64,000 bases of DNA from Firmicutes bacterium UBA5227 (lineage in GTDB: Bacteria > Bacillota > Clostridia > Tissierellales > Sedimentibacteraceae). Both the position numbers and the translations under genes were made by a program. The notes beneath the pieces were generated by a model. The model did no database searches. It saw only the letters and a list, made by a program, of their open reading frames with translations, and was not told the DNA's origin. The stretch is taken from NCBI GenBank assembly GCA_002409285.1, contig DHUT01000088.1, positions 11,158 to 75,157 on the forward strand, in the 5' to 3' direction. Below are positions 1-64,000 of this stretch, piece after piece. How positions within the stretch are numbered: the first letter of the stretch is position 1; each line of letters opens with the position of its first letter.

Positions 1-151
1 ATTTGGAGGAAGCTACAGCCTGATTTGCTCCCTTACCTCCCGGTACCAGGGAAAATGTATTGCCCAGAACAGTTTCTCCGGCTCCCGGTCTTATGTCTGA
101 TGTAAATACCATATCAACGTTAATTGAACCTACAACTACTACCTTTCCCAT
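1..151 (-). CDS. rbsK: Ribokinase (PfkB family), N-terminal part; runs off the window edge
   Basis: Manual translation from ATG at 151: [50 protein letters not shown], with the ribokinase GSxNxD and PGGKGANQA motifs; GGAGG RBS upstream. Not in the supplied ORF track. Confidence 0.92.
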
Positions 152-162
152 ACTTCCTCCCT

Positions 163-1107
163 TTATTCAATCATACTATCCAACTTGTATATGTCCTTCA
201 GTAATATTTCATTGAATTTGTTTAAATCTATATCTGTTAAAACTATCGGAAATGATTCGTCATAATCAATCCATTCTCTAATATCACAGACCGTATTCCC
301 TCTGTTTAATCCTTCAGAGCAGTCTACCGCCACATCCATATGCTTAGATTTATACAGTTCAGGGTGTATTAAATACATCAGGGCACATACATCGTGAATC
401 GGAGTAAAGGTACCACTGTTTACATGGTCGCCCTTAAAATAGAAGTTCAGAACTTCTCCGCACATCTTTGAAATCTTTCCCGCACTATTTAAAAGTTGAT
501 CCACATCTTCACGGAATAAGCCTGCCGAATGTGTAACATTCAATCCGCTCATAACTATAGGAAGCTTTGAATCAAATACGATTCTTGCAGCTTCCGGGTC
601 TGCCCAGATATTAAATTCTGCAGATGGTGTGGTATTTCCTCCATGAGTTGCTCCGCCCATGATTGAAAGAAGTTCTATTTTATCTGCCACCTCTGGAAAT
701 GTCTTAATCAATAAGGCAATGTTAGTCAGCGGACCAATGGCTACAAGCGTTACTTTTCTTTCTGAAGACATTATTGTATCCCTCAAAAATGTTACCGCAT
801 TGTCAGAATATAGTTTCTTTGTGTGGGGAAATTGATAGTCTCCCACCCCATTGGCTCCGTGAACACTAATTGCCGGTCTTTTTTCTCTGATCAAAGGTCC
901 TTTGGAACCTTTTGCGATTTTTATATCCTTATTTAAAAATGACATTAGTCCAATTGCATTGTTCGTGACATTTTCTATTGTCTGGTTACCTGCAACCGTG
1001 GTAATACCTAAAAGATCAAATTTATCTTCATTTGCAACGGCAAAGCACAGAGCAACAATATCATCTATGCCTGGGTCGCAGTCTATAATAATATTTCTCT
1101 TATCCAT
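163..1107 (-). CDS. Inosine/uridine-preferring nucleoside hydrolase
   Basis: N-terminal DCDPGIDD motif, [19 protein letters not shown] motif. Confidence 0.93.
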
Positions 1108-1116
1108 TTTTTCACC

Positions 1117-2034
1117 TTAATCACTTAGTTTTTCTCTCTTTTTCATTCTTCTATAGCTGTAAATTCCCAGACCAACTATTGTGGTAGCATAAGGAATCAT
1201 CTGAATTAACTCATGTGGCCAGTCTCCAAGCTGAAGTATGTTTGATAAGGCTGATGCAGCACCAAACAAAAGCGAAACAAGGAATGCACCTATAGGCGTA
1301 TCGCCTCCCATGGAACTGGCAGCCAGGGCAATAAAACCTCTGCCGGCACTCATTCCTGTAGTAAATTTTGTCATGAAACCGCCTGACAGGAAAAACCCAC
1401 CCATAGAAGCAAGTATTCCGCTTAATATAATGGTGATATATTGCACTCTTTTAGAGCTTATACCCACTGATTCAGCAGCATTTTTATTTTCTCCTACCGC
1501 CCTTATCCTCAGACCCAGCGGAGTTTTGTATAAAAACAGGTGGACAACGACAACCAATATTAAGGATATATATGTAAGCACATTTTGATTTGATATGACT
1601 TCACCTATATATGGTATTTTTTCAATCACCGGTATGTTAATTTTGGGTAGAGGAACAGATGCAACAGATGATGAAACACCTCTGTCTCCTGCCACTGCTA
1701 TAAGAATCAGAACAGTGGCACCATTTGCGATAAGGTTAATTGCAATAGCAGCCAAAATCTCATCTGTCTTAAGTTTAAGTATAAAAAATGCAAGTAAAAA
1801 TCCGATCACTCCTCCCATAGCCATAGTTGCCAGCAACCCTAACCAGCTGCTTTGAAAGGCTGCTGAAAACACCACTCCAAACAACGCTGAAAACAGCATT
1901 ATGCCTTCAAGAGCCATATTTACAACACCGGACTTTGAAACTATAGCTGAAGCCAGTGCAGCAAATAAAATAGGTGTTGTGGCCCTCAGTGCAGCATTTA
2001 AGAATTCAGGTGATAAAAGAGCATTTAGTATCAT
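1117..2034 (-). CDS. Nucleoside/simple-sugar ABC transporter permease (CUT2 type)
   Basis: Hydrophobic; SGVVNMALEG and GLRIRAVGEN motifs; operon context. Confidence 0.9.
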   Translation of the reverse strand: MILNALLSPEFLNAALRATTPILFAALASAIVSKSGVVNMALEGIMLFSALFGVVFSAAFQSSWLGLLATMAMGGVIGFLLAFFILKLKTDEILAAIAINLIANGATVLILIAVAGDRGVSSSVASVPLPKINIPVIEKIPYIGEVISNQNVLTYISLILVVVVHLFLYKTPLGLRIRAVGENKNAAESVGISSKRVQYITIILSGILASMGGFFLSGGFMTKFTTGMSAGRGFIALAASSMGGDTPIGAFLVSLLFGAASALSNILQLGDWPHELIQMIPYATTIVGLGIYSYRRMKKREKLSD

Positions 2035-3104
2035 TATTCAGCCTCCTTAATATTACCTAAAGCAGCCTTCGCTTCTTTAGCTATCATTTTATGCTTATAC
2101 TTGCTTAAAAACTGTTCTGCCACAATAAGCAGAATTATAATCCCCTGGGTTACCGTAACTATTTCCATTGGGACATTTGAAACAATCGACATTTTTGAAG
2201 CTCCTGTCCTGATATATGCAAGGAAAAATGCCGCAACAGGAACATATAGGGGGTTATTTTTAGCCAGTGTTGTAATTATGATTGCATCCCAGCCATAGCC
2301 CAGGGAATTAGTCCATGAAAATCGTTCATACATCCCAAGCATTTCAACTCCTCCGCCAATGCCGAATATTAATCCTCCTATGAGCTGGGATATTAAGGTC
2401 ACCTTCAAAACATTAATGCCTGAGTACTTGGCATAATCTGCATTTTCACCGGTAACCCGGATTTCGTAGCCTATCTTTGTCTTGTGCAGAAACACATAGC
2501 CAAAACCAGCAGCCGCTAATGCAATAAATAAACCAATATGTATTCTCGTGCCGGGTATAATTGAATTAAGCTGGGTAACATCAGGAATAGCATATGAAAC
2601 GACTGCTCCCACCTTGGGATCTCTAAGATAATAGTTTAAAACATAATTAGCAAAGAATGTAACCAGGTAGTTCATCATCAGTGATGAAACAAGTACATCA
2701 GAATCAGTTTTTATCTTCATTACAGCAGGAATAGCAGTAATAAAAGAACCAAACAGACCTGCAATCAAAATACATATCAGGGGACTGATGCCTGCAGGCA
2801 TTGCTGTATTCACGGCAATAAAGGTTGCCACAAGTCCTCCTATGTGGAACGAACCTTCACCGGCAAGATTTATTTGGTTTGCCGAAAACATAATGCTTAC
2901 ACCGACTCCGGCAAATATTAGCGGAATCGCAGCCTCAATTACGTTGCCGATTCGCCTTGTACTTTTTAACGGCCCTATAAGAAGTTCAAGAATTGCTTTC
3001 ACAGGTTCATCACTTGTAAGAAAAATTATAATAAATGAAATTAGCAATGCAATACCAATGGATAGTACGGTACGCAAAATATCATATTTTTTATTACTGT
3101 TCAT
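2034..3104 (-). CDS. Nucleoside/simple-sugar ABC transporter permease (second subunit)
   Basis: Hydrophobic; INLAGEG and GYEIRVTGEN motifs. Confidence 0.9.
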   Translation of the reverse strand: MNSNKKYDILRTVLSIGIALLISFIIIFLTSDEPVKAILELLIGPLKSTRRIGNVIEAAIPLIFAGVGVSIMFSANQINLAGEGSFHIGGLVATFIAVNTAMPAGISPLICILIAGLFGSFITAIPAVMKIKTDSDVLVSSLMMNYLVTFFANYVLNYYLRDPKVGAVVSYAIPDVTQLNSIIPGTRIHIGLFIALAAAGFGYVFLHKTKIGYEIRVTGENADYAKYSGINVLKVTLISQLIGGLIFGIGGGVEMLGMYERFSWTNSLGYGWDAIIITTLAKNNPLYVPVAAFFLAYIRTGASKMSIVSNVPMEIVTVTQGIIILLIVAEQFLSKYKHKMIAKEAKAALGNIKEAE

Positions 3105-4644
3105 ATATTATTCCCTCCAGTTTTTCATCCCTTTTAATACCCAGCATGTATTCACCTAATTCTTCTTCCGTAAGGTTTTTAACATCGTTAAACACTCCGG
3201 AAAAACTCCCCTTATACATTACTGCCAGCCTGTCACTCAGCTCCAGCACCTCATTTAAATCTGCCGATATTAGAATTATTGCACACCCTGCATCCCTGAA
3301 TTCGATAATTCTTTGTCTTATAAATGAAGATGCTCCTACGTCAATACCACGTGTGGGCTGGTTGGCGATAATTATTTCAGGATTGGTTGAAAATTCCCTT
3401 GCCACTACTACCTTCTGGATATTACCGCCTGAAAGCATACCTACATTTTGTTTATAAGACTCACACTTAATCAAATATTCCTTTATAAGCTTATTTACTC
3501 TTGATTCAATTTTTTTAGTTTTAAGCATAAGTCTTCCGGAATATTCAGGATTGTCATATTGATTAGAAAGGATATTATCCATTATGTTCATATTTGCCGC
3601 ACATCCTAATGTCATTCTGTCTTCAGGTATATGCGCAACTCCTGATTTTCTTATACTGTATATGCTGCTGTTTTTAATATCCTTGTCAAATATTTTAATA
3701 CTGCCTGAATATTTTTTTGTAAGTCCTGTTATGGCATCCACAAGATGACCTTGGCCATTACCTTCAACTCCTGCAATACCAAAAATTTCACCTGCCTTTA
3801 AATCAAATGAAAGGTCGTTCACTCTTACAACTCCTGTAGTTCCCACTACCTGTAAATCTCTAACTTTCATAACCGTTTCCCTGAGAACAGGTGGCTTTTT
3901 ATCAAAGGACGTAACGACATCTCTGCCAACCATCAGCCTGGACATTTCCACCGTGGAAATATCACTAACATTATAAGTTCCTTTACTTCTGCCGTTGCGC
4001 ATTATTGTTGCCCTGTTGCAAATTGATTTAATTTCATCCAGTTTGTGAGAAATGAAAATAATCGTGTGACCCATATCCTTTAAATTCTTTAATTGTATGA
4101 ACAGTTCATCTGTTTCCTGTGGAGTAAGGACTGCGGTAGGTTCATCCAGTATCAGAATATCAGCTCCTCTGTACAAAGCCTTTAGTATTTCTACTTTTTG
4201 CTTAATTCCTACTGGAAGCTCCTCAACTTTCATTGTAACATCAACATCGAAGTTGTACTTTTTTGCTATATCAGCGGATAAATTGACAGCCTTATCCATA
4301 TCTGTAAATATACCGCTTTTAGGCTCTACTCCAAGTACAATGTTTTCTGCAACTGTAAGAGATGGAACAAGCATAAAGTGCTGATGAACCATTCCTATAC
4401 CTTTTTTTATTGCATCTTGGGGGGAATTTAACTTAATTTCTTCGCCATGTAATATAATATTCCCCTGTTCTGGAGTTTCAAGCCCAAATAAAACTTTCAT
4501 AAGAGTACTTTTGCCTGCACCATTTTCACCTAATAATGCGTGTATTTCGCCTCTTTCAAGCTCCAATGTGACATCCTTCACAGCCACAACCCCATTCGGA
4601 TAAATTTTCATTATATTTTTCATTTCAAGCACTTTATCGCTCAC
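3094..4644 (-). CDS. Nucleoside/sugar ABC transporter ATP-binding protein (tandem ABC domains)
   Basis: Walker A GENGAGKST, ILDEPT, LSGGNIQK, QPTRGID; GTG start. Confidence 0.95.
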   Translation of the reverse strand: MSDKVLEMKNIMKIYPNGVVAVKDVTLELERGEIHALLGENGAGKSTLMKVLFGLETPEQGNIILHGEEIKLNSPQDAIKKGIGMVHQHFMLVPSLTVAENIVLGVEPKSGIFTDMDKAVNLSADIAKKYNFDVDVTMKVEELPVGIKQKVEILKALYRGADILILDEPTAVLTPQETDELFIQLKNLKDMGHTIIFISHKLDEIKSICNRATIMRNGRSKGTYNVSDISTVEMSRLMVGRDVVTSFDKKPPVLRETVMKVRDLQVVGTTGVVRVNDLSFDLKAGEIFGIAGVEGNGQGHLVDAITGLTKKYSGSIKIFDKDIKNSSIYSIRKSGVAHIPEDRMTLGCAANMNIMDNILSNQYDNPEYSGRLMLKTKKIESRVNKLIKEYLIKCESYKQNVGMLSGGNIQKVVVAREFSTNPEIIIANQPTRGIDVGASSFIRQRIIEFRDAGCAIILISADLNEVLELSDRLAVMYKGSFSGVFNDVKNLTEEELGEYMLGIKRDEKLEGIIYEQ

Positions 4645-4663
4645 CGAAATACCTCCAACTATT

Positions 4664-4694
4664 AAACAGTCAGGGACCTCCCCCTGACTGTTTA
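4664..4694 (-). terminator. Hairpin between substrate-binding gene and ATPase (mRNA-stabilising or partial terminator)
   Basis: Inverted repeat aaacagtcaggg / ccctgactgttt. Confidence 0.6.
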
Positions 4695-4749
4695 TATGTG
4701 ATTTTTATTACTGATAATAAGTAAGCAGCACCATGTACAGATTAGCGCC

Positions 4750-5889
4750 TTACTTAACGGAATCTTTTACTGCCTGAACTTCTTCTGTTGATTTACCTAA
4801 AGCAGAATCAACAACTATTTCCCCATCAATAATTTTTTGTTCCAATTCATCCAATTTTGCTCTGATTCCTTCAGGAAGCATTTCTTCATAATGAGCATCT
4901 TTCACTATTTCAACTCCGCCTTCAGCAAATCCCAATGATTCAACTCTTCCGTATTCAAACTTACCGTCCATATCAGCTTTAATTGCTCTATACAGAGAAT
5001 TTCCCACATTTTTAAGGGCTGATGTAGGAATTACATGTGCCTTGTCCGGAAGTAATGCAGCCTGATCTGAGTCAACACCAAATGCATATTTATCTGTATC
5101 AACAGCCGCTTCAATCTGACCCAATCCTGCTAATCCGGCTACATTATATCCCACATCAACTCCTCCGCTTTGATACTGAGATAAAGCAAGATCCTTTCCT
5201 CTGGCTGAGTCAAGAAAATCTCCTACATATGCTATAGAAACCTTTATGTCAGGCTCCACGTACTTAGCTCCCTGAATATATCCAAATAAGAAATCATTTA
5301 TTACAGGGTTTTCCATTCCGCCTAAAAAACCTATGTTCTTAGTTGCCGGATCAATGTTTGGCAGGCTTGCGTCTGTTGTCATCATTGCTGCGGCAGCTCC
5401 GATTAAGAATGATACTTCATTCTGTTTGTACAGCACATTATAAATATTTTTGAAATTTCCTGTTTCTAAATCAGGGAAAGTTTCATCAAAGAAAATAAAT
5501 TTCTGGTCAGGGAATTCTGTTGCTGCGTCCTTAAGTGCATCATACATCTGATATGTACCAACTATTATAACGTCATATTCTCCCGTTTCGCAGTATTCCA
5601 AAACAGCAGGACCCCACTTTGGTTCATCTGATGGCGCTCCGCCCATTTCATAAGTCTTAAAATCAAATTTGTCAGCACCAAGTTCATCCTTCAATCTTTC
5701 AAGTCCTGAGTTTGCAGAATCAAAAAATGATTTATCTCCTAATGTTCCGTTAATTAACAATGCAGCCTTGTACGGCTTTCCACTTTCAGATGTTCCTCCG
5801 CCATTTGGTGTTCCGGAAGGCTCCTTTGCACATGCGGTAACTGAAAAAATCATCATAACCGCAAGCAGTAAAGCTGTTACCTTTTTCAT
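4750..5889 (-). CDS. BMP/PnrA-family nucleoside-binding lipoprotein
   Basis: Lipobox VTAC, GDKSFFDSA, GVDSDQ motifs. Confidence 0.92.
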   Translation of the reverse strand: MKKVTALLLAVMMIFSVTACAKEPSGTPNGGGTSESGKPYKAALLINGTLGDKSFFDSANSGLERLKDELGADKFDFKTYEMGGAPSDEPKWGPAVLEYCETGEYDVIIVGTYQMYDALKDAATEFPDQKFIFFDETFPDLETGNFKNIYNVLYKQNEVSFLIGAAAAMMTTDASLPNIDPATKNIGFLGGMENPVINDFLFGYIQGAKYVEPDIKVSIAYVGDFLDSARGKDLALSQYQSGGVDVGYNVAGLAGLGQIEAAVDTDKYAFGVDSDQAALLPDKAHVIPTSALKNVGNSLYRAIKADMDGKFEYGRVESLGFAEGGVEIVKDAHYEEMLPEGIRAKLDELEQKIIDGEIVVDSALGKSTEEVQAVKDSVK

Positions 5890-5904
5890 TTGATATCCTC
5901 CTAA

Positions 5905-7296
5905 TTAAGCCTGAGCTTTTTTTATGTATTTTAATGTATCATCGACCAAATCATCCAGCATAATTTCCTCATAATGCCTCATATAGGTTACAAGCTTGTC
6001 AAATGCAGGTGAAATAAGTCTTTTTGGAATGATACCCATTCCCTTTTGAATTCCTAAAACAGGCATACTCATGCCTGCGTTACAGTCAGCATCAATACCG
6101 CACATTGTAATTATGTTCAGTGTTTTTTCAAAATCACCTTCACCATACATAAGGGCGATAATTTCGCAGCATGCGTTTGGATACGCATGAATCCAGTTGT
6201 ATTTCTTATATTTTTCTTCGCATTCAGCTAATGCATCGTGCCAGTCTCCATATTTTAAACAACGGTTATATGCAAAACTTATAACGGAATAATATTCACT
6301 GTCGTTTGGAATCATTGAAATAGCAGTTTTAACTACGTCCCTTACATCATCATTTACAAACGCCATAGATATCATTACAGAATTGAACACTTCTCCAAGA
6401 ATTCCGTTGTTTATGTGTGACACCTCTCCGTCTTTCCACGCAAGCTCTGCAGCCAGCCTTGGATTCCCCGGAGCGACCATACCGCATACTGCACCTCTCA
6501 TCTGTGCACCAATCCATTCATTAAAGGGATTGTTCCATTTAGCGCTCTCCGGAGGCATCATACCTGAACGGATATTCCTTAAAGCAAGCTCTTCCGCAGA
6601 CCATCCCACAGGTATCAAACCAATCCATGACAATGCAATGTCCTTGCTTGTAACAGCATATCCCTTATCTTTAAATGCATCAAGGAATGCTATTTCAAAG
6701 GTTATATCATCGTTGTATGTATTTGGTTCCCTGATATAGGATTTAACGTCTCCAAAGGCTTCGTACAAATTTTTTGATGTATAGCCTTCGACCATGGTAC
6801 CCATAGCCGCACCTATAAGTTGAGACATCCATCCTGCTTTAATCTGTTCTTTAAACTTATCCGAATCAATATCTAACTTTACAGGTTCTGGAAATTGAAC
6901 ACTTAACTCATATTGTTTGAAATTATCATAGTATCTATACTTCCAATAATCTGAGCTTTCATTTTTTTTGGCATTTAAAAATTCATTCCTCAGCTCAGCC
7001 GAAACCTTCTGAAGCTCTACACTGTTTTCTTCCTTATGAGCCTTAAGGCCCCTCTCCAGGAGTTCATAAGCGTTGTTAACTGTATATCCTCTGTTTTCCA
7101 AAGCCTGAACCGCCGAAACCATAGCAATTTCAGGTGCACCGGAGCCCGGTACATTGCTTCCCCAGTCATTGCTTAGTGTTCCGTCATAAAAATCCGCAAC
7201 AGCCTTTAAAGCGCTCCATCCCTGCTCTCCTTCATCTAATACGGTCGGTTTCGCATTTGAAAATAAATCATATGCCATTTCCCATGCTTTTTTCAT
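5905..7296 (-). CDS. ADP-ribosylglycohydrolase family protein with ~150 aa N-terminal extension
   Basis: YNDDITFE acidic pair, EWIGAQMRG, DADCNAG DxD motif typical of the ARH/DraG fold. Confidence 0.85.
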   Translation of the reverse strand: MKKAWEMAYDLFSNAKPTVLDEGEQGWSALKAVADFYDGTLSNDWGSNVPGSGAPEIAMVSAVQALENRGYTVNNAYELLERGLKAHKEENSVELQKVSAELRNEFLNAKKNESSDYWKYRYYDNFKQYELSVQFPEPVKLDIDSDKFKEQIKAGWMSQLIGAAMGTMVEGYTSKNLYEAFGDVKSYIREPNTYNDDITFEIAFLDAFKDKGYAVTSKDIALSWIGLIPVGWSAEELALRNIRSGMMPPESAKWNNPFNEWIGAQMRGAVCGMVAPGNPRLAAELAWKDGEVSHINNGILGEVFNSVMISMAFVNDDVRDVVKTAISMIPNDSEYYSVISFAYNRCLKYGDWHDALAECEEKYKKYNWIHAYPNACCEIIALMYGEGDFEKTLNIITMCGIDADCNAGMSMPVLGIQKGMGIIPKRLISPAFDKLVTYMRHYEEIMLDDLVDDTLKYIKKAQA

Positions 7297-7326
7297 TAAA
7301 TCCTCCTAAGGCTTATTACAAGCACA

Positions 7327-8028
7327 TTACGCAAGCTCAAGAGCAATTTTCATCATATCTTTAAATCCTTTTTCTCTTTGCTCCGGAGTCGTTTCTGTTT
7401 GATTTGCTATTGAATCTGATACCGTAAGTATAGTCAGCGCATTTACACCTGCTCTGTTTGCGTTGCAGTATAAAGCGTATGATTCCATTTCTGCTGCCAG
7501 GCATCCCATCTTAGCCCAGCTCCTCCAGCTCTCAGGGTTGTCGTGATAGAAAACATCTGACGTTACTATGTTACCCACAGTTGTGCTGATATTATTTTCA
7601 TCAGCTATTTTTTTTGCCCTGGACAAAAGCTCCCAGGAAGCCGTGGCTGAATAAATACCGGGAAGGTTATATTGAGCAGCGTAATTTGAATCTGTACTTG
7701 CACCCATTACCAATATAATATCATATAAATTTAATCGCGGGTCATATGCTCCGCAGGAACCTATTCTGATTAAATTTTTAACTCCATAAATATGTATCAA
7801 TTCATATGAATAAATTCCAATTGAAGGGCATCCCATTCCGGTACCCATAACTGACACCTTTCTTTCGTTATATGTTCCTGTATATCCGAACATATTTCTT
7901 ACAGCATTAAACTGCTCAACATTATTTAAAAAATTTTCAGCAATAAATTTAGCCCTCAAGGGGTCACCCGGCAGCAATACAGTTTCTGCAATTTGTCCCT
8001 TACTTGCACTGTTATGTGGTGTAGACAT
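7327..8028 (-). CDS. deoD: Purine nucleoside phosphorylase DeoD type
   Basis: MSTPHN, LLPGDPLRAKFIA, GMGCPS, EMES motifs. Confidence 0.96.
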   Translation of the reverse strand: MSTPHNSASKGQIAETVLLPGDPLRAKFIAENFLNNVEQFNAVRNMFGYTGTYNERKVSVMGTGMGCPSIGIYSYELIHIYGVKNLIRIGSCGAYDPRLNLYDIILVMGASTDSNYAAQYNLPGIYSATASWELLSRAKKIADENNISTTVGNIVTSDVFYHDNPESWRSWAKMGCLAAEMESYALYCNANRAGVNALTILTVSDSIANQTETTPEQREKGFKDMMKIALELA

Positions 8029-8200
8029 ATAATTTTCCTCCTCTACATTGATAATGTTGATATTTGATATTTTATATTTAAAATAATATAAAAAGCTATA
8101 GTATATTACTACTTTTTTATATTATAGTCAATATTGGTTTTCTTGGTTTTCTTGGTTTTCTTCCTTTCTCTCTTAAGCTCCAACAATATAGTCATCCAAA

Positions 8201-9082
8201 TCAACGCCTGGTTTTTCTTCCTGAGGCTGTAGAAGTTTTACTGTCCAAAAGACGTATTCCACTTCTTGTCATTTCGATTACATTTCTTTTCATAAGTCTT
8301 CCTGCTGCTTTTTTAAATGAACTTTTGCTGAGTCCGAGAGTTTTGTTTATTTCTTCCGGACTGCTGTCATCATTCAGCGGAAGGAACCCCTTATTTTTTG
8401 CAATAGCATTTAATATTTTCTCTCCATCCTTGTCAATTTGAAGTCTTGGTGCATCCTTCAGGCTTAAATCCAGCTTGCCGTCTTCTTTAATGTGACTTAT
8501 TCTGACCTCGACAATTTCTCCGGAATGCAGGGGTTTTAATAATTCTCCTTCATGAATAAGCCCCAGGTACTTTCCTTCAACAGCAACCATTGCTCCCAGA
8601 CCCCTTTTCAGGCTGAAAACTGTTCCCTTCACCATGTCGTTAACCTTGTATGGCGAATCCGTTCTGAGAACCTTGAAAAGATTCATAGTTGCACACAGGC
8701 GGTCGGATTTATCGATATATAACCCTACCAGATATTCTCCGTTAAGCTTAATTTCTCCTACCTGCTCTTTAAACGGAAGGAATAAATCCTTTTCTAATCC
8801 CCAGCTTAAAAAAGCTCCTATTCCGGTCATCTGCACAACCTTTAAATATGCAATTTCACCTATAACGATTTTAGGTCTTTTTACTGTGGCAATTACCCTG
8901 TCATCAGAGTCCCTGTAAACAAAAACCTTAATTTTATCACCTATCCCGGTATTTTCCGGCACCTGTTTTAAGGGCAACAGAATTTTTTCATCGGCTTTTT
9001 CACCGCCTGGCTCTTTAAGGTATACTCCAAAATCCACTTTTTTTATTACTTCAAGCTCCTGCATTTCTCCTAATTTTATCAT
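8201..9082 (-). CDS. cvfB: CvfB-family S1 RNA-binding protein
   Basis: GAFLSWGLEKDLFLP, tandem S1 domains, C-terminal LSKSSFKKAAGRL winged helix. Confidence 0.88.
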   Translation of the reverse strand: MIKLGEMQELEVIKKVDFGVYLKEPGGEKADEKILLPLKQVPENTGIGDKIKVFVYRDSDDRVIATVKRPKIVIGEIAYLKVVQMTGIGAFLSWGLEKDLFLPFKEQVGEIKLNGEYLVGLYIDKSDRLCATMNLFKVLRTDSPYKVNDMVKGTVFSLKRGLGAMVAVEGKYLGLIHEGELLKPLHSGEIVEVRISHIKEDGKLDLSLKDAPRLQIDKDGEKILNAIAKNKGFLPLNDDSSPEEINKTLGLSKSSFKKAAGRLMKRNVIEMTRSGIRLLDSKTSTASGRKTRR

Positions 9083-9120
9083 ACTTTCTCCTATGGAACA
9101 GGAAATGTTCCTTACTGATT

Positions 9121-10404
9121 TTATCTTCTTCCTAACAATTTAAACATATTTTTTTTATAATTTTCAACCCCGGGCTGAGTAAATGGATCTATAGCATTAG
9201 TATACCCACTTATTCCGCATGTCATCATAAAAAGGTAAAAAAGCTTACCTAAATAAAATTCATTCATTTCAGGAATCCTGATGACTATGCCCGGCACCTG
9301 CCCCTCGTTATGAGCCATAAAGGTTCCTTCAAAAGCACTTCTGTTTATATAGCTTAAGTCCCTGCACGCAATATAGTTTAATCCGTCAAAATCATCATCT
9401 GCCAGCGGAACAGAAATATCACCTCTGCTGCTTTCTGTTAATACTGTTGTTTCAAAAAGTATCTTCCTCCCTTCCTGAACATACTGCCCCATTGAGTGAA
9501 GATCCGTAGTAAAGTTTAAAGAAGCTGGGAATATTCCTTTACCCTCCTTGCCCTCGCTTTCGCCGAAAAGTTGTTTCCACCATTCGCCAATGGATACATA
9601 CGAAGGCTCATAATTAACAAGAACTTCCACTTCCTTGCCACGCCTGTTCAAAATATTCCTGGCAGCAGCATATTGACAGCATATATTTTCATTGAAATTT
9701 CTTTTTTGATAATCCTCCCCACCAGATTTCAGACCACTGATAAATTCATCCGTATTCAGATTAGCAGCGGCCATTGGCAATAAACCAACCGGTGTAATAA
9801 CAGAATACCTTCCCCCTATATCATCAGGAATTACAAAAGTTTTGTAGCCATTTATGTCAGAAATATTCTTTAGAACTCCTCTTTCTTTATCTGTTACAAC
9901 AAAAATTCTGTTCCTGGTATCTCCTCCGTATTTTTCCTCCATCAGATTTCTTACTATCCTGAAAGCAACTGCCGTCTCCAGCGTTGTCCCTGATTTCGAA
10001 ACAACAATTACACAAATTTCCTTATTTTTAACAACCTCTGTAAGTTTTTTCAAATATGCTCCGCTTAAATTCTGTCCGGCATAGTAAACTTGCGGACTTA
10101 ACAATTCATTATGGAAGTCCCCTCTGATTGCTTCTACCGCAGCTCTTGTTCCCAGGTAAGAACCGCCTATTCCCAACACTATAAAAGCCTCGCAATTACT
10201 TCTTATATAGTTTGCGGATTTTTTAATTTCTTCATATTCCTCTCCATCCATGGACACGGCATAATCAACCCACCCTGTCATGTTGCTGCTGACTCCTTTT
10301 TTATCAAGCAGAATTTCCTGGGCATGCATGATTTCCGGCTCTATATCTCTCATCTCATTTTCACTTATAAAGCTTCCTTTTAGATCCAAAATAATTTCCT
10401 TCAT
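9121..10404 (-). CDS. pgi: Glucose-6-phosphate isomerase
   Basis: GIGGSYLG, SKSGTTLE, IGGRYSV, QLFGESEGK, DLHSMGQ, QPGVENYK. Confidence 0.96.
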   Translation of the reverse strand: MKEIILDLKGSFISENEMRDIEPEIMHAQEILLDKKGVSSNMTGWVDYAVSMDGEEYEEIKKSANYIRSNCEAFIVLGIGGSYLGTRAAVEAIRGDFHNELLSPQVYYAGQNLSGAYLKKLTEVVKNKEICVIVVSKSGTTLETAVAFRIVRNLMEEKYGGDTRNRIFVVTDKERGVLKNISDINGYKTFVIPDDIGGRYSVITPVGLLPMAAANLNTDEFISGLKSGGEDYQKRNFNENICCQYAAARNILNRRGKEVEVLVNYEPSYVSIGEWWKQLFGESEGKEGKGIFPASLNFTTDLHSMGQYVQEGRKILFETTVLTESSRGDISVPLADDDFDGLNYIACRDLSYINRSAFEGTFMAHNEGQVPGIVIRIPEMNEFYLGKLFYLFMMTCGISGYTNAIDPFTQPGVENYKKNMFKLLGRR

Positions 10405-10422
10405 ATTGCCCCTCTTTCATAA

Positions 10423-11502
10423 TTATATTATTTCCGCCATCAACATGGCATAATCATCCTTATGCATTTTACAAAAATCATTCAGATAATGACTTAGGTT
10501 GCCAAGTATATCCCCGTCCTTTTTTATTATATATAACAGGTTTTCAATACCAAATTGCTCATTATTCCGATTCCTTGCTTCCGTAATACCGTCGGTATAC
10601 AAAAACAGTTTATCTCCGATATTAAGATTTAATTTATTTTCATCGTAATTGACATCGTCAAATATATTAGCAATCGGATAGCCCTTGGAATTTAACAAGG
10701 CAATATCTTTATTTTTTTTCAGTAATACAGGCTCTGAATTGTGCCCTGCATTAATATATTCAAATTCATGAGTATCTTTATTATAAATTCCCATGAATAC
10801 AGAAAAATACTTATCATAATCCAAATTTAAAGAAAGAAATGTTTTATGAAGTTCCTTCATTATTTTATTCAGTCCCAGACCACCCTTGGCAATAGTTCTC
10901 AGGGATTGTCTTACAAAGACAGTCAACAGTGAAGCGCTGACACCATGTCCCACCACATCACAAATATAAACTCCTGTATTTTTTTCATCTATTTTAAAAA
11001 CATCAAAAAAATCTCCGCTCAGAGACTCCGATGATTCGTACAGGTAATCAATGCTTAAACCGTTGTACATTCCCCTGGGCGGAAGCATTCTAATCTGCAT
11101 ATTCCTTGCAAATTTAATGTCATTGCTCATTTTTTTGTTTTGTTCATTAATATTTTTTGCTAATTTTTTCTCATTTGTTATATCTCTGAATACTTCCACA
11201 GCACAGGCAGTCTTGCCATCACCAGCCTGTACAGGTGAAGATACAACCATATATGTTCTGCCACATATGGATTCTTCCTTTTTTTCTATCGTTCCTTTTC
11301 TAATTGTTTCACCTGATATACAGTAATCACAGTTTTTTCCCGAACCAAAAATTTCATAACACTTGCTTCCGGTAATATCCCCCAAATCTTCCTTCATTTT
11401 TTTGTTTGCATAAAGCACTACATTGTTTTTATCAACAACTCTGACCCAGTCTATCATTCCGTCAACTATTCCAAGCTGGGATTCATTTAATTCAAATTTC
11501 AT
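10423..11502 (-). CDS. PAS-domain PP2C/SpoIIE-type protein phosphatase (RsbU-like)
   Basis: N-terminal PAS-like region; SGDFFD, CDVVGHG, YTDGITEA, DD motifs. Confidence 0.88.
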   Translation of the reverse strand: MKFELNESQLGIVDGMIDWVRVVDKNNVVLYANKKMKEDLGDITGSKCYEIFGSGKNCDYCISGETIRKGTIEKKEESICGRTYMVVSSPVQAGDGKTACAVEVFRDITNEKKLAKNINEQNKKMSNDIKFARNMQIRMLPPRGMYNGLSIDYLYESSESLSGDFFDVFKIDEKNTGVYICDVVGHGVSASLLTVFVRQSLRTIAKGGLGLNKIMKELHKTFLSLNLDYDKYFSVFMGIYNKDTHEFEYINAGHNSEPVLLKKNKDIALLNSKGYPIANIFDDVNYDENKLNLNIGDKLFLYTDGITEARNRNNEQFGIENLLYIIKKDGDILGNLSHYLNDFCKMHKDDYAMLMAEII

Positions 11503-11506
11503 GGGA

Positions 11507-12484
11507 TCACTCCTTAGGCTTTATTTTTTCTTTTGTGTAATTTAAAAGCAACTGTCCTATTTTATCAGAATTATGCCTTATGTAGTTATTTTTTATTTCC
11601 ACAAAATTACTGCTTATGACCCTAATATTCATTTCTTCAAGTTTTTTTACCTGGTTTTCGTCAATCAGAACCTGCTTAGCACCCTTGAACTTGTAATTAG
11701 CTATTTGGCTTTCAGAAATAAGCTCATCATTTGCAATTACATAATCTATGACATACCTGCTGCTGTGCTTGATAATTGCACTTACATGGTCATACACATT
11801 GTAGTGATCAGTTTCTCCGGGTTGTGTCATAAGATTGCATATATAAAACTTCGTCGCCCCGGATTCAGCTATGAGTTTGGGGATGTTATGAACAAGCATG
11901 TTTGGAATCACGCTTGTATACAGGCTTCCCGGACCAAGGACAATTATATCGGCTTCATTTATATCCCTTACCGTTTCTTCCAATGGCATACATACTTCGG
12001 GGACAAGTGAAATTTTATCTATTCCTGCTCCGGATTTACTTACAAACTCAGGAATATCTTTTTCCCCTAAAATATACCCTCCGTTATTCAGAAGGGCTTT
12101 AAGCTGGGCATCCTGCAGAGTCATGGGAAGTACTTTTCCCGAAAGCCTGAATATACTTCCTATTTCTTTAAGCGCATGCTCGTAGTCTCCGAAAATTTCA
12201 TACATAGCTGCTATAAACAGATTTCCAAAGCTTTGTCCCTTTAAATATCCATCCTTAAAGCGATGCTGCATCAATTTAATCATTGAAGGCTCTATATCCG
12301 ACAATGCAATAATGCAGTTTCTCATGTCTCCGGGAGGAAGCATGCCCAGATCCTCTCTCAATACTCCCGAGCCTCCGCCGTTATCGGCAACAGTTACCAC
12401 AGCAGACAATTCGCGGGTATACTTTTTAAGACCTCTTAATAGTATGGATAAACCTGTTCCTCCTCCAAAAACCACTATCTTCAT
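11507..12484 (-). CDS. yvcK: YvcK/GlmR uridine diphosphate-GlcNAc-binding gluconeogenesis factor
   Basis: GGGTGLS, VADNGGGSG, PGDMRNC, GPGSLYTS; follows rapZ. Confidence 0.93.
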   Translation of the reverse strand: MKIVVFGGGTGLSILLRGLKKYTRELSAVVTVADNGGGSGVLREDLGMLPPGDMRNCIIALSDIEPSMIKLMQHRFKDGYLKGQSFGNLFIAAMYEIFGDYEHALKEIGSIFRLSGKVLPMTLQDAQLKALLNNGGYILGEKDIPEFVSKSGAGIDKISLVPEVCMPLEETVRDINEADIIVLGPGSLYTSVIPNMLVHNIPKLIAESGATKFYICNLMTQPGETDHYNVYDHVSAIIKHSSRYVIDYVIANDELISESQIANYKFKGAKQVLIDENQVKKLEEMNIRVISSNFVEIKNNYIRHNSDKIGQLLLNYTKEKIKPKE

Positions 12485-12495
12485 ATATACCTCTC

Positions 12496-13350
12496 TTATT
12501 TTTCAACATCCCGATGATTTAACAAAACTCTGTAATTTTCTTTACTTAAAACCGACGCTATTATATTCGAAATTGTAACAGAACGATGCTTGCCTCCGGT
12601 ACAACCCACAGATATAACCAGGCTTGACTTTCCTTCTTTAATATATAGCGGCAAAAGGAAAATCAGCATATCTTCAAGCATTTTTATGAAAGTATTCGTT
12701 ACATCAAACCCAAGTACATAGTCCTGAACATTTTTATCGTTACCAGTATAATTTTTTAATGATTCAATGTAAAACGGATTAGGCAGAAATCTTACATCAA
12801 ATACCAAATCTGAGTCCTGTGGAAGTCCGTATTTATATCCGAAAGACATTACCGTGATATTAATATTATGCGTAACGCTTCCCCTGACAAAAATATTCAA
12901 AAGCTCTTCCTTTAGCCTTCCAAGCTTCATATTTGTCGTATCAATTATATAGTCGGATCTTCTTTTAACTTCTTCAAGGCTTAGCCTTTCATTCCTGATT
13001 CCGTCCACTATAGTTCCGGTAGTGCTCAGAGGATGAGGTCTTCGTTGTTCCTTATACCTTTTTACCAGCTCATCATCGGATGCATCCAAGAACAATATGC
13101 GGTATTGTATACCCATGTTTTTTAATTCATTAAGACTGTTAAACAAATCTTTGAAAAATATTCCGCCTCGTATATCCGCAACAACCGCAACCCTACTGAC
13201 CTCCCTGGACGAGCTTTTGCAAAGTTCGGCAAAATTAGGAAGGAGAGCAGGAGGCATGTTGTCCATACAATAATAATTTATATCTTCCAGAACCTTAATT
13301 GTCTGGCTCTTCCCTGCTCCTGACATACCGGTTATAATAACAAACTCCAT
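12496..13350 (-). CDS. rapZ: RNase adapter RapZ (YvcJ) P-loop protein
   Basis: TGMSGAGKS, SFGYKYG, DVRFLPNP, GCTGGKHRS. Confidence 0.95.
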   Translation of the reverse strand: MEFVIITGMSGAGKSQTIKVLEDINYYCMDNMPPALLPNFAELCKSSSREVSRVAVVADIRGGIFFKDLFNSLNELKNMGIQYRILFLDASDDELVKRYKEQRRPHPLSTTGTIVDGIRNERLSLEEVKRRSDYIIDTTNMKLGRLKEELLNIFVRGSVTHNINITVMSFGYKYGLPQDSDLVFDVRFLPNPFYIESLKNYTGNDKNVQDYVLGFDVTNTFIKMLEDMLIFLLPLYIKEGKSSLVISVGCTGGKHRSVTISNIIASVLSKENYRVLLNHRDVEK

Positions 13351-13364
13351 ATTCTCCCTCCTCC

Positions 13365-14105
13365 TTACAGCTTAATATTAACTATACGTCTTAAATCCAA
13401 ACCTGCATCAACTGCGGCCTTTAAGCCTTTATTATAGCTTCCTATGTCATCCTTTATGTGTGCGTCGCTGTTTATTGCAAATTTAACTTTATATTTTGAA
13501 GCGATCTTAATTTCCTCAGCATTCAAATGGCTGTGGCTGTTGTTAATTTCAAGTATTGTTCCTGTTTCTTGCGCAATCGCTGCAATACTATCTATGTTAA
13601 CCGGAATCTTATCTCCCGGATGCGTCAGAATATCTATCTTGTTTTTACGCATCACCTCATGTATTGCATTTGTATTTCTTGCCTCCATTTCCCTTAATAC
13701 TTCTTCATTTATTTTACCTATCTTATTTTTCACTAAAAATTTCCACGCATCCCTCGGAGTTGAAAACAATGCTCCTACATGATAGCCGCACAAAATAATA
13801 TCGCAATACTTTAAAACCTCGTCAGTAATATCTGTATTTCCCTTATAATCCAGTATGTTTGCTTCAACACCCATCAATATTTTAATCTGGGGATATCTTT
13901 CTCTCATTTCGATTACTTTTTCTTTTGCTTCCTTTATTTTATCTTGCCTTATTCCGTACATATAATGTTTCGGACCATGATCAGTTATTGCAATTTCCTC
14001 CAGTCCAATATCCACAGCTCTTTGTACTATTTCTTCAATCGTGGATTTCCCATGATTGTGCCTGGAATATGTTGAATGCACATGATAATCTGCTGTTAAT
14101 CTCAT
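13365..14105 (-). CDS. PHP-domain phosphoesterase
   Basis: DYHVHS, ITDHG, THPG, NSDAH metal-binding motifs. Confidence 0.88.
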   Translation of the reverse strand: MRLTADYHVHSTYSRHNHGKSTIEEIVQRAVDIGLEEIAITDHGPKHYMYGIRQDKIKEAKEKVIEMRERYPQIKILMGVEANILDYKGNTDITDEVLKYCDIILCGYHVGALFSTPRDAWKFLVKNKIGKINEEVLREMEARNTNAIHEVMRKNKIDILTHPGDKIPVNIDSIAAIAQETGTILEINNSHSHLNAEEIKIASKYKVKFAINSDAHIKDDIGSYNKGLKAAVDAGLDLRRIVNIKL

Positions 14106-14173
14106 ACAATCCCCCTTAATAAACTATTGCTGAGCCATTGTTCACCTGTTGTTCAGCTATTGTTTTTCTTTTG

Positions 14174-15100
14174 TTATAATTTAGTTCCTATTATTTTCAC
14201 TTCCGGTTCAAGTCTTATGCCAAATTTATCATACACTGTGCTTATTACAATCCGCATAAGGTCAAGCACATCATCACAGCAGGCATTGTCGTAATTAACT
14301 ATAAAACCGCTGTGTTTGTCTGAAACCATGGCTCCCTTGTACATGAGACCTTTAAGCCCCGCATCTTCAATAAGTTTTGATGCATATCCCACTTCAGGTC
14401 TTTTAAATGTGCTGCCTGCACTGGGCATATTGAGAGGCTGTTTTGACATTCTCTTTTCATTCAATTCCTTAATGCGAGACATAATTTCATCCCTGTCTCC
14501 ATATTTAAGTTCAAGCTCAGCTTCAATTGCTATATATTCTGAATCGGTGATTTTCGTATGTCTGTATGCAAATTCCATTTCTTTGTTTGAAAATTCATGA
14601 ATATTGCCATCAAAATCTACACATTTCACACTTTTTACGATCTGCTTAATTTCGCCGCCGTAAGCCCCTGCATTCATACAAACAGCACCACCGAGACAAC
14701 CCGGAATTCCGCTGGCAAATTCAAATCCTTCCAAACTTTCTTTTGCAATGAATTTAGCCAATGTAGACAACAGCACTCCCGCTCCTGCTGTTATCCTGTT
14801 TTCATTCCTTTTAAAATAGCTGAACTTATCACATATTTTTACAACTGCTCCGTTAAAGCCCTCATCAGACACGAGAAGATTGGTTCCATTTCCAATGACG
14901 AAATAGTCAACTCCATGTTTTTTTATAAGCTTCAAAACCATAACTAAATCTTCAGTATCTTCAGGCTCTGCAAGTATGCCTGCAGGACCGCCTATTTTAA
15001 AATAAGTGTGATTTTTTAAAGGTTCATCTTTAAGGACAATTCCCTTTACGGATGAAGTCATATCCCGATAAAGATCATTGATTTTTGATTGATACTTCAT
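14174..15100 (-). CDS. murB: UDP-N-acetylenolpyruvoylglucosamine reductase
   Basis: IGGPA, GNGTNLL, GIPGCLGGAVCMNAGAYG, PSAGSTFKRP, LEPEV. Confidence 0.97.
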   Translation of the reverse strand: MKYQSKINDLYRDMTSSVKGIVLKDEPLKNHTYFKIGGPAGILAEPEDTEDLVMVLKLIKKHGVDYFVIGNGTNLLVSDEGFNGAVVKICDKFSYFKRNENRITAGAGVLLSTLAKFIAKESLEGFEFASGIPGCLGGAVCMNAGAYGGEIKQIVKSVKCVDFDGNIHEFSNKEMEFAYRHTKITDSEYIAIEAELELKYGDRDEIMSRIKELNEKRMSKQPLNMPSAGSTFKRPEVGYASKLIEDAGLKGLMYKGAMVSDKHSGFIVNYDNACCDDVLDLMRIVISTVYDKFGIRLEPEVKIIGTKL

Positions 15101-15234
15101 TATCTCACCCCTTCTAAATCATCTGATTACATTGTATCATTTCTTTGATATTTTTTAAAGATATATTTTGAACTACTTAACAAACAGCAAAACATTGTCA
15201 GAGGTACCCGGTCAGTAATGCTTAGTAACTTAGT

Positions 15235-15265
15235 GAAAAAAAACTCCCCATGTTAAGGGGAGTAA
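15235..15265 (-). terminator. Intrinsic terminator after peptide-utilisation operon
   Basis: actcccc/ggggagt stem followed by T8 on the minus strand. Confidence 0.8.
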
Positions 15266-15268
15266 TCA

Positions 15269-16345
15269 TCAGAAGCTTCTTACAACATCTTCGTTCAGTC
15301 TTTTCAAGATTTCGCATGCAAGTCTGACACCACTTGAATAATCTTCATAGGAAGATATTCCATAATGGGTATGTGCATATCTTACAGGAATTCCAATAAC
15401 TATTACAGGAACACCCTTGTTTGAAAGATGTATTGCAGATCCATTTGTAGAACCAGCCTTTCTCACGGCTTCCTGAACCGGAATATTAAGCTCCTCACAC
15501 AAATTCAAAGCAAATCGCTGATATCTTGGATTTGTTATCATTTTTGCATCTATATGCCTGAGCATCGGTCCTTTTTTTATTGCAGTCTGTACCTCATAAT
15601 CAGTCACACAGGTATCATCTGCGGGGCATCCTTCAAACACAATAGCAATGTCCGATTTTACAGCATTTGCCGTAACTGTAGCACCTCTGACACCGACCTC
15701 CTCCTGGGATGCGAATGCTCCAACCACATCGACTGCAATATCAACACCCCCAAGTTCCTTTAGTGTATCTATTATGGAAGCGCACCCTAAGCGGCAGTCA
15801 AAGCTTTTGCCTATCATCAGATCATGTTCCTCAATATATTCAAAGGTTACATCCGGAACCACGGGTGCCGCTAAACGTATTTTAAATTTTTCAATCACTT
15901 CTTGTCTTGAAACTGCACCTATATCCACTGTTATATCCTGCATGTCCAGAGGCAGCTTTTTCTCCGCTTCCGTCATAAAATGCGGCGGCTTGCTGGCTGT
16001 AATGCCTGTTATATATTTACCGTCTGAATTTTGAACCTTCACTCTGTGAGCAGGAATATTGCTGTTAACCCATCCGCCTATCTGTATAATCTGGAGGGTT
16101 CCGTTTGGTCTGATGGCCTGAACCATGAAACCGACTTCATCACTGTGAGCATCAAGCTGTACGGTTAAACGCCCTCCCTTATTTTCTTTTCTTCTTACAT
16201 ACACATTGCGTAGACTGTCCTCTGAAATTTCTCCCAGACCTTTGCTGTATTTTTTTATTACACCGACAGCTTCATCCTCAAATCCTGAAACTCCCATTGC
16301 ATTTGAAATATCTGCAATCATTTTTAAAGATTTTTTCTTATCCAT
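15269..16345 (-). CDS. M42-family aminopeptidase
   Basis: AHSDEVG, KSFDCRLG, QEEVGVRGA, RYAHT. Confidence 0.93.
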   Translation of the reverse strand: MDKKKSLKMIADISNAMGVSGFEDEAVGVIKKYSKGLGEISEDSLRNVYVRRKENKGGRLTVQLDAHSDEVGFMVQAIRPNGTLQIIQIGGWVNSNIPAHRVKVQNSDGKYITGITASKPPHFMTEAEKKLPLDMQDITVDIGAVSRQEVIEKFKIRLAAPVVPDVTFEYIEEHDLMIGKSFDCRLGCASIIDTLKELGGVDIAVDVVGAFASQEEVGVRGATVTANAVKSDIAIVFEGCPADDTCVTDYEVQTAIKKGPMLRHIDAKMITNPRYQRFALNLCEELNIPVQEAVRKAGSTNGSAIHLSNKGVPVIVIGIPVRYAHTHYGISSYEDYSSGVRLACEILKRLNEDVVRSF

Positions 16346-16382
16346 TTTTCCTCCAAAATACTTAAATTAAATTTCTCATTTT

Positions 16383-17183
16383 TCAATACAGTACAAACAT
16401 GTGAGCAGTAACTATATCCATAAAATTATCAGTTGAAATTTTAATGGTGTTGCCATCAACAGCTTCCATTCCCGGATAAAATGACATCTTATATGCATTT
16501 ATATGCTGCTTGAACCTGATTTCTTCTTCAAAGGTTTCGGGAAGCATTACCTGATTTTCTGACAAATCTTTTTTTAATGATTCCTCCGAGCCCTTTTCTA
16601 TAAGCTTCAGTACCTTCTCCGGCGAAATGTTAATAGTGGAACCGCCAACTCCGATTTTAGTTTCTACTGCCGTAATACCCGGAATAAGCTTTTTTGCCTC
16701 CAGGCATATACCTTTGTCACCGGAAATAAACAAAACCGGAACCTTATGCATAGCCGCAATATATGAATTAATCAGAAACTCACTGGCTATCTGCCCGTTT
16801 AATTTAATATATGCCGGATTCCCCGTATTGGTATGAGACATGGGGCTTGTGTTCATTCCTGCTGCAGAATGATATCCTACAAACATAACACCGTCGAAAC
16901 TGTTATCCAGCCCGTACATCATATTATATGGATGACCGCTCTTACCCCGTATAAGTGTAACACACTCAGGCATTTTCAGGACATTAATATTATCTGCTGT
17001 TCCGTGACCATCCTTGACCACAATCTCTGTAGCCCCTGCACTGACAGCTCCTTTTACAGCTGCCATGACCTCAAGAGTCATCTGGTCTGCAAACTGCTGA
17101 TAACCTTTCTCGCTGCTGTGTGTCTCCGATGTCAGTGCAATTCCTGAAACACCTTCTATATCAGCGCTGATAAAAATTTTCAC
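16383..17183 (-). CDS. dppA: D-aminopeptidase, M55 (DppA) family
   Basis: ISADIEG, DGHG, VGYHS, HT motifs. Confidence 0.92.
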   Translation of the reverse strand: MKIFISADIEGVSGIALTSETHSSEKGYQQFADQMTLEVMAAVKGAVSAGATEIVVKDGHGTADNINVLKMPECVTLIRGKSGHPYNMMYGLDNSFDGVMFVGYHSAAGMNTSPMSHTNTGNPAYIKLNGQIASEFLINSYIAAMHKVPVLFISGDKGICLEAKKLIPGITAVETKIGVGGSTINISPEKVLKLIEKGSEESLKKDLSENQVMLPETFEEEIRFKQHINAYKMSFYPGMEAVDGNTIKISTDNFMDIVTAHMFVLY

Positions 17184-17298
17184 TTTATTTCTCCTCGTAT
17201 AATATATTTATCAGTTACAAAACAATAACTGATATTATCTTAATTAACATTAAAAGCAGCACTAACTTACATAGTATGTTTAATTCAGAGCTGTTACC

Positions 17299-18279
17299 TT
17301 ATTTTTTGTCATACAGATGGCAAAGCACATAGTGATTATCACTTACCTGCTTTTTCACCGGCTGTTCTACTTTACATATGTCCATTGCATACTTGCACCT
17401 TGTATGGAATTTGCATCCGCTTGGAGGATTTAAAGCACTTGGTATACTGCCTTTAAGTATTACCCTGTCCTTTTTTACTGTAGGATCAGGTATGGGGATG
17501 GCTGAAAGAAGTGCCTGTGTGTATGGGTGCATAGGATTTTTATACAATTCATTTTTGTCAGCAACCTCTACAAAGTTTCCCAGATACATGACTCCTATCC
17601 TGTCACTTATATGTTCAACAACGCTTAAGTCATGAGCTATGAATACATAGGTGAGATTCAATCTGTTTTTAAGTTCTACCATAAGATTTAATATCTGAGA
17701 CTGTATGGAAACATCAAGGGCCGAAACAGGCTCATCAGCTATGATAACACTTGGATTTACCGCCAATGCCCTGGCTATACCTATTCTCTGCCTCTGTCCC
17801 CCGCTGAATTCGTGGGGATACCTCTGGGCATGGTAGGCGTCCAAGCCAACATATCTCAGGAGTTCAACCACCTTGTCATCCGTTTCTTCTCTGCCATGAA
17901 CCAGATTATGAATAATTAACGGCTCTGCTATTATATCACGAACTGACATCCTTGGGTTAAGTGATGCATAGGGATCTTGAAATACCATCTGTATGTTTTT
18001 TCTCATATTTCGCATTTCTTTTTTTGAAAGGTCAGATATGTTTTTATCATTGATGATTATTTCTCCTTCTGTCTTATCCGTCAGGTTGCATATAAGTTTG
18101 CCGAGTGTTGATTTGCCACAGCCGGATTCCCCAACTATGCCAAATACCTCACCCCTGGCAACTTCAAAGGTTACACCGTCCACAGATTTTACATATTCGG
18201 TCTTTGTACCCAGCATTCCTGCCTTTACAGGGTAATACTTTTTTAATTCTTTTGTTTGAAGCAATATCCTGCCATCCAT
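17299..18279 (-). CDS. Peptide ABC transporter ATP-binding protein (OppF/DppF-like)
   Basis: GESGCGKST, FSGGQRQR, ADEPVSALD, C-terminal CKFHTRC. Confidence 0.95.
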   Translation of the reverse strand: MDGRILLQTKELKKYYPVKAGMLGTKTEYVKSVDGVTFEVARGEVFGIVGESGCGKSTLGKLICNLTDKTEGEIIINDKNISDLSKKEMRNMRKNIQMVFQDPYASLNPRMSVRDIIAEPLIIHNLVHGREETDDKVVELLRYVGLDAYHAQRYPHEFSGGQRQRIGIARALAVNPSVIIADEPVSALDVSIQSQILNLMVELKNRLNLTYVFIAHDLSVVEHISDRIGVMYLGNFVEVADKNELYKNPMHPYTQALLSAIPIPDPTVKKDRVILKGSIPSALNPPSGCKFHTRCKYAMDICKVEQPVKKQVSDNHYVLCHLYDKK

Positions 18280-19280
18280 TACACCTCACCTCCAAATTCT
18301 TTTTTGCATAACCAGCATCGGCTTTTCTGACCGTTGGGGTATGTGAAGAATGGAGGCTCTTCTTCCCTGCATTTATTAAATGCCTTTACACATCTGGGCT
18401 CGAACTTACATCCGTCGGGCATGTGCTTCGGATTAGGAACATTTCCGGGAATTGATTCAAGCATTTCAACATGATTTCCCAGCCTTGGCATTGAAGTCAG
18501 CAAACCTTGCGTATACGGATGCATAGGTGTTTTAAATATTGAATATACATCTGCACTTTCAACCACACGACCACAGTACATAACCACAACCTCATCACAT
18601 ATCTCGGCTATAACCCCAAGATCATGAGTTATGAAAATAACCGATGTCCCTGAAAATTTTTTTAATTCATTAATGAGATCAAGTATCTGAGCCTGTATTG
18701 TAACATCAAGAGCTGTAGTAGGCTCATCTGCAATAAGTATTTTGGGATTACATACTAATGCCATGGCAATCATAATTCTCTGCCTCATTCCGCCTGAAAG
18801 TTGGAAAGGATATTCTCCGACTATTTTATTTGCTCTTGGAATGCTTATTTTCTCAAGCATTTCTACAGTCCTGTCCATCGCTTCCTTTTTACTTACCTTG
18901 AAATGCTCTGTTATAGCCTCTGAAATCTGATCTCCTATTTTGAGAACAGGATTTAGCGAAGTCATTGGCTCCTGGAATATCATTGCTATTTCTCCGCCTC
19001 GCAGTTTTCTTTTTTCCTCTTCGGATATATTAACTATGTCTTTTCCGTCTAACAGTATACTTCCATCAACAATCTTTCCTCTGGTTCCCATAAGCAGACT
19101 CATCACGGATAAAGCTGTTACACTTTTACCGCTTCCGGATTCACCAACTATTCCAAGGGTAGAGCCTTTTTTCAATGTTATATCCACACCGTCCACAGAC
19201 TTTACCACTCCGTTGTCCGTATAGAAATAGGTGTGAAGGTTTTTTATATCCAGCAATACATTATTATTCTGCATCTTCAT
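18279..19280 (-). CDS. Peptide ABC transporter ATP-binding protein (OppD/DppD-like)
   Basis: GESGSGKS, LSGGMRQR, ADEPTTALD. Confidence 0.95.
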   Translation of the reverse strand: MKMQNNNVLLDIKNLHTYFYTDNGVVKSVDGVDITLKKGSTLGIVGESGSGKSVTALSVMSLLMGTRGKIVDGSILLDGKDIVNISEEEKRKLRGGEIAMIFQEPMTSLNPVLKIGDQISEAITEHFKVSKKEAMDRTVEMLEKISIPRANKIVGEYPFQLSGGMRQRIMIAMALVCNPKILIADEPTTALDVTIQAQILDLINELKKFSGTSVIFITHDLGVIAEICDEVVVMYCGRVVESADVYSIFKTPMHPYTQGLLTSMPRLGNHVEMLESIPGNVPNPKHMPDGCKFEPRCVKAFNKCREEEPPFFTYPNGQKSRCWLCKKEFGGEV

Positions 19281-19294
19281 CTTCCTTTCTACTG

Positions 19295-20173
19295 TTACTG
19301 CGTCAATTTAGGATCCAGAGCATCTCTAAGTCCATCACCCAGAAGATTGAACGACAATACAGTCAAAAATATTGCAAGCCCCGGGAAAAACGTCATGTGC
19401 CAGTTTAATCCCACATAGGCTCTGCCGGTGCTTAATTGAAGTCCCCATTCAGGACTCGGAGCCTGCGCTCCCATTCCCAAAAAGCTTAAGCTGGATGCTG
19501 TAAGTATTGATGATCCTATGTTCATAGTATAATATACAATAATCTCAGACATGGCTCCCGGAAGTATATGCCTGAAAAGAATTCTCATGTCACTTGCTCC
19601 CAGATTTTTAGCAGCCTGTACATAGATTGATTCCTTCTGTGTAAGTGTGCTGCTTCTTACAATTCGCGCAAAGGATGGAGCAGAAAATATGGAAACAGAT
19701 ATAACTACATTAAACATTCCCGGTCCCAGGATTGCCATAATTCCTATTGCAAGAATTATCCCAGGAAAAGCAAACAGTGTATCACAGATTCTCATAATTA
19801 CACTGTCTATGAATCCGCCGTAATAACCGCTTACCAACCCTAAAATAGTTCCTATAACTGCACCTATAGTCACAGAAGATAGTCCAACAGCAAGTGATAT
19901 CCTTGCTCCAAGGATAACTCTGCTAAAAATATCCCTTCCGAATTCATCCGTTCCGAACCAGTGTGCTTTTGAAGGAGATTGAAGTACATTCATGTAGTCA
20001 TACTCATCCACACCATAGGGTACAATCATCTCTCCAATAATTGAAAAGACTACAAGCAGCAGCAAAAAAATCAATGCCACAATAGCAGTTTTCTGTTTTT
20101 TGAATTTCATTAAAAATTCTTTGAAGGGAGTTCTTATTTCTTCTTTCTGTTCAATATCTTTTGATTTATCCAT
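19295..20173 (-). CDS. Peptide ABC transporter permease (DppC/GsiD-like)
   Basis: HWFGTDEFGRD, SSLSFLGMG, PEWG motifs. Confidence 0.93.
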   Translation of the reverse strand: MDKSKDIEQKEEIRTPFKEFLMKFKKQKTAIVALIFLLLLVVFSIIGEMIVPYGVDEYDYMNVLQSPSKAHWFGTDEFGRDIFSRVILGARISLAVGLSSVTIGAVIGTILGLVSGYYGGFIDSVIMRICDTLFAFPGIILAIGIMAILGPGMFNVVISVSIFSAPSFARIVRSSTLTQKESIYVQAAKNLGASDMRILFRHILPGAMSEIIVYYTMNIGSSILTASSLSFLGMGAQAPSPEWGLQLSTGRAYVGLNWHMTFFPGLAIFLTVLSFNLLGDGLRDALDPKLTQ

Positions 20174-20186
20174 TAGTTTCTCCCTT

Positions 20187-21107
20187 CTATTGTAATTTTA
20201 TCTCGGGATTTAATGCAGCATAAATTAAATCCACTATTAGGTTAATAAGTACAAAGTTCATCGAAAAAATCAGTATCAGGGACTGTATCATGGGATAATC
20301 TCTGAAATTTACAGAATCGATCAGCAGACTTCCCAAACCTGGATAAGCAAAAACTGATTCCGTAACCACCGAACCTCCAAGTAAAAATCCAAACTGAAGT
20401 CCAACCACCGTCACAACAGGAATCATGGAATTTTTAAAAACATGCTTCCAGATTACCTTTTTATCCTTAAGTCCCTTGGCATATGCAGTCCTGATATAAT
20501 CCTCTTTCATAACCTCAATTATTGATGATCTTGTAAACCTTGCAATTATTGCCGCAACGCTTGCTCCAAGTGTTATTGAGGGAAGTATAAGGCTTTTAAA
20601 GCCTTCGGCTCCCACAGTGGGAAGCCATTTCAACTTAACAGAAAATATCTGTATAAGCATTAGTCCCAGCCAGAATGACGGAAGGGATATTCCCGAAACC
20701 GCAAAGGTCATGCCTGCATAGTCCTGCCATTTTGATCTATTTTTACCTGAAAATACTCCAATCAGAACTCCAAAAATAACAGACCATACAAGACTTGAAA
20801 TGGTCAGCGTTACTGTATTCATATATCTTAATCCTATCTCGTAAGTTACAGCTCTCTTTGTTTTTAATGATGTACCCATGTCTCCATGTAAAAGTCCAAG
20901 TATATAATCCTTGTACTGTTCAAACACCGGCTTATTTAAGCCCAGTGTCTCTCTTATCATCTCCACATCTTCAAGTGTTGCATCAGGTCCTGCAACCCTT
21001 CGTGCCGGATCTCCTGGTATAAATCTTACAAACATAAATACAAATATGGAAATCAAAATAAGAGTTGGTATTACAGCTAAAATTCTCTTAACAATGTATC
21101 TTAACAT
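20187..21107 (-). CDS. Peptide ABC transporter permease (DppB/GsiC-like)
   Basis: Start set at ATG 21107 (MLRYIVKRIL) with GGAG RBS; PGDPA, DYIRTAYAKG, ESVFAYPG. Confidence 0.93.
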   Translation of the reverse strand: MLRYIVKRILAVIPTLILISIFVFMFVRFIPGDPARRVAGPDATLEDVEMIRETLGLNKPVFEQYKDYILGLLHGDMGTSLKTKRAVTYEIGLRYMNTVTLTISSLVWSVIFGVLIGVFSGKNRSKWQDYAGMTFAVSGISLPSFWLGLMLIQIFSVKLKWLPTVGAEGFKSLILPSITLGASVAAIIARFTRSSIIEVMKEDYIRTAYAKGLKDKKVIWKHVFKNSMIPVVTVVGLQFGFLLGGSVVTESVFAYPGLGSLLIDSVNFRDYPMIQSLILIFSMNFVLINLIVDLIYAALNPEIKLQ

Positions 21108-21187
21108 CTGTGTTTCACCTCTGTATAAAAATATGCGGCATGCAGAATCTTCCGCCTGCCGCATGCGATATAAACTTAAGTTCCGGA

Positions 21188-22801
21188 CTATTTTACCAGT
21201 TTTCCCCCTGACAGATCCATAGACCCATCAGCTATTATGGTTATACCTTCAATTTTATTGTTGTACGCAAAGGTATTGTCATCAACAACAAGGTATAGCA
21301 TAGGTGCATCATCCCAAACCTGTTTTTGCGCAATCTTATACTGTTCTGCTCTTTTGTCAGGATCTGCAGTTTCCAATGCTCCCTGAATTGCAGCATCAAA
21401 CACGGGGTTGCTGTAATAAGCTGCATTATATGATACAGGAGGAGCAGATTCGGTAGAAGCAAGAGGTCTTAATCCCCAGTCAGCATCTCCTGTAGATGGA
21501 GACCATCCTATTACATACATTTCAATATCAGATTCTTCGCCGGGAGTACCCACGGGATATCCCGTAACCTTATCTTCTAAAGTACCCACCTCCATGTTTT
21601 CAACATTTACAGTTACTCCTACCTGAGCCAGCTGCTGCTTAATAAACTGAGTGGCTTTAATCATTGTGGAAGTATTACTGCTCCAGAGCTTTGTTTCAAA
21701 GCCGTTTGGATATCCTGCCTCAGCAAGCAGCTGCTTAGCCTTTTCAACGTCATATTCATATGGCTTCTGTGCATCATAGAACTGCACATTTGGAGCTAAC
21801 AATGAACTCGAAGTCTTTGCAAAACCATTATAAACAATCTGAGCATATGCTTCCTTGTCTATTGCATAGTTTAACGCCTGCCTTACCTTTACATCATCAA
21901 AAGGTTTCTTCTTTGTATTCATCGTTATATAACGAGTAACAATTGACGGTCTTCTTTCCACGGTAATATTACTATTTCCTTCAAGGCTTGCAATTTGTTC
22001 AGAAGGAACAGGGAATATAAAATCTGCGTCTCCCGATTGAAGCATGGCAACTCTTGTCCCATTTTCAGTAACAGGCTTAAAGGTAACGGAAGTAAATTCC
22101 GAAGCTCCTCCCCAATAATCAGGATTTTGTTTAATAACCAACTGCTCTCCCGGAGACCAAGTGTCAAATATGTACCTTCCGGTACCAACCGGATGCTGAG
22201 ATACATCCTTGCCATATTCATCCAGTGCCTTAGGGCTGACCATTAATGCAGCAGGATGTGCAAGAGTATTTACAAAAGCACCAAATGGCTCGTTTAATGT
22301 AACCTTGACCGTATAATCGTCTATCTTTTCATTATTGGCAATCATTTTAAACAAGCTGTTTCTCTTTAATCCGAGTGTTTGATCAGCCATCCTTTTTAGG
22401 TTGACTATAGCTGCATCTGCATTGAAATCAGTTCCGTCAGAAAACTTGACTCCCTGTTTCAATTTAAATGTAAATTCCGTAGCATTATCATTTGCTGTAT
22501 AGCTTTCGGCAAGCAGCGGAATTATTTTCATATCCTTGTCAAAACCGAATAACCCCTCCATCATGGTCCTCTGAAGACCTCCTGAAAGAGTATCATTAGC
22601 ATCAAGAGGATCCATAGTAATAAAATCCACCGCAGTAGCAATTACTATGTCTGTTTTAATCTCACCCTTATTGTCTGCCTCCGTCTGAGTAGGCTTTTCA
22701 TCTGTTACAGGCGTTTTTTCTTCACTGTTCTGGCTGCAACCTCCAAGAACAAAAGAGAGAATTAACACAAACGCCATAAGTTTAATAAATTTTTTCTTCA
22801 T
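21188..22801 (-). CDS. Peptide ABC transporter substrate-binding lipoprotein (family 5, GsiB-like)
   Basis: Start set at ATG 22801 (MKKKFIKL); lipobox LGGC; HPVGTG, VRQALNYAIDK, GWSPSTGDADW. Confidence 0.9.
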   Translation of the reverse strand: MKKKFIKLMAFVLILSFVLGGCSQNSEEKTPVTDEKPTQTEADNKGEIKTDIVIATAVDFITMDPLDANDTLSGGLQRTMMEGLFGFDKDMKIIPLLAESYTANDNATEFTFKLKQGVKFSDGTDFNADAAIVNLKRMADQTLGLKRNSLFKMIANNEKIDDYTVKVTLNEPFGAFVNTLAHPAALMVSPKALDEYGKDVSQHPVGTGRYIFDTWSPGEQLVIKQNPDYWGGASEFTSVTFKPVTENGTRVAMLQSGDADFIFPVPSEQIASLEGNSNITVERRPSIVTRYITMNTKKKPFDDVKVRQALNYAIDKEAYAQIVYNGFAKTSSSLLAPNVQFYDAQKPYEYDVEKAKQLLAEAGYPNGFETKLWSSNTSTMIKATQFIKQQLAQVGVTVNVENMEVGTLEDKVTGYPVGTPGEESDIEMYVIGWSPSTGDADWGLRPLASTESAPPVSYNAAYYSNPVFDAAIQGALETADPDKRAEQYKIAQKQVWDDAPMLYLVVDDNTFAYNNKIEGITIIADGSMDLSGGKLVK

Positions 22802-22888
22802 TTCTTTCTCCTCTAAATTATATTTGCAAGGAATCATTACAGCATCAACATTCCTTATTCGAGCTACAGCCTTGCAATCTATTTGTTC

Positions 22889-22904
22889 GCATTTTAAATA
22901 CCAA
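22889..22904 (-). promoter_or_regulatory. Candidate sigma54 (-24/-12) promoter for the peptide ABC operon
   Basis: Minus strand TTGGTATTTAAAATGC has GG-N10-GC spacing ~90 nt upstream of the ATG; imperfect match to TGGCAC-N5-TTGC. Confidence 0.35.
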
Positions 22905-23026
22905 ATTAGGATGCTGTATGCAAATCGCGTATAAATATTATAATATTTAGATAATTATAATCTTAGTATCCAGGATTGTCAAGTTTTTAATTCTACATAT
23001 TTTAGGTTATTATATAAAAGAACAAC

Positions 23027-23060
23027 AAAAAAATTGCCGGATAATAACCGGCAATTTTTT
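23027..23060. terminator. Symmetric intrinsic terminator after rubrerythrin
   Basis: A-tract-ttgccgg / ccggcaa-T-tract. Confidence 0.85.
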
Positions 23061-23070
23061 GTTCTTTATT

Positions 23071-23610
23071 TTAATATGCTTTTGTATATAGCTCGAAATG
23101 AGCCTGGGGATGTGCACAAACCGGACAAACCTTTGGAGCTTCTTTTCCATAATGTACATAGCCGCAATTGTTGCATATCCATACAGTATCGCTGTCTTCT
23201 CTTTTAAATACCTTTCCTGTTTTTATATTATCCAGTAAAGCCAGGTATCTTTCTTCGTGACCTTTTTCTATTTTTCCAACGCCCTCAAATAAACGAGCTA
23301 TTTCTTTAAAGCCCTCTTCTTTTGCTTCCTTGGCGAAATTTGCATACATATCTGTCCATTCATAATGTTCGCCGGCTGCTGCATCTTCCAGATTTAACGG
23401 AGTTTCACCAATTCCGTCATGTAAAAGCTTAAACCAGATTTTAGCATGTTCTCTTTCATTTCTTGCAGTTTCTTCGAAATACTTACTTATTTGCACATAA
23501 CCGTCTTTTTTAGCCTGGTTCTGATAGTATGTATATTTTACATGTGCCTGTGATTCTCCTGCAAATGCAGTCATTAAATTTTGTTCTGTTTTACTTCCTT
23601 TTAATTCCAT
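23071..23610 (-). CDS. rbr: Rubrerythrin
   Basis: AFAGESQA, two ExxH di-iron motifs, C-terminal CNNC/CPVC rubredoxin-like domain. Confidence 0.95.
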
Positions 23611-23763
23611 AAGTACACCTCATCTTTAAATTTATTTATCCTTAAAGCCAAAGCCTCGGATACTGATTAACTGATAATAGTCAGGTAATAATATAATAAA
23701 GCTTTAAGCCCATATATTATTGCCGTAAACTCAACAATTTATATATACCCGCAATTTTCTGCT

Positions 23764-24009
23764 TTAATCATTAATTATGCTGTACATTTCTTTATAATCA
23801 TCCTTCATCACATGTTCAAGAACTTGTTCAACTTTAATTTTCATTGGCTTTGACCCAAAAATTATTTCTATTTCATCACCTGTGTTTACTTCTGTGCCGG
23901 GTTTTGCCTCTTTTCCGTTCACAAGAACCCTTCCCTGTTCGCATGCTTCCTTGGCTACAGTTCTTCTCTTGATTATGTGTGCATTTTTTAAATATTTATC
24001 TACTCTCAT
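23764..24009 (-). CDS. S4-domain RNA-binding protein (YabO/RqcP, Hsp15-like)
   Basis: MRVDKYLK, IIKRRTVAKEAC. Confidence 0.9.
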   Translation of the reverse strand: MRVDKYLKNAHIIKRRTVAKEACEQGRVLVNGKEAKPGTEVNTGDEIEIIFGSKPMKIKVEQVLEHVMKDDYKEMYSIIND

Positions 24010-24047
24010 AATACACCTCTGCTTTAATTTGGTTCTAACCTTAGTTA

Positions 24048-25115
24048 TTACTCTACATCCTTAAGTTTTTCCGCCTGATCAGAAGTTATCAGTGCATCAA
24101 GCATTTCCGCAATGTCTCCGTCCAGAAAAGAGTCCAGTTTGTAAAGAGTCATCCCGATTCTGTGGTCTGTCACCCTGCCCTGAGGAAAATTATAAGTTCT
24201 GATTCTTTCACTTCTGTCACCGGAACCAACCTGACTTTTTCTTGCATCTGCCAGCTCTGCATGCTGTTCCTGCTGGTATAAATCATACAGTCTTGCTTTC
24301 AATACTTTGAATGCCTTGTCTTTGTTTTTAAGCTGACTTTTCTCATCCTGACAGGAAATAACTATACCTGTAGGAATATGTGTGAGCCTTACGGCAGAGT
24401 CGGTTGTATTTACGCACTGTCCGCCATGCCCCGATGAACGGAACACATCAACCCTTACATCATTTGGATCAATTTCAATATCAATATCATCCACTTCGGG
24501 CAGAACCGCAACAGTCGCCGATGAAGTATGAATACGTCCGCTGGATTCAGTTTCAGGAACACGCTGAACCCTGTGAACGCCGCTTTCGTATTTTAATTTC
24601 GAATAAGCACCCTTTCCCTTTATAGAAAATATTGCTTCCTTGTAACCGCCGATTCCCTGATCGTTAACAGAAATAAATTCTGTCTTCCAGCCCTGCCTTT
24701 CTGCATAACGCAAATACATCCTCAACAAGTCTCCGGCAAAAAGACCTGCTTCATCCCCACCTACACCTGCTCTTATTTCAACGATAACATCCTTGTCATC
24801 GTTGGGGTCCTTAGGCAGAAGAAGTATTTTTATTTCCTGCATCAATTCTTCTTCTCGTGTGGTAAGTTCCTTAACTTCTTCTTTTACCATTTCTCTGAAA
24901 TCATCATCAAGTTTTTCATTAAGCATTGCCTTTGAATCTTCAAGCTGTGAAACTAAATCTTCGTATTCGTTGTATTTTGAAACTATTGGCTCAAGCTGGG
25001 CCTGTTCCTTCATTAGTTTTTGAAGCTTCTGCGAATCACTGAGTGTTTCAGGGTCCGATATCTTTTCACTGAGCTCTATATATTTATCTTTTAAAGCACC
25101 TAATTTTTCTAACAT
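24048..25115 (-). CDS. prfA: Peptide chain release factor 1
   Basis: GGQ motif ([10 protein letters not shown]), PxT motif (VPET), [10 protein letters not shown]. Confidence 0.97.
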
Positions 25116-25177
25116 TTATTTACCTTCCTGTTTTTAATTTGCGAATTTATTTTCAGCTATTGCATAAATTTAAACCG

Positions 25178-26038
25178 CTACAAGAACCCTGTGACAACTC
25201 TGTCGTTTCCACCCAGATCTTTGTCATATTCTATGAGATTAAATAAATTGGAATTGCTTAATATTTCAATCACCGCATCTTTCTCATTATAACCGATTTC
25301 CACTGCAAGTACAGCACCTTTTTCATGGATTTTTTCAAACACTTTAATTATCTGCCTATAATAATCCAAGCCATCCTTTCCGCCATCCAAAGCAAGTTTA
25401 GGTTCATAAGCAGAAACTTCCTCAGGAAGCGAAGGTATTACATTGCTTTCAATGTAAGGTGGATTTGAAACTACAATCATATATTTTTGATTTTCAAAAT
25501 CATAATTAAATATATCTCCTTTAACAGCCTTAACATTCTTCAGTCCATGTTTTTTTATATTTATATTTGATACTTCTATTGCTGTATCACTGATATCCAT
25601 AAGAGTTACCATAGAACCTTTTAAATAATACCCCAGGCTAACTCCAATTGCTCCGCTTCCTGTGCCAATATCAAGTATATTAATATATTTATCTTTTAAT
25701 GAGCCTGAATTTACAATATTAATGATTTTTTCAACTAAAATTTCAGTATCCGGCCTTGGAACAAGAATTCCCTCACAAACATAAAAATCAAGACCCATAA
25801 ATTCCTGAGAATTAGTCATATACTGAAGAGGATAGCCTTCATTTCTCTTTGATGCCATTTCATAAAACTTTTCTGCTGTATAATCATCTATTTCATCCTT
25901 TCCATGACAATGCAAATAAATCCTGTCTTTTTTAAGCAGGTGAGACAAGATTAATTGCACATCAAGAAAAGGATTGTTAAATTCCCTTTGCCTGATGATT
26001 TCCGTCCCATCCTTCAGCAATTTTTCGATTGTTACCAT
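25178..26038 (-). CDS. prmC: Release factor glutamine methyltransferase
   Basis: LVPRPDTE, DIGTGSG, SNPPY, DGGKDGL. Confidence 0.95.
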   Translation of the reverse strand: MVTIEKLLKDGTEIIRQREFNNPFLDVQLILSHLLKKDRIYLHCHGKDEIDDYTAEKFYEMASKRNEGYPLQYMTNSQEFMGLDFYVCEGILVPRPDTEILVEKIINIVNSGSLKDKYINILDIGTGSGAIGVSLGYYLKGSMVTLMDISDTAIEVSNINIKKHGLKNVKAVKGDIFNYDFENQKYMIVVSNPPYIESNVIPSLPEEVSAYEPKLALDGGKDGLDYYRQIIKVFEKIHEKGAVLAVEIGYNEKDAVIEILSNSNLFNLIEYDKDLGGNDRVVTGFL

Positions 26039-26976
26039 GTATCATCTTCTCCATTTTGAGGTATGACTCTTTCCATAGCAGCAATTGCCACTTCCATCAT
26101 GGAATCATCAGGCTCACTGGTAGTAATTTTTTGAATTTGAAAACCGGGGTATGTTATAATTTTTGTAAATATATTTTCGCTGTCACACCCACCAACGTAC
26201 CTGTTCAGCTCGTAAGAAATTCCCGCAATAATGGGCAGCATCGCAAGCCTGATAACAAGCCTCATGAGAGGATTAGGCCAACCGAAAAATGAAAAAACGA
26301 TTATGCTTATAAGCATGACATTAATCATGAAGCTGGTTCCGCATCTTGGATGCAGTCTGGAATATTTTCTTACATTATCAACTGTCAGTTCTTCGCCGTG
26401 CTCATAGCAGTGTATGGTCTTATGCTCGGCACCGTGGTACATAAACACTCTTTTAATATCATTCATTTTAGATACCAAGTACACATACAACACGAACAAC
26501 GCAACTCTGATTACACCTTCAACAAGGTTTAATGCAACAGTATTTTTAATTAAACTCCTTAAAGCATTTGTAAGGAGTGTGGGACCTAAAATAAATATAA
26601 CCACAGAAAATACAAGTGCAATTACTACAGAAGCATAGATTATTGCCGTGTCAGCCTTATCTTTAAACACTTTTTTGAGAAATCTGTCAAGAGCATCCTC
26701 TTCAATATCCTCACCATAAAATTCAGCCGAATACATTAATTCCTTCACTCCGTTTATCAGCGAATCAATAAGAACAAAGCTTCCTCTTATTAGTGGCAGC
26801 TTAAAAAATTTATTCTTAAAAATCGGATTTATCTGACTTTCTTTTATTTCAATTTCACCATCAGGCTTTCTGACAGCAGTTGCAATTTTATCTGGGCCCT
26901 TCATCATTATTCCTTCCATAAGAGCCTGACCGCCAATGCTGGTTTTTTTAACCTCTTTTTCTACTATATCACTCAT
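26032..26976 (-). CDS. DUF1385/YqhQ-like membrane protein
   Basis: GGQALMEG, YHGAEHK, HPRCGTSF; usual neighbour of prmC. Confidence 0.88.
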   Translation of the reverse strand: MSDIVEKEVKKTSIGGQALMEGIMMKGPDKIATAVRKPDGEIEIKESQINPIFKNKFFKLPLIRGSFVLIDSLINGVKELMYSAEFYGEDIEEDALDRFLKKVFKDKADTAIIYASVVIALVFSVVIFILGPTLLTNALRSLIKNTVALNLVEGVIRVALFVLYVYLVSKMNDIKRVFMYHGAEHKTIHCYEHGEELTVDNVRKYSRLHPRCGTSFMINVMLISIIVFSFFGWPNPLMRLVIRLAMLPIIAGISYELNRYVGGCDSENIFTKIITYPGFQIQKITTSEPDDSMMEVAIAAMERVIPQNGEDDTW

Positions 26977-27231
26977 CGTGTCCCCTTTTCCTATATAATA
27001 TCAATTCACTCTAAATATTTCACATAATGTAAATCAATAAATACTAATTCTATGTTTTTGACAAATATTGTCCGGATTTTAAAATTATCAGTACAAATAC
27101 AATATACGTATTCAATGTATTATACAATTAATAATAAAATTCTTCAAGTTTTTGTTTGATTTCAAAATAATAAGCTTTGTAATTTTACATCACAAAGCTT
27201 AATGTTTGATTAATCAATTTCATCTCGCAGT

Positions 27232-27705
27232 CTAACTTACCTCAAGTATTTCATATGCCACAATGCCGCCGGGGGAAGTAACATTAATTTTTTCTCCCTT
27301 TTTCTTTCCTAAAAGCTCTGAGCCCAAAGGGGATAAATTCGATATTTTTCCCGCAACCGGGTCCGCCTCTGTAGCTCCTACTATACTATATTCAAGTATT
27401 TCATCAAATTCTATGTCTCTTATTTTTACACTGCTTCCAATCTGAACAGTATCTCTGTCTTTTTCGTTATGCTTTACAACCTTTGAATGCTTAATTGTAT
27501 GCTCCAGAACAATTATTCTTGATTCATTTTTATTTTGTTCTTCCTTTGACTCATGATACTCGGCATTTTCACTTAGGTCACCTTCCTTCAGGGCACCTTT
27601 GATCCTCTCGGAAATTTCATATCTAAGCTTTGTCTTTCTATATTCAAGTTCGTCAATAAGTTCCTGGTAACCAGCTTCGGTAACCAATATTTCTTTATTA
27701 TCCAT
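27232..27705 (-). CDS. greA: Transcription elongation factor GreA
   Basis: GDLSENAEY, ISNLSPLG, PGG. Confidence 0.96.
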   Translation of the reverse strand: MDNKEILVTEAGYQELIDELEYRKTKLRYEISERIKGALKEGDLSENAEYHESKEEQNKNESRIIVLEHTIKHSKVVKHNEKDRDTVQIGSSVKIRDIEFDEILEYSIVGATEADPVAGKISNLSPLGSELLGKKKGEKINVTSPGGIVAYEILEVS

Positions 27706-27896
27706 CTTCCTCGCCTACCATTACAGCCATTATATGTTAGTAATACATAATCTTTGGCAATTTTTAATTATTACTATACATTATACACTATAATAAAAAA
27801 AATTCAATACAAAAAAACACATAAAAAATGTTTTTTATGTGTTTTTGCATCAATTTTAAACTGCTGTATGGCAGCCTGCACTGTCACTTATTGTGT

Positions 27897-28919
27897 TTAC
27901 AGTACTTTATATATCCATCCTTCAGGAGCTTTTACATCGCCCATTTGTATTCCATACAATGTGTCATACAATTTCTTTGTTACAGGTCCGACTTCTTTCT
28001 CACTGTGGAACACATGTAATTTCCCATTGTATTGAATTCCGCCGATAGGAGTTATAACGGCGGCAGTTCCGCAGGCACCAGCTTCTTTAAATATGTCGAG
28101 CTTATCTATATATACTTCTGTTTCAATTGCTTCCATACCTAAATAATCCTTTGCAACCTGCATCAGAGAAATTCTTGTGATACTTGGAAGTATTGATGAA
28201 GATTTAGGAGTTATGAATTTATCATCCTTAGTAATACCAAAAAAGTTAGCTGCTCCGACTTCATCTATTTTTGTATGGGTTGCCGGGTCAAGATAAATGC
28301 AGTCAGCAAATCCTTTTTCTATTGCTTCGTGATGTGAATGCAAACTTGCTGCATAGTTTCCGCCGACTTTAATTTTTCCCGTACCGTGGGGGGCTGCTCT
28401 GTCCTCGTCGGTTGTTGTGAAGTTAACAGGATTCATGCCGCCTTTAAAATAAGGACCTACAGGCGTACAGAAAATACTGAATATATATTCTTGCGCAGGT
28501 TTTACTCCTACATTATCTCCTATTCCTATTACATATGGTCTTAAGTATAGTGTTGCTCCCGAGCCATATGGAGGTACCCAGGCTTCATTCGCTTTAACAA
28601 CCTGCATGCATGCATCTACAAATTTATCTACGGGAACCTTAGGCATCATTACTCTCTCGCAGCTTGTTTGCATACGCTTAGCATTTTCATCCGGTCTGAA
28701 AAGCTGAATTCCACCGTCTTTAGTGCTGTAAGCCTTTAACCCTTCAAAACATTCCTGTCCATAATGCAGACATGTCGAGCCTTCACTTATTGTTATCTTA
28801 TTATCTTCAACAAGCTGACCGTCATCCCACTTGCCATCTTTCCAGTAAGATATGTACCTTTTGTCAGTCTTAATGTAGCTAAAACCAAGTTCAGACCATT
28901 TAATGTCCTTTTTTTGCAT
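27897..28919 (-). CDS. ilvE: Branched-chain amino acid aminotransferase
   Basis: [48 protein letters not shown]. Confidence 0.96.
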
Positions 28920-29199
28920 TTCATCTTCCTCCTAAAATATTAAGATACTAATTCACATTAATATTTTCCTTGAAGTGAATTAGTGCATACTGTTTCCTTA
29001 CGTTGCGGACAAATATTTATTCGCATTTTAAAATTGAAACAATACTACATAATATAAGTATAACCCCTGTTGTACTGTTTTTCAAGTTCAAAAATAAAAA
29101 CCCTTCCATTTAAAAATAATCTTTATGATTTGTTAAAATAATTACAACATATATAAGATAGAGTTGCCACCATGAATCGTCAATAGCTTTTCAGAAAGT

Positions 29200-29235
29200 A
29201 AAAAAATTGCCGCGATAGATTTACCGCGGCATTAA
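29200..29235 (-). terminator. Intrinsic terminator downstream of tdh-kbl
   Basis: tgccgcg/cgcggca stem followed by a T-tract on the minus strand. Confidence 0.8.
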
Positions 29236-29279
29236 TAACTATTAAATTATAATCAGGCTTATAATACTGTTAAGTTAGC

Positions 29280-29423
29280 TTAGCTTGCATTTTCAGCTCT
29301 TGGCACGATAAATTTCTTAATGATGAATAATGTGCCTATCATTAATACAAGTACTATTGGGAATACCACAAAAGCATTTTGAATGAACCCTGCAATGAGG
29401 AAACCTATAGCAGAAAATACCAT
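29280..29423 (-). pseudogene. 47-codon hydrophobic ORF resembling the C-terminal helices of an NhaC-family transporter (remnant)
   Basis: MVFSAIGFLIAGFIQNAFVVFPIVLVLMIGTLFIIKKFIVPRAENAS; no clear RBS; family resemblance is from memory, not a search. Confidence 0.45.
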
Positions 29424-29494
29424 TACAAATCAAGTTCAAAAAAACTGTGTTATTAAGAAACAGTCTTTACACTTTGTCAAAATAATTGCAGCAA

Positions 29495-30679
29495 TTAAAT
29501 TCCCAGCTCTTCTTTTACTTCCCTGAAAGCGTTTAAAGCAAAATCTAAATCCTCTTTGCTGTGACCGGCTGATATTTGTGTCCTTATTCTTGCTTTTCCT
29601 TTAGGAACAACAGGATAATAGAAGCCTACAGCATAAACTCCCTTTTTTAGAAGCCTTTCAGCCATTTTCTGTGATAAAACAGCGTCTCCAAGCATTATGG
29701 GAACTATGGGATGCTCACCTTCTATGATTGTAAGTCCGATTTTTTTAATTTCCTGTCTGAAATATTTTGTGTTTTCTTCGAGCTTATCTCTATACTTTGT
29801 GCTATCCATAAGCATTTCAAGCACCTTTATTGATGCACCGGCTATTGCGGGTGCCAATGTGTTTGAAAACAGGTAGGGTCTTGAGCGCTGTCTCAGCAAG
29901 TCAATTATTTCTTTTCTTCCGCTGGTATATCCGCCGCTGGCACCGCCTAAAGCTTTACCCAGAGTACCGGTTATAATGTCTACCCGACCCATTACATCTC
30001 TGTATTCGTGGGTACCCCTTCCTGTCTTGCCGACAAATCCCACCGCATGACTATCGTCAACCATTACAATAGCATTGTATCTATCGGCTAAATCACATAT
30101 TCCCTTCAAATCTGCTATTATTCCGTCCATTGAAAAAACGCCGTCTGTAGCAATAACCTTTATTTTTGCTCCATCCTTGTCAGCCTGTATAAGCTGCTCC
30201 TCCAAAGAAGCCATGTCATTGTTCTTATACCTGTATTTTTTTGCCCTGGCAAGCCTTACTCCGTCAATAATGGACGCATGATTTAATTCATCACTGATTA
30301 TTGCATCATCTTCTGTTGTGATTGTTTCAAACAGTCCTCCGTTGGCATCAAAGCAGGAAGAATATAAAATTGTGTCTTCCATCTGCAAAAATTCGCTTAT
30401 TTTTTCTTCCAGCTGCTTATGAATTTCCTGTGTGCCGCAAATAAATCTTACAGATGAAAGTCCGTACCCCCATGTATCATAGGCAGTTTTTGCAGCTTCA
30501 ATGACTTCCTTGTTATCTGCAAGACCTAAATAATTGTTTGCACACATATTCAAAACTCCGTTGACCTTTGTTGTATTAATTCTGCTGCTTTGGGGTGTTG
30601 TGATTATTCTTTCGTCCTTCCAAAGTCCGCTGTCCTTAATATCCTTTAAAATGTCTGAATAATGTTGTTTATTATACAT
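29495..30679 (-). CDS. kbl: Glycine C-acetyltransferase (2-amino-3-ketobutyrate CoA ligase)
   Basis: [47 protein letters not shown]. Confidence 0.96.
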
Positions 30680-30700
30680 AATCTCTCCTTCCGTCTATAA

Positions 30701-31744
30701 TTACTTTTTCTCGGTCCAGTCTAAAATAACTTTCCCAGATTTTCCGCTTATCATAGCTTCAAAGCCTTTTTCAAATTCCGTATAGTGATATCTATGGGTT
30801 ATAATCGGTGCAATATCCAACCCCGACTTTATCATTGCCTGCATCTTGTACCAGGTTTCAAACATTTCCCTGCCGTAAATTCCCTTTATCTGCAGTCCGT
30901 TAAACACAACTTTGTTCCAGTCAATTGATGTGTTTGTTTCCTGAAGTCCAAGCAATGCGATTTTACCGCCGTGGGTCATATTATCAATCATCTGATTCAG
31001 AGCAACATCATTTCCGGACATTTCCATGCCCACATCAAAACCTTCCCTCATACCAAGCTCAGCCATCACATCCCGGAGATTTTCATTTCTTGTATTAACC
31101 GTTCTGAAGTTTCCCAATTTTTTTGCAAGTTCCAGCCTGTTATCATTAACATCTGTCACAACTACAAACCTTGCTCCGGCAAATCTTGCAATTGCTGCTG
31201 CCATGATTCCTATTGGTCCTGCCCCGGTAATAAGCACATCTTCTCCAAGTACATCAAAAGATAATGCCGTATGAGCAGCATTTCCAAAGGGATCAAAAAT
31301 ACTGTAAAGCTCCTCAGGTATTGACTTGTCACAAAGCCATATGTTTGTAGCAGGTAATGTCACATATTCTGAAAATATTCCTGTTCTGTTAACTCCAACT
31401 CCCTTGGTATCTTTGCACAAATGTCTCTTTCCGGCAAGACAGTTTCTGCATTTCCCGCAAACTATATGTCCTTCGCCTGAAACAAGATCACCCGCCTGCA
31501 AATCTTTTACACCTTTTCCGACTTCCACGATTTCGCCCACAAATTCATGACCTATTGTCATTGGAACAGGTATTGTTTCCTGAGCCCATTTATTCCATAC
31601 ATAAATATGCACGTCTGTCCCACATATTGCAGTTTTATGTATTTTTACAAGAACCTCTCCTTCTCCTGCAACAGGTACTTCAACTTGTTCCAACCATAAT
31701 CCGGGTTCCCTGAACTTTTTTACAAGGGCATCCATTTTAGCCAT
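30701..31744 (-). CDS. tdh: L-threonine 3-dehydrogenase
   Basis: CGTDVH, GHE, CGKCRNC, GAGPIG, GIYGRE; adjacent to kbl; start set at 31744. Confidence 0.96.
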
Positions 31745-31785
31745 ACAACTCACCTTCCTTATATAAAAACGTTTCTCTAAAATAA

Positions 31786-31814
31786 ATAATACTCCACATT
31801 TGTTTTTAAGTCAA
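31786..31814 (-). promoter_or_regulatory. SigA-type promoter for tdh-kbl
   Basis: TTGACT-N17-TATTAT on the minus strand. Confidence 0.6.
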
Positions 31815-31880
31815 GAGCCAAATAAACAATTTGTTTACATTTCATAAACAAAATTAAGACATGATTTTACATGCTTCAGC

Positions 31881-32570
31881 TTACATAATTCTTTTAAGTT
31901 TAAAATCCATATAATCACTTGAAATGCAGTGAACCGCTATGTTTTCAATCACTCCTTCCCTTACGTTTTTATGACCTTCTTCACCATGAAGGTGCCCATA
32001 TATGCATGTTTCCGGATGAAACTCACTTAATATTTTAAAGAATTCATTAGGAAGTCCGTCATTGTCAAATGGCGGATAATGCAGCATAACTATTAATGTA
32101 TTATTGCTGTTTTTAACCGATTTTAGAGAAATTTTCAGTCTGTTCATTTCCCTTAAATATATCCTTTCATTGGAAAACCCTTCCGAATGTTCTTCCATGG
32201 TATCCCAGCCTCTTGTACCGCAGATAGATACGCCGTCACACTCATAGCTGTTGTTCTTTAAAAACTTAATTGACTTTAACCCAAGACTGTCTAATTTATT
32301 TGATGTAGACCACCAGTAATCATGATTCCCCTTACCAATAATTTTTGTTCCCGGAAGTTCGTCAATTTTTTTCAAATCAATAAGCGCATCATCAAGTTTA
32401 GTTGCCCAGGATATATCACCCGGTACTAAAACTAAATCATCTGTTGATACAGTTTCTTTCCAGTTTTTCATTATTTTTTCTTCATGGTCAATCCAATTAT
32501 CACCGAATATATTCATTGGTTTTTCTTTTTTACCGTCAAAATGCAAATCGGCTATAGCAAAAATTTTCAT
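31881..32570 (-). CDS. Calcineurin-like metallophosphoesterase
   Basis: All five motifs intact: DLH, GD, GNHD, H, GHLH. Confidence 0.9.
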   Translation of the reverse strand: MKIFAIADLHFDGKKEKPMNIFGDNWIDHEEKIMKNWKETVSTDDLVLVPGDISWATKLDDALIDLKKIDELPGTKIIGKGNHDYWWSTSNKLDSLGLKSIKFLKNNSYECDGVSICGTRGWDTMEEHSEGFSNERIYLREMNRLKISLKSVKNSNNTLIVMLHYPPFDNDGLPNEFFKILSEFHPETCIYGHLHGEEGHKNVREGVIENIAVHCISSDYMDFKLKRIM

Positions 32571-32579
32571 ACGCTGTCC

Positions 32580-35306
32580 TTAAAGTTTTATATAGTTAAA
32601 TTTAATATTCATTTGTTTCGCAATCTCGGCTTCACGTTCCTGACAGGTGAATAGAATAACCTGTCTTCTTTCGCTCTCCTTTGAAAGCATTTCCAGGGAA
32701 TTCTTAAGCCTCTTTGAATCATATTGAACAAAGCTGTCGTCAAATATCAGCGGAATACTTTTTTTGCCGCTTAAAATATTGCCGAGGCTGACTCTCAATG
32801 ACAAATACAGCTGGTCAAGAGTTCCTCCGCTGAGACTTTCCAGTTCAATATTCCTTTGCGGATTGTTCTCCTCTGCCACACTGATATTCATATCTTCATC
32901 TATTACTACTTCACTGTACCTGCCTCCGGTCAAATATGAAAAGTTATCGCTGATTGATTTCCTGAGAAGAGGCATAAAATCGCCTTTAATAGAATCAGAT
33001 ATCTTAACTATTTTATCTGCTGCGATCTCTGCGACTTTTATTTTTGTGTTAAATGCTTTTATTTTATTTTCGTAAAAATCTATTTCTTCCTCAATCTCAG
33101 CAAGGCTTCTTGTTGTACTCTCAATTTCGTCAATTTCTTTTAGCATATTGCCAATATCGTCTGATAACTTTGATTTTTTCTCGTTTAGCCTGAAAATATT
33201 CAGTTGGTGCTCCTGTCTGTCAAGTTTTTTTACTTCATAGAAATTAACATTTTTCGTTTTATTCTTTAACTCTTCAAAGTCATCAGTACCAATTATTTTT
33301 TTTAATACACCCAACTTATAATCCCTGTTGTTTATAAGCTCCTTATATTTTTCACTATATTCCACATCTTTTTTAAAGCTATCCAAATCATAAGCTCCAT
33401 TGCTGCTTAAAATAAGCTCAAGCCTTTTTTCCTCAAAGGTTATTTCTTTATTTAGCTTTACAATGTCCTGGTTTAATTGCTTAATATCGCCTTTTAACTT
33501 TTCTTCATCAGCTCTTACAGAATCTTTCCTTGAAAAAGCATCATTGGCTTCCTTAATATTCTCAGCATTAATTTCCTGCATTCCCAGTGCAGACAGAAAC
33601 TTTACAATGCTGTTTTTTAGTTCTAAATTTTCATGCTCTAATGAATCTAAAGAATCAGCATCACATTTAAGCAGTCTGCCTTTTTCTTCATACAGTTGTT
33701 TTTCAGCACTTAAGTTATTAAACTTTTCAATAAAGCTTTCAATATTTCCGCAGCCTGCTTCCGCAATTATTTCCTGCTTTTCTTTGTCCATCTTATCCAA
33801 TGAAATCGTATAATCTGCAAATTCACATTCCATGCTGTCAATTTCATTTTTAGAATTTCTGATTTTTTTGAACATTGGTCTTATAATAACTGAGAATAAT
33901 ATTGCAATTAAAGCTGTAAGAATTGCTGCAGCTATATTAACAGACTCCTGTGCTGCATAATACCGGTCAATAAACTTCTTAATTATATCCCCATATTGAA
34001 AGCATGACCACCACACACCGGCAATCAAAGCTGCCGCAAGTAAAAATAACAATACTGCATTTCTTATTTTAGACAGCCTATAGCTTTTCATTTTTTCATA
34101 GTTTTCTTTATTCACAAAAACATTAGTCATTTCCATTTTTCCGGTAATATCTTCAAGCTTCTGATGGCTGTCAAGAAGGCTGTTTATTTCATCAATGTTA
34201 ATGTTACTGATTTCTTCTTTTCCCGAACTGATTTTATCCTTAAGTTCGTTTATTTCAGCAATATTGTTCCGATATCTTTGAAAATCTAAATTTAATCTCT
34301 CAATATCAAATTGTTCCCCGATTTTATTGGATATATCCTCAAGCAGACCGGTCAGCTCTTCTTCTTTATCTTTTTTTTCACTTTCAAGGCTTCGCTTCCG
34401 ACTGTACATGGAATTTAGGGAACCTTCAACATTCACTGCCTCTCTGTAATCACTTTCCGAATACTCTTTAAATTTGTCCGGAGAAAAACTTAAAAGTTTT
34501 TCATTAATTTCATCCAGCTCTTTTTTTATCGGTTCCGCCCTTAAATACCTGTCCTTTTCTATAGAAAGCTCATAGTCCCTTAATTCTTTGTTAAGTTCAT
34601 CAATTTGCAGATTAAGCTCCTGAATTTTACTTCCGGTTTTTTTCTTTTCCATTACAAGAAACATTACTTGTCTTTTTGCATTCAGCGAATTTCCCTTTGC
34701 ATCTTCAAGTTCTGACAATCGCAGAGAATACTGACCAAGAAGTGTTTTATCATTACTTTCATCACCGGCTTCCTCTTTTATGCTGCCCAGGCTCTGTAAA
34801 ATCCTGTCGATGGAAATTGATTCATCTCTTGTCTTGCTAAGGTTTATTATTTTATTTTTAAGTTCATCCGCCAGCTCTTTTTCTGTTTTATTCCCCAGTT
34901 GTCTTACACTTACCGTATTGTTGAATGCAAGCTTGCTCATATTAAAAAAGTGCTCACCGGGACACAGTATTTCCTCTTCAATCATTTCCGGCTCGTCATT
35001 AAGTTTTTTGAACACCTGCGTGGTTCCGAGCATGAAATCCTTTGAGATCAGAAATCTTTCTTCATTGTTATCCCTGATACCTATAGTTCCTTTGTAAAGA
35101 CCGCTGTCCCAGGGCTTATATTTGTTATACCTTAAAATTCCGGCAGCATCTTCATCAAAGCCATATAAGACAGCCTCTATAAAATTATGTATCGTACTTT
35201 TCCCTGCCTCATTTTCACCATATATAATATTAAATTTATTTTCAAAATATAATCTTTTATATACAAACTTACCGAAAGCTCTTAAATGTAATTTATTAAT
35301 ATACAT
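32580..35306 (-). CDS. YhaN/SbcC-like SMC-type ATPase with a central transmembrane hairpin
   Basis: Walker A GENEAGKST, long coiled coils, two hydrophobic segments mid-protein, LSGG signature, LIFDDSF Walker B. Confidence 0.88.
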   Translation of the reverse strand: MYINKLHLRAFGKFVYKRLYFENKFNIIYGENEAGKSTIHNFIEAVLYGFDEDAAGILRYNKYKPWDSGLYKGTIGIRDNNEERFLISKDFMLGTTQVFKKLNDEPEMIEEEILCPGEHFFNMSKLAFNNTVSVRQLGNKTEKELADELKNKIINLSKTRDESISIDRILQSLGSIKEEAGDESNDKTLLGQYSLRLSELEDAKGNSLNAKRQVMFLVMEKKKTGSKIQELNLQIDELNKELRDYELSIEKDRYLRAEPIKKELDEINEKLLSFSPDKFKEYSESDYREAVNVEGSLNSMYSRKRSLESEKKDKEEELTGLLEDISNKIGEQFDIERLNLDFQRYRNNIAEINELKDKISSGKEEISNINIDEINSLLDSHQKLEDITGKMEMTNVFVNKENYEKMKSYRLSKIRNAVLLFLLAAALIAGVWWSCFQYGDIIKKFIDRYYAAQESVNIAAAILTALIAILFSVIIRPMFKKIRNSKNEIDSMECEFADYTISLDKMDKEKQEIIAEAGCGNIESFIEKFNNLSAEKQLYEEKGRLLKCDADSLDSLEHENLELKNSIVKFLSALGMQEINAENIKEANDAFSRKDSVRADEEKLKGDIKQLNQDIVKLNKEITFEEKRLELILSSNGAYDLDSFKKDVEYSEKYKELINNRDYKLGVLKKIIGTDDFEELKNKTKNVNFYEVKKLDRQEHQLNIFRLNEKKSKLSDDIGNMLKEIDEIESTTRSLAEIEEEIDFYENKIKAFNTKIKVAEIAADKIVKISDSIKGDFMPLLRKSISDNFSYLTGGRYSEVVIDEDMNISVAEENNPQRNIELESLSGGTLDQLYLSLRVSLGNILSGKKSIPLIFDDSFVQYDSKRLKNSLEMLSKESERRQVILFTCQEREAEIAKQMNIKFNYIKL

Positions 35307-35307
35307 A

Positions 35308-36405
35308 TTATTTTACCACCTTTTCCTTTCGGAGAACCTCAAGTCCCAACTTAAACGCCTGCTGCTCCAGCTTGTCCTGGTTATTTCTGAATTGCAGCTT
35401 GTAGCTTTCAATAATATTAAACTCATTGTGGTCATAAATTTTTTCATCTGAATTCTTGTAAATATAATTCTCTTCAAACTCTATGTAGTAAAAAAACTGC
35501 CTTGCTTCGTTTTCAACTTCATCCATGGATACATCGGTATTGACAGTACCTGTAAGATTGATTTTCACATAATCTTTAATGTTTGAAAATGTATCACCTG
35601 AAAACTTAATTAAATCAAGTATTTTATTAAAACTGTAATTTATATTCAGGTTACAGCTGCGTGTAACAAACTTTCTCTTTGCCAGCTGGTGCATCTTAAA
35701 ATCCACATTTCTTTTTTCCAGAATTCCCTTTATTATTCCATGTTCCCCGGATTCTTCAAAATCCATGGGTTCAGGGCTTCCACAATAGGCAGCATTATCT
35801 GATACCTTTAAAAAGTTATGCTTACCACCCAATGCACAGTATTCAAATTTATTCTTAATTATATTCAGATCTACAAAAAGATTATTTGACTGCTCATCCG
35901 TATCACAATGAAGCAGGAGGACATTAGTTTTATTCTCATCGACGGAAATATCATATATTGCCTGGGATTTAAGGTTTTGCACCTGGTTGTCCCAGCTCAT
36001 GGAAAAAATACACATATTATATTCCGGAAAATTTAATTTTTCCACAACTTCTGTATTTTTAACAATATATACGTTTTCGGGCCACTCAATATATTCATAC
36101 ATGCTGTTTATATTGTACGGGTCACTTTTGCCACATGCAATTACTACCTTTGTTTCGGGAATAGACTTAAATTTCAACACAATCTTTTTGAGGCTGCTAA
36201 AGCTTAAATATTCTGCTTCTGTTAAATCACCTGAAATAAACAAAAACTCGGTTTTCTCATTTTTTGCAAGCTTTATTATCTCATCAAATGTATCCCATAT
36301 TTCCTGTCTTCTTTTTTCTCTCTCTTTTAAACTGAAATTTTTAATATCAAACTTCCTGTCTAAGTGTATATCTGAAGTATGTATAAATTTAATTTTCATA
36401 AACAC
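35308..36405 (-). CDS. YhaO/SbcD/Mre11-like metallophosphoesterase with degenerate active site
   Basis: DIH, GD and YCGSPE retained; GNHD reads GKSD and GHxH reads GGKH. Confidence 0.82.
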   Translation of the reverse strand: MFMKIKFIHTSDIHLDRKFDIKNFSLKEREKRRQEIWDTFDEIIKLAKNEKTEFLFISGDLTEAEYLSFSSLKKIVLKFKSIPETKVVIACGKSDPYNINSMYEYIEWPENVYIVKNTEVVEKLNFPEYNMCIFSMSWDNQVQNLKSQAIYDISVDENKTNVLLLHCDTDEQSNNLFVDLNIIKNKFEYCALGGKHNFLKVSDNAAYCGSPEPMDFEESGEHGIIKGILEKRNVDFKMHQLAKRKFVTRSCNLNINYSFNKILDLIKFSGDTFSNIKDYVKINLTGTVNTDVSMDEVENEARQFFYYIEFEENYIYKNSDEKIYDHNEFNIIESYKLQFRNNQDKLEQQAFKLGLEVLRKEKVVK

Positions 36406-36547
36406 TCCTTATCCCATATTATTCGGCACATGTTAGGTTTCAGGCTTAAAAACTGCAGCCGTCTCCTGCCAGTCATCTTGTCAATACAATTTTAACACAG
36501 AAATTCCTTTCCTTCAATAATTTATATAAATATGATAAATATGTACA

Positions 36548-37237
36548 TTAATCCGCTAATTCCTTAAGTTTCTCCAAATCTGTTATTTTTACTGTAGAAC
36601 GATATACTTCAATGATTTCATCCTGCTGCATATTTGAAAGCTCTCTTGATAAGGATGGTCTTTTAACATTTAAAAAATCTGCAAGCTCCTGCCTTTTCAT
36701 GGGTATATCAAACATAGGGGAATTATTTTTATTATGAAGCGTCAATAAATAAACTGCAATTCTGCCTCTTAAGGTTTCAGCATTCAAAATATGCATCTTA
36801 TTATTCAGCATGACAATCTTATCTGACAAAATCGAAAGCATATTGCCAATAAGCGTTTTATGAAAAGCACACACCTGACCACACATGGCAAAAAAAACGT
36901 TGTATGGAAAAATAAGAGCCCTGCTCCTTCCTGAGCTTATTAGATCATAGGGTGCCTTATTGAGGGTAGAAAAGACCAGCGCCTCACCAAACAAATCATT
37001 TTGTTCCAGTGTGGTAACTATAACCCTGGCTCCGCTGTATTTCTGGGAAATCAAATTAAACTGCCCTTCAATTACAATACCAAGCTTTTTAATAATATCA
37101 TCTTTCCGAAATACCACCTGATTGTTTTCATATTCTACAATCTGAGCATTGCTGCATTTTATGATTTGCTTTATTTCGTCTTCCCTTATATTATCAAACA
37201 ACTGATTATTTTTAATTATTTTAATAATATCGTCCAT
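36548..37237 (-). CDS. Crp/Fnr-family transcriptional regulator (HcpR-like)
   Basis: cNMP-binding fold (FGEALVF), C-terminal HTH RQELADFLNVKRPSLSREL. Confidence 0.9.
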   Translation of the reverse strand: MDDIIKIIKNNQLFDNIREDEIKQIIKCSNAQIVEYENNQVVFRKDDIIKKLGIVIEGQFNLISQKYSGARVIVTTLEQNDLFGEALVFSTLNKAPYDLISSGRSRALIFPYNVFFAMCGQVCAFHKTLIGNMLSILSDKIVMLNNKMHILNAETLRGRIAVYLLTLHNKNNSPMFDIPMKRQELADFLNVKRPSLSRELSNMQQDEIIEVYRSTVKITDLEKLKELAD

Positions 37238-37253
37238 AACTCGCTCCTTAACA

Positions 37254-37267
37254 GTAACAAATGTTAC
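37254..37267. promoter_or_regulatory. Palindromic operator GTAAC-N4-GTTAC (candidate site for the adjacent Crp/Fnr protein)
   Basis: gtaacaaatgttac in the short divergent intergenic region; resembles the motif I recall for clostridial HcpR-type regulators. Confidence 0.6.
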
Positions 37268-37334
37268 ATACTTTATATATTGATTTTAATATAATAAACT
37301 TAATAAGTAAAGATTAATTATTGAGAGGTAAAAA

Positions 37335-38045
37335 ATGAGAAGAAAAATAGTTAAAATACACGAAGAAAAATGCAACGGATGCGGATTGTGTGTTAACGCC
37401 TGCCACGAAGGTGCGTTAGAGCTGAGAAATGGCAAGGCTGTATTACTTTCAGATGTATATTGCGATGGACTTGGAGATTGCCTTCCTCAATGCCCTGTTG
37501 ATGCAATCGAAATTATTGAAAGAGATGCAGAAGAATTTGACAAAGAATTGGTTGAAAGAAAAATGCAGGAAAGAAAGCAGACAGAAGAGCCGATGCCTTG
37601 CGGATGCCCGGGACATCAGGCAAAAGTAATAAAGCATAGAGAAACTTCAGATATAAAGGAAGAAAAGATTGAACTGACAAGCCAGTTAAAGCAATGGCCG
37701 GTACAAATAAAGCTAATTTCCCCGATGGCACCTTATTTTGACGGTGCGGACATACTTGTTGCCGCAGATTGTACGGCCTATGCATATGCCAATATTCATC
37801 AGGAATTCATGAAGGGCAAAATCACCCTCATAGGATGCCCTAAGCTGGATGACATTGATTATTCGGAGAAACTTACCGCCATTTTAAAGAATAACGACGT
37901 AAAAAGCATAACCGTATTGAGAATGGAAGTTCCATGCTGCGCAGGTATTGTAAATGCCGTTAAAACCGCAATAATTCAATCAGGAAAGCTAATACCCTGG
38001 GGCTATAAAATAGTATCCACAGACGGAACGCTGTTGGACAATTAA
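37335..38045 (+). CDS. 4Fe-4S dicluster protein (hcp-associated iron-sulfur family)
   Basis: CNGCGLCVNAC and CDGLGDCLPQCP ferredoxin motifs; WPVQ, GCPKLD, MEVPCC. Confidence 0.88.
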   Translation: MRRKIVKIHEEKCNGCGLCVNACHEGALELRNGKAVLLSDVYCDGLGDCLPQCPVDAIEIIERDAEEFDKELVERKMQERKQTEEPMPCGCPGHQAKVIKHRETSDIKEEKIELTSQLKQWPVQIKLISPMAPYFDGADILVAADCTAYAYANIHQEFMKGKITLIGCPKLDDIDYSEKLTAILKNNDVKSITVLRMEVPCCAGIVNAVKTAIIQSGKLIPWGYKIVSTDGTLLDN

Positions 38046-38061
38046 GAATCAAACTAAACTT

Positions 38062-38097
38062 AAAAAGGATACTGAAATTTTCAGCATCCTTTTTTTT
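38062..38097. terminator. Bidirectional terminator between convergent genes
   Basis: aaaaaggat.ctgaa / ttcag.atccttttt stem with flanking A/T tracts. Confidence 0.85.
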
Positions 38098-38833
38098 AAT
38101 AAAATACCTCTTTTAAAAATAAGGCTTTTGCAGGTACCATTGGACCTGCTTCCGCTCTTTTTTTCGCATTTAGAATATCTTCTACATCTTTAACTTTTAA
38201 TCTTTCTTTTCCTGCTTCGATCAATGTACCCAGTATTATTCTGACCATATTCCACAAAAATCCATTTCCGTTGATTTCTATTTGTATGATTCCATCTTTT
38301 TCTTCTATATTAATATAATTAACAGTCCTTATAGTGGATTTTGTCTTGGATTTTAAGGTTGTAAAGCTTTGAAAATCATGTGTGCCTGTTAAAGCTTCGG
38401 AGCACTGTCTCATGTTTCCCAAATTCAGTTGTTCATTTACATTATATACATATCTTCTGTCAAACACACTTTTGACCCTGCTGTTGTTTATCCTGTAAAG
38501 GTAAGTCTTTGATAATATGTTGTATCTGGCATGAAATCTTTCGCTGGCGTCTTTTGCAGACAACAGGGCTATATCATCCGGAAGATTATCATTAATGTAT
38601 TTAAACATGGTTTCTGTGCTCATAATTGAATTTGTATGAAAATTAGCAGTGTAGTTTAATGCATGAACTCCGGCATCAGTTCTTCCGCAGCCTATAAGCT
38701 GTATGTTTTCTCCGGTCATCCCGCTTAGTATGTCTTCTAATCTTCCTTGTACTGTACTCACATCATCATTCTGCTTCTGCCACCCCTTGTACCTGGCTCC
38801 GTCATACTGGATTATCATCTTTATATTTCTCAT
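38096..38833 (-). CDS. truA: tRNA pseudouridine(38-40) synthase
   Basis: YDGARYKGWQ, GRTDAGVHA, FHARY, GFLWNMVR. Confidence 0.95.
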   Translation of the reverse strand: MRNIKMIIQYDGARYKGWQKQNDDVSTVQGRLEDILSGMTGENIQLIGCGRTDAGVHALNYTANFHTNSIMSTETMFKYINDNLPDDIALLSAKDASERFHARYNILSKTYLYRINNSRVKSVFDRRYVYNVNEQLNLGNMRQCSEALTGTHDFQSFTTLKSKTKSTIRTVNYINIEEKDGIIQIEINGNGFLWNMVRIILGTLIEAGKERLKVKDVEDILNAKKRAEAGPMVPAKALFLKEVFY

Positions 38834-39035
38834 AATATCTTAGACATACAATTGTAAACAATTGTCCCCTCCATTTGAACTATAATTTATTATAGCTTAT
38901 TTTAAAATATTTACAATAAAAATATGATATATCAATTATACTCCAAAAATAATAATTGATATTTGTAAAAAAATAATATATACTGTAAGTAAGAAAGTAG
39001 GAATTTACAACTTGCGAAATATAGGAGATGATATT

Positions 39036-39299
39036 ATGTTAGCAGAATTACGTTCAAAATCACAAATCACGATTCCAAAAGAACTTGTTGAAAAACTTGG
39101 TCTTTCTGAAGGTGATAAGCTTGATATTTTTGAGGATAATGGTGTAATCTGCATTATGCCTGTGGTAGTTTATCCAAAAAAATATCTTGATGAACTAAAA
39201 AAAGAGCTTGAACAAACTAAAGTAAAATTAGCTTCTGGTGAACAACCGGTTTTCGATAATGTCGATGCACTTTTTTCAAAGCTGGAGGAAACTCAATAA
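39036..39299 (+). CDS. AbrB/MazE-family antitoxin
   Basis: Start set at ATG 39036 after AGGAGA; KSQITIPKELVEKLGLSEGD swapped-hairpin motif; stop overlaps the next start. Confidence 0.85.
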   Translation: MLAELRSKSQITIPKELVEKLGLSEGDKLDIFEDNGVICIMPVVVYPKKYLDELKKELEQTKVKLASGEQPVFDNVDALFSKLEETQ

Positions 39300-39565
39300 T
39301 GTCGTATCAATTTACATTTACCAGCCGATTTCAGAAACATTACAAATCTTTAACCTCACAGGAAAAGAAACAGCTAATGAACAAGCTTAAATTGCTTGCT
39401 GATAATCCAACACATCCTTCGCTAAGAACCAAGCATATACAGGGAATGGAGGACTTGTTTGAATGCAGCATCAATATGGATATCCGAATCATTTGGTACT
39501 ATGAAGGAAATAAAATGATCATTCTTTTAGATGTAGGACGTCATGATATTTTAAAGCAGTTTTGA
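39299..39565 (+). CDS. RelE/YafQ-superfamily toxin
   Basis: 88 aa; FQKHYK, HPSLRTKHIQG, DIRII, LLDVGRHD. Confidence 0.8.
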   Translation: MSYQFTFTSRFQKHYKSLTSQEKKQLMNKLKLLADNPTHPSLRTKHIQGMEDLFECSINMDIRIIWYYEGNKMIILLDVGRHDILKQF

Positions 39566-39589
39566 AATAACTGCTTTATTTTTTTGCAG

Positions 39590-40363
39590 TCATACCGCTT
39601 CAGAAAATGAACCGTAATTTCTTGAATTGTATACTTCGAGCAGCTCTTTCTCTGTAATGTCTTTGTTCCTCACATCAAGTACAACCTCACCCTTGTTGAG
39701 CATCACTATTCTGTCAGAATATTTAATAGTATCCTTAATGTTATGAGAAATCATCATTGTTGTTATTGACTGAGTTTTTATAAGCTCCTGTGTCTTCTCC
39801 ATTACCAGCCTTGATGTCTTTGGATCAAGAGCTGCCGTGTGTTCGTCAAGAAGAAGAAGTTCCGGCTTGTTCAATGTTGCCATAAGCAATGAAAGAGACT
39901 GCCTTTGCCCTCCCGAAAGAAATTTAACCTCTGTGTCTAATTTGTTCTCCAGTCCCAAATCCAAAGTCCTGAGTATTTCCCGGTATTGCTCAATGCTGCT
40001 TTTCTTTATCAGACCTCGCAAAGTAAACTTCCGGCATTTCTTATTTGATAGACTTATATTCTCCAGTATGGTCAAAGAAGGAGATACTCCCATTGAAGGA
40101 TTCTGATGCACTCTGCCTATGAACCTGGCTCTTTCGTTTTCTTTCAATTTATTTATGTTTTTCCCATTTAATATTACATTCCCTTTTTCCGGGATCAGTA
40201 CTCCGCTTATTATGTTAAACAATGTGCTTTTGCCACATCCGTTTGCACCCAGTATCCCCGTGCATTCACCCTTGTTTATATGAAGACTGAAGTCACTGAA
40301 TATTACCGCTTCATTTTCTGTCCCTTCATTAAAACTTTTTGATATATTCTTAATTTCCAGCAT
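39590..40363 (-). CDS. ABC transporter ATP-binding protein (aromatic amino-acid uptake type)
   Basis: GANGCGKST, LSGGQRQ, LLDEHTAALDP. Confidence 0.93.
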   Translation of the reverse strand: MLEIKNISKSFNEGTENEAVIFSDFSLHINKGECTGILGANGCGKSTLFNIISGVLIPEKGNVILNGKNINKLKENERARFIGRVHQNPSMGVSPSLTILENISLSNKKCRKFTLRGLIKKSSIEQYREILRTLDLGLENKLDTEVKFLSGGQRQSLSLLMATLNKPELLLLDEHTAALDPKTSRLVMEKTQELIKTQSITTMMISHNIKDTIKYSDRIVMLNKGEVVLDVRNKDITEKELLEVYNSRNYGSFSEAV

Positions 40364-41270
40364 TTACTTTTCCTCCTTTTTTTAGCTCTGATGCTTCCTT
40401 TAATGTAAAGATTTTTGATTTAACTGATTTTCTTATTCCATCCCCAAATGTATTATAGCTTAAAAATCCTATTACTATTATTGCATTTATTGCCTTCAAA
40501 TCTGTAGGCTCCAGCCCCAGGTCTATTGCCACCGCACCAATGAGTTTATACACTAATGCTCCGATTATTGCTCTTGTAGTATTTTTAAGCTTTTTGTTCT
40601 TTAATATGGTATCCCCCACTATTATTGAAGCTATTGCCACCACAATTATTCCCGTTCCCATGGTTATTTCCGCAAACCCCTGATATTGCGCCATCATTGC
40701 TCCGCTTAACGCAACGAGACCGTTTGAGAGCATGAGCCCGATTAACTTATATTTATTTGAGTTTTCGCCAAGGGATTTAACCAGCGTTTCGTTATCTCCT
40801 GTTGCAATCAGCAGGTATCCTATTTCTGTTTTCAAGAACATGTCCATCAATATTTTAACTGTCAAAACGATGATTATTAAAACTATTAACACCCCTGTTC
40901 CTTCAAATATGGCAAATATGGATCCATAATCAAAAAGTCCCACATTTGATTTGCCGTTTAGCCTCAGGTTTACAGAATACAAAATTGTCATTGTCAATAT
41001 TCCTGATAACAATGCCTTTATTTTAAGCTTTATATTTAACGTATAGGTTATGAGTCCTGCCAGCGTTCCGAATAAAAACGCCAGTATTGTACTTGTTGCA
41101 GGGCTCAGCCCTGAAGTTACAAGCTTAGCAAATACAAATGCCCCCATGGGAAATGTTCCTTCTACCGACATATCTGCAAAATCCAGTATTTTAAATGTTA
41201 TTGTGACTCCTATGGCAAGAACAGCAAATATTAAGCCCTGTTCCATTGATGTTAAAAATAATGTGTTCAT
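40350..41270 (-). CDS. ABC transporter permease (aromatic amino-acid uptake type)
   Basis: FADMSVEG, LLSGIL, GLMLSNGLVALSG. Confidence 0.9.
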   Translation of the reverse strand: MNTLFLTSMEQGLIFAVLAIGVTITFKILDFADMSVEGTFPMGAFVFAKLVTSGLSPATSTILAFLFGTLAGLITYTLNIKLKIKALLSGILTMTILYSVNLRLNGKSNVGLFDYGSIFAIFEGTGVLIVLIIIVLTVKILMDMFLKTEIGYLLIATGDNETLVKSLGENSNKYKLIGLMLSNGLVALSGAMMAQYQGFAEITMGTGIIVVAIASIIVGDTILKNKKLKNTTRAIIGALVYKLIGAVAIDLGLEPTDLKAINAIIVIGFLSYNTFGDGIRKSVKSKIFTLKEASELKKGGKVNAGN

Positions 41271-41349
41271 AATACCTCCCTTTGTAACAACTGCTGAGCG
41301 ATTGCAATGTGCCTCAACACATTATCATCAACGCTCAGCCATTGTTCAC

Positions 41350-42375
41350 CTATTGCTCCACCAGCTCTGCCCCTTCAAATGTCTTATTATCCTTTAAAAA
41401 CCCCAGTGCTTCCGCAGTTTTAACGTTGACCTTTTTTACTAATTTATCAGAAGATTGCACAGGTATATCTGCAACGCTTTTTTTATCAACTAATATTTGT
41501 TTTGCAATTACAGCCGACTGCTTCCCAATTTCGTAAAAGCTTATTCCTTTTGAAACCATAATTCCCTCATCCACGTGAGATCCATCCGCCGATATGGTTA
41601 TCATCTTATTGTCCAATGCAAGTTTAGCCACAAGTGACATTGCGGATGCAACCATGTTGTCTGTAATTATATACAGACCTTCAGCCTTTTTAGAAATTGT
41701 ATTCATTGCCTGAGGAATATCATTAACCGAAGTAATCCCAACAGTTTCGACTTTAAGGCCAAGCTCCTCTGCTACTTTTTTCGTCTCTTCAACCTGAACT
41801 TCAGAATTTGATTCTCCTATGTTGTAGATTATCCCTATTGTCTCTATATTTTCTTTAAGCTCTTTGAACATCTCCAGGTTTTCCTTGATTGGTGCCGCAT
41901 CCACAACACCTGTAATATTGCTATCGGTAGTATTCAAATCTATTACAAGCTGTGAAAATACCGGATCCGTCACTGCTGTAAACACCATTGGTATATCTGT
42001 CCCTGTAATAGCCTGCTTTGCTGTCTGTGCAGACAGTGTAGCTATGGCAAATATTAAATCAACGTCCTCTTTAACAAACCTTTCGGCAATCATTTGTGCA
42101 TTGGCAATATCCCCTTGTGCGCTTTGATCCAGAAATTCCACATTCACTCCCTGGTTTTTCATTTCATCAATAAAACCCTGCTTTGATGCATCCAATGCCG
42201 GATGCTCCGCCAGCTGTGATATTCCTATTGTAAAAGCTGCGCCCTCCTTATTTTCCCGGTTTTCCTGTTCTGAAGACTGTGCCGTACCCTGCGCACAACC
42301 CGTTAAAAGCATTGCAGTTACCATCACTAATGATGTAACTTTTTTAATTAAATTTAATTTCATAATATCCTCCAA
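41350..42375 (-). CDS. ABC substrate-binding lipoprotein, TrpX-like family (probably tyrosine)
   Basis: Lipobox LTGC, HPALD, VFTAVTDP, ESNS; downstream of a T-box. Confidence 0.88.
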   Translation of the reverse strand: MEDIMKLNLIKKVTSLVMVTAMLLTGCAQGTAQSSEQENRENKEGAAFTIGISQLAEHPALDASKQGFIDEMKNQGVNVEFLDQSAQGDIANAQMIAERFVKEDVDLIFAIATLSAQTAKQAITGTDIPMVFTAVTDPVFSQLVIDLNTTDSNITGVVDAAPIKENLEMFKELKENIETIGIIYNIGESNSEVQVEETKKVAEELGLKVETVGITSVNDIPQAMNTISKKAEGLYIITDNMVASAMSLVAKLALDNKMITISADGSHVDEGIMVSKGISFYEIGKQSAVIAKQILVDKKSVADIPVQSSDKLVKKVNVKTAEALGFLKDNKTFEGAELVEQ

Positions 42376-42437
42376 AGTAATTGATGTAATTGATGTAATT
42401 GATTATTTTATATTAACTTTGGCCAAAAGTTATATAC

Positions 42438-42705
42438 AAAAAGTCCCTATAAGCACATATGTGCTTATAGGGACGAAATCTTCCGCGGTACCACCCTGAT
42501 TATGATATCATTATAATATCATCACTCTTCGGGGTCTAACAACCCCTAACCCTGTAACGAAGGTTCTCGTGTCCGCCTACTCGTTATCTTTCAGCAAACC
42601 TGCTCAGCAGTGTATATTATATTCCTCTGTCCTTGGCTCTCAGCACCCGCCAATTCTCTGTAAACGTCTGAAATATTTTTCTCTGCTTCAACGCTTTAAA
42701 CTTAT
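42438..42705 (-). ncRNA. T-box riboswitch, probable Tyr (UAC) specifier
   Basis: T-box AGGGTGGTACCGCG at 42484-42497, long terminator stem gtccctataagcac/gtgcttatagggac plus T-tract, stem I AGAGA and GGTGCTGAGA motifs; TAC at 42612-42614 in the putative specifier loop. Confidence 0.9.
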
Positions 42706-42713
42706 TGATTGCT

Positions 42714-42742
42714 ATCATAAACCAAAAAATATCCTTTGTCAA
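42714..42742 (-). promoter_or_regulatory. SigA promoter of the T-box leader
   Basis: TTGACA-N17-TATGAT. Confidence 0.8.
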
Positions 42743-42848
42743 CAACTTTTTTTAGAAATTTTTATCTGTAAAAAAGGAAGGCTCTTTAATGAACTGTATT
42801 TCAATTGCTTATAGAACACTGCTTATTATAATCAAACAGGCAGATTCT

Positions 42849-45800
42849 TTACATACTTTCTTTTACACCAAACTTTGTTTTTAAATCTTCATAGCTGTTT
42901 ACCCAGTCGAATTTAACCAGTTCGGAAACAGCTTTGAAATGTAATTTGCCGCAACGTATTTTGTTATTTTCGACAGATGTTAAATCTTTTTCTAATTTGT
43001 CAGCTTTTGTTTCTACGATAAAGTAAACGCCTACTGCACCTGCTTCAAGACCCTCCTTTCTACAAACGATCGCCCAATCCGGAGAATAGTTTCCGTAGGG
43101 AGTATCTATTACAAAACCGCCTTTTTTAAGTTTAGTAAATAAGATGACATTATCATTAGCTTCCAGTTTTTCAGCAAATTTCCTTTCTCCTTTGCTGTCC
43201 ATTTTATAATATTCATTTAAGGCATTTTTCCTGTTTGGATTGGACTTGAAGACACGCCACTCATCACGGAAGTCTTCCTCAGCTATGGTATCTGTAGCAA
43301 AAATCTGTCCCTCATCAAGCTCATAGCCTTCGATGACTTCATAGGAAAAGATACTTGATGCTTTGGAGTCATTTAATTTCACCAGAATCTTCTGGGTTAC
43401 TCTGTCGAGAACGTCCTGAAAATTTAGAGCCTCTCTTTTTTCAATGCCTTTTAATATATTAAAAATGGTAAGACGAGGTAACATGGTATGGTACATGATA
43501 TAGTTTACAATTTCAAAATCTCCCTTTGGGGTAACCTTCATACCCACATCAATATCAAAGGTTTTATCTCCCGACTTTTCCATTTCAAACATCTGGGCAT
43601 CATTAAATTCACCCCTGCCAGTTGTAATATTCACTGCTCTGGTAACTCTAAAGTATTGTAAGTATGAATTTATTTCCTTTATACAATCAGAAACAAACGT
43701 GTCCTTATTCACGTTGCATTTATAAAGAGTGCGTTTGGTCAAATTGCTGCTCAGCCCCAGATAGATTTGCTGAAACTCCTCTTCAGAAACAAATGCACGG
43801 ATAGTATTTACATAGGGTTCATTATCTCCGTTATTTATTTCAATGCGGCGAGATCCTTTTTCTACCATCAGCTCTGCAAAATTTTCTTTCAGCTTTACAG
43901 AATGTTCTTTCAGTATTTCATCTTCAAAAACAATGTCTTCAAGAAGTTTAGTTGTTTGCTCTACATTTTTATGTAGAATATTATTACTGTCAAATACGCC
44001 TTTACCCATCAGCTCCTGCTTAAAGGTATCGACCAGCTCCGCAGTTATTTTTTCCTTTGGAACACCTGCCTTTTCAAGGGCAACGGTCAGAATATCAGAG
44101 GTTACTTCATTCTTGTTGAAATTCATACTTTGGTTGAAGTCTTCCTGAAGTACCCTTGAGAAATTCTCGTAGCTGTCGTTTGCAATGACAGTCAATTCAT
44201 TGATATCTGTATCCAGACAGCGGTTACCTGTAATATCTACCGGAAGCCTTAAGCCACGACCTATTTCCTGCTTTTTTGCAATATCAGAGCTACCGTTTTT
44301 TAGTGTACAAAGTGTAAATACATTGGGATTATCCCAGCCTTCACGAAGTGCTGAATGGGAAAATATAAAGCTGAGTGGTTCTTCAAAGGAAATAAGCTCA
44401 TCTTTTCTTTCAAGAATTAAGCTGATACCACGGTCGATATCTTCCTGGGATTTAGCCTTAACGTCCAGCTCGCTTTTATTATCATCCCAGTCTTCAATTT
44501 CAACTTCATTATTCTTTTTATCAATGGCGAAGTAACCTTCACGCACCTTTAAACCATTCTGATACTCAGGGAAATACTCTTTGTACTTTGAAAATTGTTT
44601 TTCGTAGCCTTTAATTGCACTTTGATACTCTTCATCAAAGATACGCAGGTATTCACCACGTCCATCAGGTCGAGTCTTATCACGAACTTTACTAACTGCA
44701 TCTACAAAGAACAAGGTTAAAGTTTTTATCTTTTTGCCGCTTTTTAAAATTGCAAACTGTTTTTCAAGATGATTTCTAATAGCAAGACGAATCTGAATAC
44801 GGGTAGCCTCACTATCCTCAAGCCCATTATTGCTTTCTCCAAGCTCCAAAATTATAGTGCCATCTGTAGTGGCAACCTTCAAAGGTTTAAGCTTATGTGG
44901 TTCTTCAACGATACGCATATTGCGATACTGTACCAAACCACCGGATAAATCCTCTAAAGATGTATTTGCTGATACATCAAAGGTTTTAAAGCGAATGGAA
45001 TCTCCTTGTTTTTGGGAGAACATCTCAATCCTTGCTTTTAGGTCCTTTGTGAAAGCTATATATCGAATGTAGGGATAATCTCTTTCAATAACCCCATTTA
45101 CTGTTTTAACTGTAATCTTCTTAACCAAGTCATTTTTATATGCAGCATAGGAATCTAACTTATAAATTTGATTATACAGTTTCTTATGGGTAGCAGAATA
45201 ACGAAGTACAAACAAAGGTTCAATCTCATCAATAGCTTGCAATGATTTAGATTTTTTACCTTTTTGTCCCTCAATTTTTTGTGGTTCATCAATGATGACA
45301 ATGGGCTTTATGTACTTGATATCCTCCCATAAAATCTGTCCGTATTCATCTTCGCTGCGGATTTTGTTTGTATCTTTATTAAAAGCCTGAATGTTGAGAA
45401 CACAAATGCTTAAGTCATTGGTTTCCACAAGGCTTGAGCTCACCTTTTTCGGGTTATTGCTGTCATAAATAAAACTGTGCTTTGATAAATCCACATCATA
45501 GAGCCTTTTGAAATGGTCTTTTAACTGGTCGATGGACTTTTCTACGCCTTTACGGATTGCAATACTTGGCACAACAATCATAAACTTTTTGAAGTCATAT
45601 TCTTTATATAGTTCTAAAATGGTACGCAAATACACATAAGTTTTACCTGTACCTGTTTCCATCTCGATGGTAAAGTTATTATTTGCAAGCTCATTATCTG
45701 CAAATAACTTGTTATCTAACTGAACCTTTCTTAGATTTTGAAGTAATCTACTGCCTGTTACAATGCTTTGGTTTCTTACAGGGTCACCCTCATCAAGCTT

Positions 45801-45932
45801 TTTGATACGTCTTGGACGATATATACCGTCTATTTGACGAGAAAGTCCTTTGAATAAGTCCACAGTAGAGTGGATTGCTTTTAATTGATAATCTAATTCA
45901 TCATCAAACTGAAATGCAATTCTTTTTGCCAC
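42849..45932 (-). CDS. res: Type III restriction endonuclease Res subunit
   Basis: METGTGKT, IIDEPQ, YSATH, LREGWDNPNVF, QEIGRGLRL, C-terminal SPDW...IVETK PD-(D/E)xK motif; GTG start. Confidence 0.93.
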   Translation of the reverse strand: MAKRIAFQFDDELDYQLKAIHSTVDLFKGLSRQIDGIYRPRRIKKLDEGDPVRNQSIVTGSRLLQNLRKVQLDNKLFADNELANNNFTIEMETGTGKTYVYLRTILELYKEYDFKKFMIVVPSIAIRKGVEKSIDQLKDHFKRLYDVDLSKHSFIYDSNNPKKVSSSLVETNDLSICVLNIQAFNKDTNKIRSEDEYGQILWEDIKYIKPIVIIDEPQKIEGQKGKKSKSLQAIDEIEPLFVLRYSATHKKLYNQIYKLDSYAAYKNDLVKKITVKTVNGVIERDYPYIRYIAFTKDLKARIEMFSQKQGDSIRFKTFDVSANTSLEDLSGGLVQYRNMRIVEEPHKLKPLKVATTDGTIILELGESNNGLEDSEATRIQIRLAIRNHLEKQFAILKSGKKIKTLTLFFVDAVSKVRDKTRPDGRGEYLRIFDEEYQSAIKGYEKQFSKYKEYFPEYQNGLKVREGYFAIDKKNNEVEIEDWDDNKSELDVKAKSQEDIDRGISLILERKDELISFEEPLSFIFSHSALREGWDNPNVFTLCTLKNGSSDIAKKQEIGRGLRLPVDITGNRCLDTDINELTVIANDSYENFSRVLQEDFNQSMNFNKNEVTSDILTVALEKAGVPKEKITAELVDTFKQELMGKGVFDSNNILHKNVEQTTKLLEDIVFEDEILKEHSVKLKENFAELMVEKGSRRIEINNGDNEPYVNTIRAFVSEEEFQQIYLGLSSNLTKRTLYKCNVNKDTFVSDCIKEINSYLQYFRVTRAVNITTGRGEFNDAQMFEMEKSGDKTFDIDVGMKVTPKGDFEIVNYIMYHTMLPRLTIFNILKGIEKREALNFQDVLDRVTQKILVKLNDSKASSIFSYEVIEGYELDEGQIFATDTIAEEDFRDEWRVFKSNPNRKNALNEYYKMDSKGERKFAEKLEANDNVILFTKLKKGGFVIDTPYGNYSPDWAIVCRKEGLEAGAVGVYFIVETKADKLEKDLTSVENNKIRCGKLHFKAVSELVKFDWVNSYEDLKTKFGVKESM

Positions 45933-45945
45933 GGCTACTTCCTCC

Positions 45946-47826
45946 TTATATAAATTCTACAGTGTATGATTTTTTCTCAAGTCCAGAATTCCTTTCAATG
46001 AGGTTTTTAAGCCTTCTAAAGGTTTCATCCTTTAAATTGATATCGTCTTTAAAAGCAGAATCCCTAAAGATAAATTTAATAGGCAGTGGGTCAAGAGCAG
46101 CTATTTTATCAATTAATTTCTCTGTAATTTCTGTTTCAAGGCAAATCAAGTATGCACTGCCATATAAGTAAGTCCTGCTTCCAATATGGGTTAAAGTTTC
46201 TAAAGTAGAGGATAGTGGTACATCCTTCTGGCGGAGCATCACTTCATATACAACATCAATATCATTAAAGCCTATAGTAAAGTCAGCAAGGTCAGGAGTG
46301 TGTGACATTGTACTGGCATCAAGCTGTCCTAATTCGTCATACAAGTTCCATTTGATATTGGTATCAGCAGTTCTAAAGACTTTAAAGCCAATATCAGGCA
46401 CTTGTTTTGGTTCTTCGCCAATTTTAAGCTGTGCATTGGCAGTTTCAATTTCTTGTTTGATCTTTTCACCTGCGCGTCGGATACGTTCTTTGCCAAGTTC
46501 ACATATATCTTTGTAACCTGCTTTGTAAGCTTCTGAGCTTTCGTCGGTTTCTTCGGGTAGCTGAACCATAATAAATTTTCTGTTCCCTCCGTCCTCACCA
46601 TTTAGTTGCATAACTGCGTGGGCGGTAGTGGCAGAGCCAGAAAAGAAGTCGAGTATCAAATCATCGTCTTGAACTGTAAAGAACGTTGCCCCAAGAATTA
46701 ATTCTTTTAGTAAAGAAATAGGTTTTGGGTAGTCAAAATATTGTTCTAAACCTAATACTTCTAAGTCCTTTACTCCATTTGCAGACAAATGTTTAAGTAC
46801 ACTGTAAAATTTTGACGCATCTTCATTTACATTACGAAGCTTTCCAACAATATGCATACCATTACCTTTAGGTAAAAGGACATATTCCCCATTTTTGATT
46901 TTTTCATCTATCTCCATCAAGGTTTTTTCCCCTTTATATTCGAGGATTTCCTCATAGTGACAATTTCCGTATTTTCCAAATTCTTTACGTAGCCAATCCT
47001 CTTGTATCCAGTATTTCACACCATCTTTCTCAATAATTTTTCCTCGAATATCCTTAGGCCGTCCTAATGGAGTAAAAGAACCTATACTTTTTGCATATAC
47101 AAATAAATAATCATGCCCTTTTATCACTTGTTTTGCAAGTCCACCACCTTCTGCACGAATAACCATTAGTTCTGCAACTTTATTATTGTCTCCAAATACT
47201 TCATTTAAAATTTTTATTGCATTTGCTTGCTCATTATCATCAATACTAATAAAAATAACTCCATCGTCGGTGAGTAAGTCTTTTGCAACTTTAATCCTCG
47301 GATACATCATATTCAACCAATTAGCATGAAAACGGTTAGATGATTGTTGGTTTTTCTGCAAAGGATTCCCTTCATCATCACGAGTACCTTCTGCTATATC
47401 ACTTTCCTTACTGTTCATGGTAAAATTATCATTATATACAAAATCATTTCCCGTGTTATAGGGTGGATCTATATATATCATTTTAATAGCACCATAATAG
47501 TTTTGTCGAAGCATTTTCAAAACTTCAAGGTTATCCCCCTCAATATAAAGATTTTCGGTAGTATTTGGGTTTTTGCTATCTTCTTCAATATATTTGAGCG
47601 TTCTGTTATATACATCCTCCTGAGCTTTTTTCTTTGCATCCTGCTTGCCTGCCCAAGTAAGTTCATATTTTTCTTTGCCCACTTCTTCAAACTGTCCAAG
47701 TTCTTCCTTTAATGCCTCAAAATCAACCTGTCCGTCTTTAACGGCAGAGGGGAATAGCTGTGCTAACAGCTTTACATTATCCCCAACAATGTTGTTAATC
47801 TCCTGTGGCACTTTTACATAGTCCAT
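45946..47826 (-). CDS. mod: Type III restriction-modification Mod subunit (adenine methyltransferase, beta-class motif order)
   Basis: YIEGDNLE, YIDPPYNTG, FISIDDNE, PKP, DFFSGSATT. Confidence 0.95.
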   Translation of the reverse strand: MDYVKVPQEINNIVGDNVKLLAQLFPSAVKDGQVDFEALKEELGQFEEVGKEKYELTWAGKQDAKKKAQEDVYNRTLKYIEEDSKNPNTTENLYIEGDNLEVLKMLRQNYYGAIKMIYIDPPYNTGNDFVYNDNFTMNSKESDIAEGTRDDEGNPLQKNQQSSNRFHANWLNMMYPRIKVAKDLLTDDGVIFISIDDNEQANAIKILNEVFGDNNKVAELMVIRAEGGGLAKQVIKGHDYLFVYAKSIGSFTPLGRPKDIRGKIIEKDGVKYWIQEDWLRKEFGKYGNCHYEEILEYKGEKTLMEIDEKIKNGEYVLLPKGNGMHIVGKLRNVNEDASKFYSVLKHLSANGVKDLEVLGLEQYFDYPKPISLLKELILGATFFTVQDDDLILDFFSGSATTAHAVMQLNGEDGGNRKFIMVQLPEETDESSEAYKAGYKDICELGKERIRRAGEKIKQEIETANAQLKIGEEPKQVPDIGFKVFRTADTNIKWNLYDELGQLDASTMSHTPDLADFTIGFNDIDVVYEVMLRQKDVPLSSTLETLTHIGSRTYLYGSAYLICLETEITEKLIDKIAALDPLPIKFIFRDSAFKDDINLKDETFRRLKNLIERNSGLEKKSYTVEFI

Positions 47827-47895
47827 TTGTTATTCCTCCATTTATCTAATTAATCTATAAATTACTCATTTTTGTACTTGTTTTGGACGTTCATG

Positions 47896-47937
47896 CTATA
47901 AAGCAGTTGTTCGGAATTTCCGAACAACTGAAACTTC
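47896..47937 (-). pseudogene. Probable scar of a RhuM-family gene, coinciding with a perfect 27-bp palindrome
   Basis: Minus strand reads EVSVVRKFRTTAL*; palindrome cagttgttcggaa-t-ttccgaacaactg at 47904-47930; RhuM assignment is from memory of the VVRKFRTTA motif. Confidence 0.45.
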
Positions 47938-47941
47938 GGTT

Positions 47942-48658
47942 TTATACCTTATCCAATTCGATTATAGCTTGTCTGATTTCTTGATTCAGCTTCATTTTTT
48001 CACTGTTAGATATAGATTTTTGCACCTTTTCTTTATTGCGTGCAACAGCACAGAGGAGGGTGTATACCTCTTTTTGTCTGTTAATGCTGTACCATATAGG
48101 TTTCTCTAAAAAGCTCTTTGCCTTTGCATATACTTTATCATTCGTTAAGATGTAAGCTCGCAGATACATTTCAAAATAAAAGGTAGCTTTGTTGTCTTTG
48201 TTTTTGATATTGTCATAGGCAAGTTCCCTTAGCAAATTGTTTTTATCAGAGCTGGGTAGGACAGTGGGGTAGACAGTTGTAAGAACCTTGTCTGTAACCA
48301 CAATCTGTGTTCTGTCATTCTGATTCAATCGTTTTAGTGCAAAGGAGTATACCTCGTTGCTGTTATCGTTTAGTCGTAGAACACAAGGAGACTTTATTAT
48401 CTCCTGATACATATTTGCAATAAAGGACGCCTTTTTCATATCAACAAGTTCTATGTCATAATACTGAATAACTTGGCAATTGTATTCATCATTCACCAAA
48501 GATGGTATACCTTCTCCCATTATCTGATAGCTTAATATAACGCTTTTTACATTATCCCTGATTTTCTTTCTTACATCAGGCTTCAATACCTTAGGTATGA
48601 AATCCTTAATTGGCAGTTTTTTGCCAACTTTATATTTCTCCGGTAAGTTAAACATCAT
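47942..48658 (-). CDS. DUF4391-like hypothetical protein
   Basis: MFNLPE start, size and position between the SNF2 helicase and Mod match my recollection of DUF4391 loci; start overlaps the helicase stop. Confidence 0.6.
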   Translation of the reverse strand: MMFNLPEKYKVGKKLPIKDFIPKVLKPDVRKKIRDNVKSVILSYQIMGEGIPSLVNDEYNCQVIQYYDIELVDMKKASFIANMYQEIIKSPCVLRLNDNSNEVYSFALKRLNQNDRTQIVVTDKVLTTVYPTVLPSSDKNNLLRELAYDNIKNKDNKATFYFEMYLRAYILTNDKVYAKAKSFLEKPIWYSINRQKEVYTLLCAVARNKEKVQKSISNSEKMKLNQEIRQAIIELDKV

Positions 48659-51600
48659 TCCACCACCAAAAATGAAATAAGTTCAAAATCATCCGCTGTT
48701 TCATCTGCAAAGTCATTATTAAATCCACCGAAATCAAACGTAGTTTGGAAGGCTTTTTCTTCTTCAGCACCTTTAATAGAATTAACTGCCTTGTTCAAAA
48801 GGTCGGAATAAAACTTCATGTCATTTGTATTATTTGTTTTAACAAGGAATTGATCAAATAATGATTGAACCGGCTTATCTTTGCCATAGCAAAGTTTTCT
48901 AAAAAGTTTGATAACCTCGCGTGCTTTTCCACTTCCATAGAGAACTTCACCCTTATTATCTAAATAAATCAAATAATAGGGATACAAGGAGCTGTCAGAC
49001 TTTGGCTTTTCATCTTGGTTACTATGTTTAAAGCAGAATATAACGCCTTGCTTTTCTCCATCAGTAACAGAATATATCCCACTTGGTACTTTCTTTATTG
49101 ATGGATTATTTTTTACATACTCTGATAATTCATACAAGTATTCGTTCATATTAAGGTCGGTTAAGGAGATGTTTTCATTAGCATCCTCAATATCAATAAC
49201 TTCATCTTTTAACCGTTCTAATTGCCTTTTTCTAAAATTAAAATCATTCATTTCAGGAGACAGGAAATCCTCATCACCTGTAGACACAATATTTAGTGTT
49301 GTCATTTTACCTTTAACTCGCTGCTCCAAGCCTAAATACTCGTTAAGCTCAAGATTCGGGTAGAAGTTAATCATCTGAATACATTCATTGGTGCTTCCAA
49401 TACGGTCAATACGGCCAAATCTTTGTATGAGCGAAACAGGATTCCACTGAATATCAAAGTTGATTACTGTATCACAGTCCTGTAAATTTTGTCCTTCTGA
49501 AATACAATCTGTACCTATAAGAATATCTATCTGTTCATCATCTGGAATATCTTTTTTCATTTTTGATTTTGGAGAAAATGCACATAGAACAGAGTTAAAT
49601 TCGCTATCCACATTTTTGTTTGTTGTCTTTACTCCTCTGCCCGTAACGCAAGCAGTGTCTAAGTGAACCTTTTTAAGCTCTTCTGCAATCTTCTGATAAA
49701 TATAGTCTGCTGTATCTGAAAAAGCAGTGAATACAAGGATTTTTTTGTTACCGCTATTATAAGGTGTTTGTGTTACCTTTTTAATAATTTCATCTTGCAG
49801 AGTACGGATTTTTAAATCTCTGTTTTCTTCTAATATGCATTTTGCTTCATTATAAATTTTTTCAAGAATAATTCTGTCGCCCTCCAAATCGTACAGATAA
49901 TCTTTGATACGTAAGTGGGCAACTTCAATTTCATATTTTCCTTCTAAATATTCATATTCTTCATCTGCTGTACCTGTTTCTTCGTCAACCTGACCGCCTT
50001 TATTAAGTACCTCCATGGTTCTGTCTATTCGCTCCATCAATCTCCGAATGGTTTCTGCAAATGAATATACGGAACTTTCCATGCGTTTAAAGAGGTTAAA
50101 GCGGTGCATGACAATCATACCCTTGGACTGGGTTTGAAAATCCATTTTTCCGCCGTGTTTTCCTTTTAAACTGTATTTCTCAACATATAATTTCTGGTAT
50201 TCACTTTTAATATATCTTGTTGGTGTATATACCGACAATTCAAGGGACTCCAGCAATTCATTTGTATCAGCAAACTTCAATAGCTTTTCTTGGCAGTCAA
50301 TTTCAGGGCGTCTGGTTATCGGTTTATTCTTGTTAGGGAATTTACCGACACTGCTATTTCCGTAATAGCTGGTGATATGCTTTCTGCTTCTTGAAATTGT
50401 CATAAGCTCAAGCAGTTTATAAAATTCTGATGGAAGACTGTCAAGCAAGTCATTTTTATTATGGTTTGGTACAGTTTGCCATTGATTAATAATAGTTGAA
50501 GACTTCCTAAGTAGGTTCTCTACGCTGGAGATACCTTCATCTTCAAAAGCAAAATCTCTATCACCTGTTATTATGCTAATCTGATTTTTTAGATCTACCA
50601 AACTATTGTTAACAGGTGTAGCAGAAAGGAGTAGCACCTTGGTATTATTTTTACCTCTTTTTATTACGTCCTGCATCAAACGTGCATACCTTGTCATTAT
50701 TAGCTGGTCATTATCATCATAACGATCATTCCTATTCCTAAAATTATGGGATTCATCTATTACAACAAGGTCATAGTTACCCCAATCAAATCTTTTCAGG
50801 TCTTGTCCAGATTGAGACATGCCTTTATATCTTGATAAATCTGTATGAAACATAATCTTATAATTGAATGTTTCATTTAACAAACTATCCTTATATGTAC
50901 CTCTAAAAGAGTTCCAGTTATCATATAGCTTTGCAGGGGTAAGAACAAGTACATTATCCATCTTTATTTCAAAGTATTTTATGACTGCAAGGGCTTCAAA
51001 GGTTTTACCTAATCCAACAGAATCAGCAATTATACAGCCACCATATTTTTGCAGCTTTTGAATTGCTGATACAACACAGTCCTTCTGAAAATCATAAAGA
51101 GATTGCCATATTTGAGTTTTTTTAAATTTCTCGCTATCTCTTTCAAATCTTTCTACACCACTGTCTATTTGATATCCAAACAGCTCATTCAGGGTAAAAT
51201 AATATAAAAACTCAGGGGAGTGCTCTTTATAAATAAAAGATAAACTTTGTAATAAATCCTCTTTATAATCAGAGGATACCTGCTCGTTAAACCATATTTG
51301 ATTGAAAGTATTCAGTGCTGAAAGTATTTGCTCTTTATCCATTGTTCCATTGAGCATCGTATCAAAATTAATATTTCTAAAAGCATTCCTGCTTTTCTTT
51401 AGTGTTACCTCCAAAGAAGAGGAACCTTGTATCATAAAATCATCGTCTATAATGATTATATTACCACCTATTTTAACTTTAGGATTTGCTTTTTTTACAT
51501 TAACATTTGCTTTGATAAAATCGTGCATGGCTTTTGCTTTTGAAAAATGTTTTAATTTGTTTTTTTCAACGATATCATAAGAGTTGTATAAAATATCCGT

Positions 51601-51828
51601 TGGAGCCATTTCAAACTCATGGGATATTTCATTTTTTTCAGGCACAAATTTTGTATCCCTGATTACAAAATTTATTTCTTTTACATTTTTTAAGTTTTGT
51701 TCAAGCAAGGCAAAGACAGATAGTGTTAGCTTATCATTTACGATATTCACTACCGCATTTTTTTTCGTTTTAAGCACATAATTAATTTTTTCAATCATTT
51801 GCTCTGTTGAAGCAATTACATTTCCCAT
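48655..51828 (-). CDS. SNF2-family helicase with degenerate PLD-like N-terminal domain
   Basis: IIADSVGLGKT, VVIDESHN, LLSATP, SEGQNLQD, QRFGRIDRIG. Confidence 0.9.
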   Translation of the reverse strand: MGNVIASTEQMIEKINYVLKTKKNAVVNIVNDKLTLSVFALLEQNLKNVKEINFVIRDTKFVPEKNEISHEFEMAPTDILYNSYDIVEKNKLKHFSKAKAMHDFIKANVNVKKANPKVKIGGNIIIIDDDFMIQGSSSLEVTLKKSRNAFRNINFDTMLNGTMDKEQILSALNTFNQIWFNEQVSSDYKEDLLQSLSFIYKEHSPEFLYYFTLNELFGYQIDSGVERFERDSEKFKKTQIWQSLYDFQKDCVVSAIQKLQKYGGCIIADSVGLGKTFEALAVIKYFEIKMDNVLVLTPAKLYDNWNSFRGTYKDSLLNETFNYKIMFHTDLSRYKGMSQSGQDLKRFDWGNYDLVVIDESHNFRNRNDRYDDNDQLIMTRYARLMQDVIKRGKNNTKVLLLSATPVNNSLVDLKNQISIITGDRDFAFEDEGISSVENLLRKSSTIINQWQTVPNHNKNDLLDSLPSEFYKLLELMTISRSRKHITSYYGNSSVGKFPNKNKPITRRPEIDCQEKLLKFADTNELLESLELSVYTPTRYIKSEYQKLYVEKYSLKGKHGGKMDFQTQSKGMIVMHRFNLFKRMESSVYSFAETIRRLMERIDRTMEVLNKGGQVDEETGTADEEYEYLEGKYEIEVAHLRIKDYLYDLEGDRIILEKIYNEAKCILEENRDLKIRTLQDEIIKKVTQTPYNSGNKKILVFTAFSDTADYIYQKIAEELKKVHLDTACVTGRGVKTTNKNVDSEFNSVLCAFSPKSKMKKDIPDDEQIDILIGTDCISEGQNLQDCDTVINFDIQWNPVSLIQRFGRIDRIGSTNECIQMINFYPNLELNEYLGLEQRVKGKMTTLNIVSTGDEDFLSPEMNDFNFRKRQLERLKDEVIDIEDANENISLTDLNMNEYLYELSEYVKNNPSIKKVPSGIYSVTDGEKQGVIFCFKHSNQDEKPKSDSSLYPYYLIYLDNKGEVLYGSGKAREVIKLFRKLCYGKDKPVQSLFDQFLVKTNNTNDMKFYSDLLNKAVNSIKGAEEEKAFQTTFDFGGFNNDFADETADDFELISFLVVE

Positions 51829-51878
51829 GTCTGTTCATTCCTTACTATAGTCTACTTTATATAACAAATACCTACTTT

Positions 51879-51907
51879 ATTATAGATTAAACATCATAAA
51901 TTTACAA
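51879..51907 (-). promoter_or_regulatory. SigA-type promoter upstream of the helicase-DUF4391-mod-res block
   Basis: TTGTAA-N17-TATAAT. Confidence 0.6.
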
Positions 51908-51964
51908 GATTTTTAACAAATGCATAAATAGAATCACACGTTTGTGAGATAAATGTTAGTAGCT

Positions 51965-52041
51965 ACACCGTGGGGTTCAAGTCTTTTCTGCGGCACTAAA
52001 TTATAAGCCTGAAAAGATGTGATATCCTTTCAGGCTGTTTT
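51965..52041 (+). repeat. att-like diverged copy of the tRNA-Leu 3' end plus its terminator (inverted relative to the tRNA gene)
   Basis: Manual alignment to 62127-62049 (minus strand): 67 of 79 columns identical. Confidence 0.85.
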
Positions 52042-52188
52042 AATTTTATATATTTTATACTTCCATATAATAATCATACGAACATCATTTATCAATTGTT
52101 AAAATAAGTTTACTCTGATGCAGGTTAGCTGCTTTTATTTCAATTTTTCCAAGGAAATCTTCCATTGCAGATTTGTTGCCAAGATTTT

Positions 52189-52216
52189 TAAAGGAATGCC
52201 AAGCGGCATTCCTTTA
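52189..52216 (-). terminator. Terminator hairpin after pckG
   Basis: aaaggaatgcc / ggcattccttt. Confidence 0.75.
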
Positions 52217-52221
52217 TTTTT

Positions 52222-54015
52222 TTATGCTAATGATGGTTCTGCATAATTATTTAAATTGTTTTTTAATGTTGTCAGTTCATCCTTTAATTCTTCCGGCAGT
52301 GTATTTCCTATTTTGCCATAGAATTCTTCAATACTTTCTATATCTTCAATCCAGGAATCTTTATCTATAGTAAGCAGCGAGTTCATCACCTCTTCCGAAA
52401 CATCCAGATCCTCTGTATTTATGTCTTCAACCTTTGGAATAAATCCTATGGGAGCTGTGTCCGCTGTTACATTGTTTTCACATCTGTTGATTATCCATTC
52501 CAACACTCTGAAGTTTTCACCATAGCCCGGCCATAAGAATTCACCGTCAGAATTTGTCCTGAACCAATTTACGTGGAATATCTTAGGCGGATTACTCATT
52601 TTCTTGCCCATTTCAATCCAATGTCCAAAATAATCACCCATGTTGTAGCCACAGAACGGAAGCATTGCCATTGGATCTCTTCTTACAACTCCAACCTTTC
52701 CGGCGGCTGCTGCAGTGGTTTCAGATGCAAGAGTCGAGCCTACAAATACACCATGCTGCCAGCTTCTTGATTGATATACCAGTGGAGCTGTCTTTGCACG
52801 TCTACCTCCGAATATTATTGCAGAAATAGGAACTCCCTCCGGTGCTTCCCACTCTTTTGATATGCATGGGCAGTTTTTAGCAGGAGCTGTAAATCTGGAA
52901 TTAGGATGTGCTCCCTTTTCCTTTGATGTTTTTCCGTTCCACGGATTTCCCTGCCAATCAAGAGCATGTTCAGGAGGATTGTCATCAAATTTTTCCCACC
53001 AAATGGTATCATCATCCAAATTATATGCCACATTAGTAAATATGGTATCCTTCTTTGTAGACATCATAGCGTTATAATTTGATTGTAAATTTGTTCCCGG
53101 AGCAACTCCAAAGAACCCTGCCTCTGGATTAATAGCCCAAAGCCTTCCGTCTTCTTTTATCTTAAGCCATGCGATGTCATCGCCAACTGTCCATACCTTG
53201 TAGCCTTTTTTCGTGTATATTTCAGGAGGTATAAGCATGGCAAGATTTGTTTTTCCGCAAGCTGACGGGAAAGCAGCTGCCATATATTTTACTTCTCCCT
53301 TTGGATTTTCTATTCCAAGTATGAGCATGTGTTCTGCCATCCATCCTTCTTTCCAGCCCTGGTAAGAAGCAATACGAAGTGCAAAGCATTTTTTCCCAAG
53401 CAACACATTTCCGCCGTATGCAGAATTACATGACCAGATTGTATTATCTTCAGGGAAGTGGAATATATATCTTTTATCAATATCAAGGGTACATTTTCCG
53501 TGTAGTCCTCTTACAAAATCGTTAGAATCACCAAGTACGTCCAGAACTTTTTTACCTATTCTTGTCATAATGCTCATGTTTACGACTACATATATAGAAT
53601 CTGTAACTTCAATACCAATTTTTGAAAATGGAGAGCCTACAGGACCCATAGAATACGGTATAATGTACATGGTTCTTCCGTTCATTGAATTATCAAATAT
53701 TTCTCTACCTAATTCATAAGCTTCTTCGGGACTCTTCCAATTGTTAGTCGGTCCAGCATTTTCTTTATTTTTTGAACAGATATACGTCTTGTCCTCCATA
53801 CGAGCAACATCATCTTTTCGTGAGCGATGATAATAGCAACCCGGATATTTTTCCTGATTTAACTTTTTAAATTCACCCGTTTTGCATGCTTCATCTTTAA
53901 GCATTTTCAATTGTTCTTCGCTTCCGTCAATCCACATTACTTTTGAAGGTTTAGTTATGGATACTACTTCGTCTATCCATTTTAAAACATTTAAATTTGA
54001 AGTTAAGCTTTGCAT
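52222..54015 (-). CDS. pckG: Phosphoenolpyruvate carboxykinase, GTP-dependent
   Basis: YGGNVLLGKKCFALR, WMAEHM, AFPSACGKTNLAM, VGDDIAW, HPNSRF, FGGRR, DPMAMLPF. Confidence 0.97.
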   Translation of the reverse strand: MQSLTSNLNVLKWIDEVVSITKPSKVMWIDGSEEQLKMLKDEACKTGEFKKLNQEKYPGCYYHRSRKDDVARMEDKTYICSKNKENAGPTNNWKSPEEAYELGREIFDNSMNGRTMYIIPYSMGPVGSPFSKIGIEVTDSIYVVVNMSIMTRIGKKVLDVLGDSNDFVRGLHGKCTLDIDKRYIFHFPEDNTIWSCNSAYGGNVLLGKKCFALRIASYQGWKEGWMAEHMLILGIENPKGEVKYMAAAFPSACGKTNLAMLIPPEIYTKKGYKVWTVGDDIAWLKIKEDGRLWAINPEAGFFGVAPGTNLQSNYNAMMSTKKDTIFTNVAYNLDDDTIWWEKFDDNPPEHALDWQGNPWNGKTSKEKGAHPNSRFTAPAKNCPCISKEWEAPEGVPISAIIFGGRRAKTAPLVYQSRSWQHGVFVGSTLASETTAAAAGKVGVVRRDPMAMLPFCGYNMGDYFGHWIEMGKKMSNPPKIFHVNWFRTNSDGEFLWPGYGENFRVLEWIINRCENNVTADTAPIGFIPKVEDINTEDLDVSEEVMNSLLTIDKDSWIEDIESIEEFYGKIGNTLPEELKDELTTLKNNLNNYAEPSLA

Positions 54016-54304
54016 TTTACACTCCTATAAATTAATTATGTTATACTATATATTTATTTTTTAAATATGTGTTATGATATTGATTTTTCAAATTTATTAT
54101 ATCTTGTCTTAATATTACTTTCAATATCCAAAAAAACTTTCGTTTTATTTAAGCTTTTCTCTGTATTTACCTAAATATTTTAAGAGTATTCTCCATAAAC
54201 CTAACATATTTAATTTGTTAAATAATTGCAAAATGATATGCTAAACCCTCACATCAGACAAAAGTATTAAGTAAATGTTATACTGATAAAAATCACCATC
54301 TCCT

Positions 54305-55672
54305 TTAAGTGTAATTTTTATGCCTTTGTTTTCCAAACAATATATATGAGACTGCCATATTTATCAGCGGACATATATAACACAACACTGCATAGGGTGC
54401 ATATTGTATTGCCGTAATGCCCATGATTGGTTTTATTAAAAGTGCGTTTACATTCCAAGGCATAAGAGGTGCCACAATTACTCCCGTATCTGAAATTGTC
54501 CTTGCCAATACAGTTTCATCCATACCCATCTCCTTATACTTTTCATTCAGAATTTTTGCCGGAACTATTATGCCGGAAGTCTGATCGCAGGTAGCAACAG
54601 TGAGGAGTATACTCATAAGTCCCGTTCGCCTTATTAGAGTCATTTTAGAATTAATTCCATTAATTAGTTTTCCTATTACCGGCATAAGTATATTACCCTT
54701 TTCAAACAGCTGTATCAATGCATAGGCAGCAACTACCATACAAATTGTCTCAACCATTGAAATCATGCCTCCGCTTACCAAAAGCCTGTTAAGTTCCGGT
54801 GAAGGAGTATTACCATGATACCCAAACACTAATGAGGTTAAAACTTCTTTTACTGTAGCTCTCTGAAAAACAATGCTGAGCACGGAGCCAACACCAATGC
54901 CTATTGAAAAAGTTATTATTGAATTCAGCCCTGCAATGGAAAGCCCCAGTACGATAACGGGTAGTATCAACAAAAAAGGAGAGACATTAAAGCCTGATGC
55001 TATTGCATCCTTATACAATAAAAGTTTGCTGTAATCTCCGGACGTATATTTTAAACCAATTAAATAGTAAATAACTGCTGTTATAATTATTGTAGGTATT
55101 AGTGTTACAACTAAGCTTTTAAAAATTTCCTTGTAGCTTTTGTTTGTTGCTTTCATCAATAGATTTACAAGTCCAGACAGCGGAGATATTTTATCTGCTA
55201 TAAATGCACCCGAAACCAGCATTCCAATAATCACGTTCTGAGGTATACCCAGCCCCATTCCTATACCGCTCAAAGAAATACCTACGGTACTCATAGTACC
55301 CGCTGCTGTTCCCATGAATAATGAAATTAGTGACATTATTAAAAACGAGGCAAACAAAAAATTGACACCCTCCATATATGTAAACCCATAATGCATTATT
55401 GTCGGCACAACACCTGAAGAAAGCCATATAGATGTTGTTGCACCTATAAACAATATAACTACAATAAGGTTCTTTATTTCAAGTATCGAGTTTAATATTG
55501 TCTTTAACAAATCCGACAGACTATATCCGCTTTTAATCAATACTGCCAAAGTAAAAACTATTCCCATGACAAATCCGATAAATAAGGGAATTGACAACAC
55601 TAATGAAAAAAATATAAATCCCAGGCTGATTAACATTATTGCCATAGGATTAAGAGCTAACCTTTTATCCAC
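54305..55672 (-). CDS. NhaC-family Na+/H+ antiporter-like transporter
   Basis: GTAAGT, SGAFIADKISPLS, RTISDTG, PLMPWN. Confidence 0.85.
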   Translation of the reverse strand: MDKRLALNPMAIMLISLGFIFFSLVLSIPLFIGFVMGIVFTLAVLIKSGYSLSDLLKTILNSILEIKNLIVVILFIGATTSIWLSSGVVPTIMHYGFTYMEGVNFLFASFLIMSLISLFMGTAAGTMSTVGISLSGIGMGLGIPQNVIIGMLVSGAFIADKISPLSGLVNLLMKATNKSYKEIFKSLVVTLIPTIIITAVIYYLIGLKYTSGDYSKLLLYKDAIASGFNVSPFLLILPVIVLGLSIAGLNSIITFSIGIGVGSVLSIVFQRATVKEVLTSLVFGYHGNTPSPELNRLLVSGGMISMVETICMVVAAYALIQLFEKGNILMPVIGKLINGINSKMTLIRRTGLMSILLTVATCDQTSGIIVPAKILNEKYKEMGMDETVLARTISDTGVIVAPLMPWNVNALLIKPIMGITAIQYAPYAVLCYICPLINMAVSYILFGKQRHKNYT

Positions 55673-55949
55673 ATTACACCTCTGCTAAAAAATTAAGTAA
55701 TAAATTATTGGCAGAAACACTGCCGAAAGCATATTGTTTGTCTTTACGTGTTTGATATCCCACTGCTTCATTGCAATACACTTTTGTTAATATATATTAA
55801 CATCTACCATAAAGGAATGCAAATATTTTATTATAACCTTTATAGCTTATTAACTGCCCTGTATCTCTTAGAATCAAATAAAAAAGTTATTCAGCTCCTT
55901 TATTATCCTCGAACTGAATAACCTTGCAATATTTATAATACTATCTTTA

Positions 55950-56849
55950 TCAATGTGACATTGAATAGTTTTCTATATTTTGTATCACTTTTTTACCTAA
56001 CCGCTTTGTACTCTGTACAGTGGTTCCTGCTGTTTTATTTACGCATGATACATTGGGAAGCGAAATTATTTCACCGGACTCATCTCCCGATCCTATGATG
56101 GTATCGCAAAGAAAATAGTTGCTCTTATCAGCAAGCCAGTTTTTCAGTGCATTAACATCATGACTTGGTCCTATAGATGTATTTACAAGTATTTTACCAT
56201 TGCCGAAAATTTCAAATTCCCTCTGATTGAGAAGAACTACATTTTTGTTAAGACATGTACAGAGAATATCAGCCTTTTTCAGCAATTCCTCCATCTCAAG
56301 ATATTTAAAGCCCCTGTTTTCCTGCTCCGGTTTACGGGTACGGCTGTAATAATACACATCCGCACCAAAAAAACGAAGTGCGTTTCCAACAATTAAACCT
56401 GTTGCCCCAAGACCAAGTATCCCAATTTTCATATCTGTAAGCTCTACAGATTTATCTTTCCATTGACTGTTTCCAAATCCGTGCAGTAAACGAACCAACT
56501 CGCTAATCACATATTCCGCAACACCTTCATCGCCATAATCCCGAACTCCGCTCACAGTGATATTTTGTTTTTCCGCAGCTGTAATGTCTACATTTGCGCT
56601 TTCTTTCGAGTACAGACTGCAGCACATCCCAATGTATTTTAAATTTTTACATGTATTAATAACCTGTGAATCTATCTTCGTGGTATAAGAAACCAAAACA
56701 GCATCTGCATTTCCTATACGTCTTATTATTTCTTCGTTATCTTCAGGGATATCCTGATATAACTTTACTTCATTGGCATAGCCTGAAAGTAAATCCTTCG
56801 ACTCCCGATCTATGTTAACAGGTTCAATTGCTACTAACCTTTGAAACAT
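55950..56849 (-). CDS. D-2-hydroxyacid-dehydrogenase-fold NAD(P)-binding protein with non-canonical active site
   Basis: GILGLGATG Rossmann motif, RIGNADAVLV; NTSIG instead of NxxRG and NKTAG instead of PHxA. Confidence 0.75.
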   Translation of the reverse strand: MFQRLVAIEPVNIDRESKDLLSGYANEVKLYQDIPEDNEEIIRRIGNADAVLVSYTTKIDSQVINTCKNLKYIGMCCSLYSKESANVDITAAEKQNITVSGVRDYGDEGVAEYVISELVRLLHGFGNSQWKDKSVELTDMKIGILGLGATGLIVGNALRFFGADVYYYSRTRKPEQENRGFKYLEMEELLKKADILCTCLNKNVVLLNQREFEIFGNGKILVNTSIGPSHDVNALKNWLADKSNYFLCDTIIGSGDESGEIISLPNVSCVNKTAGTTVQSTKRLGKKVIQNIENYSMSH

Positions 56850-57736
56850 TAATTATTGTCCTCCTTTGTAATAAAGTAATTCTCCATAAATTTTTTAATC
56901 TCCAACGAAGCCTTATATGCCTCATTTTTAGATGCTGCTCCTTCTTCTACAGCCTCATTGACAGCTTCCTTTAAAGAATAATCTTTGTGAATTAATTTGT
57001 CAAATAAGATTCCATGGATACTTACATTTAATGTGTTCTGTTCCTTTTCTTCATAGTCGTTGTTGTAGCCTACAATTACATATTCGCCTCTTTCTGTGTC
57101 ATCACTACTGTTCAACTGCTGAAGAACGGAATCAACGCTTCCGTAAAATGAGTTTTCATGAAGCTTTGTTAATTCCTTGCATACACATACGGTTGCATTT
57201 GGCATGTGTTCTTTCAGACTTTCCATAAGATTGATTATTCGTTTTGGAGATTCATAAAGTACAAATGTTTTTATAGTATTGTCCTTTATTCTTTTCAATG
57301 CATTATCAAGCTCGCTTTTCTTTCTTGGCAAAAATCCGTAAAAAGCAAACTCCCGTGTATCTATTCCTGCAACGGAGAGAGCAATTATAACCGCTGAAGC
57401 TCCCGCCAGTCCTATTACCTCGATTCCTGCTTCTCTTGCGCTTTTCACAAGCTCATATCCGGGATCTGAAATGCATGGAGTTCCTGCATCTGTTACCAGT
57501 GCCACAGTTTTGTTTTCAGAAAGAATTTCATCTACAATTTCCGGACTTCTTTCCTTTTCATTAAATTTATGGTATGAAATCATATGTTTTTTTATATCAA
57601 AAAAGTTTAATAGCTTTTGAGTGTGTCTTGTATCTTCTGCCAATATATAATCACACTCTTTAAGGGTTTCTATTGCCCTTTGAGTCATGTCACTTAAATT
57701 GCCTATGGGTGTAGGCACTATGTATAATTTACTCAT
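56849..57736 (-). CDS. rsmI: 16S rRNA (cytidine-1402-2'-O)-methyltransferase
   Basis: Start set at 57736: LYIVPTPIGNL, AEDTR, DAGTPCISDPG, YESPKR, ELTKLHE, RGE. Confidence 0.96.
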   Translation of the reverse strand: MSKLYIVPTPIGNLSDMTQRAIETLKECDYILAEDTRHTQKLLNFFDIKKHMISYHKFNEKERSPEIVDEILSENKTVALVTDAGTPCISDPGYELVKSAREAGIEVIGLAGASAVIIALSVAGIDTREFAFYGFLPRKKSELDNALKRIKDNTIKTFVLYESPKRIINLMESLKEHMPNATVCVCKELTKLHENSFYGSVDSVLQQLNSSDDTERGEYVIVGYNNDYEEKEQNTLNVSIHGILFDKLIHKDYSLKEAVNEAVEEGAASKNEAYKASLEIKKFMENYFITKEDNN

Positions 57737-59906
57737 TAGTTTCTCCTGTTGTTTCCAGCCTGCAAAGGGCAAATTTAATTTCTCCGTATGTTATTTCCGG
57801 AGGCAGCGCCTCCTTTACAGGTTTAAGCTTATCCCCGCCGATTTTCTTATATGTACTTATAATAAGCCTTTCTTTATCTTCCGAAACAAAATCCCTGTAG
57901 TTTATTTCATAGCCTAATTTTGCGCAGTCTATCAGATGATTCTCTACCGTAACCGGTGAAAGTCCTCTTTCTTTTGCTATTTCAGCGATGTTTTTTCTTG
58001 ATCTGTACAAATTATAGCTTATTTCCCTTGTATCTTCCTTTTTAGCCCTTTCTTCAGTGCCCGTCTTTATCTCTCTTTCGCTGTATATATTTTGAGGTTT
58101 TATCTGTTTTAAATCAATATTGTTATTCTCTATATATTTTTTAATAGCCTCCATAAATTCACTGCCATATTTTTCGGCCTTAATTTCTCCCACTCCGGAT
58201 ACTTTAAGAAATTCTGCATTGTTTTGGGGGTATTTAATACACATATCCTTTAACGCTGCATCTGAAAAAACTACAAAGGGAGGAACTTTTAATTCATCGG
58301 CAATTTTCTTTCTAAGTGCCCTCAGTGTTTCAAACAGATCTTTGTTGTAATTAACCGATTTGTCAGGAGCTTCGTGTGTAGCAAAAATTTTTCTGATAGT
58401 CACCTGCTGTCTGCCCTTCAGAACTTCATGCCCCTGTCTTGATATACTGAGCACAGGATATTTGTCACCTATTACATTTATATAGCCGTCGGATATCAGG
58501 TAAGAAATCATCTCTTTTAATGTATCTTTGTCATATTCTTTCATTAAGCCGTATGTGCTTAACTTATGGAAATTTAATGATTTTATTCTTTGACCTGAGC
58601 TGCCTTTCAGTACATCTATTACCACATTGCTTCCAAAACGCTGCCCCATTCGGTAAATACAGGACAAAATTTTCTGGGTTTCTGTTGTTATATCACTGCT
58701 CTCAATATCACTGAGACAATTGCTGCAGTTATGGCAGTTTTCCGTCGTATAATTCGTATCAAAATAGCTTACCAGGTACTTCCTTAGGCATTTATCCGTG
58801 TTGCAGTAATTTACCATTTTTTTAAGTTTGTCATACTCAGTGGACTTTGTCAGCTCATCGCTAATGCTGTTTTCTATCAAAAAATTATTTATCACTATGT
58901 CCTGGGGACTGAACAATAAAATGCAGTCAGATGGTTCTCCGTCTCTTCCCGCTCTACCCGATTCCTGATAATATGATTCTACATTCTTAGGCATATTATA
59001 ATGAATGACATACCTGATGTCCAGCTTGTCTATTCCCATACCAAAAGCATTTGTAGCAACCATTATATCGGCATTGTCATAAAGAAAATCATCCTGATTT
59101 TTACTTCTTTCAGCATCACTGAGGCCTGCATGATAGCTGACGGCTTTATAGCCTGCACTTACAAGCCTTGCGCAGACCTCATCAGTCAGCTTTCTTGTAA
59201 GGCAGTAAATAATGCCTGACTTACCTTTATGTTCTTCTACATATTTCAATATGTAAGGGGATTTTTTATTTATTCTTACCACTTCAAACTTTAAATTTTC
59301 TCTGTCAAAGCCAGTAATAATTTCATAGTGATCACTTAACCCTATTAGATCTATTATATCATGTTTAACTTCAGGTGTTGCTGTTGCTGTAAATGCTGAA
59401 ACAACGGGATTATCTTCTGAAATATCTCTCAGGTTCCTGACTTTTAAATAGCTTGGTCTGAAATCATGACCCCACTGGGAAACGCAGTGGGCTTCATCAA
59501 CAGCTATCATGGAAATCTTAATGTTTTTTAGCATCTCCATAAAGCTTTCAGATTCTAACCGTTCCGGTGCAATATACAACAGCTTGTACTTGTTATTTTC
59601 AGCTTCGTATATGATCCGATTCAGTTTACCCATGGGCAATGAACTGTTAATAAACGCAGAAGACATGCCCATTTGCTGCAATGTATCCACCTGATCCTTC
59701 ATAAGGGATATAAGTGGTGAAATAACTATGGTGGTTCCCTCCATAAGCATGGCAGGTATCTGGTAGCACAGGGATTTTCCCCCGCCTGTAGGCATTATAG
59801 CCATCACATCCTTATGGGACAAAATATTCTCAATTATTTCCCTCTGTCCCTCCCTGAAGGAATCATATCCATAATACTTTTTTAATAATTCTACAGCTTT
59901 ATCCAT
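57729..59906 (-). CDS. recQ: ATP-dependent DNA helicase RecQ
   Basis: PTGGGKS, VDEAHCVSQWGHDFRP, QESGRAGRDG, Zn-binding cysteines, RQC and HRDC regions. Confidence 0.97.
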   Translation of the reverse strand: MDKAVELLKKYYGYDSFREGQREIIENILSHKDVMAIMPTGGGKSLCYQIPAMLMEGTTIVISPLISLMKDQVDTLQQMGMSSAFINSSLPMGKLNRIIYEAENNKYKLLYIAPERLESESFMEMLKNIKISMIAVDEAHCVSQWGHDFRPSYLKVRNLRDISEDNPVVSAFTATATPEVKHDIIDLIGLSDHYEIITGFDRENLKFEVVRINKKSPYILKYVEEHKGKSGIIYCLTRKLTDEVCARLVSAGYKAVSYHAGLSDAERSKNQDDFLYDNADIMVATNAFGMGIDKLDIRYVIHYNMPKNVESYYQESGRAGRDGEPSDCILLFSPQDIVINNFLIENSISDELTKSTEYDKLKKMVNYCNTDKCLRKYLVSYFDTNYTTENCHNCSNCLSDIESSDITTETQKILSCIYRMGQRFGSNVVIDVLKGSSGQRIKSLNFHKLSTYGLMKEYDKDTLKEMISYLISDGYINVIGDKYPVLSISRQGHEVLKGRQQVTIRKIFATHEAPDKSVNYNKDLFETLRALRKKIADELKVPPFVVFSDAALKDMCIKYPQNNAEFLKVSGVGEIKAEKYGSEFMEAIKKYIENNNIDLKQIKPQNIYSEREIKTGTEERAKKEDTREISYNLYRSRKNIAEIAKERGLSPVTVENHLIDCAKLGYEINYRDFVSEDKERLIISTYKKIGGDKLKPVKEALPPEITYGEIKFALCRLETTGETNE

Positions 59907-59916
59907 AATTCACACC

Positions 59917-59958
59917 TTACCTGTTTTCAACTTTTGTGCTACACCTAATCTTCAGCAT
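59917..59958 (-). pseudogene. Truncated YafQ-like toxin start (MLKIRCSTKVENR*)
   Basis: ATG overlaps the end of the dinJ-like gene by 14 nt, as in coupled TA pairs; the first residues resemble YafQ N-termini, then the frame stops just before the recQ start. Confidence 0.55.
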
Positions 59959-60217
59959 TTAAGTCATCCATAAGTTCTTTAACACTGTTAAAAGGTTCTT
60001 TTAAATTGCGTCCCAATCTTGCATCTTTCATTGCAGCAATCGTTTCAGCGTTCGGAGTATCCAGCCGCATATCGAACGGTATGCCATTTGAACGGACAGC
60101 TTGACGCAAAAAAACAGTAAGTGCAGTAGACATATTTAGTCCCAGTTCATTAAAAATTTCTTCCGCCTGCTTTTTCAATTCAGCGTCTATTCTAATGTTT
60201 AAATTTGTGGTTGCCAT
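59945..60217 (-). CDS. RelB/DinJ-family antitoxin (orphan)
   Basis: NLNIRID, LGLNMSTALTVFL, GIPF, PNAETIAAM. Confidence 0.92.
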   Translation of the reverse strand: MATTNLNIRIDAELKKQAEEIFNELGLNMSTALTVFLRQAVRSNGIPFDMRLDTPNAETIAAMKDARLGRNLKEPFNSVKELMDDLNAED

Positions 60218-60413
60218 AATTTATCAACTCCTTCGCATAGTAGTATATACCATAATTCTAAAAACATCAACACAATTTAACATATTTTTTATACGACGTC
60301 ATTACAAAAACCTACAAAACACTTTGGTTGTAAGTTTTGTGTACGCTTGCTGTTTGAGAGTAGATATGGTAAAATGAATATTATTAAAAAAAGGAAGATA
60401 TCCGGAGGCACAA

Positions 60414-61052
60414 ATGAATTTTATGAATGAAGCAATCAAAATATCCAGACCGGTTTGGCAGAAATCCATGAATTTACCCTTCATTCAGGAGCTAAAGACA
60501 GGTAAGTTATCTAAAGACAGATTTAACCTTTATCTTGAACAGGATAATATCTATCTTTTGTATTATGTTAAACTGTGTGGTAAAGCAATTTATAATTCTA
60601 AAGGTAATGAGGAAATCAGCCTGTATTTATCTTTAATATCATTTGCTTTTGATACTGAAATAGGCACAAGAACGGAAAATCTGGACAAAAAAAATTCAGT
60701 GAATGTATTGTTGGAAAACCAAAGATATATTGATTTTATCATGAGCTTCAGCAATGATTACAACAATGACCGAATTCTCTTAGTATTACTCCACTGTATG
60801 CTAAGCTATCAATATGTTTTTACTATGATTGCAAAAGATAATGTGGTAAAAAATTCAGAATATTACTTTTTTATTAAAGATTATTTAAGTGATGACTACA
60901 GGGATGCCTGTAACAGATGGACTGAATTTGCAAATAAAAAATACAGCAGCTTATCAGAAAGTAAAAAAATAGAACTTATTGATATTTTCAAAAAGGCAAG
61001 TCTTCTGGAATATGACTTCTGGAATATGGCCTATGAGGGAATAAACAGATAA
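60414..61052 (+). CDS. tenA: Thiaminase II / TenA-family protein
   Basis: PFIQEL, YLEQD..YL, Cys retained in LLHCM.SY, EYDFWNMAY. Confidence 0.85.
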   Translation: MNFMNEAIKISRPVWQKSMNLPFIQELKTGKLSKDRFNLYLEQDNIYLLYYVKLCGKAIYNSKGNEEISLYLSLISFAFDTEIGTRTENLDKKNSVNVLLENQRYIDFIMSFSNDYNNDRILLVLLHCMLSYQYVFTMIAKDNVVKNSEYYFFIKDYLSDDYRDACNRWTEFANKKYSSLSESKKIELIDIFKKASLLEYDFWNMAYEGINR

Positions 61053-61077
61053 ACTGCCCTGATAATGTATTTTTTGA

Positions 61078-61106
61078 TTGACAACATATTTTTCATGTGA
61101 TACATT
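61078..61106 (+). promoter_or_regulatory. SigA promoter upstream of the TPP riboswitch
   Basis: TTGACA-N17-TACATT. Confidence 0.7.
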
Positions 61107-61116
61107 AATTAAAAAT

Positions 61117-61204
61117 AAGCAGGGGAGCTTGTAAATCAGGCTGAGAGGAAATGATGCTATTTCGACCCTTTAACCTGATGCGGATAATGCCGACGTAGGA
61201 AAAT
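61117..61204 (+). ncRNA. TPP riboswitch
   Basis: GGGGAG...GGCTGAGAGG...GACCCTTTAACCTGATGCGGATAATGCCGACGTAGGAA; downstream hairpin agggacac/gtgtctct followed by T-rich sequence. Confidence 0.93.
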
Positions 61205-61282
61205 CATAATTGATTTTTTTAGGGACACTGACTCAGGTGTCTCTTGTTTTATTTAAAACTTAAAAAAAGAGAGGATATAAAA

Positions 61283-61993
61283 ATGAATTCGAGTATGTTT
61301 GACGGATATGCTGATCACTATGATAAATGGTTTATGGCAAATGATAAGGTGTTCTTAAGTGAATTAAAGTTACTTCATCACTGCTTAGAACCATTAAAGA
61401 AAGATAAAATTTTGTCTGTAGGCTGTGGAAGCGGTTTGTTTGAAAGTGTTTTAAATAAAGAGTATGGAATAAACAATATCTATGGTCTGGAACCATCTCA
61501 GGACATGGCAAAAATTGCAGTCAAAAGAGGAATTGATGTGAAACCCGGTAATGCTGAAACAGGTGAATTACCTTCTGAAGAATATGATATTATTTACTTT
61601 AATGGCTGTTCAACTTATATTCCTGATTTAAAAAAGGCATATGAAAATTGTTATTCAGCACTAAAAAAGGGAGGTCATTTCATTCTGCTGGATGTACCCA
61701 AAGAAAGTGCTTACGGAATTTTATACAGCTTTGCAAAACATGTGGGCAATTATGACAAAGATATTTTTGATAAAATAGCACCTGAATTACCATATCCTAT
61801 TGAACTGGTTACATCAGGAATATTTTATACTACCTTAGATAAGGCAAAAATCATCAAAGAATATTTGAATATGACGAATATTAAATTTTACCAGACGTTA
61901 ACCGGCAGCCCTGTCTACACCAACGATGCTGTTGAAGAACCAATTTCAGGATATGATAAGGGGGGATACGTAGCTATTGTTGCTCAAAAATAA
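61283..61993 (+). CDS. Class I SAM-dependent methyltransferase under TPP control
   Basis: Start set at ATG 61283 after AGAGGA; ILSVGCGSG motif I, LEPSQDM, LKKGG. Confidence 0.85.
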   Translation: MNSSMFDGYADHYDKWFMANDKVFLSELKLLHHCLEPLKKDKILSVGCGSGLFESVLNKEYGINNIYGLEPSQDMAKIAVKRGIDVKPGNAETGELPSEEYDIIYFNGCSTYIPDLKKAYENCYSALKKGGHFILLDVPKESAYGILYSFAKHVGNYDKDIFDKIAPELPYPIELVTSGIFYTTLDKAKIIKEYLNMTNIKFYQTLTGSPVYTNDAVEEPISGYDKGGYVAIVAQK

Positions 61994-62095
61994 AGAGGAC
62001 TAAGTATTTCAAGGAAAGTGATGCCTTTCAAGATAAAATTCAAATATAAAAATAGACTGAAAAGATTATCACATCTATTCAGTCTTATAATTCTA

Positions 62096-62178
62096 TGCCG
62101 CAGAAGGGACTTGAACCCCCACGGTGTTGCCACCAACGGATTTTGAGTCCGTCACGTCTGCCATTCCATCACTGCGGC
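62096..62178 (-). tRNA. tRNA-Leu (anticodon CAA), CCA not encoded
   Basis: Acceptor stem GCCGCAG/CTGCGGC, anticodon arm ACGGA-CTCAAAA-TCCGT, long variable arm, GGTTCAAGTCC T-arm. Confidence 0.96.
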
Positions 62179-62283
62179 TAAGCACTTAATGATATTAACA
62201 TAAAGTAATTATGAATGCAAGAGTTTTTTATATTATTTGGTTAAATTTTTTGGGCGGTGTTACAGAGCCAATGATCTCAGAAA

Positions 62284-63999
62284 TCAGGTCTGGCTTTTTT
62301 CATAATCGATTATTTTTTGGATTCCCTGTTCGGTAATTTTCGTTCCTGTCCTTCCCTTACCAATTGTTATCATGCACTGTTCCTGCAATCCCTGCAGAAC
62401 GCTGCGCAGGCTGGCATCCCCTATATGCAGCTGCATTGCTTTTAACTGCGTATTTAACTGCATTCGACCTATGCCATGATACAGCTGTGAATTTTCCATG
62501 ATAATCTTCAGAATTTCCATTTCAATAGATGCACTGTTTATTGAGTTGCCAGGTTTATTTATGTCTTCCCCCGAAACAGTGGTGGTGTCCAAAAGATATT
62601 TAGGCAGCATGGATAGTGTCTTGTAATGCACAGCCGCATTTTCGAGTTCTCTGACATTACCAGGCCAGGTATAACCACACAAAAGCTTTTTATCATAATC
62701 CGTCAATTCATTAAATTTTGAATCTAAAAAATTTGACATCAAAGGAAGTATATCTTCTTTCCTATTTCTCAAAGGTTCAATGGATATGGTTATTACATTT
62801 AAACGGTAATATAAATCTTTTCTGAAATTTCCTTTCTCTACCTCACTCATTAAGTTCTTGTTTGTTGCGGCAATTATTCTGGTGTCAATATTTATCATCC
62901 TGTCACTACCAATGCGCATTATTTGACGTTCCTGCAAAACACGGAGGAGCCTTGACTGAAGATTAGGGGAAATATCTCCTATTTCGTCAAGAAAAATAGT
63001 TCCACCGTTAGCCTGTTCAAACAAGCCAAGCTTCCCACTTTTCTTTGCACCGGTAAATGAACCGCTTTCATAACCAAACAACTCGCTTTCCAATAATGAT
63101 TCAGGAAGAGCTGCACAATTTACTGCAACAAAAGGCATTTTTTTACGTTGGGAATAATTGTGAACAGACTGAGCAATAAGTTCCTTTCCTGTTCCGCTTT
63201 CTCCCGTTATCAAAACTGTGTGGTCTGTTACCGCAACTGTTTTTGCGGTATTTATACATTCTTTCATGGAATTGGAAACATATATAATATCAGAAAAATT
63301 ATATTTTGCATACAGCCCTTTCCTTTCAAACAGCTCTTTTGCATTGAGCTCTATGTCCCTTAAATCCTTTTCATTCTGAAAGGCAATGGAATATCCCATT
63401 ATTTCGTCCATAAGCATAATCGGTGTTTTCTCAACAAAATATTGGATACCATTTAATACAATCCCGTTTTTCGGCATTGTTTCTTCCTGAATCGTTGAGA
63501 ATGTCCGGCTATCCGCAATGTTCGAAAAAGGAAGCATTTTACTGTCATTTTTTATATCAAATAACGCCTTTGCCTTGCTGTTTGAAAAAAGCACGAGATA
63601 TTTCTCATTGGTAACAATTAAAGCAGTGGGCGAATCGTTTATAACGCTGTTAAAAACATGATCTTTTACGAAATTATTTAAATAATTATTGTAAAAGTAA
63701 ATATCAGGTACAGCCAACGAACGTATATGCCTAACAAGATTCCTGTTTGTTAATTCGAAATTCAAATCCAGTCTGCTCATAAGCTGTATAAGTGTATCAA
63801 AGCTTATTTCTCTGTATCCGATATTTATAATGTTTTGTATATGCTTTGGTACCAGCTGCACTTCGTTTGGAGTTATGCAGTAATTATATTCTCTGTATAT
63901 GGGGTTATCCGGATCATTAGGATCAAATGGAATCAGGTTGATTTGATTCATTCCCAGCTCATAAAGTGTACATAGTGTTTCTATCGCTGTTTCATATGA
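62284..63999 (-). CDS. Sigma54-dependent enhancer-binding protein (PAS + AAA+ + C-terminal HTH); 5' end lies outside the window
   Basis: GESGTGKE, ESELFGYE.GSFTGA, LFEQANGGTIFLDEIG, WPGNVRELEN; the frame stays open to the window edge. Confidence 0.93.
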   Translation of the reverse strand, partial: SYETAIETLCTLYELGMNQINLIPFDPNDPDNPIYREYNYCITPNEVQLVPKHIQNIINIGYREISFDTLIQLMSRLDLNFELTNRNLVRHIRSLAVPDIYFYNNYLNNFVKDHVFNSVINDSPTALIVTNEKYLVLFSNSKAKALFDIKNDSKMLPFSNIADSRTFSTIQEETMPKNGIVLNGIQYFVEKTPIMLMDEIMGYSIAFQNEKDLRDIELNAKELFERKGLYAKYNFSDIIYVSNSMKECINTAKTVAVTDHTVLITGESGTGKELIAQSVHNYSQRKKMPFVAVNCAALPESLLESELFGYESGSFTGAKKSGKLGLFEQANGGTIFLDEIGDISPNLQSRLLRVLQERQIMRIGSDRMINIDTRIIAATNKNLMSEVEKGNFRKDLYYRLNVITISIEPLRNRKEDILPLMSNFLDSKFNELTDYDKKLLCGYTWPGNVRELENAAVHYKTLSMLPKYLLDTTTVSGEDINKPGNSINSASIEMEILKIIMENSQLYHGIGRMQLNTQLKAMQLHIGDASLRSVLQGLQEQCMITIGKGRTGTKITEQGIQKIIDYEKSQT

Positions 64000-64000
64000 A

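Follow-up and report, generated by a model that had tools for sequence, protein, structure and literature searches.

What do two additional genes contribute to a Type III restriction-modification (R-M) operon? Among classical restriction systems, the Type III enzymes are the most poorly understood, and textbook accounts present machines of two proteins that slide passively until they reach their second site. In the DNA analyzed here (a 64,000-nt stretch from Firmicutes bacterium UBA5227, referred to as the window; coordinates are positions within it), the genes for such an enzyme are led by an SNF2-family ATPase gene and a gene for a DUF4391 protein. An earlier note on this DNA proposed that these two genes form a dedicated accessory module and stated that no functional characterization of the four-gene unit was known. 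A literature search likewise found no paper describing the unit, and the two listed publications mentioning DUF4391 were irrelevant to it. Classical Type III enzymes need only Mod and Res (PMC4490356).

Gene content and motifs of the unit

The ORF list contained four intact minus-strand genes in the same orientation, spanning positions 42849–51828 (HEL, Mod, and Res denote proteins of the unit):

48655–51828 (−): HEL, SNF2-family ATPase of the PADLOC family 'C3a139, HKD+Snf2', 1057 aa
47942–48658 (−): DUF4391 protein, 238 aa, its start overlapping the HEL stop
45946–47826 (−): Type III Mod, beta-class N6-adenine methyltransferase, 626 aa
42849–45932 (−): Type III Res, SF2 ATPase with a C-terminal PD-ExK nuclease, 1027 aa

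The HEL and DUF4391 genes overlap by 4 nt (48655–48658), DUF4391 and Mod are separated by 115 nt, and Mod and Res by 13 nt (45933–45945). The ORF coordinates thus agree with the co-orientation, overlap, and spacing described earlier, and the motifs then reported as intact in the helicase, Mod, and Res could all be read in the translations. There were no frameshifts, internal stops, or slippery repeats across the four genes. Pfam searches showed that the unit is flanked by PEPCK and an ABC transporter, and there were no cas genes among the annotated ORFs around it (37335–56849).

Mod matched Pfam N6_N4_Mtase (9.2e-29) and PADLOC MTase_III (1.9e-165), and its DPPY (motif IV, aa 120) precedes FFSGSATT (motif I, aa 395), the order of the beta class. 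Res matched Pfam ResIII (6.1e-17) and RE_endonuc (2.1e-24), PADLOC REase_III (7.9e-187), and, with 272.8 bits (5.4e-81) and thus below the model cut-off of 564, NCBIfam PRK15483. It combines SF2 helicase motifs (TGTGKT at 94, IIDEPQ at 215, SAT at 246, and QEIGRGLR at 555) with a C-terminal PD-(D/E)xK site (PD at 951, ETK at 974–976), and its gene lies directly downstream of co-oriented mod across the 13-nt gap, both as expected of a Type III system.

HEL matched the PADLOC model PDLC01075 over its full length (3.2e-224; protein 1–1056, model 1–947 of 948), and Pfam SNF2-rel_dom (2.6e-08) and Helicase_C (9.5e-16). Its previous description as an SNF2 helicase holds for the ATPase core, but HEL is not a plain SNF2 protein, having a PLD-derived N-terminus and a conserved C-terminal domain in addition:

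51124–51828 (−): HEL N-terminal domain, approximately aa 1–235, of PLD/HKD nuclease ancestry but catalytically degenerate
49351–51099 (−): HEL SNF2 ATPase core, approximately aa 244–826, with an insertion between the two RecA lobes
48658–49350 (−): HEL C-terminal domain, approximately aa 827–1057 (about 245 aa), conserved

The ATPase motifs of the core are intact (GLGKT at 272, DESH at 358, SAT at 402, and QRFGRIDR at 802), and its closest solved relatives are the ATPase lobes of Snf2, Sth1, CHD1L, and RapA. The C-terminal domain displays 57% mean column identity among divergent homologues; it has no sequence relative in Pfam or PDB, and its AF2 model was poor (pLDDT 49.5). In the N-terminal domain, the window HEL reads GGN-IIIID...QGSSS in place of the PLD motif HxK(x)4D(x)6GSxN. 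This N-terminus itself had no Pfam match, whereas among 23 homologous N-termini three matched PLDc_2 (best 3.5e-11) and one RE_NgoFVII (2.3e-07), indicating that the domain descends from a PLD/HKD nuclease; in the window it has lost the catalytic His and Lys. The catalytic motif is lost (His absent) in 36 of 39 HEL homologues, H-x-K being kept in two (HxK...GSxN) and H-x-R in one. Res is therefore the probable nuclease of the unit, although the two or three homologues with an apparently intact HKD motif suggest that HEL may cut by itself in some lineages.

The DUF4391 protein matched PF14335 over the full length of the model (1–229 of 232; 2.3e-48, 165.5 bits against a cut-off of 29.9), and has no PADLOC or NCBIfam model. 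Its AF2 model was confident (pLDDT 94.7, pTM 0.91), and searches with the fold gave no structural neighbour (best E 0.13 in PDB and 0.014 in BFVD, all TM <0.3).

One promoter-like site lies 51 nt upstream of the HEL start codon:

51879–51907 (−): sigma-70-type promoter-like site TTGTAA-17-TATAAT, consensus match only, 10/12

The region contained 39 such matches where shuffled sequences gave an expectation of 38.3, and the 'single clear' SigA-type promoter of the earlier note was therefore not demonstrated.

Distribution and co-divergence with Type III loci

The distribution of the unit was surveyed in 401 genomes, sampled evenly across the phylum. DUF4391 (PF14335) was present in 35 of them (about 9%), and wherever the contig sufficed, the order was HEL, DUF4391, zero to three variable defence genes, Mod, zero or one variable gene, and Res; recurring at every determinable DUF4391 locus, this arrangement is far above chance. 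All 31 full-length HEL orthologues abut a DUF4391 match, with gaps of −17 to +48 nt across the loci. The orthologues scored at least 569 bits and full-length SNF2 genes outside the unit at most 136, with fragments and pseudogenes between these values. No full-length HEL or DUF4391 gene was found outside a Type III locus in the 401 genomes, only fragments occurring elsewhere, and no HEL–DUF4391–Mod locus without Res was seen in the sample.

Res homologues were present in 60 genomes. About two thirds of the sampled loci related to the window's Res carry both HEL and DUF4391, while approximately 19 related Mod–Res loci lack the pair; the two further genes are strictly linked to this Mod–Res clade, and close Mod–Res relatives persist without them. 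N-terminal HEL remnants are kept at two of the loci without the pair (L079 and L085). Since the pair never occurs outside Type III loci and approximately 19 Mod–Res loci do without it, the dependence is one-way: HEL–DUF4391 depends on Type III R-M, and the R-M system is independent of the pair. This is the opposite of a pair living mostly apart from Type III R-M, the result that would have spoken against a dedicated accessory module, and neighbourhood co-occurrence across the 401 genomes bears the proposed module out.

Pairwise distances of the four proteins correlated at 0.88–0.97 overall (HEL–Res 0.95, DUF–Res 0.97, and Mod–Res 0.95), values that physical linkage inflates; with the window's clade removed, the correlations, inflated likewise, stayed at 0.76–0.95. 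All nine loci of the window's clade in the Res tree are four-gene loci. On the tree, Res proteins from four-gene and two-gene loci interleave, with at least 11 changes, and near-identical Res proteins can differ in whether the pair accompanies them (present at L045, absent at L079). Res therefore needs no special adaptation to the pair, which is dispensable for R-M maintenance. Some Mod–Res pairs without DUF4391 have a different SNF2 family upstream (L083 and L080), so that the combination of SNF2 with Type III R-M appears to be a recurring arrangement.

More than half of the loci carry swappable defence genes in two fixed slots, one after DUF4391 and the other between Mod and Res, both of which are empty in the window. 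The cargo beside the pair includes abortive-infection-type effectors (e.g. TIR, SIR2-HerA, Schlafen, AAA_13, and Abi_C), often joined by overlaps of −4 or −1 nt. Unlike HEL–DUF4391, these diverse genes are also found elsewhere. The unit was furthermore present on 122 plasmids of several phyla, with hosts including Listeria, Enterococcus, Bacillus, Lactococcus, Acinetobacter, and E. coli. It moves onto plasmids as a block.

Two repeat features accompany the unit in the window:

47904–47930 (−): perfect 11-bp stem with a 5-nt loop in the DUF4391–Mod spacer, cagttgttcgg-aaatt-ccgaacaactg, read directly
51960–52045 (+): inverted copy of the 3' half of tRNA-Leu(CAA) with its downstream hairpin, 76% identity over approximately 86 nt

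The stem-loop, which is followed by no T-tract, occupies the spacer position where relatives hold cargo genes. The inverted copy lies directly upstream of the unit and matches 62045–62130 (−), the tRNA-Leu(CAA) gene itself being at 62096–62178 (−); it may be a scar left when the unit arrived by integration.

Relation to known systems

With the classical Type III enzymes (EcoP15I and EcoP1I; Mod2Res) the unit shares the Mod class, the build of Res, and the tight mod-before-res spacing, and its Mod and Res match PADLOC MTase_III and REase_III over their full length. Type III systems are further characterized by hemimethylation at an asymmetric site and by ATP-dependent cleavage that requires two unmethylated sites in inverse orientation. 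The unit differs in being led by HEL and DUF4391, which were never found without a Mod/Res operon, and in its Res, which falls under the PRK15483 cut-off and has DEPQ as Walker B.

The Type-2 'BR' (BREX-related) systems consist of a DUF499 ATPase, an N6-MTase, an HKD-Swi2/Snf2 helicase, and DUF3780 (PMC12839542). They resemble the unit in the HKD/PLD-Snf2 fusion, a small alpha+beta core protein, a self-marking N6-MTase, a second large ATPase, and embedded auxiliary effectors, and HEL matches PADLOC HmaA, over the helicase C lobe only (3.1e-25). In the unit, however, a Type III Mod serves as methylase and a Type III Res, with its own nuclease, as second ATPase, and the HKD site is dead. Pfam detected neither DUF499 nor DUF3780 in the four genes or their flanks, and the unit was not assigned to this type.

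DISARM class 1 (DrmD, DrmMI, DrmA, DrmB, and DrmC-PLD) likewise unites an SNF2 helicase, a PLD-type domain, and an N6-adenine methylase in one operon, but the unit has a Type III Res and no DrmA or DrmB (DUF1998). Membership was rejected, HEL scoring 139 bits against the DrmD model NF038317 (cut-off 610) and the flanks being PEPCK and the ABC transporter.

The HEL family has already been catalogued as C3a139 'HKD+Snf2', a candidate Type III CRISPR accessory cluster whose only recorded context was proximity to CRISPR type III cassettes, in four cases (Shah et al., PMC6546367). In contrast, the partners of HEL at all loci examined here are DUF4391 and Type III Mod/Res. The lactococcal AbiR is a Snf2-containing module that is toxic without the neighbouring LlaKR2I methylase (PMC13064643). 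It is similar, by description only, in its Snf2-type ATPase module with a restriction-endonuclease-like N-terminus and in the linked R-M methylase that restrains toxicity, whereas its partners, sigma-70-like and ParB-like proteins and a Type II R-M system, differ.

Possible functions of the pair and their implications

The reading that we favour, to which we give an about even chance, is that the four genes are one functional unit, an expanded Type III R-M system served by HEL and DUF4391 as an obligately dependent accessory module. Mod, with its DPPY and FxGS motifs, would methylate one strand of an asymmetric site and so mark self DNA, and Res (SF2 ATPase and PD-ExK) would remain the nuclease. 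HEL would be an ATP-driven double-strand DNA translocase, and the decay of its ancestral PLD nuclease suggests that it gives motor or remodelling activity rather than cutting. The DUF4391 protein, translationally coupled to HEL and co-diverging most tightly with Res, would act as an adaptor through which the motor associates with the Mod–Res complex. The motor would then equip an enzyme that otherwise slides passively to its second site with active translocation or the clearing of roadblocks, resulting in wider or stronger restriction.

HEL–DUF4391 could instead be a separate, Res-independent restriction or interference arm, the Mod mark protecting the host from both arms. The descent of HEL from HKD nuclease–helicase fusions (with HxK...GSxN kept in 2 of 39) and the lack of any need for Res to adapt to the pair are consistent with this, and precedents exist in AbiR, toxic without its methylase (PMC13064643), and in the Type-2 BR architecture of HKD-Snf2, small alpha+beta protein, and N6-MTase (PMC12839542). 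We nevertheless consider a second arm rather unlikely: (i) 36 of 39 HELs have lost the nuclease motif, which leaves most of these proteins without an evident effector activity, (ii) HEL, DUF4391, and Mod were never seen together without Res, and (iii) DUF4391 distances follow those of Res no less closely than those of Mod.

It is also unlikely that the pair stands outside the cutting machine as a guardian or controller of R-M, either sensing or countering phage anti-restriction or stripping stalled Mod–Res from host DNA, which would limit self-restriction and recycle the enzyme as RapA does for RNA polymerase. Such a role would fit the repeated loss of the dispensable pair while Mod–Res persists, the abortive-infection-type effectors gathered in the neighbouring slots, and the typical ability of SNF2 proteins to displace DNA-bound proteins. 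DUF4391 is moreover the fastest-evolving component (mean p-distance 0.73 versus 0.48 for HEL), as might be expected of an arms-race surface. However, no sensor-type domain was recognized in the pair and no link from DUF4391 to any known anti-restriction target was found, and the first operon position and strong conservation of HEL fit this role and the accessory module alike.

It is very improbable that HEL–DUF4391 is an autonomous defence system inserting by preference beside Type III R-M as other cargo does, for although unrelated defence genes frequently insert into the R-M operons of this family, which are hot spots for them, the cargo also occurs elsewhere, whereas outside these operons the 401 genomes contained only fragments of HEL–DUF4391. 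The pair, moreover, is always found at one and the same 5' position, and its divergence parallels that of Mod and Res.

A more specific form of the accessory-module reading is put forward tentatively, as possible but short of probable. HEL–DUF4391–Mod–Res would be a distinct four-subunit ATP-dependent restriction machine, in which an SNF2 translocase docked via a novel-fold protein drives or licenses the Type III nuclease, and the operon would be a chassis whose two slots recruit and co-express interchangeable abortive-infection effectors. If this is true, a large share of 'plain Type III' loci use an undescribed mechanism.

The window thus holds an intact copy of a widespread anti-phage operon that has apparently had no prior experimental test and whose mechanism we infer. 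If the pair changes how or what is restricted, then (i) catalogues such as PADLOC and DefenseFinder, which count only Mod and Res, under-describe a common system, (ii) the engineering of transformation barriers in Clostridia, Fusobacterium, and lactic acid bacteria should consider the pair, and (iii) DUF4391, whose fold is without known relative, would have its first assigned function. The fixed cargo slots offer a route to new defence genes, and the copies on E. coli plasmids make these questions testable in laboratory strains.

Gene content and surroundings of the unit

The earlier note described four co-oriented genes behind a single clear promoter. ORF calling bore out the gene arrangement: all four minus-strand genes are intact and run one behind the other, and neither slippery repeats nor frame breaks were found in any of the four. 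The 4-nt overlap between the HEL stop and the DUF4391 start and the 13-nt spacing between Mod and Res were recovered as described, and 115 nt separate DUF4391 from Mod.

Features of the unit and its surroundings in the window
48655-51828, minus strand: HEL, 1057 aa, intact ORF
47942-48658, minus strand: DUF4391 protein, 238 aa, intact ORF
45946-47826, minus strand: Mod, 626 aa, intact ORF
42849-45932, minus strand: Res, 1027 aa, intact ORF
52222-54015, upstream of the unit: GTP-dependent PEP carboxykinase, with its own terminator hairpin
42466-42700, minus strand: T-box leader (Rfam RF00230, 127.5 bits), promoter-like site at 42742-42714
42474-42443, minus strand: T-box terminator hairpin
39590-42375, downstream of the unit: ABC transporter genes, T-box-controlled

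Pfam searches assigned SNF2-rel_dom and Helicase_C to HEL, PF14335 to the small protein (2.3e-48, full length), N6_N4_Mtase to Mod, and ResIII and RE_endonuc to Res. PADLOC labelled Mod as MTase_III (1.9e-165), Res as REase_III (7.9e-187) and HEL, over its full length, as 'C3a139, HKD+Snf2' (3.2e-224); none of the PADLOC models searched represents DUF4391, and an NCBIfam search named none of the four proteins above the model cut-offs. Every motif claimed beforehand was found in the translations, i.e. GLGKT, DESH, SAT and QRFGRIDR in HEL, DPPY and FFSGSATT in Mod, and TGTGKT, IIDEPQ, SAT, QEIGRGLR and PD(951)...ETK(974-976) in Res. The promoter fared less well: the sequence TTGTAA-17-TATAAT exists at 51907-51879, but because such matches are no commoner than in shuffles of this AT-rich region, it is only a plausible start site of the unit.

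Between the end of Res (42849) and the T-box leader, no terminator belonging to Res was found. Since housekeeping genes lie on both sides, the four-gene unit is a lone insert outside any larger island of defence genes. Immediately before the promoter, at 51960-52045 (plus strand), the 3' half of tRNA-Leu(CAA) and its downstream hairpin recur as an inverted copy of 86 nt; the stretch that it matches is at 62045-62180 (minus strand), with the tRNA-Leu(CAA) gene itself at 62096-62178. The copy would fit a scar left by an old integration; it is similar to an att site, yet its orientation is inverted and not direct. Fermentation metagenomes hold the same locus with the same flanks. Just past the ABC transporter, at 39012-39565 (plus strand), lies a pair encoding a MazE-type antitoxin and a YafQ/ParE-like toxin.

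Association of the pair with Type III genes

To follow the pair across genomes, 401 evenly chosen genomes of the phylum were searched with the PF14335 profile, which was found in 35 of them. About 20 kb was fetched around all 34 substantial hits, together with 11 loci that a pattern scan of GTDB genomes had yielded, and the ORFs, obtained by simple ORF calling, were labelled by the window's four proteins. The results showed the order HEL, DUF4391, Mod, Res in every locus with enough contig. A HEL search of the same genomes gave 31 full-length orthologues (at least 569 bits), each abutting a DUF4391 hit; full-length SNF2 genes outside the unit reached at most 136 bits, and the range in between held only contig-end pieces and stop-containing pseudogene fragments. 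Res homologues were present in 60 genomes of the sample, including about 19 plain Mod-Res loci devoid of the pair, two of them at a contig edge and not judgeable. The proposal that the pair is an accessory module of Mod and Res thus held, the outcome being the opposite of a pair found mostly apart from Type III restriction-modification (R-M). Since the pair never occurred without Mod and Res, and these also occurred without the pair, the dependence is one-way; these figures describe the genomes searched in one phylum sample. Two plain loci, L079 (92% identity over 73 aa) and L085, retain an N-terminal remnant of HEL just upstream of Mod; these two arose by deletion of HEL and DUF4391.

Monophyly of Res from four-gene loci was rejected. 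Four-gene and two-gene loci interleave on the Res tree, where supported branches force at least 11 changes between the two states, and Res can be near-identical between a locus that has the pair and one that lacks it (L045 and L079). The window's clade is well supported; its nine loci, which come from Clostridia and Fusobacteria, are without exception four-gene. In 30 complete loci, pairwise distances correlated at 0.95 for HEL-Res, 0.97 for DUF4391-Res, 0.95 for Mod-Res and 0.92 for HEL-DUF4391; leaving out the window's clade gave 0.76-0.95. Physical linkage alone would inflate all of these values. The strong correlations indicate that the unit diverges and moves as a block. Among its components HEL varies least (mean p-distance 0.48) and DUF4391 most (0.73).

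HEL orthologues were also found on 122 PLSDB plasmids, the hosts including Listeria, Enterococcus, Bacillus, Escherichia, Acinetobacter, Lactococcus, Vibrio and others. In the plasmid records inspected, the four genes are annotated in an unchanged order. These are a conjugative plasmid of Weissella, an IncFIB plasmid of E. coli, pMsp65 of Acinetobacter sp. NEB149 and a Listeria plasmid in which the DUF4391 position is annotated only as 'hypothetical protein'. In pMsp65 an IS1-family element (L098:14100-14801) sits between Mod and Res, the slot of cargo elsewhere. The E. coli plasmid copy of the unit spans L097:3254-12300, on pEC21Z137-115K. The E. coli version of the unit is present in 10 of 5426 complete E. 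coli genomes.

HEL, DUF4391 and the cargo genes

The N-terminal ~235 aa of HEL are homologous to PLD/HKD nucleases. Among 23 homologous N-termini, three matched PLDc_2 (best 3.5e-11) and one matched the NgoFVII PLD domain. The catalytic His-x-Lys is kept in two of 39 family members and replaced by His-x-Arg in one; the window's HEL has Gly-Gly-Asn at this position. The SNF2 core has complete ATPase motifs. The last ~245 aa are well conserved, and neither Pfam nor PDB profile searches with this domain gave a match. Its AF2 model had a pLDDT of 49.5 from a 19-row alignment, too poor for a fold search; the homologues listed were close relatives at least 77% identical, which limited the alignment depth. 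The nearest HEL outgroup is a stand-alone 1062-aa PLDc_2-SNF2 paralogue (PLDc_2 5.4e-10; 6e-42 to HEL) at L095:1274-4462, on contig 5 of genome G306 and away from any Type III genes, and it possibly resembles the HEL ancestor. A different SNF2 helicase of 971 aa, with neither a PLD domain nor a DUF4391 partner, lies directly upstream of Mod in some two-gene loci (L083:2739-5654 and L080:7794-9110), which suggests a second, independent combination of SNF2 and Type III genes.

The AF2 model of DUF4391 (86-sequence alignment; pLDDT 94.7, pTM 0.91) predicts an N-terminal half of alpha/beta type with six strands, after which comes a C-terminal half that is helical. Foldseek found no neighbour of this model in the PDB (best E 0.13) or among the predicted viral structures of BFVD (best E 0.014), with TM below 0.3, and a profile search of PDB sequences found no relative among solved structures. 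The conserved D98/E102/K109 were considered as a PD-(D/E)xK motif, but this was dropped, as the spacing is non-canonical and no nuclease fold was recovered. The DUF4391 profile retrieved 266 proteins from 1.84 billion representatives, essentially all stand-alone and of ~240 aa, so that fusions with HEL, Mod or Res gave no hint of possible contacts. With DUF4391, which is fast-evolving, tblastn found no match in phage records or on plasmids; the plasmid copies came to light through HEL. One protein of 3951 aa, P0376, matched profile positions 24-76 in 12 separate stretches (E 2e-08); probably this is either a chance match of a repetitive protein or a repeat that stems from the N-terminus of DUF4391.

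In 20 of 35 complete loci, extra co-oriented genes follow DUF4391 and/or lie between Mod and Res, often joined by 4-nt or 1-nt overlaps. This cargo is varied and defence-like: DUF1883-TIR, RhuM, Schlafen/AlbA_2 with or without HATPase_c_4, YhcG/DUF1016 nuclease, AAA_13, AAA_21/AAA_15, SIR2 with HerA, Abi_C, a trypsin-like protease, a weak HEPN hit and several proteins with no Pfam hit. The closest relative, from Clostridium algidicarnis DSM 15099 (L001; Res 90% identical), has a third insertion position in the operon, with a Gabija-like pair of a 631-aa OLD-TOPRIM ATPase and a 615-aa UvrD helicase between HEL and DUF4391 (L001:6235-9961). The window's copy is without cargo. Its DUF4391-Mod spacer, where relatives have cargo, contains nothing but a hairpin, a perfect stem of 11 bp closed by a 5-nt loop (47904-47930, minus strand) and followed by no T-tract; this hairpin could serve as an operator, take part in RNA processing or RNA stability, or be a scar of recombination. 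Ahead of one Mod-RhuM-Res locus devoid of HEL and DUF4391 lies a protein of 1279 aa that has no match in Pfam (L078:1003-4842).

Possible working of the unit

In sequence tests Mod and Res came out as Type III R-M subunits. The unit does not qualify as a DISARM system, as HEL reached 139 bits against DrmD (cut-off 610) and DrmA and DrmB are absent, nor as a Type-2 BR system, as DUF499 and DUF3780 are absent. The family of HEL has been catalogued only as a possible neighbour of CRISPR type III (PMC6546367). The earlier statement that no functional characterisation of the four-gene unit is known agrees with our literature search outside subscription journals, which found no account of the unit or of DUF4391 function; searches for DUF4391/PF14335/IPR025503 and for SNF2 with Type III restriction left the unit undescribed, and one 'DUF4391' was a misprint for DUF7941.

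Three findings speak for an integrated machine with Res as the cutter and HEL as the motor: the pair never occurs without both Mod and Res; HEL has a strongly conserved ATPase but a nuclease that is decayed in almost every lineage; and DUF4391, coupled to HEL in translation, follows Res most closely. We prefer this reading, and give about an even chance to a HEL motor, tethered by DUF4391, that strengthens or broadens Mod-Res restriction. By analogy with AbiR and the LlaKR2I methylase (PMC13064643) or with Type-2 BR systems (PMC12839542), the pair might instead be a separate arm guarded by methylation, which we consider unlikely. A guardian or recycling role of the pair is slightly less likely still. 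Mere co-location with the Type III genes is very improbable in view of the one-way dependence.

According to the preferred reading of a tethered motor, Res would be the cutter, HEL would supply the motor work, and DUF4391 would hold HEL to Mod-Res. Proteins of the SNF2 family are known to move along double-stranded DNA and to displace other proteins bound to it. Communication between the sites of Type III enzymes occurs by ATP-triggered passive diffusion (PMC4490356). The HEL motor would add directed translocation or the removal of roadblocks, and restriction may thereby become stronger or broader.

Follow-up and report, generated by a model that had tools for sequence, protein, structure and literature searches.

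Here we show that a Type III-like defence cassette lies in the spacer between the T-box leader of an ABC-transporter operon and pckG as a simple insertion, and that the core genes around it have kept their native synteny. At its boundary, the foreign cassette passes directly into a stretch that is homologous to the 3' part of tRNA-Leu(CAA) and to the terminator downstream of that gene. We lean towards reading this stretch as the decayed remnant of an att site (attP or attR) that accompanied the cassette, and towards a single insertion of a block of about 9.4 kb, containing both, into the T-box|pckG spacer. All positions refer to the window, i.e. the whole 64-kb stretch of DNA that was analysed, and the features are listed in Table 1.

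Table 1. Features of the T-box to tRNA-Leu region, in order of position in the window.
Feature	Position	Strand	Basis
T-box leader of the ABC-transporter operon	42466-42700	-	Rfam T-box, 127.5 bits; -35 box at ~42737-42742
Left filler (~54 bp) between native T-box promoter region and cassette	42765-42818		No other copy in the genome
Acquired defence cassette	42819-51955	-	Pfam, PADLOC, homology to C. algidicarnis
res	42849-45932	-	Pfam; PADLOC REase_III, 621 bits
mod	45946-47826	-	Pfam; PADLOC MTase_III, 550 bits
DUF4391 gene	47942-48658	-	Pfam
HKD+SNF2 helicase gene	48655-51828	-	Pfam; PADLOC HKD+Snf2 candidate model, 745 bits
Promoter-like site of the cassette itself	51907-51879	-	Promoter scan
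Decayed tRNA-Leu(CAA) 3' end with terminator-like hairpin (att-like relic)	51955-52058	+	Alignment, statistics, fold
Right filler (~130 bp, AT-rich) between relic hairpin and native pckG terminator	52059-52188		No homolog
Native bidirectional pckG terminator hairpin	52189-52216		Fold, relatives
Core block pckG to recQ, native orientation	52222-59906	-	Synteny with relatives; GC skew
Species-specific 2.1-kb insert between recQ and tRNA terminator	59945-62032		Absent from all relatives
Terminator hairpin and spacer downstream of the tRNA gene (partner of the relic hairpin)	62033-62095	-	Alignment, fold
Functional tRNA-Leu(CAA) gene	62096-62178	-	ARAGORN; Rfam tRNA, 49.6 bits; 95-100% identity across congeners

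Results

ARAGORN identified a single tRNA gene in the window, tRNA-Leu(CAA). The fragment on the other side of the core block aligns with the locus of this gene (62137-62033 on the - strand) over 104 nt with 81% identity (E = 2.4e-19), and the pair reaches a Smith-Waterman score of 109, whereas shuffled sequences score 28 at most. This confirms the repeat that a first-pass annotation had placed at 51965-52041 (+) and 62127-62049 (-), and extends it: the tRNA part of the fragment (51955-51996) comprises 42 nt instead of 32, and the homology continues for 63 nt past the tRNA 3' end. The tRNA part shows six differences, including a deletion of 1 nt. These differences (6 in 42 nt) indicate that the fragment has decayed, without identifying its source. 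Further downstream, the fragment forms a stem-loop at 52006-52036. Both this hairpin and its partner behind the tRNA gene fold stably (-14.9 and -16.7 kcal/mol), and the hairpin is preserved through a compensatory pair change, gactgaa/ttcagtc versus gcctgaa/ttcaggc, as the first-pass annotation had noted. An Rfam search of the fragment region gave nothing significant.

No third copy of the repeat and no second tRNA-Leu(CAA) gene are present in the draft genome of 107 contigs. In a search of 50 genomes from the genus and 401 from the order, the fragment matched only the tRNA-Leu(CAA) loci of Sedimentibacter, the best match being the locus of its own genome. A second tRNA-Leu gene elsewhere that matches the fragment better, which had been considered earlier as a different origin, was found neither in the draft genome nor in these two sets. 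Downstream of the tRNA, the fragment has a few bases in common with congeners that are absent from the resident copy.

Between the two copies of the repeat lie core genes, as was originally proposed and as Pfam confirms: pckG, a Na/H antiporter, a 2-hydroxyacid dehydrogenase, a TP-methylase and recQ. In at least 17 Sedimentibacter congeners and in the closest sister species (93% amino acid identity for pckG and about 87% intergenic identity), the arrangement ABC-T-box-pckG-...-recQ/TP-methylase-tRNA-Leu has the same order and orientation as here. The gap between the T-box and pckG is about 12-200 bp in most relatives, and neither the cassette nor the tRNA fragment is present in this spacer in any of the at least 17 congeners or in the closest sister. 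Since the cassette-free relatives have the same order and orientation, we conclude that some 9.4 kb including the cassette were simply inserted into the T-box|pckG spacer. Misassembly is ruled out by two independent ENA metagenome assemblies (ERZ27283037 and ERZ724023), in which the whole, identical arrangement was recovered at 99.98-100% identity. An exact-protein look-up with the ABC substrate-binding protein returned no record, for which the choice of start codon is probably responsible.

The first-pass annotation had interpreted the inverted copies as the outcome of an inversion of approximately 42.8-59.9 kb, which would have split one island flanked by direct repeats and locked the restriction-modification (RM) system in the chromosome. 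It is true that reversing this segment on paper yields direct repeats around one block of accessory genes. However, this interpretation is refuted by the RM-free congeners, every one of which already has its genes from the T-box to recQ arranged and oriented as they are here; no relative, the sister species included, has the intervening segment in the opposite orientation. The arrangement expected of the ancestor, in which tRNA-Leu would adjoin pckG and the T-box would adjoin recQ, was never observed, and it is recQ or the TP-methylase gene that adjoins tRNA-Leu in the relatives. Furthermore, the GC skew of the pckG-recQ block has the same sign as that of the flanking core genes, and the T-box|pckG spacer is an independent insertion site in other congeners, some of which carry unrelated genes there. 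A single inversion is therefore almost certainly the wrong explanation. The gap between the tRNA and recQ or TP-methylase is between 85 and 300 bp long in several relatives and reaches up to 3 kb in the others; like the T-box|pckG spacer, this junction is a variable hot spot in Sedimentibacter.

The fragment might also be what is left of a second tRNA-Leu gene, formerly located in the spacer of pckG and the T-box and truncated by the insertion of the cassette; this would account for the proper terminator after the fragment and for the 130 bp of otherwise unexplained DNA that follow it. However, no tRNA is present in this spacer in any congener or in the sister species, and the spacers of the relatives either are as short as stated above or contain unrelated genes, so that we regard such an origin as very improbable.

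The cassette is horizontally acquired, mobile cargo. Its nearest counterpart, in Clostridium algidicarnis L035 (84% DNA identity), adjoins a MobA/VirD2 relaxase gene and an IS element, and the same order of four genes (SNF2-DUF4391-Mod-Res) is common to 32 loci across several phyla. Its single operon encodes a Res with helicase and endonuclease domains, a Mod N6/N4 methyltransferase, an SNF2 helicase and DUF4391, so that by domain content it qualifies as a Type III restriction-modification cassette with HKD+SNF2 and DUF4391 proteins, which it resembles in all four components and in gene order. In its three closest relatives, a small Cro/C1-type HTH gene stands before the helicase gene; the copy described here has none. 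A tRNA or tRNA fragment within 10 kb of the cassette was found at none of 28 related loci, so the link between cassette and tRNA-Leu is seen only here. No adjacency to a tRNA was found either for the distant homologs of the cassette in Sedimentibacter genomes G020 and G022.

The homology with the C. algidicarnis cassette is limited by positions 42819 and 51955. At 51955 the tRNA homology begins as well; this point falls in the anticodon loop, and the two homologies overlap by a few bases (AAAT) at the junction. The relic does not form the very edge of the insertion, but sits about 130 bp inside it, behind the right filler. No homologs of this filler were found in the relatives, in their tRNA-recQ spacers or in the rest of the genome itself. 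The possibility that it is the native recQ promoter region was rejected, as its scores against seven tRNA-recQ spacers fall within the shuffle null; a match of 32/36 in G018 falls within a coding sequence and seems to be due to chance. Being unlike any chromosomal tRNA-recQ spacer, the filler fits DNA derived from the element or the donor. The search for a target-site duplication or terminal repeats yielded just a 9/10 match (AAAGGAAnGC, at 42773 and 52190), of which about one is expected by chance. A direct-repeat partner of the fragment was found neither near recQ nor at the res end.

These junctions bear on the idea that the fragment is filler DNA: a microhomology-mediated insertion of the cassette may have copied about 105 bp from the resident tRNA-Leu locus, after which the copy decayed. 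The resident locus, 10 kb away, is indeed the best match, the two homologies share a few bases at the junction, and orphan filler flanks the cassette on both sides. On the other hand, the boundary lies in the anticodon loop, where true att repeats start, and the copy extends cleanly across the tRNA 3' end and the terminator, like an att block. In addition, the tRNA part, otherwise invariant, has diverged by about 14%, a high value for a copy made after the split from the sister, whose intergenic DNA is about 87% identical, and the downstream bases that the fragment shares with congeners are not those of the resident copy. Taken together, we consider filler capture unlikely.

That tRNA-Leu(CAA) is a real attB and a recurrent integration site in Sedimentibacter is evident from two congeners, G006 and G044, in which 13-kb inovirus-like prophages (encoding a tyrosine integrase, G2P and CI) occupy this gene. 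The prophages are flanked by perfect direct repeats of 58 and 84 nt, of which the 84-nt repeat reaches 28 nt past the tRNA, and the boundary of the fragment lies about 6 nt or less from the start of these repeats. Like the attL and attR repeats of tRNA-integrated islands and prophages, the fragment consists of the 3' part of a tRNA gene from the anticodon loop to beyond the 3' end (42 nt plus 63 nt, 81% identity), with the crossover in a canonical sublocation and the same tRNA as the attB of related elements, and it directly adjoins horizontally acquired DNA. The description of the fragment as att-like in the first-pass annotation is thus supported, both by the boundary at the cassette edge and by the use of tRNA-Leu(CAA) as attB. 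Unlike such repeats, which are direct and enclose only island DNA, the fragment is inverted relative to the tRNA gene, lies 10 kb away from it at a non-tRNA site with the core genes pckG to recQ in between, is 81% instead of about 100% identical, and has no integrase beside it. PF00589 has no match on the 77-kb contig; the six tyrosine recombinases of the genome are encoded on other contigs. A homolog of the congener integrases was not found near the locus, nor was a recombinase found among the large ORFs of the window. A search of phage, plasmid and metagenome collections for an attP-bearing element with the fragment sequence, as suggested by the first-pass annotation, gave no matches.

The 2.1-kb insert beside the resident tRNA-Leu contains relB (-), tenA (+), a TPP riboswitch (61111-61218) and a methyltransferase gene (+). 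What had been annotated as dinJ-yafQ is in part correct: a RelB/DinJ antitoxin gene is present, alone, as no intact YafQ toxin could be detected in the window. Neither an integrase nor a direct-repeat partner of the insert was found. It is conceivable that one island with direct repeats at its ends, comprising the cassette and the relB-tenA-methyltransferase genes, was originally integrated at the resident tRNA-Leu, and that its distal part (flank, attR and cassette) was excised and re-inserted in inverted orientation 8 kb away, or was moved by two nested inversions with common breakpoints. The geometry of the junctions fits a canonical attL/attR pair: the fragment is bordered by island DNA on its tRNA side, and the resident copy on its hairpin side. 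Moreover, the 2.1-kb insert is species-specific and has no integrase or distal repeat, the tRNA locus of the same genome is the best match of the fragment, and the native recQ promoter region is missing. However, such a relocation would take two inversions with the same breakpoints or, alternatively, excision and reinsertion in the absence of a recombinase. In addition, the 130-bp filler does not resemble the recQ-upstream spacers of close relatives (scores in the null range), and at the res-proximal end there is only the 54-bp filler and not the rest of yafQ. Relocation within the genome therefore does not seem likely to us.

Discussion

Based on these results, the reading that we slightly favour is that of a decayed att relic that arrived together with the cassette. 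The 105-bp segment would have been an attP, carried by an integrative element, or else the attR junction at the tRNA-Leu(CAA) locus of a related Sedimentibacter, and would have arisen by integrase-mediated recombination. It would have travelled together with the SNF2-DUF4391-Mod-Res restriction cassette, in a block of about 9.4 kb that also includes the two fillers, 54 bp on the cassette side and 130 bp on the relic side. Illegitimate recombination may then have brought this block to a non-tRNA site, namely the short stretch that separates the T-box promoter from the pckG terminator, a single time, in the lineage of this species. The core block from pckG to recQ was never inverted, and the inverted fragment would simply reflect the orientation in which the block landed. 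This comes close to an alternative that the first-pass annotation had mentioned, in which the element whose att site left the relic had come in by a different route.

The block also invites comparison with a CIME. On the one hand, it resembles one in being cargo-only DNA with an att-type sequence and without recombination or transfer genes, and the nearest relative of its cassette is located on a relaxase-bearing element. On the other hand, instead of an attL and an attR around the cargo there is only one att-like sequence, which is decayed, with no second copy at the res end or near recQ, and the block is not located at the target gene of the element. It is possible, but in our opinion quite improbable, that the cassette, the att relic and short arms formed a non-autonomous, CIME-like circular module, which was excised by a tRNA-Leu-specific integrase supplied in trans and re-entered at a secondary, non-tRNA site. 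If so, defence cassettes would be able to hop between hot spots within a genome or genus without a recombinase of their own.

For annotation purposes, the locus is best described as a mobile Type III-like defence cassette that was simply inserted, with a relic att at its edge, and not as an island locked by an inversion. The relic is a small clue that a widespread four-gene cassette once travelled on a tRNA-targeting integrative element. Such a clue helps to trace the spread of the cassette, and it will not surprise the specialist. The relic is probably inert today; at most, its hairpin may insulate the promoter of the cassette from read-through from pckG.

Gene order and the absence of an inversion

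The order of genes in the region was drawn from Pfam, PADLOC and Rfam (see table). The first-pass annotation had proposed that an inversion of about 42.8-59.9 kb split a single island flanked by direct repeats, with pckG next to tRNA-Leu and recQ next to the T-box in relatives lacking the island. A DNA search over 40 relatives, followed by BLAST on the fetched loci, showed that this is not the case. Firstly, other Sedimentibacter genomes have the arrangement ABC, T-box, pckG, antiporter, TP-methylase, recQ and tRNA-Leu, so that relatives free of the RM block already show the order and relative orientation of the window. In the congeners G011, G013, G020, G002, G012, G001, G018, G008, G003, G015, G006 and G009, the pckG stop and the T-box promoter are separated by about 12-200 bp. 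In the closest sister found (loci L104 and L105; PckG 93% identical in amino acids, 87% in DNA), pckG is followed by 61 bp and the T-box, with neither the Type III RM cassette nor the fragment, and all of this also holds for a 90% relative (L106). At the other end, tRNA-Leu adjoins recQ, or TP-methylase where recQ is missing, with a gap of 85-300 bp in several relatives; in others it is as large as 3 kb. Secondly, the presumed ancestral layout was never seen among these relatives. Thirdly, the core block (pckG to recQ) shows a GC skew of the same sign as the core genes on both flanks. We are therefore almost certain that no inversion took place. Instead, a plain insertion of about 9.4 kb placed the cassette in the T-box-pckG spacer.

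Misassembly is excluded: seven contigs in public assemblies encode an identical PckG, and the two of them that were compared (ENA ERZ27283037 and ERZ724023) agree with the window over 15-22 kb at 99.98-100% identity and reproduce its architecture.

Features of the region in window coordinates
Feature	Position	Strand	Remark
ABC substrate-binding protein	41350-42375	-	
T-box leader	42466-42700	-	
Type III Res	42849-45932	-	
Mod	45946-47826	-	
DUF4391	47942-48658	-	
HKD+SNF2 helicase	48655-51828	-	
Fragment	51955-52058	+	
pckG	52222-54015	-	
Na/H antiporter		-	between pckG and 2-hydroxyacid dehydrogenase
2-hydroxyacid dehydrogenase	55950-56849	-	between antiporter and TP-methylase
TP-methylase		-	between 2-hydroxyacid dehydrogenase and recQ
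recQ	57729-59906	-	
relB	59945-60217	-	
tenA		+	between relB and TPP riboswitch
TPP riboswitch	61111-61218		
Methyltransferase		+	between TPP riboswitch and tRNA-Leu
tRNA-Leu(CAA)	62096-62178	-	ARAGORN
Sigma-54 activator		-	beyond tRNA-Leu

Variation in the T-box-pckG spacer extends to other species. It holds an aminotransferase and a Gate-domain membrane protein in G016 (L014:1645-4333) and, in G019 (L015:8763-10751) and G023 (L016:404-2389), an EF-G-like GTPase of 661 aa that may belong to the ribosome-protection type. Elsewhere in the block, three congeners have pckG and the antiporter gene separated by an insertion of ~17-18 kb (G012:C8:96540-114293, G015:C24:14568-31615 and G006:C41:3594-21499). 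For the 2-hydroxyacid dehydrogenase gene of the window, none of the congener loci retrieved gave a match in DNA or protein, and the gene seems to be a further insert specific to this species. In G001, tRNA-Leu(CAA) (L019:626-708, G001:C38) lies 1.9 kb from the TP-methylase-pckG-T-box block in the opposite orientation; that species has thus undergone a local rearrangement at the tRNA.

A decayed copy of the tRNA-Leu 3' end

The likeness of 51965-52041(+) to the reverse-complemented 3' end and hairpin of tRNA-Leu(CAA), the sole tRNA of the window, is borne out by the sequences, and the match proves longer than described. BLAST and Smith-Waterman alignment pair the fragment with 62137-62033 over 104 nt (81% identity, E 2.4e-19; score 109 versus a maximum of 28 for shuffled sequences), covering 42 nt of the tRNA, not only its last 32, and 63 nt downstream. 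The stems differ as claimed (gactgaa/ttcagtc versus gcctgaa/ttcaggc) and both hairpins fold well. Pairing in the fragment is preserved through one compensatory change, and this single pair hints at past selection on the hairpin. Because the tRNA part carries 6 differences in 42 nt, although this gene is 95-100% conserved among members of the genus, the relic can be taken to be non-functional and old.

The draft genome (107 contigs) contains neither a third copy of the repeat nor a second tRNA-Leu(CAA). When 50 genomes from the genus and 401 from the order were searched with the fragment, the only matches were Sedimentibacter tRNA-Leu(CAA) loci, the best being that of its own genome (91.5 bits) and the next those of G016 and G021, where the terminators are visibly orthologous.

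In this genus tRNA-Leu(CAA) is a genuine attB. Inovirus-like prophages of 13 kb occupy it in G006 (L096:4846-17990, G006:C41) and G044 (L097:2134-15278, G044:C58), with a tyrosine integrase gene next to the tRNA and genes for a G2P replication protein and a CI repressor. They are bounded by perfect direct repeats of 58 and 84 nt, respectively, that start in the anticodon loop, that of G044 running 28 nt past the tRNA. The same prophage type lies at tRNA-Leu(CAA) at a contig end of G014 (L098:267-319). At the syntenic site upstream of recQ, the closest sister has a divergent allele of 87 nt with an encoded CCA (L104:6713-6799); its identity of about 76%, against 95-100% in the rest of the genus, suggests that the gene was replaced.

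The cassette and its relatives

Clostridia, Fusobacteria, Thermotogae and other groups together contribute 32 loci with helicase relatives at 71-91% identity, and the order helicase-DUF4391-mod-res is kept in most of them. None of the 28 loci scanned has a tRNA within 10 kb of the cassette or a match to the fragment. The nearest relative, in Clostridium algidicarnis DSM 15099 (L035; 84% DNA identity), adjoins a MobA/VirD2 relaxase gene and an IS element. Its homology with the window begins at 42819, 30 nt beyond the res stop, and breaks off at 51955, the very position at which the tRNA homology starts; the few bases shared at the junction (AAAT) are the 3' side of the anticodon loop. The cassette and the relic are flanked by orphan AT-rich DNA, 54 bp on one side (42765-42818) and about 130 bp on the other (52059-52188), with the native T-box promoter beyond the former and the native pckG terminator beyond the latter.

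In L035, a Gabija-like pair (an OLD-family AAA_15+TOPRIM ATPase and a UvrD helicase; L035:13223-16949) separates the SNF2 helicase from DUF4391, a defence system nested within a defence cassette on a relaxase-carrying element. In the three closest cassette relatives (L035:9616-10000, L036 and L037), the helicase is preceded by a 76-aa Cro/C1-type HTH gene that separates it from the shared promoter region; this gene is missing at window 51829-51955, where the promoter region lies 50 nt from the helicase start.

Origin of the fragment

Like the repeats of the G006 and G044 prophages, the fragment starts in the anticodon loop, spans the 3' end and continues into downstream sequence, and it directly abuts foreign DNA. 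For these reasons we consider it probable that the fragment is an att relic of some sort, whether imported or relocated. The att-like reading of the first-pass annotation is supported by this shape, this junction and the use of the site as attB in the genus; the inversion that it proposed is rejected.

We lean slightly towards an att relic imported together with the cassette. It would be either the attP of the element on which the cassette arrived or an attR junction originating in a related Sedimentibacter. The block as a whole may have entered this non-tRNA spacer by illegitimate insertion of imported DNA, by reinsertion of an excised circle or by capture of filler DNA. The relic lies ~130 bp inside the insert, which has no significant target-site duplication, and the fragment has no direct-repeat partner. 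There is no integrase gene at the locus (the six PF00589 genes of the genome are all on other contigs), no homolog of the congener integrase occurs nearby, and searches of phage, plasmid and metagenome collections found no element bearing the fragment as attP. Alternatively, though with lower probability, the block may have been relocated within the genome from the resident tRNA locus; the 2.1-kb relB-tenA-riboswitch-methyltransferase insert there, which is also species-specific, leaves room for this reading. It is less parsimonious, and the 130-bp filler does not resemble the spacers between tRNA and recQ in relatives, which argues against its being the native upstream region of recQ.

By type, we class the locus as an att-site relic marking the edge of a genomic islet, a neat example but not an unusual one. 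It differs from an intact attL/attR pair in the orientation of the fragment and the lack of an integrase, and from a CIME (PMC5704250) in that only one att is present; nor does the locus qualify as an inversion.

The insert beside the resident tRNA

Of the dinJ-yafQ pair named in the first-pass annotation, the antitoxin gene (relB) is present; no intact yafQ was detected. Between the relB stop and the recQ ATG (59907-59947) there are only 38 nt, the last ~27 of which can be aligned to the sister's recQ leader. The TGCTATAAT recQ promoter conserved in relatives is missing there, and, given this loss and the closeness of relB, recQ is now probably transcribed from the relB promoter.
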